The notes below the pieces were generated by a model. It was not told where the DNA came from. It worked only from the letters and a program-made list of their open reading frames with translations, and did no database searches. From Tubiluchus corallicola (taxonomy: Eukaryota; Animalia; Priapulida), in the NCBI GenBank assembly GCA_030141605.1, contig JAQGDQ010000015.1:1116001-1180000 (forward strand): DNA of 64,000 nt, read 5' to 3'. Positions 1-64,000 of the stretch are shown here, piece by piece. Made by a program: the position numbers and the translations under genes. The stretch's first letter is position 1. Every line of letters starts with the position of its first letter.

Positions 1-221
1 TTAAGCTCCACCGTATACTATAACAAAGGTCAAATTTACGAGCCAACGGTCTTTTTTGGTGTTGTTATTGTAAAATAGTGAATTAATCCATGATTTAGCC
101 CAATTATTGCACGTAGTATTGCACTGAACAATTGCTGAGTCCGTGAGGGACAAACTGGCGTTGGACAAATTATACAGTTCGCTCGTTTTGCAACTCTGTA
201 GCACATCTTTATTCAAAAGTT
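1..221 (-). CDS. Possible terminal exon of an unidentified, possibly secreted/extracellular protein
   Basis: Acceptor-like ggtttcag precedes 221. The frame is open to TAA at 1-3 (..LLNKDVLQSCK..VIVYGGA*), with 5 N-glycosylation sequons (NLS, NAS, NTT, NNT, NLT) and 3 Cys. No homolog recognised and no upstream exon found. Confidence 0.22.
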
Positions 222-239
222 CTGAAACCGCATAAAATT

Positions 240-710
240 TTTATTCATTTGCTGAATCTTGTTCGTTCTTTCGTTCGTTTTTTTGTCCGTTCGAACGCTT
301 GATCACTAGTTTATTCTTTCATTTATTCATGCATTCGTTCGTCCATTTCGATTAGTAACTTACTTTTTTCGTTCGCTTTTTCACTCATGTAATCATTCGT
401 TTATTTTTATTCATTCTGTTATTCATTTATTCATTCATTCGTTTATTCGTTCATCGATTTATTTATTTAATTATTCTTTCGTTCGTTTATTTATTCATTC
501 AACCAACTGGCTAAGCAAATCTATCCTTCATGCATTCGTTTATTTTTTTATTCGTACAGTTATTCGCTCTAATTCTAAGTATGCGTTTTCGTTTATTCAT
601 TCGTTCGATCATTTATCTATTCGCTCACTCATGCGTTTTTAGGTTCGTACACTTGTTTGTTCACTCACTCACTCATTCTTTCACTCACACACTCACTCAC
701 TCACTCATTT
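240..710. repeat. Degenerate tetranucleotide microsatellite (TTCA/TTCG/TTTA, ending in CTCA)n
   Basis: Recurrent attc/gttc/attt/actc units are visible directly; they explain the spurious ORF 530..715. Confidence 0.85.
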
Positions 711-3225
711 GGTAATTTTTTATCTTTTAAGTATTTCTATTGGTTTTAGCATAGATCTCGGGTTAGTATCGCTTCTTGATCAGTAACAAGCAACGAACTA
801 TTCGGTTATTAAAGTTGAAAACAAAATGCAGTATTAGTACACAAAATGCAGTTTCTGCATTTTTTTCGCTTCAATAGAAATAGCCGACGTTTTTAAATTA
901 TGCCTGATATTTGTATTGGCTGCGGCAATAGTTTCTGTGGATGAAGTCTGTCTGTCCAGAAGTATTTTTTCTGTTTGCTGTCGGGGTTGTTGGTCGTTCA
1001 TTGTTGTTTGATCTAAAAATGTTAGATTATTAGTGTTACACGTTTGATGACACTAGTGGTGTCAGAAAGGTTTGGGTTTTTGGGTTTCGGACCTATTGTC
1101 CTCTTTATTGATTTTTTTAAGAAATGGGACAAGTTTATGTGTTGTTGCTAGACAAAAAGTCGAGCGTTTAGTAATAAAAACACAAACCGCTTAGAAGTTC
1201 GACCAGCTTTGGATTAGAACAGTTTTGTGTGTGGCGTTAATACCAAGGCTACCAATTACAGATAAGTCCTACACTGGTTCTTTAATGGCTCACATCCTTG
1301 AATGTTTGAGACTTGCCGTGAAGAACTCTGTTAATATCACTTCACGGTTGTATGTTTATCTTGTAAGATTTGTACAGATAAATTGAGCACTTTAGGTTGT
1401 TAAACTATCAGGGAAATTCCACCTGCCGAGTGGAGCGACGTACTATAAGGCACTTGAAAGTTGCAATGTTTCGTGCAAAATGTTTACGACAAGAGGCAAA
1501 TTTTTAATGCAAACAGGCTTTTTATGTTCATGAAGGTGAACGAAATCTGTGAGGGTCATTGTCGTTTAAAGAGTTTTACAGTAATATGTGCTAATAATAT
1601 ATGGTTCGATAGAGAATCAATGTCTGAAACGGGAATGTTGATATTAGTTACCTAGGAAGGGGCAACTATACTGGAAAAATTGATCCAATTTCTCTGTGTG
1701 TCAAACACTTTCTATTTCGAGTGGTATAGCCCACAAAGCTGAAACATTTCCGATAGTCTAGGCATGGTCCCTCCTCTGAGTGATTGGTTTTGGGGTCAGA
1801 GATGAACTTTATGGATGTCAAAGTTCACTTTATCAAAATATTCTATATCGTCAAATCGTGCAAGATAGGCGACTGAAATTTGGAATTAAGTTTTAGCCAT
1901 TCTGGTTGGAGTGGCTACATTTTTGATGCTTATTGGGGAGTCACTTATTTCGCGCAGAGGTCAAAGACTTACTTTTTAAAAATATTGCATACATTTTAAA
2001 TAGTACAAGATAAATATTGCATATCTTCTAAAATAGAAATTATACATTATAGACAAAGTTCTGCATGATGCAAGTGTACACACAGGCAACCACATTTGAT
2101 ATTAAGATTAAATTCAATTTGTAAATATGCATAATAATTTAAAGAACTACTATACATAAGAACTATCGTTTGCAGCTTGAAAAGGGTGCAAACACACTGC
2201 GTGTATTACAAGCAGATAGGAAACATTTAGGGGGTTTCAATAGATAATATGCTTGGCCCAAATTAACTGTGCCAAGGTCATGAATTGTCAACTAAATAAA
2301 TGTGGCAGAAAAAATATCCCAGTTAATTCAATCCTTAACAGTATTTCAGAACAAAAGTTCAAATTTCATGAGAATATTTTAGAAGTTCAAAAATTATGAT
2401 TTACTGCAATTGTCGGCTGTAAACAGATTTCAGTTGTAAAACTATGTCTTAATTGTGTCTTAAAGCTAACTCTTAACTCTTTAAATACTTAACTGACTAT
2501 TAGTAAAACAGAATTGGTTATCCTTAACTTTTAAAGATTTTAAGCGAGATATATTACTAAGCAAACTCTGTACTTTGTTAATTCCTCATAATATTAGAGT
2601 TTATTATATGTCAACAAATTAACTCGTTCATCCGCTTCTCCATGGAAAGAAACACTTAAATATAACATTCAAGTACTTACCATTGTACATTAATTTATAT
2701 TTTTAACTGAACACTCTAACCTATGTATTGCTTTACATTGTTTAGTAATATTAATGTTATTCTCATCATTATATGTATGTGTCTATACTGCTAGTTAGTC
2801 ATACTGTAATGCTTCTACTGTTCGTTTGTTGTCTACACTCTTCCAAGTGTTACGTTCTATTAGCAAGAACGTCTATCAGTTGTAAAGCGTCTGCTCAAGT
2901 CATATGTTAATCTCTGTTATTCAATAAAACTACGTTTAAACTACAGATTTTATGCCGAATCACCTGACAAGAGTATCAGGTAGGTCAGAGTCATGTGAAC
3001 CCGCTGCAAGTTAACAATCTCACATTCTCAATATAGGCCTAGCTAAAGTTGTCTGTTGTTACAACTAAACCATAAACGGCAAAATGCCCTCAAGTATCAA
3101 GTCGACAAATGACTTTATGGTGTACAAAGTCAAAATAAATGACTTGAAAATTTATTTGCACTTAACAGCAATAAGAGTCAATTTTAATGCGGAATACATA
3201 TACTCAATATCTAAACATACCCATA

Positions 3226-3227
<2 letters not shown>

Positions 3228-3256
<29 letters not shown>
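3228..3256. repeat. (AT)n microsatellite
   Basis: Perfect dinucleotide run. Confidence 0.95.
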
Positions 3257-3259
<3 letters not shown>

Positions 3260-5290
3260 GTCAATGTACAATATTTAAATCATTATAAATTGTAAATTTA
3301 ATACTCTTGTGTAAATTTTCATGTAAACATTGTGAATCCTGACCTATTATCAATGTATAATACATTGATGATTTGTTAACTGCAAGTATTTTTTTCTTTA
3401 AATAAAGTCAGCAGCAGGTAACCTGCGGGTTATTTACTGTTAAGTGCATAAAAGTTCTTGAAATTTTTTATTGGGATTGAAATGTGCTAAGAGTAGCTTA
3501 ACTAACTTACTTCCTTAAATTGATATAATCCCTGAAAGTTATCACTGCGTAGTTGCACTTCACTCTGCACTTTACCTGTCTTGATGGCAGGTTTCTTTTA
3601 TTTTCAAGTTCTGCCTGTCCAATGTCTACAATAAACGTAATGGGCACATGATGACAATTATGATCTGTACATCAATTCAGTTTATAAATTCCTTATAAAT
3701 CAACCTCCTTTAGTCCTTTTCGAAATTAATCTTGAAGCTTGTCATGTTTTTTGTCTAACTATCTTTGTTTCCGGGAGAGATATTTTTAAAAATCGAAATG
3801 CAGTTGGAAAAATCCTAACATTTATGTTACATAAGATAGGTAGGTTCTATAATAAAAAACACAGATATCCTATTTGCAAGCCAATATGATCTAGCTTGGC
3901 GCCAAAAAGAATTAATGTTATAACTGCATGACATTTAAATGGTTATAACAGACAGATAGCTGCCGAAGAATGGAAACAAGGGCGTTTTGGTGCTGTAAAT
4001 TTGTTGGCGTCTGACTGAACTTGATTTCCGACATTAATAGAGCACCTTCGGTGGTAAAAATGTACATTGGTAGAAAAGAATTGGGCCAGTGTTGTTAGAT
4101 CATACTATTATATAGCTAGCCATAATCAAATATACAGCACCGCAATTATTATAAACTCAGTGTCCGAACAGATACCTGTAGCCTATATATTAATGCATGC
4201 GCAGATGTCTAAATTGGTAAATATATATACAAAGACGCTTCAGGAAACTGACCAGAGTCACCTTTTTGGAGAGTTTATTTTGAAAATGAAGATCATAATT
4301 ACTTATCCTTATTAAACCTAAGCTTGTTTCAGGATATTGATTTAGGAAGACGCATACAGTCATGTGAAACAATTTCTTTGCTGCATTTGTTTTTCTTTAG
4401 GAATATATAGTTATACTCATGCAAACTCCGAAATTACTTGAAGATATTTTTGTCTCATCCTTTAGTTCGCAGCTCTAAATTGATGGAGTAGTGGTAGAAT
4501 CGCAGCAGTTTCTCAGTGGGACTGATGTCATGATTTCTTTAAGCACATCATTGATTTTCATGTTAGAAAAACATTAAAATGTATTAAAACATGCGTTTGT
4601 TTGTAATTGTGATAACTTTCAATTCCAGCAGAAGTATTACTTCTAGAACTTTGAAACACAGTATTTCAACAGAATTGATAGCCTTTATATTTACTCTACC
4701 CCAAATGGTACCATGAGCGAATCCAGAACTTTGTTAGTAAAAGCGATATAACGGCTGTGTGTTTAACACTGTCAAAGATATACTGAGCTTACAAAAACGG
4801 TCATTAATGAGATCTACTTTGTCCTTTTACGACTTGTATTGACATGCATTATGCGCGGCTTTAGCATCTTGCAGAATTGTAAAAAGTAAAGACGTATATT
4901 TTCACATCTCCATTTTTGCGAGTTGGCTATTTTTTATTGTTTATTTTTATTAGACAAAAACATCATTACAATTATGTACAATGATATGTTACACACAAAC
5001 TACACAATAGAAAAGAAAATGAAACAAACTTACTGACAATTACTTATCAAGTTAGCAAATAATGGTGGAGCAACTAATACGTAACAAATAGAAACCACTG
5101 AAATTGCGAAAATACCTCCCTCCCCGAGCGTCCTATGTTCATTGATACATAGACTATTGAACTGGCGTGATTGTCACCGCTTGTAGGCCTACATCTATCA
5201 ACGTTGGTGGCAAAAGATATTCATGTTTTAAACTGTTTTTATAGACGATTAATGGTTATTTCACTCATAGCAATTTGTTTCTACTTCTAG

Positions 5291-8200
5291 GCACAAACAG
5301 CATGGGTGAACCGATTGTTAGAGAAAGTTGAATTGAGACCAATTACGGATTTGAAGAAGAGTATTGCTGACGGCTTGTTTCTACCACAATTATTAGAGAT
5401 AATAAGTGAGTAATAATCGCATAATTATCACATTTTAATTGCTAATCGTTAATAATTGTTCTTTGCAGCCTTGTTTTGGTAACCTGCTAAAATGAGAAAT
5501 GTGCCAACCAATTAGAGACGCATTTTGAGCGAGTTTAAAGTCTTGACTCCACACGAGACCCATTTTTGTCTTAAAAGGGAACGTTGTCTCAAATTGAGCA
5601 AGCTCACGACCTAAAAATTACAATATTTTACAGATGGTAATTGTTGGAATTTCTTGGTTTAGTGAATAGGCAGCTGATAACGTAGTTACCGCCGAATTCC
5701 AAGTACATACTAACAACATTTCAGCTGCTCATGCGTAGTTTTGGTTCATTAACTAATTTCATGATACTGCTCTGTTTAGCCTCATTGTAGTTAAAGCGTA
5801 CAGGCTGTGGTATTTGAAAAAAGACGCTTTAGTAAACCAATTTAGTTTATGAATTTATTTCAGCTAAAGTCTTATATAAATACACATACAAACATACATA
5901 TATTAAAAAGTTTAAGGTATTGTAGTTATATTAGACGCAGACACATTGGTCTGTCGCTCCACCGTGACGTAAGCACGCTGAGTGACATTCGAGACAGCAG
6001 CTTACCCTGAATAACAACTCTCTTTAGTAAACAACATGACTAATGTCCAATGAGAAGATAAACTGATTGTGCTTTTTCATACACAAGAGTTTGCAGAGCA
6101 GCGGTTATTTTTACATGAAATTAAAACTTTCAGTAGCTAAAAAAGACTTTATACAATTTAATCAGGAAGCAGCTTCGCAGTTTCAAGGATCTTCAAAATG
6201 GAGAGAAATGAGTGCCAAATCGCGTTATTATAAAGGAATTAATTAAGTCAGTAAGCCTTGTTTTAAGACAAATGACAACAAAGATATTTAAAAGATATTT
6301 ACTAAAGACCCTCTTGCCTTTGTACATGCGAACATATTATATTTGCAATATATAATACATATTTTCTACATTTAGCTATCACGTGGTCGTCTGCAAGTCG
6401 ATTTCAAACTAAAGGTGCATACATAGACATGTGAATTTCTTGTTAATTAGCAAATCACGTTTAAATTGACAAATTTACAGAACACAGCACCTGCTTCTTC
6501 GTGTGTTAAAAATTGAGTTAAACAAATTTACCATTGCAAGTTGCAAGCCTTTGTTGCGTTTTATGTTGTTTATGATTAGACCGTCTGGCAAGTACTCTCT
6601 TTACTTACAGAAATACAGGTTTTTTCAAAATGTTCTTGTCATGAATTGCAAAATATCGTATTGTTGGCGGTTTATTTGTCATTCGACCTATTACTACCAC
6701 ATTCAATTTTCGTGATATCATCGTCTAATATTTTTGGTAGCTTTTGGTTGCGACATTTAATAATGAATGCGCGCACTTTCGTTTTAGTCATGAATCGGAT
6801 CTACATAAATATTTTTGCCTTGCGACAGACGAGTTAGACCTCTGTATTATGCCTAAGTTTGGAAGCGCTACAGAAAATAGAAAAAGGTTGAAAACCCGTT
6901 ATGACGCTATATTTTACTCGTTAACGTCTAAAAACGCACCTGAACATGCATAATTGCTTGCGGGTCGTAGCGGTAATTATAGCGTTTAAGGTAGAAAGAC
7001 TCACAAGTCATACATAATAAATAGGCGATGAAAAATCACCGTGTTTGAAAATGGTGACAGGGCGACAGAGACGGTTACGATTACTGTTTTTAAGCATAAC
7101 AATGAGATTTTTGAGCGAAACTGTTGCGAAAGCACAGTGTATAAGCGAAATGGGAGTTTAAGGCGATATGAAGACATGTTAAAGATACTGCTTAATGTCC
7201 TAGACATTGTAGGAACTTTTTCTGGAGTAACTAATGCATATTGCAAGAATTTGCATCGATATTTAAATATTGATGCAGGTTTAACAGTCATCCACTTTTC
7301 AGTATGCAAAAACGCAAAACGTTAATGTCAAGATTATTATAATGATGGCGCTAACACAGATTTAATTATATTTATACCAAACTTAAAAGATCGTAAATGT
7401 AAACAACTTCGAATATAGCCTGGATTTGAACTAGGAACTTTCTGTTTACAAGCCCCCATAGATTACTAGCCCACCTTATTCCCTATATAGTCATCAAGGC
7501 AATCCACAGTTTATGCCTTATAGCTGTAACAATGATATAAGGCAGTAACTTTGGACTGAATTTTGGACTATGGGGTCCAGTAGCTAGTTGTGTAGGCGTG
7601 TACCTTGTAGGCAGACAGTCTTGGTTTATATCAGGGTGTGTTCCAACTTATTGACATTTCCTGTCTTTCAAGTTTGGTATCAAACTATCAAAATTTTATT
7701 AATTATGGGTTTGTACCATCATTGACCACGTATGTTGATTGGATTGGAATTGGAAATGTCATTCACTGGCTCTACGGTCATACACGATAATCTTTACAAT
7801 CCGACCCTGGCTTAGGCAGACTACAGCCTTTTGCTCAGCGCTAAGAAAAAAGGTGAAAGCTTTAGACTTTTATCGCCAAGGCTGTCAAATTTCAATGCCT
7901 TAGGTGGACAAAAGTCGGCGGGAGCGTTTGAAAACGAGTTAATGGATACTTAGCTGTATGCTAGGTAAACAAATTAAGAAGATTTAAGAAACGGCTTTGT
8001 GAGTATATGACGTCAGTATAGTATTTCACATGGCTGACCTCGAATAAGAAAAAATTAGCGCATGCTCATAACTCGTTTAGTTGTCTAGGTCTAGTGTCTG
8101 TAGAACGTGATACATCCACGTGCATATGTGGATATTTACCTGTCTTCTTACTTTAATTCAGGCTGTATCTCACACAGTTGAATAGCTAGCTCAAAAGTTT

Positions 8201-11200
8201 CGAAAATTACGATTTTTTAATACAACCATTTTAAGTGTGATTTCGAACTAAACATTTTAATTATTGTAGGTTAATTTCATCATTTGATGATATAATTAAC
8301 CCACAACAATTAAATTTTTACAGACAAACTTGAATAGGGGTGCCTGCATAATTGAAACGGATCATCGCGCTTGTTAAACGCACTTAGGACACAACATGTA
8401 TAATAATCTCGGCAATACCCTACATATGCGACGCAGAAATTACATAAAACATGGTAAAAGTATAAAAATCACTATAAAATTGCTCGCTGTTGCGTATCAC
8501 ATGTGAAAGTTCCAAGAAATAATGGCAGCGCCAACTTGGCTGGCAACAATTTAGCGATAGGCGCCTAAGATTTGTCTTAAGCTTTGTAGTTGTCCTTCTC
8601 TACCCCTGTCCGTTTTTGCCCCGATTTTCCTAATTTGCGACAACGGCAGAGCCTATTTATTATGTTCATGTCGGTGGTTGCCCATCTATTAGCCGGCTTG
8701 GCTAATGTAGTGAAATGAAATTAGTTATGTCAATTTGTACACGATGTATTTTGAAAACTGGATACGTATTTACTGACTCAACACAAGGAACAGAAAGGAG
8801 AATAAAAAATAAAAAGAATCGAAGTAATTTTTGAATAATAAAGCGACTAATATGCTAGTAGCTTTTAGTTGCTTATGTAGAAACGTTTTTTGTTGTGGAA
8901 ATGGTCTTATTTGTTTGTTAGCATTGACGGGTTGTGATCACTGATCAAGCTCCATTACCCGCCCACCTGCTAGGACATGGTCGGACCACCCCACCTGTTT
9001 GGGTACAGTTGTTCACAACAGGGATTATGCGAGTAAACGTTTCCTTAATTTACAACAATAGATATATGCGACCGTGCAGCTTTAATAACTTAATCTTGGT
9101 GACTTATGATACCTAAATACAAAGCTGGCCCTAATTTCCAGTACAGATGATAGGGATATTGAGACAGAAGGTATGCAGGTGGGAAGCAAAAACTGAAAAT
9201 CAGGGAACATATGAGCTATTTCAGTTGTATAAAAATGTGATTGTCGGTAACTATGTGAGTGCCTAACAGCTGGGTAACAAGTATTTTTAATATACATTTC
9301 ATTGCCTTTAATTGAAATGCACACAAATCGATGCATTGTTAATAATTAATTATTATAATGTTAATGTCAAGATTATTACCAATGATTCTATATGGACTAA
9401 ATTTTGGTACTGATTATGAAACACGAAATGTGAAAAAATTGTGATGTAGCCTGGATTTGAACCATGGATCTTCTGCTTACAAGGCAGACGACTTAGAAGT
9501 GATGAATTTTGTTGGCTAGCTGTAAGGGTGAACTTCTTTATACTGCCTCGACTACTGGGAAATGGCTTAATAGTTTAAGGAGTTTGCTTGTAAGCAGACG
9601 GTGGCTAGTTCAAATCCAAGCTGTTTTCAAATTTTTTTCACACTTCCTGTATTTGAATTTTGGTATCAAAATCTAGTCAATTCTGGGTTTGTACGTACAA
9701 TCATTAATCATTAACAATAGTCGTTTATTATTTCTGTGTTGCGGCTATGCTTTTTTTTCTCCTTTGCCAACGTCGACCTTCAACTTGGCGAGGTCCTGAG
9801 CTACATCAAGCCGGCATGTCCTTGCAGAACTCGGTGTTGGTAGAATGTTACATGGCGAGAATGTACATCCTAAAATGGCCTCTAGTTGGGGTTCCATAAA
9901 CGACATAAAGATATTTATTTAATTTATGCAGATCGAAATATTTTAATTTAAAAACAAACAAAAACGAATCAGAAATTTTGAGTTTCCGCACAGATCGCCA
10001 ATGCCCTCAGCTGTAACTTATTTAGGCTTATGCCTAAAGCCTAAAACTTGCACAATAACTGAACCGCCTTTGCGAGTGTTATAAACAAAAATCCCTGTAG
10101 CGATAATTTGAGGAAGTGTTTGTATTATTATTACGCCATGTACGCAAAAATGAAAACGGGTAAACAAGGTTGAACCTTAAGCCAGAACAATGCGACCATC
10201 ATTTACGCTTACATATAGCTCACTGAACAAGTGCAATTTTCATTTTAAATCGAATGAAAAAGCCGAGTATAACACATGTAATTTTGATTTGGAGTAGAAT
10301 TTATCAATATAAGTAAGTCAGTGTGCCAATCTTCCAGTTCATGTAACAGGGTTCGTGATAAGCTCACTAATTAAGTTACAAGATGTTTCACAAGTTTCTC
10401 ACTAAGATAATTAAATAATATCACTTTGTGTGCAAGAGTTTGATCGCATCTGCAAATCTTAACTGTTTAAATTTATTGTGAACGTGGAAATTTTGGTATG
10501 GTTTTGCAATTTATAACGATGCTTGAATTTGGTACATCTTAGTGAAGATTCAAACGATGTGGAGCTGTAATCATGATGATGATGATGATGGTGAGGCCGC
10601 CGCCGCCGACGACGACGACCACGACGATGATGAATATGATAATTGTTTAATTGACTGACTTGTGGACAACTAAAAGATAATAGTTGGCAATCAGTGCATG
10701 ACTGGGCATTTAGTCGCGTCTGTGTGTATATCTGTACAATAAAATCATTTGAAAAGGATTAAGCTATAATCGCTAAAATTTTTGGCAGAGCGATAGCTCT
10801 GGGTAAGATCTAGAAATCCACAGCTTTTTGGTTTAAAAGGTCAAAGGTCGCTGTTGAAACCACAAGATCAAAAAGAGTCAAAATAAAGTTTTGCCCATAT
10901 ATATTTCAGGCAAGGGCGTAAATCTGCACCTTTATTAAGTGTCCTCTGATTACTATCCTGTCTATACCGATAACAGAAATTTTTTTGAAAGGAGATTAGT
11001 TTCCGAATGTGCACATATAGGTAGAAAGCAAGTCACTCTGAAGTTATTTGCTTATTTCTACGATTTCATGTAAAACAACCCGCAGAATGATAACTTGTTA
11101 CAGATAACGGTGAAGAGGGAGTGAACAAAGGTTTTGTCCCATTATGACCTCGTCACCTGGCCCAGCATACTAGAATGACAAGCAGAACATGACATCTTGC

Positions 11201-14200
11201 ATGATAATGTGTAGCAATTAGCACTCACTGCATTCATTTATTCTAGGCCCGAAGAAAAAACTGCTGGAACTGACAACAGTTTTGCAGTGCAAGGTGTAGG
11301 ACCCCTTTGAGTGGAAAACCCGATTTTCACGTAGACTGTAAATTCACTCGTTGAGTTATTTGTTTTTGAATAAACGACATTTGAAAGTGAGAGCAGAGGG
11401 TAGGAGTACATGTTAAAAGAGGGAAGCCGAGGGATAGGGTGGAAACACGCAACCAACGATGATGTTAGGTAATGCCATTTTACTGATGCAATAGTGATCT
11501 ACCCACCACAGATTGAAGATACAATGCAAACAAAAAGGTTCACACAATTTGTTAAGTTTCAGGATACTGAATATTTCCTTTTGTTTGAACTTGCACTCTG
11601 TGATTCTAAACCTGTGTTGAGTTAAAGGATATACCAAATAGTTGATCTAGCTAGCCTATTACATGAATTTTTATAGTAGCAATAGTTATTATTACAATCG
11701 TAAAGTCAAGATTATTAGTGTCGATGGTACAAACCCGCAAATAACTAAATTTTTATACCAAACTTGAAAGGCGGAAGAGGTGAGAAGTTTGAATACACTC
11801 TGGATTTGAATCAATAGTTAGAATCATTGTAGTGTAAGTATTCTAACATTGAAAATGCTGAATTTGGTGGGCCAGCTATAAAGAATGAACTTTGGGCTGC
11901 CTTGACCACTGGGGAATATGGTGGCCTAGTGGTTAAAGCCACTTATCTGCCTTGCAAGAAGAAAATCGCTGTCCAAATGTAGGCTGCACTTCATCTTTTT
12001 CACATTTCCTGTCTTTTAAGTTTGGTATCAAAATTTAATTAAATGTGGATTTGTGCCATAAGAGGTTATAGCGCTTATTCTTATACAGTTCTACGTACAA
12101 TCCTGGTCACGATGGTTTTCGGCACCACTGAAGACACCTGCTGCATTCACAGGAAACTGTAGACGTGAAAGTAGATTAATTTTACCTTGAAATTATTTGT
12201 GAGAGATGTCATTTGCATAAAATATTACCCTGTTGCTGAAAATTTCCACATCTTCAGGCCCTCCTTCCGGTTTACTGCATCACCCTACATGGGAATGCCG
12301 TCATAGTAGAGTTCCTATGTATATTTTCTAAAAAAGTGTAGAATTAACTACGTACAAGAAAGTTTTAGCGGCTTCAGCATTCACGTTTTTTACCAAACTT
12401 CTCGTTTATTATACTAATTAACGTCATTGGTATTATAGCATAATATTATAACGTTTGCATAACATGAATCGAAGTCTATTACAACAACTTCCTTGCAGAC
12501 TGATGCAGTCCAGATTTCGCCAGAGTGGGTTCCCCTTGGGCCTTTTCCGTGACCTCCACGCGTTTACTCTATTCAGCGCCTCTCATTTTATACCTACGCA
12601 AAGTTATGTATTGTGCTTATGGAAATTAACCGTCTAGAATCAGTAATTTGGTGAAATTAGCAAGTTAGACTCACTGATTTATAAGCTAAGAAGCAGCATA
12701 AAAGTGTTTACAGTTAGTCTTAAATGTGCGTATATATGTACCAACATATACCTGTATGCAACTGCTCACTTTTTCTGCACTTTCTAACTCCTTTACAGCA
12801 TTATTTAGTTTGTCAAGCATTGTTCTAAGATAATTGTAAAAATATAGATAGAAACTTGAAAAAGCCATTTTTGTCCGATATTAGGCCATTTTACCCTCTA
12901 TATACATACCATGTGTATTTATGTGTCTCGTGTTTAAATGACATGTAGTGAACGGAGAATGCCTGCGCCTCAAGTTAATAAAGTTAATAATATTAAATAA
13001 ATTTTTATTATGTCATTTATTCTCAAAAGGCATCTAGTTTTGTACTTATTAAATAGATGGTATCGTCTTTGTAAACAATGAACGCGTATGTTTGCAAAAT
13101 TCATGTTCTTCAGTAACAGCAAATAAAAGTTTGTCTCAATGGAATTTCCTATTGTACAAAGGTCATTATTCGAGCGTATAGGAGTTCAAGAGGGCTGATA
13201 TGCTGTCACCGTCTTTTGAATGATACAATTCGTTTGTCGGATAAACACTTTCATGTTTTCGATGAATGGGTTAATTGATTTTTAATCGAGGAAGTTTGAA
13301 ACTGTTAAATTCAATTACACACCACATTACACATTACACTTTATTCTGTGTAAATAGGTGTTATTTTGGATTTAGTTTGCAATGTGAAAGAGCTAGAGCT
13401 ATACTTATTCAATCTGTTGTTGTTTTCTGTATTACTTTTAGGTCTTTTAGGCCTGCTTGTTTCCATTATGTGAGTCGTCGAATAATAACTTCTATAATGA
13501 TAGACCTAGTTTTTCGACACAAATGATGGACAATCTAAATTCATATTGCTTTTAAAGGCACGAACCGCATGAGTTCTGTTAAAAGCAGGACGGCGCGCTA
13601 TGAAGATAGCCTGACAGACCGTAACCACGTATTAGAAAATAACTAGACTTTGATATAGGATAGAGCTTATTTTACTGCACTTTCTTTCAGTTATCTGATT
13701 CCGTCGTTTAAAAAATCATGCTTGCCCAGAAAACGTTTTTCTGTGTCAAAATAACATCTGTTCATTAAAGGAAGAATAGGCTTTACTTTAAATCCGATCT
13801 AAGTGAATTTTTGCGGTTATATTTTCCGCACAAGAAGTCTCTTGGAAAAATTCCATTTCGTACTAGTTTACTGCATACCTAAATTATCTGTTCTGCACTA
13901 TATATTTTTTGCCAAAGCCGGCACTAAAGTAGAGTTGGTACGCCATAACAATGATTGGAAAGTGACCGTACAACTATCCTTCCTAATACGAGCCCTTACA
14001 TTGACATTTTAGATATCTTATATGACACTCTTGTTTCTTTTTTTTACCGGATTCTTTGATTTTTTCTCGACGTGTTCACTGCCTACTTAGCAATAATTAT
14101 CCATTTGTCACTGGTCTAAAATCATTACGAAGAGCGGTCTTACAGACTGAATTAACACAGTCAGTCCAACAAGTCCAGATAACCAAGTTACTCGTAATCA

Positions 14201-14217
14201 TTTTAGTCGGAGACAGT

Positions 14218-14267
<50 letters not shown>

Positions 14268-17200
14268 GAAAGAGATTAGATAAGGGTATGTTATAGGATT
14301 TGGACAACGTAAAGTCTGTGAGCCACTTTCATTCGTGTGGTTGTCAAGGCTAAAGTCCGGAGAACCTGTCAAATTTAGTGTTATCATTGTTACGATTCAA
14401 AATCGCCAAACTGTGATTTCTAGTGGTTGTCTCAGCATCGTGGTGTTTAGTTTTTTCAAAGTAGTGCCGTTACGGCAAGGTATCTGGTTGCCTGGACGTT
14501 TTTTTTTCGTTTTCTCTGACACAGGTATTATGTTACTGGGTTTATGCTGCTGCATTTCTATGTGGCATGCAGGGGCTTATTGTTATTTATTGGGGTTGAA
14601 AATATGAATTTAATTTCACATCGTTGTACGCCAAAGACGTGATAAACACCCTAGGTAAGTACACTTCTTCCTTTTCACACTAAATCGGCGTCTATAGCTA
14701 TAGTTACTATCGCCAATATCACATTTATTACATATTATTAGTGTAAATAATTTCTGTTTCAAAACTTATTTGTATTATTATGGTGACAGAAAATTGGCTC
14801 AATTTAAATTGGTATTGTGTTACAGCATTGGGAAACTTTTCAGTAGAGGTGGTGGAAGTTAAACAACGCAGCTAGTAAAGGGATTTATGATACCGAATAG
14901 GGGCGATTTAGTTTCTCATTTCGCACATCCGAACTTGGCTAAATGCTAAACTGATAATGGAGAGGCTTCAGTCCTGCCTCAATCATTATCTGCTATTAAG
15001 CCCTTGCCGAGCTGGAGAAAAAACACTTCAAAACGTTCACTGCTTGACTCTGACATGCAGTTTTCTCAAAAGACGCCATTAGCAAATCTTGCAGGAATGG
15101 AATTAGTTTAATTAGTGCAAATAGGTTCAAACTGCTCACCAGCTACTCGAGTGTTCTATCTGCAATCCACGCGAGACTTTAGTTTTGTTTCTAGCACGTT
15201 GGTATTTCAAGTTCAAAATTTCAGCTGCAACGCTGCTTCCGCAATGCACACCTTTTGGTGCCTATCACGGTATAATAATATAATAAACGGCACAACGTCA
15301 CAAAGTAATAATTTGTGGTTTGTTGGTGCGGTTAAGAGATGTGGTTTCACATGCTAGGCCTAGAACACTTTTCAATGGAGACGTTTTTACGTAAAACCTT
15401 GTACTTCAATGAGGTGGCGCGTATGACGGTTTTTACTTCAAATGATTTGATGCTTGGAATGCCTTTACAAAGGTAACAATTAACGATTGTGGTTATTTCA
15501 CAGGAAAAAGGCGTGCACGTCATGTGACGCAATGTCGCCATCTATTATAACTTTTATAAAGCATTTAAAAATAAAACTTCCTTGAGGAAATGCACGGTAA
15601 GTCAAAAGACGCCAAATGATGGCAGATGGCGTGATTGATGAACTTATGCTTTGATCAGTTTTGATTCTCACTGTGATAATAACAGTGTAGGCATCAATTT
15701 TTGAAATGTTCCGATTCTTACCTGCATGACTTCACAGGTGCATTGTGTTACACACCTGGATGGCAATTCAGTTGGGCAATTAATCAGTAGAATTTCGCCG
15801 GACATATCTGCTTAATGAGCATTTGATGGGATAATCGTTGTAATTATAATAGTGGTGGCCATGCTGTCTATATTGTAAAAAGAAATGTGGCCATGCAGAT
15901 TGTGCTGTGAAAAGAAATATTCTTGTAAACATTTGTTGAACACTATACTGAGGAACACAGGAACACGCATCTAGACGTTGCTTTGCTGCGGCTGCTCTAA
16001 AGTTGGTAGTTCTACAGTAACAATTGCAAGCACTGAAATTGTAGGCAAGGAAGTCACTGGTTCATAGGTCCCCGTGTTTTTGGATGTTCATTCACTAATC
16101 ATTATTACACAAGTTTATTTATACCGGCCTAGTGCTACACAGATTTTCTCTGCGTTTTTGAGAGCATACCTAGACTAGTTTGGCCAAACGTTCGCTACGA
16201 ATACATCCTAATCTGCGAGTAGCGTGTTGAGCCACATTCTTCGCGGTTACATGCAGTATGGCTACTAATTTTTTCTTTCGTTGTTTTGAATATAGAGCAG
16301 TGAGAGATACATTACACTCATATTTATGGAGGTTTTTTATCCACGAGCGCTAGGGGCGCGGATCTAGGAAAACCAATACGCTGATTCTTTTTCATCATTA
16401 TGTTAAGTATCTAGTTTTCTACTTTTTAATTTACATAAACTCCCAAACGCAGGGGTTAGAATCACGAAACTTACAGTGTATATACAGAAGTAGGGACATT
16501 GGAAGTGTAGGGGTGAACCTTGGCATCGGTCAAAAGGTAAAGCACACTGGGCACTGGTCGATTTTTCAATTGCCATTCAACTCCTACCGTGTTCCTTCTA
16601 TGAGTTACTTGCAGAGTAAATGTCACAGCTACAAGCTTAAGTAATGGTATAGTTAAAAAGCTGGAATTGTTTAAACGCTGGAAACATGTGCTAAATGTGA
16701 AAATGGGAGAATCAATTTTTAATTCATATTAATCTTTAAGCTATTATTGTAGATTATTGTAGAGCTATTGTAGATTAGACACCAAGGGTAAGGGCTTTGA
16801 GGTCGGTATGATGAGTGGTGAGCTCCGCCGAAGATTCAAGGACACTGGACATCGACCATGTTTTTTATTTTCTTTCAGCCCCACTCAATTTTTGTGAGTT
16901 TTGAGAGATAAAAATTGTTTCATGTATATTATAAGGTAGATATACGTACCTCGGCTTTCAAAAAGTTAGGATTTCCAAGGGCGCAAATAGGAGACAAAAT
17001 GCACAACATTGAATAACTTTAAAACTACAGTAATTAGAGTCGCGAAGCCTATACGGCAGATACTTGGAGTAAGCAGTTACGGTTAGAGAACTTGGAATCG
17101 TTTAAATGGCCCGAAATAGGAGCCGAAATGTGAAAACTATGTCAGTGAGTTTTAATTCATGTTAACTCGCAACACAGAGTTAAATGATAAAACTGTCATG

Positions 17201-20200
17201 CTCGAAATGGAATTGTTTCAGGATTGAGGTAGGGGTCGCAAGTGAGGCAGGAGTCCAAATCTGAAAATTAGGGCAAACTGCTCAATCATACAAGACTAAA
17301 TCGCACTACACCATGTATCGTCAAGTGATAATTAGTCAGGAGCACTGTGCACACTGATTAGTCACACTTAAGCGTCTGCAAGGGTTGACATTTGACGTAA
17401 GTTAACCACACTCGACTAGGTATAATTCTGTGTAAATACGGTAATGGTGCTATGATCGCGGATTTGAATCTGATTTCATTCAGTCTTGTCTAAGTTAAGT
17501 TATACGTGACAGAACGAACTGAAAGAACTGAAATTATTCTTTGAACCGCTTAATTTTTAATGGCTTATTTAGGCATTTAGGCCTTACTAACTCTTTAATC
17601 AGTCAATATTGTAACTGAAGATATTTGCCACTGAATATACAAACGTTCAATGCATACCTGTTTAAAACAAAAATTATTCAATATTATTGATCCTAGTAAT
17701 TATTTTAGCAGTGTATGCTATAATTTTAAGTCTAAACTGGTTTAATTTGTTCAAACTTGTATGCAGTATATTTCTTGTTTTAACGACTAACCCCTGGGCC
17801 GCCTGCATGGCAGGTTTTTCGGCAATCAATGAACTGCAATTAGGGTTAACACTTTCTCTCGAAAAACAGGTGCGTGCTGTGCAATCCAGGTGAACTTTTA
17901 AAATAATTATAGGTGTGTCCTAAAAATTGCACCTGCTAAAGCTAACTGCGTCAACCCTTTCCCTGTATCGTCAATTACTATTAATGGGGCACTATGTAAT
18001 TAAAAACTGCGTTTACAAAGTCAGAAAAATTTATAGGCTAGCAGACAAAACCGTAAAAGATTTATGTAGAGTTTGTGACAGTTAACAATAAATTATTTTT
18101 ATTTTGTTTATATAAAAACCCGTGTTTTTTAAAAATTCAGCTAAAAACAATGTCGATTATCTGCACTTTTTCGCATAGTCCACGTGCACCGTTATATATA
18201 TATACATGTACTGGTTAGTTTAGTCGTTTTTGTTGTGTAATTTTGTCGTTATACTTACTGCAAAATTGTCGCGTTTGGTATTCTATTTGCGCGCCAAGAA
18301 CAAGACTGAACAAGACCACGCCAGCTTTAAACAAAAAACTAAAAGAACGACGTGATTTTCAATTTTTCCTCTTCATAGTCATCATATTATATTATTGGTT
18401 TGGGGTAGTAAGAAAACAACCCCAAAAATGTTTCAAATTTGGCACACTCTCGGTTCTTTTTCAAAAACGATATTCCTGCGTGCGTCATTCATGTAATTTC
18501 TGTCAAGCACTTTTCTGTTGCTCCGTGTCGTTTCAGGGTTAGACTTGCCCCCGGGAAGCTAAAGCTGGGGTAAAACCAATGAATACTCACACTGGTTTAT
18601 GGCACTTCATCTAAATGAGGATGCCTTCATTCATCTTTTGTACCCCAAATATTTATAGGCCGTCATTACAGGGCTCAGCTAGCATGGAACAGTAGAACAT
18701 GTAACGGTTTCCGATTTATGCTAATTACTCTATAATCATCAACTGTATAGGGATCCGAGGCTGTGTTACATTACTATTATTGTGAATTTGTGATTGTAGG
18801 AGTAACTGCTAATTTTTTAATTCATGCATTAATTTTGTTGCTCGGATTATTGTGTAAAATTATATGTTTGATTAATTATTACTGGTTTGTTGACATCAGG
18901 ATACTCTACTTTCATCATAATAATAAGGTAAAAATAGTTTGAAATTGATCTTCTGCATCTGGTTAACACTCCTATTCTTACACTTATTGACAGTATTTTT
19001 ACATTTCTATTTTCACAACTGATTGTTATATGTAGTTAGTAGTACGTAATACGTGTGCAGTGAGTATGTAGTAACCTATGCACAGAGAGACCTTGACATT
19101 AAGGTCGATTTACTGGTCAGATGTTATTGCTAATTTACTATACTTGCTGTTAAAAGTTTTCTCCAAAATGTGTTTTCTAATATTAATCTTCAAAATATTG
19201 CAATAAATTTCTGGTTTGTTTAATATGTGCGATAGCTGGGTCCTAGTACTAGAAGTTTTTTTCTTGCACGTTAAAGCTTTTTTGCTTCAACATGAACAAT
19301 GCTGATTAGTGGACAAGGTCAGTTGGAGTTTTATTCACAGAACAAACAAACTCAAAGATGTTTGACAACAGTGACCTGAAAAGCCAGTGTAATCTCTGTG
19401 TACACACTTCCTCAACTTTGAAATATTACAATCAACCTATTATAGGTTGATCAGAAATCTTTTCATGCTGTGATAAATATTAGAATAAACAAAAACGACA
19501 TTGATATTGTGCCTTGCGGGATGATATCATGGACAATGCAATAATTATACATTTGAATACATACTTGCTTATTTTTAAATAGAGGGCTTAAATAAAGCGT
19601 ATTTAACATCAACAGAGTCAATACTTTTTAGTCACAACTTGTTTTAAATAATTTGATTGTGACTTCTTTACACAACCCGCACGCTACATTCTGTTTCATG
19701 CCACTGTAGCACCCCATAAAATATTTGCTTACTAGGCATTTTATTTTCTTACTATCACTCTTCTCGTCATTGAGCATCTTTGTGCTTATAAATCAAATCT
19801 ATAAGTCTAAAATTATAAAATTTAATGTCCCTTCGTAATACCTTATTATGCTGTCTTGTTTTCGTGTTCATTTTGCACGAAAGTTTGTCCTTTTCATAAC
19901 GAATCTACTAGATAGGTAGTAGAGGTCTGAAATGTAACAATTAATGGATTTTCTTCCGAGGAAATTGTAGACGATGTGCAATTAATTGTTGCCTTGAATT
20001 TTGAGTCTTTCTATATACTGAGCAGTTTTGCATGTATGAACACAATAAACAACTACAAGCTTTAATAGGGAACTGCATCATTCGCAGTAATTTTTATATT
20101 TTCATTATTTGATGACCTAATTTCAAAGATTTACCAACTTTGCCTGTGACTGTTATAGTGGCGTCAATGTATTTTGACTTATTTTATGGAAAATATGATG

Positions 20201-23200
20201 GGTATATGTATCAAATTTTCTATTAATTTCAGCAGAAAAATCATAGCCTTGGTAATTTGAAAGATAAAAATTACGAAGGTTTTGAACGATTGAAAGACTA
20301 GTGTTTGAGAAACTTCGAATTACCTTTTTTATACGAATCTTATTTTTGTTATGTAATCAAGTAGCATAAAAATTAAATGTAGTGTATGAGGTCGTTTTGA
20401 TGTCGGGAAAGTGATAGCTCTACGCTGGTTATATTCCTTGTGCATATTTTATGGTTATACTTTATGTAGTTGAGCCCTTTTTCGAGGAGTTGGGCACATG
20501 GCCGCGGGTATGAAATAGACAAATTATTGGTAGCACCATCTCACTTAACCCGCTTCGTAGTAATCCACATAATTGCAGCCTAATTTTGATGATTTTAATC
20601 AGTCTGGATAACCTTTAGTGACTCGTATCTATAGAATCACACATCAACATAGCAACCATTTGCGTATTTTATCGCTCGATTTCTATAGAAAATGGTGCAC
20701 TTTCGCACTGAAAGGTCGGATTGGAGCTGTATTACACTATATTGTGTGCAATTGTGGCTTTGTATACGGCTTTCAATAAGCCACGAGTCGTTCGAAAATG
20801 ACATACCCAATTTTTTAAGGTAGAATAGACAACTTTCATCATCTGAACTTGAATGGTATATTCTTCCAGAGTTCTTTCAGAGTAAAAAAATCTTGTTTTT
20901 AGGCCTCCTTTTGTTGCGTTTTTAAAACCGTTGGACTTGTCAGGCATGAGGAAATTTATTATAAGCGATAATTAACCGCGGACAGTAATTTTTAAATTCA
21001 GTAGATTTCTGTTGATTAAATTTTGAAGGTACTGAGTACTGATGAGTTTTAGTATGAAGTAAAACAGTTTATGATGTGTATTGCCTTAACAAGCCTGTAG
21101 TTATTTTGATTCGATTTGTTCAGTATCTCGACATTTATTGCTCAACTTCCGTACTCATTGATAGAGTTATCTATGTATCGATGTATTAATGAAAATTACT
21201 TATCTCCAAATGTTAAACTACCTGTAGTTGACGTACTAACTTACAATTGTGTGTTAGTTGCACGAAATAATATATTAAAAACTTGTTATAAGAATCTTTG
21301 ATAGTTCTTGTGGTTTATTAGTTCTGCTGAAAATTAGCCCATCACAACAATTTATGGGACTATGTACCGACTATCGCTTTATAAAATGTAGGCTTATACG
21401 TATTAATTAAACGATTTTTGGTAGTACCAAAGCTACAATGTAGTAATATTGCCAGGATAATTTATATTTTCATTTGTTTTATGGCCATAATATGAGTATT
21501 TGTTGTGTGCCTGATTGTTGAGGCTTAGCCGCTCAGGCCGTATTTCGTCTCCAGGTGTTTAGTGATCCTGAATTCGTGGCAACCAACGAATGTACTTTGA
21601 TAACCAAAATCCCGGGCTTATCGTCAGGTAATCTCTGAACAGGTGTAGCGTACCTGTAATCTATGCTAACACTTACATAAAGCATGGCCATGTGGTGCCA
21701 ACATTCAAAAATGTTACCAAAACCAACTGTTTTTCATCTGAGGTATGTTTTAAGAAGCTGCTCTGCCAGAAGGCTTATTGCAAGATCTTTTTAAACTAAA
21801 AATCCCATATTTAAGTTTCGCTTGCTATGTAAGTTAAAACAAAAATTCATCGTAATTTTACTTTCAAAAAAAACAGAGAATCAGTATCAACTACCTTTGC
21901 TTTGGGATAGTGTACATTTAGTTAGTGTAATAAGTGGTGTACAGGGTTAGATTGGCGATGCAAGTTAAGCAGACTAGCAGAGATCGGCCTAGTTAGTAAA
22001 TGGATAGGTGACTGGTTGTCAGGAAAGTCATTTCATTGTTTTGCCTAATCTGTCAGCATTAATTGTTGGATACCAGCTTACAGTGTAGTGATACTTAATA
22101 AAAGTGCGTGAAACTGTTCTGGCCTAGACGCATGAAAAAGCTTATGATTACCCAACATGTATATATGTCGATAACGAACATGTCAGTGCTGTAAAATTTA
22201 AAGACGTACTTGTCTACATCAGTATGTCTTACTTAGTATAAGTTTAGATGAATCGCGATTGTTTATACATTAAAATGGCTGCTGTACAATCGATCATAGT
22301 ATTCTCAGTTTACTCTGATTTCAGAAACCGTGTTTGCAACAATTGTCATTTAAACTTAATTCTAAAAGTAAATTTATCTCAGTTTAATGAACCTTTGCAG
22401 AAAACTTGTGCGTCTTTTGTCAAAGGCTTTCTAAAGTAGATTAGCAAATAACATCTCGTATTTAACAAAACCGCGCCACGTCGGATTACAAGGGTGTTCT
22501 ATTTGATTCCCTTTCTTTGTCTTGGAATGTACTTCGAAAGCGAGCACTATAAAAAGAAACAAATAAAGACTGATTTTCAGCTTAACCGAGTGGTCATAGG
22601 TGTGCATAATTGATGCAATATTTTAATTTTTAATAATAGTCTAATTAGCAATAATTTTAGAATTTTTTTAATAATAGCTTAATTAGTTTCCTAGATTTTG
22701 CGAAACAAAAAACTATGGAAAAACACTTAAGAAAGGTATGGAATTCTTCGATGATTCCTTGAATTCTGATTTTTGAGTTGCGTATGCTACAAAATTTTCT
22801 ATCTGCTACAGTATATTTACTGATTTTACATTACCAAAAAGAAAATCATATTGTACCCGTCCTGCTTATCAACAGATAACTTTGAAGTTCCAACCAAACG
22901 AAAAAAATCTAACGAAAATGCCAACATTTGACCAACTTTTCTTCACTTTTGACTAACGTATATTTAGACATAATTATGGCTACTAATTACATTTCAGTGT
23001 TACTCTCAAGCACCGGCTAGGCCTTTTTGAATACAAGTTTTAGAATCCATAACAATCAATCGTTAAACTTACTACCTATGGTGCAAAAGTTTGGTTAAAA
23101 GTCCGCTTCATCGGCTAAGTCCGTCTTCATGTACAATGTAACAAAGTTTAGATTGTTATCTGCAAAAATAGTGAGAAAGTTTAAAGTATTTTGCCGTTTC

Positions 23201-26200
23201 TAGGTTTTAATGAATACGCAAACGAAACTCGGGGTACTCTTATTAATATGATATATGCAACTAGATTATTAAGTTAGCTTATTAATGATAATTTGTCTTT
23301 TTTATTAAAATATGATTTCAATAGGTAGAGTGTAAATTAGGTGTAAATTAAACAAGATACTTTTTCTGTGAGCTTTCTGTGAGAATTTAGATGATTTTTC
23401 AGGCTGGTAGTCGTTGCACTTGCCAGCCGTTTAACAAAGGTATCAAATCAGTTTTTGTTTCTTTTCAGCTTGTGAGAAAATAACTGAGATTCAAGCTCGA
23501 CCAATCAAAAGAGCCCAGAAAGTGGAGAATCTTCACAAATGTCTTGTGTTTCTTAAGCAGAGGAAGGTTGAATTACAAAGTATCAGTGCAGAAGGTAAGT
23601 AACTTATGTAAATTCTTTAATTAAATGTAAATTCAGAGCTCTCTCTCAGCTAGGAAATATAAACTCCTAGAGAGGCCGTGGATTATAGTGGCGCAGCGCC
23701 ATCTTATGTATTGTTAGCTAAATATTTTGCAGTCACTTGAACTTTAAAGTTCGTTAAACGCACGTGAAGCGTTCCGCAAGTTGTCATCGACTTGCTTTCT
23801 TGTAAAAACTTTTGACAAATTGCCGTTTGTGCTTATTTTGCCCTAAAGCCTCCGAACCATTAAGCATGTAATCCGAGCTTTACCTTTCTGGCAAACTTTA
23901 AAATTCTCCATTCACAACATCGGGAAGCATTAACCACTACAGAAATCTGTCAAAACTGACGAGGGCCTAAAAGTGAGCCGGAATAATGGCATCTAACTTG
24001 GCGCTAAAAGTTATAATACTGTTTTCCTGCATATTGCGAGTATTTAATGTCTGGAGGCTATTCGGGACGAACAAATACCCGTATAATGCTGGCAATGCAG
24101 AGGAAGAAAGAGAGAAAGAGGACTAAAGACTGCCCTAAACTACTCGCGGTTGACACACAATGCATCAACGGTTGCAAAGTGAATAATATTAGCGGTGCGA
24201 GTTTTACCGAACAATGAAGGCATTTTTATGCCAAAAAATCTGCTGTAAAAGTGTTGACTTTCTAAAGCAAACAGCTAGTGTCACTTGCGCAAGTAACAGG
24301 TTAAGGAGATCTATCAACTTGAAGTTCACTTAATTTTCTCTGAAAGAGTGTTTACTTTTCTGCGGAATACATTCTTGAATGTAAACGTAATGTCATTTTT
24401 ACAAATGAAGACAACAATATGATTAACTGAATGTTTACAATGCGTTGATGGCTATCTAAGAGACTGTTATTGGCAATCTTGAATTGTGGGTTAGTAATTT
24501 TATTTGTGTGAAATCAAGATTTTTTTATTTTTATGACTTTCACTGAGTAGATTTAAGCTTTGATTTGTGTTCGCTATATGGATGTAGCAGCAATAATTAT
24601 TTAGTAATTATACTATAATGAGTAGTGCTTAAAACTGCAGCCTATTGATAAAATTTTCAATTACGATTACGATTACATCGATTATATTCATAGAAATACT
24701 GATTATTTTTACAGATTTAGCAGATGGTAACTTGCAAGCTACGCTTAACCTGTTGTATAACGTCAGAATGATCTACGATGTAAGTACAAAATTAAATTGA
24801 CAATAATTTAGCGCGTGCATCATTTACACAATTACTGTGGCAAAGCTGTACTGAGCTCAATTGTAACATTGTTTTTGTTTTTACAGCCTATGTATAATGC
24901 AACCCAGCACCATCGGGAGTACACGCCTTCCCATGAACCTCCGCCTTACCAGGAAGCCGTCCAGAGACTAGCTAAAATAAACGGTAATGTCAACGCCACC
25001 AAACGTCTAGAAAAATTATTAGGAGAGGACCAGGTGCTTCCCCCAAATGAGGACAGGAGCTCACCAGATTCAGGGATGGGTGAGTAGCCCACTGAGTGGT
25101 TTCATTGTAAAAGTAACAAGAATGTCCCAGATTGCGAGTATTCCCACTTTCACATAATTTAGTTCGTGCGGGACGTTTCGTGTGCTAACATTATAACAAA
25201 ACTGTCAAAAACGTACGTCTTTCTTTTCTAGAGAGCACACCAAAATCAGGAAACAGTGAAAATATAATTCCGGGAACTGTACCAAATCACGATAAGATTG
25301 ATCCTGGGAAGAACTTTAATCAGGTAAATTAATCGGTGATCATAAAATAATTAAAAATATTAGACTACGTGGTCCTTACATGCAACCTAGATCTAAGCGC
25401 AGCGATCTGCTGTTTTTATATAACAAAAATTTCGACATAAGTTGCATATTGTTGCTGTCATAGACAATTATTACACTACGTAATCAGTGTAAAGCCAAGA
25501 TGATAGCTCTGTTTTTTACTTTCTTTTGAATAACTTGGGAATATTTGAGAATATCATCATTATTTTTATTTAATTACAATATTACAATCGCTATCAATTA
25601 TTATATATTTATTTTCTGGTTTTAGTTGAATATGGTCAATGGAAGTAGGGCACATAATAACTTGGATGACGAGACTAGATTCGATGTACGTATAATATGG
25701 TTTTAACTTCCCTTTAATTAGTTTAGCCAGCTTGCCTACAAATTAAAGTTTACAATTAAAATTATCACATATTTGCATAAATTATTTTTGTAGAAATCTT
25801 ACCTGTTAATTGTTGCAAACTTGTTATATAGCAGTAATGTTGTAATTTAAATAAATTAATCTTTAACTCTGTCTACTCTCTGTCACTTTTGCTAGGCCCT
25901 AGACCTATGAAAGTATAACACGTCTAATTTGAAAATGACTTTTTATGATCAGTCACATCTTACTGGGTTAAAAATACCTATAAGTAGTTAGACTATTTGC
26001 TATGAGCACTACTAATGAAGTTATGTAATAGTTAGCCTCTTTTCTACCGCTTTTATGTTAGTAATGTTTTATGAAGCGTTATTCGATAATATTTCTACCC
26101 AGTTGTAAAATCAGATACTTTGAGCCAAATTTCGTACAAATATGTAACAGGTAAAGAGCAAACTTTCTGAGCGGTAAAGTTTGCCTACGTTAATAAGCTT

Positions 26201-28396
26201 GTGTACACTCCTTACTTTAATTTAATGTGTTTTCATCCAGTTTTTTGTTAACCTCTATGCGTTAAGTGAGCTACCATGTTTTGATAATTAAGTTTTTTGC
26301 ACCATTTACAAGGAACAGCAGGCTACGGTTATTTAGAAATGGTCGTCGAGATTTTTATTGTGACATTATTAACAAGGTACGGGTTAAAAGACCTTGAATT
26401 TTTGAGGTTCCAACAAAATATGAATTATTATATAATAGGATTATATAATCCATTTTTTCATTCAATTCTAGATGGCCCTGCTACTAAGTACTAACTTAAG
26501 TTCTTGTATATCAGTAGATTGAAGATTCTAGTACCTATAACATTAAAAGATTTGTTTTTACAATAGTTAGGCAACTAACAGCAAATCGTTTTTGTTTGAA
26601 CTAAAGTGCACTAGCTAGCTTTACTAGTTCAGTAGTCTATAGTAGATGGAGGCACAGGGTTGTGGGAGTTTGAAATGTATTATGCAATGTTCATAGTCGC
26701 CGGTGCCATCTATTGGCAGAAAAGGAAGTATAATGTGGACCCTTTTTAACATATGCCTTGAGGCGCGTAACATCACATTGAATATAGTAATTCAGTAAGT
26801 CTGAATAATTATTTGCTAATTGCAAAATAAATCAGACTTCAGATACCTATGCTAGATTACCTATTGTATGTATCGTATCAATTTATCTTAGAAATGCCCA
26901 ATTATGAAATTAGAACAGCATGTCAGAAAGGATTATCTATAGTGACATTAAGCTGTTAAAATGGATCAATCGTATAATTATGGGCTTTTCATACAACCGC
27001 ATCGAAACTGTGTGCATACTTACTGTGTGAACTTCGTAGTGTTATAGAAAAATATTAGCTCCAATAACTAACTGAACTGGACAGGTGAGATTCATGAATA
27101 AAACTAATCGATATTTTAATTTGGACTAAAAAGTAAAAAGCTTTATCGTAAGAACAAACTTATGATTTGTCATTATTATAATTAGGCCCGCACGTAATGT
27201 TATTCAGCTTAATGTTATAATATAGAATTTAGCAACTGCCTATACAAAAAGCGTTTGAAAAATACATTTTTAGCTTTTATTTTTATTATAAGTTATAATG
27301 CAAACGTGCTTGACTTTCGGATTTAAATATATGGAATATATTTTTTATTCTTACTAAAATATGATCAACTTGGAATTTTAATAGTCTGCATACCAACATG
27401 CACGAGTATATCGACATGAAGTATATCCGTTGCATTTAACAGAAGTCACAATATTATGATATATTGCATTATCCCAGATTTAATTGTATTATAAACATCA
27501 TGCAACGTTCGTTGTATTTATACTCATGATAGCGAGTCTTTGACGCATTGTGTTCTTATTCTTTGTCCTTTAGGAATTTGTTGAAGGCAGCGCATTTCGT
27601 GGCTTGAGGGAGTTAATAAAATGACGTGTTTAAATTGAAATTGCGGGGTCGAACTCATGCCGAAACGCCTTAATTACATGTTCTGCATAAGACAGTATAA
27701 CTGTTGTTATGATACCGAACGTTCAAGCGTGAGACCTGTATGACTTGACTTTAGAATTGTGACAGAGGAGCCTTTGGTGTGGTCGTGTTGGGGTTACTAA
27801 CCGAGCGCGAGATGTAAATCTTTAATATAAGTAATACATCTCTAAACTGGAGCGTTTTTATGATACTTCTGAAAAATTTATGAATTTGTGCAGATAGCGT
27901 GTTCAATTCTTTATGCTTAAATTAAATCATAATTATTCTTGATAATTATATCTGTACTGCAAATTTTTAGTTAGTTTCAAGCGAATTATTATTTCTGGCA
28001 AAGTTCACAACTATCTTTGAATTTAGCAAGCTACGAAGATGCCTGGCCGGTCGGATCCTATTGAAACTCGATTGCAGTATTTATTTAACCATCATAATAG
28101 CATGGCTTTACAGCGTGCAGAACAGGTAAGATAATTCATTTAACTTTATCAATATTACGTAGAAATAACAGCAATGGAATCAGATATTGCGAAAACATCA
28201 CGAACATGCGTTAGGTTTCACTAAACCTTGTTAAGTTAGACTTCTGTTCAATTATAATTTTTGCCTCTGCAGTAGTATTGGATGTTTGTTTTAATAATAG
28301 GCAAAGCATAAGGACTATTTAGCAGTAGAACAGTTATATATATATATATATACGTATATATATATGTATATATATATATATATGTATATATATATG

Positions 28397-28447
<51 letters not shown>

Positions 28448-29752
28448 AACAGTTGAATAATATACAGTAATAAGACAAAAAACTTTAATTTTGTTTATTT
28501 GTCAAGTTTTGCACACAATTGAGGTTATGTCTTCCGAAAGCATCAGAGAAAAACTGTTTGCGTTGATTACTATAATTACCAAAACTGGAGCGCGATGGCG
28601 TTTCTTGTGTCCTCCTTAGACATGATTTCAACTGATTACACTCCCCCCATTGCCAAGAAATGTTAATTTGCAAAAAATGTCATGGGCTATTATACACAAG
28701 CTAATGGGCAAACAAGCTATGTACACACCTAGTACAGTTTATTGCTAAAAGGCGTAACTTTTAATCTACAGTGACTGTTATTATAGGTAAATTCATTTTC
28801 TTCTACAATTGAGATGAATGCTTTAATATAATACATTGAGGTTTGTCTGCTTAACCACAGATGGAGGCACAGTACGACACATTCACCTATAGCAAACTCG
28901 CCTGTAGAAGCGCAGGCATGTCGCTAGGTACAGCTGTAGCCAATCCAAGTTTTTGGCAAACTTAAAACTTCACCGTCCCATAATGTCTGACTAAGCCTTT
29001 TTGCGTCACATTTTTGAGTTTTTGTCTTGTAGTTATGTACTGCACTGCACTTTTGAAACTTTTCGGAGATACTGTGGTACAATGTTATTTATACATTAAA
29101 AAGTTGCAAGAAATGATCCCGGCAACACGAACACTTGAAGTTTCAAAATTGGAACAAAGGTTTAGTAACAAGAATATCGGCAAAGACATGACAATTTGTA
29201 TAAGGAACACACAAGATACCGTTTGTTAATTAAAAACTAATCAATGCGCACAAGTCAGCAAGACTTTGTATAGTGGCAGTCTTAGAACTATTGAGATTCA
29301 CGAAATGTGGATTTGAGTAGGCCTGTGAAAGCATTTGCTCCGCAATTTAAAAAAAGAAACGACTTGGTTAATTTCTTAACACCTCTAGTGGGTGCAAGAC
29401 CTATCTTAACACCTCTACCTAGATAGTACTAAAAATAAATTAGTAAAAGAATGTGTCAATTTGCTGAAACTAGAATTATTCTTCCTTATAAAGTTGGACC
29501 TTAAAGTGAAATCTGAATCAATAATGTGCAGCAGATATATCTTACTAACTAATGGATTTCGTATTTACCAATTAATTGCTTTCAGTATCAAACTGCAGTA
29601 TTAAAAATTTGTAGTCCTTGGTTCCTTTATTTCAGAAAATTGCAAATGGTGAATGGGTGGTTCCTCCCCAAAACCTCTCACATAAGGAAGACTACATGCT
29701 ATATTATGACCAAGGCTCCTTTGACTTACCCTATGAGAATCAAACATATGAG
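5291..29752 (+). CDS. N-terminal part of a calponin-homology (CH) domain protein (NAV/DIXDC1-type CH, PPxY motif)
   Basis: Phase-compatible GT-AG exons 5291-5405 (AQTAWVNRLLEKVELRPITDLKKSIADGLFLPQLLEII), 23469-23594 (TCEKITEIQARPIKRAQKVENLHKCLVFLKQRKVELQSISAE), 24715-24779 (DLADGNLQATLNLLYNVRMIYD), 24887-25079 (contains PPPY), 25232-25323, 25626-25685, 28027-28125, 29636-29752. WVN / DL..DG..L / ENL..L.FL / DGNL are CH1-type hallmarks. A possible start exon is 4713-4736 (MSESRTLL, weak). Confidence 0.82.
7322..7724. mobile_element. Fold-back (MITE-like) element with inverted tRNA-derived arms, copy 1
   Basis: Starts TTAATGTCAAGATTATTA. The left arm (ataccaaactt..aaatgt..gcctggatttgaac..ttacaag) is an imperfect inverted repeat of the right arm (cttgtaggcaga..acatttcctgtctttcaagtttggtatc..gggtttgtaccatcatt). 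Homologous to the copies at 9361 and 11701. Confidence 0.75.
9361..9705. mobile_element. Fold-back element with inverted tRNA-derived arms, copy 2
   Basis: Same start motif. B-box GGTTCAAATCC on the minus strand at 9453-9463 and GTTCAAATCC on + at 9608-9617. Perfect anticodon stem-loop TCTGC-CTTGTAA-GCAGA on minus at 9472-9488. Confidence 0.75.
10573..10643. repeat. Compound trinucleotide repeat (GAT)n(GCC)n(GAC)n
   Basis: Seen directly. Confidence 0.85.
11701..12060. mobile_element. Fold-back element with inverted tRNA-derived arms, copy 3
   Basis: Starts TAAAGTCAAGATTATTA, then gatggtacaaaccc..ataccaaacttgaaag. The right arm has A-box TGGCCTAGTGG (11922-11932), tctgccttgcaag and cacatttcctgtcttttaagtttggtatc..ggatttgtgccat. 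Confidence 0.72.
14218..14265. repeat. (AAC)16 microsatellite
   Basis: Perfect run; produces the poly-N and poly-L ORFs in the track. Confidence 0.95.
16332..17300 (+). mobile_element. Possible decayed non-autonomous Helentron/HINE-like repeat (right end uncertain)
   Basis: T-run followed by a short GC hairpin, TTTTTTATCCACGAGCGCTAGGGGCGCGGATCTAG. The interior has recurrent gaaact/ggtcaaaagg/caaat motifs that I associate with such invertebrate repeats. Pattern recognition only. Confidence 0.3.
21962..22015 (+). mobile_element. 5S rRNA-like / SINE fragment
   Basis: AAGTTAAGCAG...CGGCCTAGTTAGTAAATGGATAGGTGAC resembles the 5S internal control region (AAGCTAAGCAG..GGCCTGGTTAGTACTTGGATGGGAGAC). 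Degenerate; not a full 5S gene. Confidence 0.35.
26703..26718 (-). promoter_or_regulatory. CTCF-like motif
   Basis: The minus strand reads TGCCAATAGATGGCAC, close to the CCASYAGRKGGCRC consensus. Motif match only. Confidence 0.25.
27574..27624 (+). CDS. Candidate alternative terminal exon giving a short CH-only isoform
   Basis: Strong polypyrimidine acceptor (ttcttattctttgtcctttag). Phase 0 matches exon 25626-25685. Encodes EFVEGSAFRGLRELIK*. Confidence 0.4.
   Translation, partial: EFVEGSAFRGLRELIK
28335..28447. repeat. (TA)n/(TATG) microsatellite
   Basis: Seen directly; explains ORF 28248..28478. Confidence 0.95.
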
Positions 29753-32105
29753 GTGAGTGAGATGTTTTTGTAGTACTGTATATGCATGAGCATGAAGTCT
29801 GGATAGGAAAGATCATACTTTTCAACTTTCAAGTCTAAAACTTGTACGACTTATACACTTATTAAAGGTGCCAGAAATAAAGTTTAGAGGCAGCAACAGC
29901 TTTACGAAAAGGGTGCTTTATTTGATTACATATTATGTGAACATAATTATGGGTTTAGCCTTTATGTTCAGTCTTTTTGATAGAAAACGCCACAATAAGA
30001 AGGCTGTTTTAACAAACGCCTCCGCTATGCCCCCCCCATGCTTCTAGTACCTCTAATTCTATAATCTTTGATTAAAAAGTGTGAAAGTTCAATTTAGTTT
30101 TAAACAGAAATCCATTCAAATTTAACAGAAGTTCAGGTTGAAATGCTGAGGCTTGAAGTTTTGAATTGTAAAAATCTGTACATTAATTTTGAAAAAACCT
30201 ATAGGTTGCTTTACTTTCATTATTTTCAATGTTATCTTTATTTTGGGTAACGTTTTTAGAAATGTCAAAAGTACATAGAATTAAATAAAGAAGTAAACAT
30301 CTGTTATTTTGCCGTCTGCCCTTTGATCTATGTGCAGAGATCGGTCTCAATGGTCGATCAAAAGAGTTAAAGTCAAAGACTCCAGAACTGGTTTTCTGTA
30401 TTTACGAGTCACGCACACTATACTCACCGAGGACGATCTTTTCGCTCTAAATTATAGTTTCGCTGGTGAACCAGACTTTGGAATACGCTTGAAATTTTAG
30501 ATGGCGTTACTCTCCTTGATTTTTCATATACGTATATTTTTACTCCAACAGTGCCGCACAGTTTGGTGTTTTTTCTTAAAATGATCAAAGTTTAGCAGTA
30601 ATAGGAAATAATTGAGCTGGTTGTATAACAATTAATTCCCTCAAATATCTATATGCATTTGGGCCAGTGCAAAGCCGGCATACAGTATATTAAGCTAGGG
30701 CTCTACTCATTTTCATACTTGTGGCGGGCTGGGACATGTATTAGTATTAAGTCTGGTCCTCAAAGATGAGATGCTGAACTTTGATAGATGAGTTAGCTGC
30801 ATCCGTATGTGGGATTTTAATAGGCACACTCTTCCCCAACAAAGAACTTTGTGGAAACAGTTTAGCAGACAAGAACGCACAAGCAATAAACAGGTCCAGT
30901 GTTGCTTACTATTATCGTGAAGTACCTAAACCACTTGGCCATTGCGCTCACCCCAAATAAGGCCAGTCTTGCGAAGTTCATTATTAACTTTGTACATGTT
31001 ACAAGCTTAAGAATTCATGTTTATGTTTATCAGTGGGGTCATCGTCAATCAAAACGTGACATAGGTTTGCTGAGAAAAAATTGTGCTTTTTAAAATAAGA
31101 GGTGCGTTTAAAACTTGAAATCCAGTCAGAATAGAGGAATTTTTGTTAACGTGGAAAAGCTGAACTTTTTCTTTGAATATGTACGCGGACAATATTTCCA
31201 GGTATAACTACTATTTTGAACCAAATTGTAGATTCCAGGTTACACAATTAAAAAGCTTGGCAGCAATCCTCTTATGGTCCGTATTGCATGTTCATTGTCA
31301 AAACGTGTGCAGTAAGTAATGGACTTTACCGCCGTTTGATCCAAGAACGATCACAGAAGCTTCGAAATAGTCTGCAATATAATATTATTGAAACGCCGGG
31401 CATTAAACAGCAATTTCAAACGAAAACATTCTAAAAATTTTGTTTCTGCCCTGTTTTCGTAACGCGGTCTTCGCAACAATGAACTCACGCCGCGTAACTA
31501 ATTTCATTTATCAGAATCGGCTGATCACATCTACTTGCTCACCTGACAGTCAATTACACGTATGTCGCTGTTGACCTTGATTAATATTCATAAATACAGT
31601 GAAGGTAAAATGATAACACTAATTACCTGTAATAACTAAAGTACCTGTAAAACCGCCCACTGTGTAAATGTCGGCATCCTGACGAAAAGTGCAAAAAGTT
31701 GTTCTGCCTATTATTAAATTATGCTGTTGGAACGAAATGCCCGTTATGTTTCATAACGGAAATAGCTCTTGTGTCGATTTTAGAAATATAGAAAAGCCTC
31801 GGACCAAGGTTTCAGTCACGGTTACCATCACCTATCGTCAGGTGGCTAAACTGAGTGCCAAAATGCGCATACCACATTGTGCAGTGAAGAAATTTTCTAG
31901 CCATGCTACTACTTAGAAAAAACGTGGTGACACAACAATACGATTTAGGATTGTCTTTTGGCTCTTACTAATCTGAAATTGTCTCTGCTAGGTGTAAGTC
32001 GCTCACAGACTAAACCTGTTAACGCTACTAAATTCTGTCAAACCCAAACGAACGTATGATGTTCTGCTCATCTTGCGCATACAATTATTTTCCACGTTTC
32101 AATAG

Positions 32106-35100
32106 AAGATTTAGAACACAAGATAGATCAGGATTATTAAGTACGAGTCAGATGTACTTGGCTTCTCGCCCTGTCACGCCCCTACCAAAAGAATTGGCTT
32201 CGCGGCCTGCCACGCCTTTACCAGGAGACTGCCCTTTCGACGCGAAACCAAATTCAAAGAACTTGCGAAGTAACAGACTGAAACAAACCGAGACAAATAA
32301 ATTGATTATCGATGGCTGTACAAGTACCTGTGATTATAATACCAAATATAGTATTCGGAAGATAAAATTAACCGATCCGTCTTTTACACATGGAATCGCT
32401 AAATCTGCAACGGTACAGTTAGGCAACGGCCTTAATGGTAGAAAGAGCATGCTGTGCGTCGATTCGCCAAAGCAGGTGATTGGTCAAGCAAAAGTTCTTC
32501 GCAACATTCAAGAGGGATTGATTAACAGCTTACCTGGATTAACAGAAAACAAGAGTTTGTGTGACGTGAAGCCAGTTAGACAAGCAAATGAAGCCGTCAC
32601 TCGTGTCATAGATGATATTAAAGAACTTGTGTCAGACTTAGAGCAAGTGAGTGTATTGTCTGAAATTGCTATGAAAAATCTTCTCCATGTTAATGGACTG
32701 TCATGCAAAATGACTATGATACATATATTTTTTGTGTATTTCAGTGTAGTTGGTGTGTTAATATTCTTACTATGTATCAATTCCATTTCAGCCTTCGCAT
32801 CCTCAACAGAGACTCTATGGACCAAGAGGAGAAAAGCTGTTGGACCGACAGGTGGCTTCGCCAATGAGAATATGCAGTAACAATAATAACGCACCTCGTT
32901 CTCGATCACCTCATCAATGTGTAAGTAGCGAAGATTACACCACCAACAGCGACGTTTGTACCTGTGGTACGGGATCTACCTATGCAAGAATTACGTAAGT
33001 ATGTTTAAAATTGGCTGACTTTCAATGTTATTTGAATCATTCAGAATTGAACTATACTGTTGAAATATGGCAGATACGCAACCAAGAATCTTTTGATCAC
33101 TAGAATATACATGAAGTGCCACCTTGCTAGTTGAATGTATGAATCAGCATAAAGAGGTATGCTAATTTGCGCAGGCTTATGTAGATTGTAGGGAAACGGC
33201 ATTTGTGTAGATACAGAGCATCTTATCAAATAAGTCAATTCTTCTGATGGCACACAGTCAAGGAAGTAATTTTTGCATTTTAATAGGCATAAACGAACCA
33301 GGATTGAATATACGCTTATTTTCCGATTGTGTAGTGTATTTAGACAAATCATTTGCTTCGTGTAAATTGAGTAACGCACAGTATAATTTTTTCGATCAAT
33401 ATTATACAGACAGAAAACACACTAAGATTAATTAGTAAATGAACTACTATTACACGTACTTTAACGTCTCTTTATTAGTGTTTAACATTACTAAACATTG
33501 CAAAGTTGGCTTATAAAGGTCATATTTGTTTACAAACGTTAGGAGTATCTTTTCTGTGCTTCCAACGTTCTGCAGCTTATCGGTGCATGCAGTCTTACCC
33601 AAACAGAGTAATGCTTGTGCTGTTTGTCGGCAATTACTACCCTTTTTATTTGCTGTGCAAACAAACAGAGATTTAAGTTATAATAGTTACATTGTGTAAA
33701 GATGTTGGAGATGAATTTTGCTCGATTTTGCTCTGAGAGTTTTAGACGCAAGTAAGTGTGGCTCACAGAGAGGTAATGGCTGCCATGTAGAAGTGAATGT
33801 CGGATGAAAGTTAGGCTGGCTGGGTTATTCTCTCCTGGAAAATATTGGATGCAAGTGAGTTAACTAGAAGACAGACCAGAGACATTATGCGAAAAGATGT
33901 TTGCGATCAGTGTACTGCGTTCATAGCTATTAGTGTCGAGTTAGGTCTATAGCGTGTACATTTGCACGAGTTTGTGCAGTCATGTTAAAACACAAGAGAA
34001 CTAGTTCAGCAAGATCTGTAAGGTATGTGTTCCCGGTAATTCTAGGTTCATGGGGAAGTCTTGAGAAAAGTAGTGTTATCTTTGCTCTAATTGTCGCACA
34101 GTGTAGTGCAGCCTAAGTTACAGGGTAACATACGTTATAATGACATTGTAATTGGTATTATGAATGCGCCGGAGCACTTCTGACGTTCACAAAACTGAAG
34201 GCTGACAGCAAGAAGGGCATTGATCTCTTACCACTCAATTTCATTTACGCAATAGACGAAGTACAATTGCATTATTACTGCGAGCGATTTTTTTTGTTGA
34301 AAACCTGGCTATCTGTTTTTTGGTAGCAGATTCGATTTCATAATGAGAAAGTTATTTTCTTTTAAAGTTAAACAACGTGTTTGTGAAGCCGTTTCAGACT
34401 TGAAATAAGGTTATAAGTACAACATAATCTAAAATGCCGTAGTATGGTTATGCCTATAGTTTTCTTTACAGCGCAATTTGTGAGCACCAACGTTCATATT
34501 GCTCTAGTTTAGATTTAACAATAACAAACCCTTGCTTTTTTCTCAGTAAAATGCTTACGAATTTGATGATCGTTTATGTTAAATCTACCGAGGTTATGTC
34601 CTGCTACTGTTGGTAGTCATCGGCTCTTGCTCCATAGCAGATAGCAATTGCCCCAGGGCATTAGTAAAGAACAACAGTAATTCTCCGCAATAAGAATGAG
34701 AAAAAACGTCGTAAACCCTAGATTATGCCGCTCAGCACAGGTTCCACAAGGTAGTTAAATTTGCATCAGAGAAATATCGGCGTTCATTTATCACGCTTTG
34801 TGTCACACTGGTTGATGGTTACTCTAGTTTTATGACTGTGTCGCCCTACCATGACACCTTGATTACAGGCCACAGGCGTCTTTGCTAAAAATTACCATTC
34901 AATAGAAAAACCTAAGAGCAATGTGGTGGATGCAGCGTGTGGTGAGGTGTAAATTCCACAGGTAACACTCGGTGATATCAAAGCAAATGGTTGGGGAAGT
35001 TCGTTAGTAGATCCAGTAGAGTGGACTGTGGTAAACCCAGTACAGTGGACTGTGGCTATATTATATTATGCAAATAAACTGCACAACTGCAAGGTTGTGG

Positions 35101-38100
35101 TTGTCTAGTTAATCTATAATGAGGTGTGTCCTCACTATTTATTGATGTTAAATAATCTATTGTGTGTCTATTCACATTTATTCTGACTTCGTCATGCTAA
35201 AGTTACATAGAAAAAGGTGAGAAATACAGTATTCTTACAAACTGTTACCAAGACTGTGAAAGGGTAATTGCTTTAAGAATCTGGTCATTTATTCTCTGCA
35301 GGCTATGGTGTTCCTCTTGCAAATCTGACTTGGTAGATACAAGACAACAGAAGGTTTCCTCCAACAAATCAGACTTCGATAGTATTATTATTATTATTTC
35401 ATATATTGTTTTATTAATATTTAACTTGTCTTTCAGTGTTGATCAGCATCCAGCTAGGGGAACAAATGATTATGAAGCAGTGCAAAACAGTGAACTGAGG
35501 GCAGCATGTAGTCGTTTGTACTGTGGTCAAGACCGCAAGCACAAGGAAGAATATTACCCCAAAACCTCGAGTCCGGTAAGCATAGTTTTACCATCATCAT
35601 TGTTACTGTTGCCATCATAATGATGGGGATATGAAATATAGTTAGTTAAAAAACCTTAAAACATTGCAATTGGATAACCAAATTAAGCTTCCAGTGGAAA
35701 AGGTGAATGAAAGGGGAGACCTGGACGTATATAAAAAGTAGTAGATATTTTCACGTTCACTTGGGAGACCACGCTCACAGCACTTATTGTAATGGGTTTT
35801 GATTGGTGAGTAGATATTTTCGAGAGTCAGTAGTCAATTTCTCACCATCACTTTAGTCTTGCAAATCTTGAAGTACTTGGTAGGTAAAAGATTTCTTTGG
35901 AATACAAATGATTAAACATTCACAGATTGGTTCTTCCGGTACTAACTTGGTTAGCTCAAGTGTAAAGAATTGGTAGATCACCTAATTAACACTTACATAA
36001 CAGTAGAGAATTAAGTGGGAAAATGAATTTTCTGGTCTAGAATATGACATGCTGGGCTTTAAAGAAAATAAATGCTTTAGTTTTTACTATACAGAGGCAC
36101 CGGAAAGCATGCCTGTCAGCTGAATTACCTTTCTTCTCTTTATTAATCATGGAGGTAGTAACACCAGTTAATCCAAATAAAGAAGTCAGTGTAAACTTGG
36201 GGAACATAAACGCAGCTTATCATTCTTCCTGCATATCTGTCAAGTTTGATAATCACGTAGGCCTCTGTGATATAAGCAAATATTTAGGTTCGAATTACAG
36301 AAGACCATAACATCAATGGTAATATAGCATACATTTCAGATGGATCAAAGCAGAAGCAGTGATGAACTTCCTTTGACATTAGGCAATGGTGAAGCAGAAC
36401 CTGGCTACAGCCAATGCTTTCCACAGAGAAATATCACACAGATGCCAGCCCATAGACCAGAATATCGTCGTGATACCAGCGGAAATGGTGTGCAAATCAC
36501 CATTGCAGGAAAACCGCCTGCAACAGTGACTAGTAGCAAAACACAATACCAGTCCACTAGTAACTGTAATAACCTCTCTAACAATACAAATAGTAATGCT
36601 AATGAACACATTTCTGGAAAGTACAACAGCGAAGCTAAAGTTTCAAATTATGCTTATAATGGCACTGGTAGGGATACGTATACCAGCAATGTAGCCATCA
36701 ATGGTAGCTTACAACAACACAGAATTTATGACAAAATTCGAAACACGCAGCAGACAAATGTACAAAATACGTATCGCAGAAGTCGGTCAGTTGAAAAAGA
36801 TGACCGATATGACCGCTACCCAAGGAGAAGGGCTAACAGTGCTGGCAGTGATTCTCAAGAATCCTCGCTAACTCCACCTCTACCGGCATCTTGCGAGGAG
36901 TCCGATACTACCAGTATTCTTTCGGCCGATTCTGTCCTCATTTCTATACCAGGTATAAGCAAACTGGGAAAGAGAGCAACGCCTGATCTGCTACAAGAAA
37001 GGAAAGGAAAACCAGATGGTGATAAACGCTTAAAATACAAACTTGAAAATGGGAAGGTGAAGAAGAAAAAGAAACGGAGGCGAAGAAGTAAGAAATATTT
37101 TACTTTTATAAATGAAATAAACTTGCCGAATGCGATAACCTGTGTACTCCAGTCTCATATACAAGTCGATGTCATTCATTCGTTTATCACTGCTAACTTT
37201 TCAATGATTATAATGCAGCCCATGCAAATTATATTGTAAATTTGTGCTTCATAATCAAGCCTTTTGTAGATTTGGAAAAAGTATGTTAGTCAGTCTTTTG
37301 GAACACCAAAATACTCTTGTTATTGAAGACTTTTAAAAGACTAAAGACTAAAGAACTCATTCTCACCCAAATTATCAACAAAATAATGAGTTAAAGAACT
37401 TTACTTCTCATTTAATTACCATTGAATGTATTTCAGTACAAAAAAAACCAAGCGCGTGAAGAAGAGTCGAAGAATAGTGGTAGTGGGTAAAGTGGCATCT
37501 TCAATACTTTCACAACATGCAACAGATATACATGCAGAACACCATGTAAAATATATTATCTTTATTACCAAATAATAATTACCAATATTATTATTATTTG
37601 AATGTACTAGGTTTGTCATTAGATTCAGCTTCTCCTGGAGTTGAACATTTAACATTGGATTACTCATCAGACACGGAAACTGCAACAGCAAGCAAGTCAG
37701 ATGAATCATGTGAGGTAGAAGCTCTACGGAAACAGATACAAGGCATGGAGCTCATGTACACAGAGCTGCTAAAGGTACAGGGCTTATGTTTCTAGATTTC
37801 TTAAATATAATGAAAAACAAAAAAATGACTAATTACTTATAGCAAGAACATCGTTCCTGATTAGCATGTTTTCACTTCATGATCAACAAAAGAATGAACT
37901 TCTAATTAAACAGCTAGTCACAATCATCATACCAAGATGCACACAAAAATGGTTATTTTTATAAGATTCAGGATTTTGCAGAGTTCTTGTTCAATGCAGA
38001 TATAGTGGCAGACAGAAACCTATCTCATAATCATTAAGATAAGATGCAGAACCGGTGATGTCTTAACTAAATTGTAATGAGATATGAAATGACCGTCCTT

Positions 38101-39424
38101 CCTCAACAAGAGAACCAGCCAGCACCCATAGCCCATTCATAGCTTTACCTCATATATCTTTTTAGTAATTAGGCCAAAAGTAATAAATAACAAACTGCAA
38201 GCTATAATAATAAAGAAGCTGGACCTTGAAATATGAAATTATTTTTCAAAATGAAACTTGTTCTTCTATGCGCTAATAGCTATTTATTGTTAATCAGAGC
38301 TTAGGTGTCAAAAGTGAACTCTTGGAAAAAGCTGGCAGACACCACAGCACCAACGGAAGAACTAAAGTCTCTCGCTCAATTGTCATGCAAGATCAGCGAG
38401 CAAAGGACATCAAGTAAGTTTGCACTTATAGTATCTTAGAAAAATAACATAAACTTGCAGTAGATTGTCATATATTCATCTCTTTGTAGAAACTTTTATA
38501 TACAAGTGCATATCTGAATCAATTTCAGGGCTGTAAATAAGCGATTCTCTCGCCTGGAATCGCATGTAGTTACTCTTGCCCGAAGTGTTGCCCATCTCTC
38601 CTCCGAAATGAGGTCACAAAATCTCATGTTCCAAGAAGTGGAGAACATGAAGCGGGAGATACACGATCTGCGAGTTTCCAGACTTCCCGACATTCCCCGA
38701 AGTCGCCACCAAGAGATGGAACGGTTTCGACAAATTCTTCCCGGTTTAACAAATCCCTACAGAATCAACAAGTTGTCAAAGTAAGGCTATGACCTGTTTA
38801 CAAAAAATTCTTATGATATTTAGAAATTACAAAGACAACACTCTAGGAATGACTTTAAAAAAAGGACACTACATGAGATTAGTTATGTGTGTTCTCCTGT
38901 CATGAGGTTAGTTAAAATGTTATTTTTGATTTTATAAATTTAGCTGTTTAATCAATTTACATTGCATAATACTAATTAAATTTTCTGTAATTACAGATTC
39001 TTTGGCGAAAATCCTCCACTGCTAGAGCTTTTCCTGAAAAAACTTGGATACGAGGTACATACCATTCTTTCAAGCAAACTACTTTTATTCTAGCATCAAA
39101 TTATGTTAATTGTTGCAGTATTGTGGATATGTCTGCCACTGTTTGGTCTACCACTATTTTGATGACTGCCTTCATCATTCATTTTAAATTTTTGAGCATA
39201 AGATATCATGAACTACAAAAACTAATGAATAGAACTGTTTTGTGTTCTTTCAGCGCTACATTCCCAATTTTGTTTTGGAAAACATTTCAATGGTAGAACT
39301 GCCTTACTTAAATGAAGAGCGGCTAGAGAAAATGAAGATTCCACTTGGACCTCGCACACGTATTCTGCAAGAAGCCCAGAGAGCATTTAGAGATGAAAAC
39401 ATCCAAGACATTTACCTCGTGTGA
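32106..39424 (+). CDS. C-terminal part of a coiled-coil + SAM-domain protein, probably the same gene as the CH exons
   Basis: Exons 32106-32646, 32792-32994, 35437-35575, 36340-37087, 37611-37774, 38298-38413, 38529-38780 (AVNKRFSRLESHVVTLARSVAHLSSEMR..NPYRINKLSK), 38997-39054 (FFGENPPLLELFLKKLGYE), 39254-39424 (RYIPNFVLENISMVELPYLNEERLEKMKIPLGPRTRILQEAQ..IYLV*). Phases are mutually compatible. FL..LG...Y...F....I...L..L....L..M.IPLGPR.RIL is a SAM signature. Confidence 0.85.
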
Positions 39425-39808
39425 TAATTAATTTTAAGTTAAGTTTGCGATCTTCGATCATTAATTAACAACTTCCATGCAAAAAGGCCATATAAAGAGT
39501 TTTGTTTCATTATTCAAAGTATCTGTTGTTTTTACTTGAAGCAGATGTCTATATTGCATAACGGTGATGTGAAAAAAGCATTTGTTATAGTAACCGCTTT
39601 CAATTAGGAAGGCACAATTTATTGCATAAATTATTTATATATGATAAGTGTAAGTATGAGTACTTAAACTGATTTAAGGATGTTTACATCTAGTTACCGC
39701 AGACACCCCAAGCCCCTTACTACAATTCGAAAGAGAGTTTTAAGCTAACACATCAAGAAGATAAGGTTATTGTTTTTACAAGTAGGTTTCTTTGGATTCC
39801 TTTACAAG

Positions 39809-39908
<100 letters not shown>

Positions 39909-40239
39909 CTAAAATGAAATTTAACAGTAAGATTTCTTGCATGTTCTAACTTATATTGTGTAATACGATTATTTATATTAGTGTATAACTTTTGTATAGT
40001 GTTCTGCAGCAACTCTCTGGAATACATTTACCAATACTTTTATACATACATGATAAATAAACTTTGAAAAGAATTTGTTATTTACATGTTGTCCAAGTTA
40101 ATACATGTCTTATTTTCTCTCTCAGAAATATAAGTTTTGCCCCTAAATTCATGTACCCAACTAACTGCTAAGCAGGCTTTTTACTGAAGTATGCACAATT
40201 GCACATACCTTTCAACACAGAAAATGTACTGTGTACATG

Positions 40240-42593
40240 CTATGAATCAGTTCGCTTGCCAGTCGAGGTTATGGATTGATTACATTCTTGTAGCAAAACA
40301 TCAAGAATTTCATCTGCTAATTCATCTCTGTTATTTCTTGATACCTAAGGTGTATAAATATTTGTATTATGTGTATAATGCATATAAAAATATTACAGTG
40401 TAATGTCAGTGCATAAAGTATAAATGGTTTTGGTACCAAGGTACCTGCACTAGGCAATCTAAGCATTTTCAGCTCATTTGTTCAATTACTTGCTTTGAGA
40501 ATCAATTAATTAACCGCTAATCTGGAATGTAAATGGTATTTGCCATCAAAAAAGCAAGGCACTGCTGGTCAATAAAAAGAGATCTCGCTCAGGAAACATT
40601 TAGTAAGTTATTTCTGAGCCACAAAAACTTTAATTTTTTGTACTTTTACGGTATTAACAGGCTGTTCCAGTTTAAAACTTTGAGTGAAGGCGTAACAAAT
40701 GGCATATGACGTATAAACTCCTAATGAGCTAAATGAACTCACATATATTTATTTCTTCACTCAGCAATAACAATTTTAGAAGATAATCACACTTTACGAG
40801 CTGCAGACTTAGTGGCTGATATAAAGTGAAAATTACTAAGCCAAATTAAGAAATGTACTTCAATTTTCATTTGAACTAAAAAATTTATAATACTAGTTTT
40901 TAAACATTTGCAATCCTGCTTCTTCATATCATAATGAAGCTTACTGTATGCTTACTGTAAATAATTGGACGTCAGGATTGTTTCTGATGGCCTCAACAAA
41001 TGGTATGGCTTTTCCTTTGGCAATAGGAATAGTAGTAAGAATTTTAATTAATGGACTGCAGAACAGTGTTTGAACGCTCTGTTTAAATGTGCTGCTAAAC
41101 AACTCCATCTTGCCAATTTCATCAATAATCACTACTCCATTCTCTTTATCACTCTGAAACACAATTGGCAGGGTTATAAACAATACCGATGACAATTAGA
41201 TATTGCTGCTTAATAAACTAATAACAGAGTGGATTCACTGGACTGGTTTTTTTCAATATGCTACTTACCAACCTCAACTCAGGAAGTGCGAGAGACTCAA
41301 AGGACTCGACATCTACAGAATACTGACCAACACGGTAATCTCTCTTCACATTTGTATTTCCATCACTGCAACATAATATGTATGTGCAAAATGCTGGGAA
41401 ATTACAGGCGCAATGAACTTTCTATAGCAAAGAGACCTTTTTTTAATAAACTCGTTGGATTGCATCTGAGCAGGTAAAGTTGATGGAGCTCGACTGTGCA
41501 CAAGTTGTCCCTACATCTACTGCAGTGTAATTTGTTAGACTGTATATGATTTTGATTGTGCATATACTTTGACTTGTGTCAGCTGCCATATCCACTGTGC
41601 TGTCATTTATTGAGTGTTACTTAACTGCATTCTTATTTAGTTGTGGTAACGTAAAGTCAGGTTTAGAATAAAATCAGATAGAAGAAAATGTGTATGGATA
41701 CTAATGTCAGATTAAAATTACTTAGAATATGGAATATCTTAAAATTATATTAATGTATCTGAAAATAGCAAGATCAAGTAAATTAGTACAAAAAGTAGTA
41801 ACATCCATATCCTAGTGCTACTTACATCAGCATAGACCATAAACACACAAAATTAGCTTGGGTGGCTCATAGCTCAAGGGCATAATGATTATCGCATTAC
41901 GGACTTAACACCAAAAAGCTTTTTTAAAGAATGTTAATTTGATACCTTATTCTTGAGAGAACAGCACGTTGTCCATCTGTTGTAACAACATCAAATCCGC
42001 ACCGTCGCCCTTTTGTGCGCACCTCTTCTGTGAAGAAGCCTCGCACTTTAACATTTTTCATTTTTAGTACCTCACACACTTTTTTCACTAAGGTTGTTTT
42101 ACCAATACCTGCAAAAAAATAAAAATCCTGTAGCATGAATTACTTACTTTAAAAAATCCTGCCATCTACTAAAAATCAGAAAATAAAATAGAGCGACAGT
42201 TGCATAGTTCAGTAAATTTGAAAATTATGTTTGTTTACTGGTCACCCACTATGCATTGACCAGGCTAGGTGTCACTTGTCTTTGCTTGCAATTATTTTCA
42301 GAAACTACTGTGAATTTTTTAAGATTTAAAGGAATTTTGTACTGGAGGACTAGCACATTATGCAAGTGAAAAGAATAATCTATGTTAAGTGGACCAGTTA
42401 ATGCAAATTAGCTTGCTCTTCCTGTATGTGCTTCTGCCTTAGTCATAGTTAATGACCACTGACAAAACAATGCGCTACAGACCTGTCATATTACCCAGTT
42501 ATGGGTAACATAATTTAGAATACAAGAGATTTTTAACCACATACCTGGCTGCCCTGTTAGTGCAACGTGACGAGTTCCAGTACCAGTCGCCAT
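40240..42593 (-). CDS. NTPCR: Cancer-related nucleoside-triphosphatase homolog (NTPase_1/THEP1 family)
   Basis: Five coding exons: 42593-42545 (MATGTGTRHVALTGQPG), 42108-41946 (IGKTTLVKK..GFFTEEVR..GFDVVT), 41365-41269 (RVGQYSVDVESFESLALP), 41153-40956 (IIDEIGKMELFS), 40344-40240 (VSRNNRDEL..*). Walker A GQPGIGKT and Walker B IIDEIGKME are present; phases are consistent. Confidence 0.95.
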
Positions 42594-42931
42594 ATGAACT
42601 TAAACACAAAGTAACAGCATGTGTTAGACAGCGAGAATGATATTGAAATTGATAAGTGTGCATACGATTTTGTCTGTAGCATGTAAGATGCTCGTAGGTC
42701 GCTCAACCACTGGCAATGACTCTAGGCAAAGTAACAAAGCTAGTACTAACAAGGAGTGCTCAGGATGTGGACTTGGGTCAGAATTCTGGTAAAAATAACT
42801 ATCAGGATCTGGTGATAAAAGTTCGGTATTTACCAGATTTATGAATAGCCTATACAAAAAGCAGACAGATTTTGTTTTTCCATGTTATAACCTATAGAAT
42901 GGCAACTGCCTGTGGCTGCCAGGCAACATTA

Positions 42932-45900
42932 AGACATAGACAGAGACATTTTATTTATCTTCTCATTTACACCACAATACAAATAGACTATTATTGCTAT
43001 AGTTATTAATTAAAAAGGATAAATTATGCATAAAGGAAAGAGTTAGGGGGCGGGAGGGTGCAGGAGAAAGGGTAGCGAAAGACCAATTGGTCATCAAGTC
43101 AGCTACCCTTCTCAGGTTAGTGTAAATTGTAAAAAAATTGTAGTGCTGCTAACTGAAAGGTGTAATGTAATTATGAAGTAGGTTAAGAAAATCAACTGTT
43201 AACATAAATTTATAGAGGAAAAAATTAAACTCGAAAGTGAGATAACTAAATACGCTATGCAACAAAGAAGCATTAAAATAAAATGAAAAATATGAAATGA
43301 TGATCAACAAAATATACAAATCATTTAACATTTAAAACATAAAAAAACTAGAAAAATGTCAGACCAAAAGAAAAAATAAAACATAAATAATAAATCAGTG
43401 AAGGAAACAAAGTATGCATGATAGAATCAAACGAAATATAATGAAACAAAAATATGCAATAGTGTTTAATCAAATTATGTTAAGCATAATGATAAAGGAC
43501 TAATATGGCTCAAAAAATATAATAAAACTTAATGATAACTGTGAAACAATGAGCAAAATAATTATAATAAAGTGAATATATATGTAGTGAGAAAAGCATA
43601 ATATGCAAGCAAAAACATCAGTGGAGCAGGCAAAATTTTAAAAAATTATGTATGACAAAGTGTTGCAGCTGCTGGATTTGTTTGAAGATTATGTAAGACC
43701 TATTTCAATCATATTTCGACCTATTGTACTGCATGTTTACCTTTCCTTTTCATAGCTGTGAAGAAATAATAATAACAATTTTACACTTTGATGAAAAGAT
43801 GTACCATGACAATATAATTATAGTTAATAGAATAGTACAAGGGGAATACATTAAAACTAGCAGAGATGATTTATTAGAAATAAATCTTAGCAGAAAAGTC
43901 ACACATGATAATTAGAAATAAGGATGGATTTATAGTTAATTATCAAATAGCTAAAGGTGCCATTTTTTAGTTCATTATGACTGTTCCACAACAAAAGTAC
44001 CTTGATAAGTTAGAGATTTTTGCCCTTTGTTAGTATTAAATCTTTGTACTTAAATAGAAAGTTTGATTAGTGGTAAATCGTGTATGATACACATGCAACT
44101 GGGCTACTGATTTATAGTAATTCTGGAAAATTTCAGGAAGCATATAATGTTTAAATCTATATACAAATTTGGCCAACTCTAATTTATATATGTCCTGAAG
44201 TTTCAAGATTTTATGTTGGTGGTATGAAGATGTAACATAGGCTTTATTTGTATTTGTCCAAAGCTTTATAAATTTATTTTGATTAGTAATTAGGGAATAC
44301 AATGTGAAATGGGGTGCTGAGCCATAGGTAAGTATGCTGTATTCTAAATACGGTGAAAATAGGGAAGAACATAGAAGTTTTTTCAAATCATAATTCAGGA
44401 ATTGCCTAATTTTTGAAAAAATACCTATAATTTTACTGGTTTTATTAACAATATATTGTATATGTGCTTTCATGAAAGATTGTGATCTATTAATACTCCT
44501 AGATATTTTATTTGTTGTACAGATTGTATCCTGTTATTTCCCATTGTCAAATTTAATATCAAATTTTCTACTTTTCTGGGATTACCAATCATCATATATT
44601 TAGGTTTGGAATAGTTTATAGAATATAGTTTATTGGCTCTCATCCATAGATCTACTTTAGCTAATTCAACATTAAGAAATTCTTTTAGGTGATTTATGTT
44701 AGTATCAGAAATGGAAAAGTTATATCATCAGCAAAAAGTCTAGTATGTAATTGAGTATTTAAAGGGAGATCATTTATGTAGAGTAAGAAAAAAAGGGAGC
44801 CTTGAGGAACATCACACTGTACATTTACCAGATCTGAGTTTTTATTCGCGATAGATGTATATTGTTTTCGATTGGGCATATATGAGTGCAGTAATTGAAG
44901 AGGCAGGCCTCTGATACCATAGTGTTCAAGTTTGGCTAATAAAATATCATGTTGTACAGTACCAAAGGCCTTCTTTAAACAGTTAGGAAACGTACCTTCA
45001 GTAATAGCAATGTTAAACAATTCAGTTAGGACAGGGGAATAAGGAGACCAGTTGATTTGTAAAATGATAAAGGAATATTTTCATGACCAGAGACTTTGTT
45101 CTGATTTAAATTATTAATTGCTGTATTTACTTCAGCTTCAATAATGGGCATTAAGAAGAACGAATTTGGCAAAGCACATCCTAGAAAAGACTGAAATGAC
45201 AGTTGTGTGGGCTGCATTTTAGATGCTGTATAAAGACCAATGGAAGCAAAAAAATGTTCACGACTTGACAGATATCAGTTATGTCACTTGAGAGAATGCC
45301 ATCTTTGTATACATTTTTTAGTGTTATGCGTTGATGCAATTTAGCATTAATTAAACTATTTATGGTTGACCAAAGTTTCTTTGTGTTATTTTTACTATTT
45401 TGCAAGATTTCTTGATAGTAGCTTTTTTTTGCTAAGTATTTTATATGGTTGAGTTTGTTAGAATAAACTTTGTATTTATTTCTATTATAAAAATCGTTAG
45501 AGTTTTTAAATATATTAAACAGTTGGCTTCTAGTTTTAATAGATTTCAGTATGCCTGGTGTTATCCATGGCTTGTGAAAAGTTACCACTTCACGTCTTGA
45601 TAAAGTTTTTAGAGGCACATGAGTATTGAGAAATAGATTGAATGTTTGAAAAAAAACTGATCAAAAGTCTTATTAGTAGATAAGTAAGAATAATCAATAG
45701 TATTAATCTGTGTGTGCAATTCATTTAAAAAGGCAGAGGAATTAAAGTTAGTTTTATCTCTAATTGTAATTTTAGTTTTCTGTTTAGTCGGATTTGTATT
45801 TTTGACAATTGCAAAAACAGGCACGTCAGCCACTTCGTAAGTTATTATACCCGATACAATAGGGTTAATCATATCATTAGTATAGATATGGTTTATTAGG

Positions 45901-46440
45901 GTACTAGGGTTTTTTGATATTCTTGTTGGTCTTGTAATTAGAGGAACAAATTGGGTAGAAAATAATACATTTAAGTAATTAGAAATATATGGTATGCTCT
46001 CAAACTGTAATAAATTTAAATTAATGTCACCACATATGTAAGGTATGCTACCTGATTGTTGAATAGCAGTTAATACATGGTCCATTTCCTCTATAAAAGG
46101 CGTAACAGGTGTATTTGGACGTCTGCATAAGGCCAAATAATATACTCTTTGAATTATTTAATGTTGATACACGGATCCAGAGATTTTCTAAATTAATTTT
46201 TGAGATTTCTTTTAATACTTTGCCATACAGTACTTTGGTTATTTCTTTTTCAGTCACTATTTTATATGAATTATTTATAGAATAGTTTAAATTATCTCTA
46301 ATATAGACACCGATGCCACCAGCGTAACGTAAGAGATTAGATTAAGAATTAATTATTTTATCTCACGCCATGTCTCATTTATAATATAATATGATATACT
46401 GATCTCAATTAACTAAGAATTTGAGACAAAATGGCAAAAA
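42932..46440 (-). mobile_element. Degenerate non-LTR retrotransposon (CR1/L2-group LINE; APE endonuclease + reverse transcriptase) with frameshifts
   Basis: APE motifs ETW, GGIGVYI, ICGDINLNLL, PTRIS..STLINHIYTN; linker KPWITPGILKSIK; RT motifs KAFGTVQHDILL.KLEHYGIRG, VPQGS, LYINDLP, FADD. A 3' UTR of about 1 kb has a stem-loop (43064-43113), AATAAA and a (TGTCTN)n tail at 42932-42955. Possible ORF1 remnants extend to about 46900. Confidence 0.92.
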
Positions 46441-47732
46441 ACCATTACGGTCATCTAGCAGCCATCCCCATTTATAAGCATTAGCCATTACTGTTAGTAT
46501 TAATATAATTTATTGAGCGATGCTAGCAGCGGTTTGTGAGAGATTCATATAATTTATAATAAATGTAACTATATAATAAAAGATTAAAACGACGTTAATA
46601 AAAAAAGCTGCACAAGCACAGTAAATTTATTGTAATTGCACAATGTCAATAGTTCGACCACAAACAGTTTTTGCAGTTATCTTGTTAATAATCATGTACG
46701 ATTCATTCCGAGTTTTCTCCGAAAAATTTCTCCTCTCCACAATTCATTGATAGAAGACTATAACTAACAGGCTTCACCAAAGCCTTTATTAAACCTTTTT
46801 AACTCTAAGTTAAAGCAAATTTTATCACCTTTGAACGTTTACGACAAAAATTAATACTGTCCACCGCTGACTTGTCAACAGTGCAGACTGTATATGTACT
46901 TTGCCAGACACACGTAACCGAACCGAAACTGCTCAGTTGAGTAACTTGATTTCAGAGACAAGGGAAGTCTCTGGTTGAGTTTTTATCTTTTCTCTCTTTA
47001 GCTTTTCCACGTCTCTGGTTGAGTTCGTGATTTCCATGCTTTAACATGTACTAATAGTTCAGTAGATTTCAGTGGGCTTTGAAATTGAAGGGTGCTTTCA
47101 GCTTCGAATCACAGAAGCCACAATATTATTCACAAGAATCATTATAATATTATTTCTTCCCATCTCAGAATATGGCGAGTTTTGACAGGAAGTGGCAGCG
47201 GCAGGTGGCGATTTTTTGATGGACCATCTGTTAACTAACCATTGTTCTACAATATAATTTTCTTTTAGTAGTTTGCAACAATAAAATACATCTATTTTGC
47301 GCTACTTGCATTTTTATCGTTTCACGTACGTATTTCTGTTCGACTGTTATTCCCAAAATTAGTCATTTATTTCAGAATTAGCATCAACATCTTCGCACAA
47401 AATGTGCTAAAATAGATCCCATGTAGTATTGCACGCTTATTCAAATCTGTTACACTTATTATACACTATTATATTTTATTAAAGTTTTAAGATTAAAATT
47501 TTAAAAGTGGATTAGCATAAAAGTAGCACAGTCTACTGGTACCCATCTCTGATGAAAGTGTGAAGTTTTTGTCTTTCCATAATGAAATAATCATAGAAAA
47601 AGCCAATGAATTAGTAGGAGAACGAAATCGATCTTTCATAAGCCTTACCGTTAGATCAATGATAATTTATTTATTTATTGTGATACATGCGATAGGCCTA
47701 AAATTAATAGATCTCATAAAACCAAATTTGTT

Positions 47733-47740
47733 TGTTGTTG

Positions 47741-47778
<38 letters not shown>

Positions 47779-47805
47779 ATTATTATTATTATTATTATTA
47801 TTGTT
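47733..47805. repeat. Compound (GTT)n(GCT)n(ATT)n microsatellite
   Basis: Seen directly; explains ORF 47560..47859. Confidence 0.9.
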
Positions 47806-48180
47806 ATCTTTCAGGCTAGCTTGGGTGCAGTGAAGCCAGGTGTATTAATTCTAGAGTGATATTATTCATTTTGAATTTTTGAATTACCTATAGAGTTTGT
47901 TGACATGCTCTTGTGTTGAGTTGTTTAGATAGCTTTAGAATAGAAAAAATCCTGTTCTAGTGATATAGTAGTTGTGAGTTCAGTAGGCCATTGTTGTAGA
48001 ACCAGTATGTCTCTTTGTGATTTCTGAAGATTGGCTTGAAATTTGTTATACAGATCCTCAAACGTTTGTAAGTTTATTTGTTTGCTTAATAGTTCCTGTT
48101 GGTGTTTATTTGATAATAATTCTTTTCATCTCTAGCCATTGCCTAATTATTGATTTTTTTGCAACTGTTTAAAGTGCATG
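47780..48180 (-). mobile_element. Possible 3' fragment of a second, older LINE ending in an (AAT)n tail
   Basis: The decayed minus-strand reading ..ELLSKQINLQTFEDL..FFYSKAI* resembles the C-terminus of LINE ORF2. It is followed by a short UTR and AAT repeats. Confidence 0.3.
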
Positions 48181-48507
48181 CGTAGGCGCGTGTTTTTTGT
48201 GTAGGCATGCACGTGTGTGCATGTGCGTGCTGATTTGTGAATATGCTGGGAAGTTTGTTTGTTAGCAAATTTTTTGCGTTTGTTTTGTAATGCCATATGT
48301 AATGGTTTAATTTTGAATCATCTTCTGCTTCAGTGTGCTTGTTGTTAATTTGCTAACGCTTGTTTCTCATTTACTCGCACATTTACTGTTGCTTTATTTT
48401 TGTTGATATTCTTTTTTCTTGTTCTATTGCAGTTTCACCTTCTTCTTTTTTACAATGAGTGGAAAATGAAAATAAAATCTGTAAAACAAATAGCCAGTTT
48501 TCTACAA

Positions 48508-48536
48508 TTATTATTATTATTATTATTATTATTATT
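48508..48536. repeat. (TTA)n microsatellite just downstream of the CYP stop codon
   Basis: Seen directly. Confidence 0.9.
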
Positions 48537-48603
48537 GATGGAATATATATTGGAATTCATTGTTTATTTTAAGCTCGCAAGTATGATTGAAAACAATTCT
48601 GTC

Positions 48604-51600
48604 TTATCGCAGAGTTAATTTCATTTTAAAATCTTTAGGTGAACAAGTGAAGCCAACAACAGGCTCCAAGTCCAGTCTGGTTTCGCCATCTGGCAACTGT
48701 ATGTTGAAATGCTGAAATATGCTGGTGAAGTACAGGAAAATCTCCATGCGTGCCAACGATTCTCCCAAACAAATGCGGCGACCTATATATATAAACCAAC
48801 AACGAACAATTGAAATAATCATGTTCAAATAATTGACTAAAATTATTTAATTTTGTTTGGCTCAGATAGTAATGCGGTTGCGCCGTAGGCCTACTGTTAG
48901 CTAGAAACTACTACTTTTTTAAACATAAAAACAAGCTTGTTATAGAGATATGCAGGACGTTTACAGTTACAACAATAATATTAGTAGCAAGTAATAACTA
49001 TAGCACAATACTACAAGCACAATTATAGCATGCTAAGCATATGCAACGTAAGATTTTATAGGGTAAAATGTATGCCTTCTTTTATCTTTGTTTTTACATA
49101 CCTACTGAAAACGGCATTAAATTTTCGTTTTTGACAAATCGTCCATTCTGATCCAAATGGCGTTCTGGTCGATATTCGTTTGGTTCTGGAAAATGTTCTG
49201 GACTAAGCAATACTCCAGTAAGGTTGAACACAATTGGCGTCGAGGCGGGTATCGTGTATCCATTAAATTCACACGTCTCTGAAGTAAGGTGCGGTAATGC
49301 TATTGGCGCGATGTTGCCTGTGACATAAGAAAAAGACTGTTATTCGTTTTATAGTCAAGGCAAATCCTAACTCTAATTATGCACTTTGTATATATTCACA
49401 AAATTCTTGAAACTAATTACTATTTTAAGGAACTTAGGAGTGGAATAGTTCATTACATTAGAATGGAAAAAGGTTGAAACAGGAAACAGTTCACGCGAAG
49501 AAACCAGAAATCATGTTTTTTTACCAAGCTTCCATATAAGGCATATTTTTTATCATCTATATATCTTTTTACATGCTTTTTACATTTTTCGTGACAGCTT
49601 TTATTCTTTTAACAATGTAGCGTCAAAAGCTGATACTTTTAGAAATTTATCGACACCAGTAACTGAACTTGCTTTAAGTAAATTTGTCAGAAATGTGACA
49701 ATGGTTTCAAAGCATTTTGTAATTAGGTATTCAAACCATCGCAGAAATTGAATAATGCACTTCTTTAATTTGAATTCATGGCATCAAATATTTTAAATAA
49801 TAAAAGCAGTTTCTGGTTCAGCAAAATTTAACGTTTTTGTAAAAACAATGATGACAACGACAATGTTGGTGGTGTGATTAATGATGACAATAATGGTGAT
49901 GATGACGATTATGATGATGATGATGATGATGATGAAGACGACGATGATGACGACGACGATGATGATGATGGTAACGGGGATGGCATTGTTGACGATGATG
50001 ACGACGACAGGGCAGTTCATCAAATTTTGTTCTCCAGTTCTGAGCAAAATTAGCCACTTCCACAACTAGCAACAGATCTATTACAAAGCCAATAGGCCTA
50101 CTATATGAACAAAACTAGTGACTTGATTTTCCTAGAAATAGATTATGCTGTGAGAATACAACGCAAGTGGTGCCATTTTCCCACTCTCCCCTTTCCTTTT
50201 ACAGGTATGGTTTTCAGAAACTGAACACCTCAAAATGGGTAGAAGATGGGCAATGGTGCACTGAGACAAAGAACGCGAACTAGCTTAATTTAGAATTGAA
50301 TTCACTCACTTTTTTATGTGTTAGAGAAAAAGATGAATTATGAATTTGGTAAATTAAGCAACGTACGAAATCTTAATTCGAAGACGTGCAAAATTTTATC
50401 ATAATACTTATGTTACAAGAAGTTTGAGTGCTATAGAGTGCTCTTACCTAGACGTTGTGTTTCTGTTATACATGCCTCCACGTAGGGCATATTGGAGCGG
50501 TCGCTGCAAGTGGGCAAACGGCTTCTTCCGATGACGTTCTCAATCTCTTGTTGAGCCTTCTTCATTGCTTCCGGGTTCTTCATCATGAAGAGAAATGCCC
50601 AGCGTAATGTTGTGGCAGTGGTTTCAGTACCCGCGAAAAACAAGTCGAAGACGACTGCACTCAGTTCAAATTCTAGTAAAATCGCGAAATCATTTTTTAT
50701 TAATAGACAGCAACCATTGTAAGTGCTGCAATAAATTATTAGAATATTTTAAAGAGAATCTGAACACATTCAATTTCTCATCACACCAAATTCAACAATT
50801 AACAAAGGCCTAATGTAACTGCATTGCAATAAATATCGTAACATTGTTACCAAGCGTAGAAACTGAGAAAAAAGCTAACCATTAAATGTTGTATCTTTAA
50901 CACCCTGGGCATTTAGCTGTTGGATGTGGCTTAAATAAGCATCTATAAAATCCCTGGTATTTTCAGGATCGTGCGAATCGATGTGCTCATTAATGATTTT
51001 CACTATAAAGTCAAAAACCAGCGACTGATTCTTCACAAAATTGTTATAGCTGAAACGAGAAAAAAGTAACTAATAAGGAACTTAAAAGGAAAAGTGAATT
51101 AAAGTGGCAGCCGTCGTCACTACGGCGACCAGCTTACACTAGCACCAGCTACTAGCGTTGGCATGGTGCAAATCCACAATGATAACTAAATTTTGACACG
51201 AAAGTTTAACTTCGAAGTGTGGCAAAAATTAGGATTAGAGGCAGGAACATCTTATGGTCCTAAAGGGGCATCTAAAGGAGTCCAAAAGGAAGCTTAGACT
51301 TCCTATTTGACATTTTGCCTATCAAAATTAGCAGAAGTCACCTCTGTTGAATGAGTGGAAGAAATCGTGTCCATGGGAAGACCTCTACGACAGTTTGAAG
51401 CAGAGTATTGGACGCGTCTTCACTGATACTTTTCATTAGCAGCTTGAATTCTGCATTGTCGTAATCATAAGTTCTGCCGAGTACTACAGAACTGATTACA
51501 TTGGAGATACTATTATTCATCAAAATGCGAACGTTAAACGGCTGTCCATCTTTCTGTTTGAGTTCGTTTAGAAAACGAGCAATTTCTTCTTTGATCTTTC

Positions 51601-52688
51601 CTTCCAAGCTAACTTTTCCCATTCCGAATTCTCTGAGTGCAGTTAAAGCAAATTTTCTCTGTTCTTTCCATACCCTTCCTTCTGATAGCACCAGACCTTA
51701 AAGACGTCGAAAGTTAAAATTATTAAACTACAAAACTTTAGAGCCAATGTTCAAAACTGTCTAAAAGCTGTTAGACACACGCAGTAATAACAAATTACTA
51801 TTTGGTTTATTTTATAATGTTACTGAGGCCTTAAGGCCCGGAATGCGTGCTAGGAAGTGGAAGCCAAAGAGACCCTGGTTTCTTTGCTTTCTATAAGATG
51901 TATTACATCTACTAACTCCTGTTAAACGCATCAAGAAAAGTAAACACAAATACGATAGAATATAATATATAAACTATATACTAAGTTATAAAGCCATGTA
52001 AGCCTAACAAGTGTGCGACAGGCTTTCATTTTTACAATTAGAAAAATAAAGGACAGAAATTAGCATATCGAGCAAGGCAATGTAAGCCTATGATATAAAT
52101 ATGAACACTGATGATCTTTCTATGCTAAATGATATAAACATATACATAACTTTCTCTTATCGCTCATTACGTTGTATCTATCAACATTTTTATGTAACCA
52201 CTGCTGCAAAATTATAATAATTTTACAGGGCATCTGAGCAACTATAGAAACTAATTTCTCTTACTTAAAATCTACCCAGAGTGCTCAGGTTTAGTTTACG
52301 TACCTGGAACATGCTTAATGTGTCCGAATCCAAGTTTTTGCAAAATGTCGTCAATGAAGAAGTTTCGAGGTCGTCCCGAAAAAATCTCTCCTTGTTTTAG
52401 AAAAGCTTCGCGCGCTAGCTCAGTATCATTAATTACAATGTGCAATTTACTTCCTATATAGACACTGAATATTTTTCCGTACGCTTTAGACAACTCTGTG
52501 AAAAATCGTCCTATGTGTTTCCCCGCTGACAGTATAGAACCAATGTAGGGCCACCCAAGAGGACCGGGTGGTATATTAGATGGTCTCTTGAGGTATTGCC
52601 ACAACTTCAGTGCAAGAAACACGCACACGCTGGTTGCTACAAGTTTCAAAATTGTACATCCAAACAGACACGTATTTGTAGCAGACAT
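48604..52688 (-). CDS. Cytochrome P450, CYP2 clan (CYP2J/2U-like; subfamily not assignable), 6 coding exons
   Basis: Exons 52688-52304, 51696-51342, 51049-50880, 50672-50448, 49317-49102, 48782-48604. Motifs: TM anchor + PPGP, WKEQRKF, DPENTRDFIDAYL, I-helix DLFFAGTETTATT, ETQR (ExxR), PERH, heme PFSVGRRICLGESLA. The spliced frame is intact. Confidence 0.95.
49847..50008. repeat. (GAT/GAC)n degenerate trinucleotide repeat in a CYP intron
   Basis: Seen directly; source of the poly-I, poly-H and poly-M ORFs. Confidence 0.92.
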
Positions 52689-54814
52689 CTTTATACACAA
52701 CAAAAATTAGGTTAATAAAAAACGTATATAGAATTTTGTTGATAATGTTGTGTTGTTAACTGTCGTGCATACGTTAGAATAGTGAAGTTACGTAGAATGG
52801 CAAGTTGAAATAATTTCTGAACCTTGGTTAGCCTTGACCTAATTGTTGCAATATGATTCACGCTTGCGCCATGCTCTCACAGGCTAGACCAAAAAGCAGT
52901 ACAGTAACTAGGCCTTCTTACAGGGCGTGCTAAAAGAAACAGTGCGGTAGAAAATATGATACGCTGAACTGGACTTCTGCGTAACGACATTATAATGACG
53001 TAAAACTAATAATATAATATTTATTATATTTGGATAATTTTAATTTAAATTAAAAACCAGTTTTTCGCTTGCAGTTTGAAAACTTTTACATTGTTTAGTT
53101 GCTTAGTAATGATTAATGCAACTGTGTTATATCATTGACTCTTATTATATTGCTTAAATGTTAAAAAACCCATCTGTTGCTTAAGCGTCAATTATTTCTC
53201 TTAACCGATATGTTTACAGCATAAGCAAACTACAGTCCAACGCAACAGCAGGACTGAGTGGGTAGACAATTTTGACTACAGATTTCTGACACATGGGCTG
53301 TGTCGCATACGTTGCCCAAATTTCCCCCAAAAGTTCCAAAACGTCGTAAGTTTGGAATGCGGGACAAGTCCGGCCACTGTGTGGGTTGGCGCTCTCATTT
53401 TTAGTTATCGTTGTACCAATAATTGAATATCTATAAAAAAAATTTATTATTGAATATCTGTTTTTTTTATTTTGTACAAACTTGCAACAATGTTTTTTTA
53501 TTTTGCAACAATGGTTTAAGGTGTGTTACTCTTTTTGCGAGGGGAGCAGTGTTGAAACGAGATCCGGGGCAATGAAATAACTGTGCAAAAGAAAATGGCT
53601 TCCGAACACAGTGTGACTTGATAAGGTAGCTCTAATCTAGAATAGCTGAGTGGTCATAATTCTGTTTTGTTAACAGTACTGAAAATGTAAATGAATGTGT
53701 TGACTGTGTAAAATACGTTTCTGGGCGGTTTCATCTGCCATCAGTCAATGCCTATTTCTTTCAAGAAGACAGAGTCATAGGCACCTCTGCTGCCTACTGA
53801 TTCAGGGCATCCTATACGAGTCTTGTTAATTTAACATGTTCCGGACCAGCCACAACCCTTCAACGTTATAACTAGGCCCACTCGTAAAAGGTTAGGTTTC
53901 TTTTCGTATTGTGGAAAGTCTAAGACGTATTTTAGTTAATAACCAAGAAAAATACACTAAGATTTTTCCCGTACATTTTATTGAATTAATCCAGAATTAC
54001 CATTTACTCATAGTCACAAAACTGCTAGTTAAAATTAAATTCGGTAAATTCAAAATAATAATAATTATTATTATTACAATTCTAAACATTAACATTTTCT
54101 GCTCATGTATATGGAATAATACCTCCGTTAATTATATGCTCAAAATAAATACGAAATAAACATGTGCAGAATATCGTGGAGAAAACATTTTAAGACCCAA
54201 AAAAGAGAACCAACTGGGTCAATGAATGATGACACCACAGCACTACACGTAGTTTATTTTAGGAATGGTGGTAAATGGTAAGTTTCATTGAAGAGTACTG
54301 TGTAAGGGTCTGGAAACGAATTAGATGATAAAATGCACTTACAATAATGAAAAAGACGTCAATGCCAACTAGCAGTCTGTCGACTACGTCACAAAGTTGA
54401 TTATTTTTTTCTTTGAATTAAAATGATGTCTCTGGCAAGTGCTTCTAAAATGCAGCTAAAATTGATTGCCTTCAAATAGCTATACTAAGTTATGCTTCGA
54501 ATTGCTTTTATGAAAGTACGCTCATATTTTTAGTTTTAATTGATGTCCATTGTATAACGAATTTTGACTATACATGCACAGTACAATGAGGATCTACAGA
54601 CTTAATAATATTACAACTAATCATTGGACAGTCTAAGCAGCATTCATTTCTAAGATCTAATGATGTGCAAGAAATGACTACTAAAATAATCAATAAACAA
54701 AATGTATAAACACCAAAAGTTGCAAAAATCGTACGTAATTTTTTAATGATAAAAACAATCTCTCTGATAAATAATAGGCCTCCAGTAAGTTTATTCGGCA
54801 CGGTATCCCAATAA

Positions 54815-54900
54815 GAAAATGTAAAAAAGTTAGAACTGAGGCTGGATTTGAGCCTAGTAACCCCCTATTTCAAGTCCGATGCTATGACCGCACAAGTCAT
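54815..54900 (-). mobile_element. Isolated tRNA-derived SINE-like fragment related to the arms of the fold-back element
   Basis: aaatgtaaaaaagttagaactgaggctggatttgagcc resembles the left arms at 7395-7432 and 9426-9463. The minus strand has B-box-like GGCTCAAATCC. Confidence 0.35.
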
Positions 54901-57402
54901 TGTGATCATAATAGACTTCAACTGAACTTAACAGCACACCCTCCAACATTTCCAAGTGTTAGTATACTTACCATAATTATTAACTAATTAATGTTTTTTT
55001 CTGTAATTAATTCAGACGTTGGAATAACCACTGGTTATTTATAATTTTAACTGCAATTTGGCATGCAGTGCCCATAATGATGCACGCGAACTTCGTTTTA
55101 TTACAGTGCAGTTCTATACGTTAATAACTATTCTATATATAGTAAGTGTTCCTTACAATGCAGTAATCACTATACTTTAAATTTCAAAGAACGCATTTGA
55201 TTCTATTGATCACTATACCTGAAATTTCGAAATGCATATCTGGCAACAAAATATTCTGCCAAAGTTCAAAATAAACACGCAACTACGCAATTTTCTTACA
55301 AGTGGCAGTAGGAAGCCACATCAAATAAACGTAGTCAAAGTCTTATTATTATCAGAGAGCTTATTTAAAAATAGCTAGCGTATTTGTAAACAATAACGGT
55401 TTTACTAATTATTTGCTGATACTTTGTCAGAGAACACATTACCTGTTGAACAAACATACTTAGTTTTAGCTGTAAAACTAAAATCGGAAGATTTAGAACG
55501 AAGAACTAATGTAAGAGTACACACTGCACACCAATTCTTACAATTTTACATTACAGTATTAGTCATTACTAGAAGTTGTAGTCCATATATATTTCCGTAG
55601 TTTGAAACATAATATTCCCATTTCTATATTCAAACTAATGAAACAAAACAATTATTATATTAATGTATCAGTTAAAATATTAAGCCTATATCACTTTTAA
55701 ATAGATAGTGTAAGTAATCAATACACAAAAAATACTTCCACTTTTATGAAAAAATACTTGATACCTTGCAAAATAACGCTTCTAGTTATTTGTTGTATAT
55801 AATATAGAGTATATATGGCTCAAAAATGACAGCACCTGCCTATACTACTTATAAAATTTTAATTACTAGCATAACCGTGCAGGTTTAGTATTAGATCACA
55901 TACCAGATTTTTATTCATAATTTGCATGAAAATGTAGTACAGTGCTCAACTGTATATGCGTCAATTAGTAGTTAACACAATCTAGAGAATGCCGAATGCT
56001 GTTATTATAATATGCAATAACAATTATTATCAGCCTAAAGTATGGTATTTTGATTGATTAGGAGTGGTCTGTTCAAAAATGCTATGAAAATAATTTTTAA
56101 TACAATGTATACAAGTCAAGCAAAAGGCATATAAAGTATAATGAATTTTAAAGCTACTTCAACAGATGAATAGTTAATGACACTGTCAGAACATAAAATA
56201 GAAAATTCAATGTGAAAATTTTTAAGTTTTAAGTAACTTAAAACTTCAAAATAGCAGCACTGAGGAACAAAACATAACTACACAAACATTAAACTTAGTT
56301 CCTTTTCAAGCTATTAACAGGTGCGGTACCAGTACCGTCAAATTAGGTGCAAATAATACTTTGTTAGGCTTTTACTTGGTCAAGTGCAAAAAAGACAATG
56401 ACAGCATGGGTACATGAAATTATAAATACCTTTTTAAAGTCAAATGAGACTTGCAATTAAAATCAGTCAGAAAATGTCATACATTTCCAAAGATCCAAAG
56501 AGATAATACAAAGCAGCTAACGAGTTTAGCACGATAACACTCATTAAATACAACTATATTATACAATTAATAATAACTAATAATAACAATGATCATAATT
56601 CAAATATCAACAAATTTGATTTACTTGTGCCAGATAACAACTAAAATCACAAGTGACTGGTGACAGTGTCATTTAACATATTCACAAATTTTATTGCATA
56701 TTAGTGCTAATTATATCTCTATCATTTTAATAATATGTACAGGCAATATGCGTCACATTATTTACATGAATATTACACACGACTAAAAAGTATACTGGAA
56801 TATGTTCAACTTTTCAAATTATTTCTTAGAAGCACATATTATTGACATGAGATAATGCTCATGTTTTGTCACATGCTCACAGGTATTAATAGGTTGCCAA
56901 AAAGTAAACTTGTAAGCAAAATAAAATACATTCTGGTAAAGAACATTCATTAGTGAGTATGCCTAGTTCAGAATTTGTGATTATGCTGATATTTTTCTTA
57001 TTTTGCCACTTTTCTACTAACTCACTAACACAATATTGCCCAATTATGACCACCAAAAAACTATGCAGAAGAGCATTTTAGTAAATTAGCTAGAATCTGC
57101 TATAATAGCTTCTACCACTAAATATTGCACCTTTTTATATACAAAATATATTACTTATACAATAATACAAGTATTGTAGGAAAACCACAAACATACCATA
57201 AAACAAAGTAGCGTGTGTGATTGCAGTGTATTTTGGATATGAACGGCATATGTAAGAGGTACAAAAAATATAAGCCAGTCAGTTATTCAGTTGAGATGAG
57301 GGTACCACTGGAATGTGTTGAAAATCAGTAAAATAAACAACTTTTATTTGATAGATATGAAATATGTTGGCTCCCACAAATGCAGAAATAACAAATAACA
57401 TT

Positions 57403-57471
57403 TTAATTCTTCGTTAACATTTTGCTGGCGCGTTCGTTTGCAGCTTGTATGCGGGTACCCACCAATTTGCC
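57403..57471 (-). CDS. SNAP25: SNAP-25 alternative last exon B ([22 protein letters not shown])
   Basis: Acceptor ttttctttctttcacag, phase 0, 69 nt including the stop; AATAAA at 57343-57348 and further ones downstream. Confidence 0.88.
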   Translation of the reverse strand, partial: GKLVGTRIQAANERASKMLTKN

Positions 57472-60400
57472 CTGTGAAAGAAAGAAAATAGAGTTACTAC
57501 AGCAAATCAGATTGTCAAAAGCAAACAATTTGAAAATAAAAGTCTTAAAACCCTTTCTTACTATTACAACATTTACAATTCAAAGTGCTTTACAAATACA
57601 AGATCAAAAGCCAAATTTATAAAAAGGCAGCTTAATCACAACTTAGTGACTTGTATTGACCAACAAGAAGACAAATACAGAGCGAGCCATGTAAAATGGC
57701 AACAAAAAAAAACCCTAGCCATATTGCATTTGACTTACACTTGCTAGTGTTTCTCACACAATACGTTATTACATAATGCAACGTATTTCTCACATTGTTT
57801 GTTAAACTAAGGTAAACATAGAAATAAACTAACTAGCAAAAACTAACATTGTAACACATCACGTAAAGTATTAATTACTCTAACGTGTACATTAATGGTG
57901 CAAATAGGTATAGCAATTTTCAAAAATTAATGGCATTTTTTACAAAACTACACGTTAGTGTTGCCACACATTTATTCACGTCATAGATTCTGACACTTCA
58001 TAGGTCATAAGAATCTCTGCATTAAAGGCAAGCGGTAACCATACGTCATTGGGTTTCGGAGCTTAACTGGACCATTCATATAGCACCCCCATAGCCTAGC
58101 TGTTAGTTGGCTATTTCGTTATTTTGCTAGTCATAATCCAACAGTTTTGTTAAGCTTCAAAGCACCAAGAAGCATAGTAACTGCTGATGAGCACTTGCTT
58201 TAACACAGAGGTTCTTATGAATTAGTTTTATTGCCTGCAAGATGTTTCACTTCATGGATTCACATGAGCACTGGTCAACTCAGTATATGCACAAACTTAG
58301 TATTAGTCAGTCAAACTGAAGAATAAATCATGAAGTCTGTTCAAAGAAATTCTAGAAATGTTTACTAATTTAACCAAGCCAGTCGAAAAAGTTTTTAATT
58401 ACTGCACACATACATTATTTAGTCTTTGAGTAATTTGTTCGCCCGCACATTTGCAGTCTCTATACGGTTGGAAACTAGCTTGCCCTAAAAGAACAAAACA
58501 AGAACTTGCTATGATGCACATGCAGTTATTTAAAATCATGCATCTCTACAAATTTGAAGTGTAAGTATGCTCAAATTGCACTAACAGTGAACTGAATGCA
58601 CAGAAAATCTAAAAAATGCTGTGCAAACTGCACTTCTAACACAATATGTTCGACAAATAGTGCACTTGGAAACTGTTCGAAGATATGATTACAGTGCTGA
58701 ACTGATGATATAACTATATGCAAGTGATGAACCAAAAAGGGACTATGTATAAAGTGAAAATAAATCAAATGTATCAGTCTTCAGAATGACGTGTGAACTT
58801 GGTATAAAATCCACTTTTTATGTTGCATATCTTACCATAATAGTGGTTAGTTATTCAAAAAAGTGTACATTTGATTGGAATACTAGAGTTTATTCTGACA
58901 AGTAAGCTCCCAATCAAATCTTTCTATAGTCCCCTTTTGATCTTTTGTCTCACAACACATTATGAGTATAATCTAAAATGCTTCTAACGATTGATATGTA
59001 GCACAACTACTATCTTTAACTGATGCCTGTGTATTTATAAGAGCGTGAGCGTGACTGCACACAACAACAACGACTAAACAACAGATTATAGATATAAATA
59101 TTGTGCCTAAAGTGACACTACCACTAAATGGCAATTGTGCTTGACTATAAATACCTTCTGGTTGATTCTGTCTAACTGTTTGTTTTGGGTGTCGATTTCA
59201 CCACCCATGTCGATCGCCATATTGCGTAGATTGCCCACCATTCCTGCCACCTGGCCGATGTTTTCCTCCATCTCGTCTTCACGAGCATCATTCGTTATTC
59301 TGAAAAAAAGGTAATACCATACATATTTAATTAAAGACAATTTTTTCAGATTATCAACAAGTTCATCAGCAGCTCTGTTGTTGCAGTAGTTGGACAAGTA
59401 TGGAATTGAAAGCGTCCAGTAAAATAATATGATCTGACTGCGAGAACAGGCTATGAATTATCAAATGCCGATTACTTCTACAGAAGGAGAACGATTTTAG
59501 TGCAGAAAATAGGGCAGTGAGTGGACTTATAATGCAGTGCTATTCAATACTCGATAATTTAAATCTAAGAGTCCGAATACTTTATAGATCGAAAATAAAT
59601 AACAAGCTCATTAACTCCACTTGAGTTATTCAATTCTTCTTAACTACTGCTTACAGGTCTTTTAACTTAATGTACAAAAGAAATGCATATAGCTTTCAAG
59701 TGATTGTGAACCCATTTAGTTGCTGGTGTAATATGCATGGTTTGGAAAAATTAACCTCACTCTTGGCTGCACTTTCTGTTCTACCGAGACTTACAACTTC
59801 ATAAATACATTGTTTGTCGTAGCAAGGATGTGGCCAGTGACAAAAAAATTCCCAAGACTTTTATCTTAAGAAGTCTTTTGGTTTTGCTACAGAGTTGCAA
59901 TTTGAGGATGTTGATGCAAAATATTGGTACCCTAGCCAGATACCAACTACCTCAAGCATGTACCATGTGACTGCTACCACTTGACTGGAAATCTCTACAG
60001 TACAAATGGTGGCCTGAGCTTTGCATTCAGAACTTAATAAATGTAAGTATCAAATTAAATAGCTTGGCTGTTATTAATACAGATGTCCTTACTTAAATAG
60101 CATGATGCTCTTACCTAAATAGTATGACAAAATAGCAGATGCAGTTCGGGTAAATAAACATCTATTTTAATAACAACAACAAAAGTGTGACGTTGTCCAT
60201 GTACATCAATAACCCTTGATCTTTTTTCTATCATCATTAATCACTGGAACTCTGAAAAGGCTTATTTATACATGGTAGTAATATCAGTACTGCTTGTAAA
60301 TGTCACCTTGTAATGTATCCACCAGTTGGGCCCATGCCATTGCGATCATCACCAACTCTGACAACTGGCTGACCAGAAACGACACCATCTTGATCTTTCT

Positions 60401-63400
60401 TCCACGTATCAGCATATTCTTTGCTTTTTTCAATATCTTTTCCCCTGTAAAATTATCAACATGAATATATGGTTAAACCCAGTCAACATGTCAAAAAAAG
60501 CAAGACAAAATGATGACAAAACAATATTTACAGCCCGAGTTAAAGATTGATTGGAAAAACATGATGCGCAGAACTGTTTTAGTAGGTATGTAGGTCTAGA
60601 TAAATGAGTTAATAAATCTAGAGTCCATCTATTTGCCAAACTGCTCATGTTTTCTGTATGTACACAATTGCCCAAATCAGACAAGTCTTCAAGCAAGGAA
60701 TTACTGTTAACCATAATCGTAATTTTTTTCTTAATAAAAATTTCAGTAAAATTTAGGGTGATACCAGGTTTAGGGCGATCTAAAGTGTTTACAGTTTTAC
60801 ATGTCTCATAACTTGCACATCTATGTTAAACTCCAAGTTAAAAAATGTTTATTAAACTCCTGGCATTGCCACACTTTTCACTAATAACAAAATTGAAGCC
60901 AAGTTGCTATAAATGTCATTTCGTCATTTAAAGTAAATCGAACCGAACGTAATTGCCCGTTCTTTGTTTCCGTAGTCTTTAATTGTGTCAAAGCTTTACA
61001 ATTTCAAGTTCAATAGACCTTTTTGCGACGACTTAGTCATCACGTAGCACAGTCTAAAAATAATGATGCCATAGCAGTTTAGTTGTTCGGTAGCTGTAGT
61101 GTAATTAGAACATTCTTGGGCTAATAGAGCATATTCCTTGTTATTAAATACAATTCACAAATGACATTTAGCAACTTAAATACAGCATGAAATCAGGCTT
61201 AGCTTAAAATTAGCAGAACTGGATAAGAGACAATCAGAAAAGCAAAGTTTATTTCCTTATACATTTAGAAACCTCCATTAACGAATAGATAATTCTGGCA
61301 TTGTCACAAAGATGCAAATAAGGCCAGACTACAATCTGCAAATGTCACAGCCAAGATTGAAACTTATTTGTTGTATGCCAAATTTCTCTCAATCCAGGAT
61401 GTCGTACGATATAATTATTAGAAACTCTGGATTTCACATTTAGGCATTAATTATTAATGGCACGGAAAAGCTTTCCAGCTTACACTGTAACGCTCGCTAA
61501 TGGCCACTCTAACTCTATTTCGCAAATCAACAGTAGCGCTGATATGAATTAGGAAGGTTGTAAATTAGTAGTAGACACAGACCTCGCGCAGAGTGTTACG
61601 ACGTGAGGGCCCTGAAGAGACTAAATTAGCTTTATTGAGATTCAAAAATCAGAAACTGCATTTTGTTCACCGTTATTATATAACAACATGTAAGGCTTCT
61701 CAGTATAGCTCATGGAAATTATCCAACCGACAAAAAGAAGCTGAAGTCTATGATTTGTAGGGATGCCTGAAGATAAATTGAAAGTCTTATCCTATCTGTA
61801 AGAGAAGCTGTATTCAGTAGATAATCCTTACAAATGTTTGTACAAGATCATTTACTAGCTCAGGGTTTAGAGGGTTAAGGTCAAACAGTTAAAGCAAACT
61901 TCAACAACCAACATACAACTGCCACTTTCTAAGATTTCATATGAGTTGCACTCAAACACAAAAATCCAAATCCAAGACAATCGTAATATTCGATTTAATT
62001 TTGATTTTATCAAGTTGTAGCTAAGCCTAAAAACAAATATAATTATGAAATGATCTTCATGAACAGACTTTTCATCATTGCTCATTTGCTTTGTTCTGGT
62101 TACATTATGGAAGCCAGTGAAGTTTATGTAGCCTCAGATCAATAAGGTATTGGGTTGCAAGATCCAGTGGCAGTTTGTTAAGCTTTTAGGGGCACTTTCA
62201 AGAGATTATTTATAATGGGTTTTTCTTTAAATACATCTCTGCTCCTAAAATAGCTGAAAAGCTTCCGCTGTTACTTTGAAGTGTGAAAGGGATGACATTT
62301 GAAAGGTTGGGGATTGCATCGCTCAGTTGTTGGAGTTAACGAAGCCCTGTATATACTGAGAGTGAAATTTTTTTAATGAAGCATGATTGCACAAAGGAAT
62401 TAACCAAATTAAACTATAAACCAAGTTATTACTGTATATACAGGGTGTTCCAAAAGAAACAGTGCACTGTCCAAGTGTAGTCGTACCATGTTATGTGGTA
62501 GGAAAATAGGAATTAGACACAATATTATTTTTAGGTCAGTTTCTTACCACAATCCAGAAGTCCAAGTTTTGAAACATTTTCTTCTGCATATCAGTATATT
62601 TCTACAGCACTGTTTGTTTTGAAATCACCAGCATATACTATATGGGAACTTAGGAATAAAACACTGCATGCCAGCAGATCAAGCTTAGCAGCAGAAGTAT
62701 GAGAATATGTTAAATAAGATGTGACCAAAAGTAGCATAAACACATATCCTATCAAGAACCATTACGATTAACAGCTTTGCAAACGAAATGTCATTGCTGG
62801 TTTCCTAGCTACTTGAAGCATTATGTGAGGCCAGCTTTTACATTGGCCAGGGTGGTACAATCCATTACAGCTTGACTAATACATACATGCTCAGCTAAGC
62901 CACTACAAACACCTTGTTTGCATTTGGATTGTATACTCAGGTACACTTACTTCATGCATGGGCAAACAAATAACCCACAGCACTTTTCCATGCCTGTAAG
63001 ATTCTTTTCCGCCTCTCTCATGTCCTGATTGATCTGATCCATACCCTCCTCCACTCGATCCAATTGTTCTGGAAAAAAATCAAGTATCCTTATTATCCTT
63101 TTTCAAATCATTGCAGTTCTGATGGCACAGCTTTGGGAATACCCAATTTGATTCAAACAGCAGCATCGATGTAACTGAACTTACAATTTCACCTATGACT
63201 ATAATCACATCAATCTCTATTTGCAAGTAGTATTGAGAAAATAAACATAAAGTTTAACCCTATGGCCTATGGACTCTAATAAGTATTTTGTTTCAAAAAA
63301 TAATTTTTCCCATAGATTTAGCTTACTATTATAGACTTATTTGTGGACACAATGTTGCAGAATTTTTCTTTGTCTGTTTTGTGAAAAATGAGATTGCCAT

Positions 63401-63993
63401 CAATGACATAATGTTTGTTAGAGCCAAACGGTGGATGGGTAAGTCACTAGCACACAAAATGAAAATGTGATCCATGCAAATATTTGCACAACAAAGTGCT
63501 TGTACAGAGACTTTCTAACATTTTAATTTTATGGACATAAAGAATATAATCCTCCAAATCTAATATCAAAATCTGGATATGCTACAAAAAAGAAACACAC
63601 ATTATGATGCATATAAAATGACTAAGTTCATGCAAAAGAAAATGCACATCAAGAAAAATTTACAAATTCTGTAGATCCCTGCAAAATTTACAACACTGGA
63701 AGAATGTACAATTTGTGCACATCACCATAGAATGTAAAATCATCAAGGGGATTTACAAATTTTGTAGATCAGTATAACACGTACATCATTAAACAGAAAT
63801 TTACAGTTTTGTAAATCACCAAAAAATGTGCAATCATCAAGAGAGTTTACAAATTTTGTAGACCAACACAATGTACAAGCATTAAGAGAAATCTGTAAGT
63901 ATTGTAAATCCTCTTGAAAAAGAAAAAGAAGAGTGAAAACTCACCCCCTTGCTGGTCCAGCTTTACAAGTGTTTTGACACCAGCTTCTTGGGC
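57403..63993 (-). CDS. SNAP25: SNAP-25 (Qbc t-SNARE), 5'-partial
   Basis: Exons 63993-63945 (49 nt, [16 protein letters not shown]), 63068-62951 (118 nt, [40 protein letters not shown]), 60444-60307 (linker), 59299-59155 (145 nt, [42 protein letters not shown]), then last exon 58484-58419 or 57471-57403. Sizes 49/118/145 match human SNAP25 exons 4/5/7 as I recall them. Confidence 0.96.
58419..58484 (-). CDS. SNAP25: SNAP-25 alternative last exon A ([21 protein letters not shown])
   Basis: Acceptor tgttttgttcttttag, phase 0, 66 nt including the stop; downstream AATAAA (tttatt at 57971-57976). Confidence 0.88.
   Translation of the reverse strand, partial: GKLVSNRIETANVRANKLLKD
62441..62633. 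mobile_element. Small Tc1/mariner-type MITE in a SNAP-25 intron
   Basis: The left end TA-CAGGGTGTTCCAAAAGAAACAGTGC is an imperfect inverted repeat of the right end GCACTGTTTGTTTTGAAATCACCAGCA-TA; TA on both flanks. Confidence 0.5.
63640..63912. repeat. Degenerate minisatellite, ~45-50 bp unit, ~6 copies, in a SNAP-25 intron
   Basis: Recurrent aatgtacaatcatcaagagaaatttacaaattttgtagatc-like units. Confidence 0.75.
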
Positions 63994-64000
63994 CTAATAA

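What the first reader, a model, noticed from the sequence alone, without database searches (positions are those of the whole stretch)
57403..58484. SNAP-25 has two tandem-duplicated, mutually exclusive last coding exons that swap the C-terminal zippering layers of the second SNARE helix
Seen: after the 145-nt exon there are two paralogous phase-0 exons about 1 kb apart, each with its own acceptor, stop codon and candidate polyA signal. Exon A is [21 protein letters not shown] and exon B is [22 protein letters not shown]. Core layer residues are kept (G+3, V+4, I+5, A+6, A+7, L/M+8), while surface residues and synonymous sites differ, so both copies look selected. Established: vertebrate SNAP-25a/b arise from a duplicated exon 5, not the last exon; this C-terminal segment controls the final triggering step of fusion and carries the BoNT/A (Q197-R198) and BoNT/C (R198-A199) sites. 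Position 197 is V in A and E in B. Inference: an independent invertebrate SNAP-25 isoform switch through alternative last exon and 3' UTR choice, possibly neuronal versus non-neuronal. I do not know whether it has been described.
Basis: partly seen in the sequence, partly recalled or inferred. Interest (0 to 1): 0.85.

Follow-up and report, generated by a model that had tools for sequence, protein, structure and literature searches.

The report
SNAP-25 with two alternative helix tails
This SNAP-25 gene, likely from a priapulid worm, has two tandem copies of its last coding exon, and a spliced contig from a relative joins the first copy, stop codon included, onto the second, so including or skipping the first copy likely gives two versions of the helix end that triggers vesicle fusion, as databases already annotate for many other invertebrates.

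Summary
They score 36-37 against a SNAP-25 tail profile; the next best of 127,882 positions scores 15. Synonymous sites are saturated (0.90) while amino-acid sites are not (0.26), so the pair is old and both copies were constrained.

The proposed mechanism needs correcting. A spliced contig from a related organism runs penultimate exon > A > B. A has its own GT donor 5 nt after its stop, so it is a stop-bearing cassette and B is the terminal exon with a shared 3' UTR. The skip junction that would make tail B was not seen; it is inferred.

The design is not unique. Database isoforms show 2-4 alternative tails at this junction in 27 named molluscs, nemerteans, a hemichordate, ticks and a crab. 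One Asn/Leu pair is shared by hemichordates and spiralians; the window's pair fits neither class and is probably a separate priapulid duplication. Eight paper searches found no description. The scan had noted a different SNAP-25 exon pair (exon 4) elsewhere, not this one. Tissue specificity and functional difference are untested.

The parts
63945..63993 (-). 49-nt SNAP-25 exon-4 copy with a non-canonical sequence; a second copy probably lies beyond the window end
   Evidence: the X2 contig reads the canonical form upstream of 63070 (table 7, translated by eye)
62951..63068 (-). 118-nt exon, end of first SNARE helix and cysteine cluster; the exon that is duplicated in vertebrates, single here
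   Evidence: X2 joint 60443/62951
60307..60444 (-). 138-nt linker exon
   Evidence: X2 joint 59299/60307
59155..59299 (-). 145-nt penultimate coding exon, first half of second SNARE helix; its donor serves A or B
   Evidence: X2 covers it with 8 differences in 142 nt
58414..58484 (-). Exon A, 71-nt cassette: 21 codons, stop (ends 58419), 5 nt, then donor AAT|GTATGT
   Evidence: X2 contig covers it with 2 differences in 74 nt and joins it to both neighbours
57472..58413 (-). 942-nt GT-AG intron between A and B
   Evidence: joint 57470/58413, CT..AC with cut +1, side 74 nt
58005..58220 (.). Long hairpin inside the A-B intron, probably a small dispersed inverted-repeat element
   Evidence: z -5.8, 0 of 200 shuffles; X1 contigs match parts of it with loose ends
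57403..57471 (-). Exon B coding part: 22 codons and stop; start of the terminal exon; untranslated when A is included
   Evidence: X2 contig ungapped across it
57103..57402 (-). Shared 3' UTR; may extend to about 55525
   Evidence: X2 record 11 covers 57103-57470; further X2 pieces at 55959-56201 and 55525-55712

Best explanation
This SNAP-25 gene, likely priapulid, has a duplicated last coding exon, and a relative's spliced contig shows copy A with its stop codon spliced onto copy B, so including A gives tail A while skipping A likely gives tail B from the same 3' UTR. The donor at 59155 chooses between the acceptors at 58484 and 57471. If A is taken, its own donor 5 nt past the stop joins it to B, which becomes untranslated (shown in X2). 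If A is skipped, B is read in frame for 22 residues (inferred). The stop lies 5 nt before the last junction, so junction-based decay would not be expected (recalled 50-nt rule). Both tails cover layers +3 to +8 of the second SNARE helix and keep the core residues, so both are predicted to zipper. They differ at 9 of 21 positions, 8 on the surface plus Leu/Met at +8, which would tune late zippering or partner contacts rather than switch fusion on or off (inferred). The pair probably arose within priapulids, separately from the Asn/Leu pair of spiralians and hemichordates.
For: Joint 57470/58413 with GT-AG ends and 74 nt on the short side; the same contig's 16 loose letters match the end of the 145-nt exon exactly (matched by eye). 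X2 contigs carry three spliced joints in this gene. B has an open frame, an AG acceptor behind a pyrimidine tract, and pN 0.26 against pS 0.90; its one listed coding difference in X2 is synonymous. A Priapulus caudatus model, P0001, runs from the penultimate exon straight into KLVGTR, the same six residues as B. Two-tail isoforms are annotated in 27 named species, and tandem pairs are seen in DNA in 4 of 80 loci. A, B and the second P. caudatus gene group together at 90/81.
Against: The skip junction was not seen in either of the 2 runs laid, both contigs only. The junction evidence comes from a related organism about 5% different in exons, in a run whose RNA status is the tool's guess. The join from the 145-nt exon to A rests on 18 letters on one side, under the tool's 31-letter bar. 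P0001 departs from any SNARE tail after KLVGTR, so it is weak support for an intact B. Five of 10 X2 differences in 57346-57470 were not listed by place. The priapulid grouping is unstarred and 'B inside the Leu class' is not rejected (p-AU 0.30, 22 columns).
Confidence: 0.7

Rival explanations
1. A is now constitutive and B is a relic that survives as the start of the 3' UTR exon.
For: Only the A-included form is seen. B has the longer branch (0.63 against 0.28). The P0001 tail is not SNARE-like after seven residues.
Against: Synonymous sites are saturated yet B keeps its frame, stop position and layer residues. X2 is ungapped over the B coding part while its UTR piece has 17 gap letters in 57103-57470.
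Confidence: 0.13
2. Classical alternative last exons: A usually ends at its own polyA site (58232 or 57976), or reads through the intron, and the A-to-B splice is a minor route.
For: Hexamers exist behind A. In locus L016 a spliced mRNA with the first tail keeps the intervening sequence and the second exon in its UTR, so other animals handle the pair differently.
Against: The one X2 contig over A joins across the intron at depth 134. The donor matches the other donors of this gene.
Confidence: 0.12
3. The window's pair is the same ancient duplication as the Asn-type/Leu-type pair of spiralians and hemichordates, homogenised long ago (a rival on origin only, compatible with the best explanation's splicing).
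For: A is 21 residues ending LLKD like many Asn-type tails, B is 22 like the Leu type, and the order matches L004 and L016. The AU test does not reject B in the Leu class.
Against: Class profiles that sort 15 of 15 held-out pairs correctly give A -2.1 and B -3.3 bits, neither class. The shared GKLV start differs at synonymous sites, so there was no recent conversion, and KLV also starts both P. caudatus tails.
Confidence: 0.3
4. Assembly or haplotype artefact.
For: No listed DNA contig spans both exons.
Against: A and B lie in one spliced contig of another organism; pS 0.90 is far beyond allelic difference; X1 DNA covers A with both flanks with 0 differences (58352-58502).
Confidence: 0.01

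Closest known systems
Annotated alternative C-terminal isoforms of invertebrate SNAP-25 (e.g. Lineus longissimus X1/X6, Ptychodera flava X1/X2/X5/X7, Mya arenaria X1/X2, Dermacentor andersoni X1/X2/X4, Scylla paramamosain O3P69_015933)
   Same: Same junction, homologous 20-22 residue tails behind an identical upstream stretch; tandem genomic copies in L004, L016, L033, L036.
   Different: Both window tails have Val at layer +4 and Leu at the S187 position; the widespread pair swaps Asn and Leu at +4. The stop-bearing cassette splice was seen only here; L016 retains the intron.
Vertebrate SNAP-25a/b, exons 5a/5b (PMC2581893, passages read)
   Same: Same gene; tandem exon duplication giving two SNARE isoforms.
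   Different: Different exon (end of helix 1 and cysteine cluster, single copy in this window); internal and strictly exclusive; the paper places that duplication in bony fish and reports none in Torpedo or Drosophila.
Tandem-exon-duplication C-terminal substitutions (PMC8373072, passages read; 77 C-terminal cases in human; STX2 and STX3 events listed with equivalents in Daphnia)
   Same: Duplicated 3' coding exons giving homologous C-termini, including in SNARE genes.
   Different: The passages describe alternative polyA or frameshifting skips as the route; here the first copy has its own stop and donor and both forms would share one UTR.

Membership tests
SNAP-25 (Qbc SNARE) | Two SNARE helices with a cysteine cluster between them | tested here: met
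   tblastn of 8 SNAP-25 proteins maps helix-1 end, cysteine cluster, linker and helix 2 in order; the first exons lie outside the window
SNAP-25 (Qbc SNARE) | Nearest relatives are SNAP-25 | tested here: met
   best hit P. caudatus SNAP-25-like, 96% over 48 aa; Pfam gave 0 families on the two single-exon peptides tried
SNAP-25 (Qbc SNARE) | Forms a fusion-competent four-helix complex | not testable with these tools
   needs biochemistry
Tandem-duplicated alternative C-terminal exons | Homologous adjacent exons, same phase, own acceptors and stops | tested here: met
Tandem-duplicated alternative C-terminal exons | Both copies under coding constraint | tested here: met
   pS 0.90, pN 0.26 over 21 codons
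Tandem-duplicated alternative C-terminal exons | Both junctions used in transcripts | tested here: inconclusive
   junction to A seen in X2; junction to B not seen in contigs, which drop rare forms
Mutually exclusive / alternative last exons | The two exons never occur in one mRNA; each has its own polyA end | tested here: not met
   A and B are spliced together in one X2 contig; a further A-terminal form is not excluded
Asn-type/Leu-type tail pair of spiralians and hemichordates | One copy with Asn and one with Leu at layer +4, sorting into the two classes | tested here: not met
   both Val; -2.1 and -3.3 bits
Asn-type/Leu-type tail pair of spiralians and hemichordates | Common origin on a tree | tested here: inconclusive
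   A and B group together at 90/81; B with the Leu class not rejected, p-AU 0.30
Vertebrate exon 5a/5b pair | Duplication of the cysteine-cluster exon | tested here: not met
   one copy in the window, 63068-62951

The most novel reading that the evidence does not exclude
The last exon of SNAP-25 is an overlooked bilaterian switch: an Asn/Leu pair at layer +4 dates from the common ancestor of hemichordates and spiralians, fresh duplications of the same exon arose again in priapulids, ticks, crabs and insects, and the tails set cell-type-specific fusion speed, the job that vertebrates gave to exon 5. The priapulid version does it with a stop-bearing cassette that leaves the 3' UTR unchanged.
Probability: 0.35. 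Interest if true: 0.7.

Novelty: new member of a known kind. Interest (0 to 1): 0.45.

Why it matters
The last layers of the SNARE bundle set triggering speed, and layer +4 is very sensitive to mutation in synaptobrevin (PMC2819690, passages read). Natural paired tails from one gene are ready-made variants for testing how this segment tunes fusion. The survey also suggests that SNAP-25 isoforms used in snail, oyster or worm work may differ in this segment without notice. The window's instance alone is one more case of a pattern already in databases; the comparative picture is the more interesting result.

Tried and rejected
No whole genome is held for this window. No RNA holder was listed for the stretch itself; only X1 and X2 were offered. 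The skip junction was absent from contigs, which is no evidence of absence. A tail-region search with P0032 found no further priapulid proteins (2 hits among 5 candidates). My idea that A fills the Asn-type slot and B the Leu-type slot with recent 5' conversion was not supported. No conserved docking-type pairing could be tested: 36 inverted repeats were found in 57300-59320, most short, with no second genome to compare. GT dinucleotides follow the first stop in L004, L033 and L036, but also in single-tail loci, so they show nothing. A complex-prediction job on the penultimate exon peptide with P0001 gave no verdict (score 0.18); it tested no claim of this report. Four papers looked up by recalled ids are not held. 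Pfam gave nothing for three plus-strand open frames.

Full report
Observation. On the minus strand the window holds the 3' part of a SNAP-25 gene: exons 63993-63945, 63068-62951, 60444-60307 and 59299-59155. Two homologous phase-0 exons follow, A from 58484 and B from 57471, each behind an AG and each ending in TAA. A profile of 71 tails without priapulid-type rows scores them 36.4 and 36.9; the next best of 127,882 six-frame positions scores 15.3. The best protein hit of the penultimate exon is a Priapulus caudatus SNAP-25-like model at 96% (best 120 of 717 hits listed), but the other exons differ from it clearly, so the animal is likely another priapulid (inference).

Both copies are constrained. 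Over 21 codons, 13.5 of 15 synonymous sites and 12.5 of 48 non-synonymous sites differ (Fisher p about 6e-5 on rounded counts). The first four residues are identical but three of their codons differ silently, which argues for an old duplication without recent conversion.

Transcript evidence. Two runs were offered and both were laid; both are contigs. X2, which the tool guesses to be RNA, shows three spliced joints in this gene and differs from the window at 8 of 142 letters in the penultimate exon, so it is a relative. One X2 contig carries the end of the penultimate exon (16 loose letters that match 59172-59157 by eye, plus the shared AG), then all of A, then skips 942 nt with GT-AG ends and continues through B into a long UTR. 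A is therefore a 71-nt cassette whose donor lies 5 nt after its stop. In that form B is untranslated. The AATAAA that follows B in the window is not kept in X2. The skip junction to B was not seen; contigs drop rare forms, so this is neither support nor refutation. X1 DNA contigs cover A with its flanks but no listed piece covers B.

Is B translated? Inferred, not shown. For it: the constraint above, an ungapped X2 match with one listed coding change that is synonymous (5 of 10 differences in that piece were not listed), and the P. caudatus model P0001, which goes from the penultimate exon straight into the same six residues KLVGTR before turning into non-SNARE sequence.

How it would work. 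P0032 aligns without gaps to the C-terminus of solved SNAP-25, which places both tails over layers +3 to +8 (residue numbers and layer names recalled). A and B agree at +3 to +7 and differ at +8 (Leu/Met) and at eight surface positions; both keep the R198 and K201 equivalents, with net charge +3 and +4. Both carry Val at +4, found in 2 of 139 distinct database tails (Asn 96, Leu 41), and Leu at the S187 position. Passages of PMC2819690 report that mutation of the last layer slows triggering in synaptobrevin as in SNAP-25, and that a layer-4 mutation in synaptobrevin nearly abolishes rescue. A modest tuning of late zippering is the likely effect; nothing here measures it.

How common is it? By hand count named species have two or more SNARE-like tails behind an identical upstream stretch, under isoform numbers or one locus tag (adjacent models in Elysia crispata): 19 molluscs, 2 nemerteans, Ptychodera (4 tails), 4 ticks (up to 3 tails) and 1 crab. 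This is no census, because lists are cut to 120 hits and 15 members per cluster, and I did not see the RNA support behind these automated models. One tail only was seen in 15 of 15 listed rows of a fly cluster and 12 of 13 horseshoe-crab rows, the last having a non-SNARE ending. Of 80 metagenome loci (best 80 of 201), 4 show two tail exons in tandem, 46 one and 30 none, many being too short to tell. L033 and L036 are near copies. L016 is a spliced mRNA that keeps the second exon in its UTR behind an unspliced acceptor, a different route to the same end.

Origin. Tails from 15 paired genes fall into an Asn class and a Leu class at layer +4; each half of the tail sorts 15 of 15 held-out pairs correctly, Ptychodera included (12 of the 15 are molluscs). 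On a tree of 41 chosen tails and 22 columns, the 11 Leu-class rows from molluscs, nemerteans, an annelid, L016 and two hemichordates form one side of a branch at 98/96 (I named the class partly by the +4 column, which is in the tree). A and B fit neither class and group with the second P. caudatus gene at 90/81, but placing B in the Leu class is not rejected (p-AU 0.30). A separate priapulid duplication is likelier, about 65 to 35.

Literature. Eight searches aimed at an earlier description gave listings and abstract openings with no report of a duplicated last exon in invertebrate SNAP-25; two more were for mechanism. Most subscription papers are not in the library, including a SNAP-25 family review that I recall, and I opened no supplements, so 'not described' is weak. 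PMC2581893 (passages) covers exon 5 only. PMC8373072 (passages) establishes the general class, with syntaxin examples. The scan's own notes hold an exon-4 pair in other SNAP-25 genes and no last-exon pair.

Verdict. Real and well conserved, with the splicing mechanism corrected, one isoform shown in a relative and the other inferred. It is a new member of a known kind, and the same kind of switch is already in databases for many invertebrates. Interest 0.45.

Noticed in passing
window 63945-63993 (-): A 49-nt exon-4 copy with a non-canonical sequence, while the X2 contig uses the canonical form here; the gene probably also has the invertebrate exon-4 pair, with the other copy beyond the window. 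Five of six named isoform sets checked show two or more exon-4 forms.
   Followed up: partly
window 58005-58220: A 215-nt hairpin (z -5.8) in the A-B intron between two AATAAA hexamers; probably a small repeat element, but an effect on A-to-B splicing is not excluded.
   Followed up: partly
proteins P0124/P0080, P0135/P0136, P0039/P0003; loci L004, L016: An Asn/Leu swap at SNARE layer +4 shared by hemichordates and spiralians, apparently older than the window's pair and not found in the paper searches.
   Followed up: yes
L033:10517-11280, L036:5983-6750: Insect-like loci with a second, divergent tail exon about 700 nt behind the usual one.
   Followed up: no
proteins P0001 and P0032: Priapulus caudatus has two SNAP-25-like genes on different scaffolds; the P0001 model ends in non-SNARE sequence after a B-like start and may be mis-modelled.
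   Followed up: no
window 55525-56201: Non-coding stretches conserved in X2 contigs, suggesting a 3' UTR of about 2 kb.
   Followed up: no
window 50431-52706 (-): Exons of a cytochrome P450 gene downstream of SNAP-25 (PF00067).
   Followed up: partly
window 44036-46341 (-): Broken LINE-like element; weak reverse-transcriptase match below Pfam's cut-off.
   Followed up: partly
window 60230-60267: Short intronic stretch hit by many X1 contigs with loose ends, a high-copy repeat.
   Followed up: no
window 32032-32880 and 36328-37239 (+): Long open frames of 282 and 303 codons with no Pfam family, probably exons of a neighbouring gene.
   Followed up: partly
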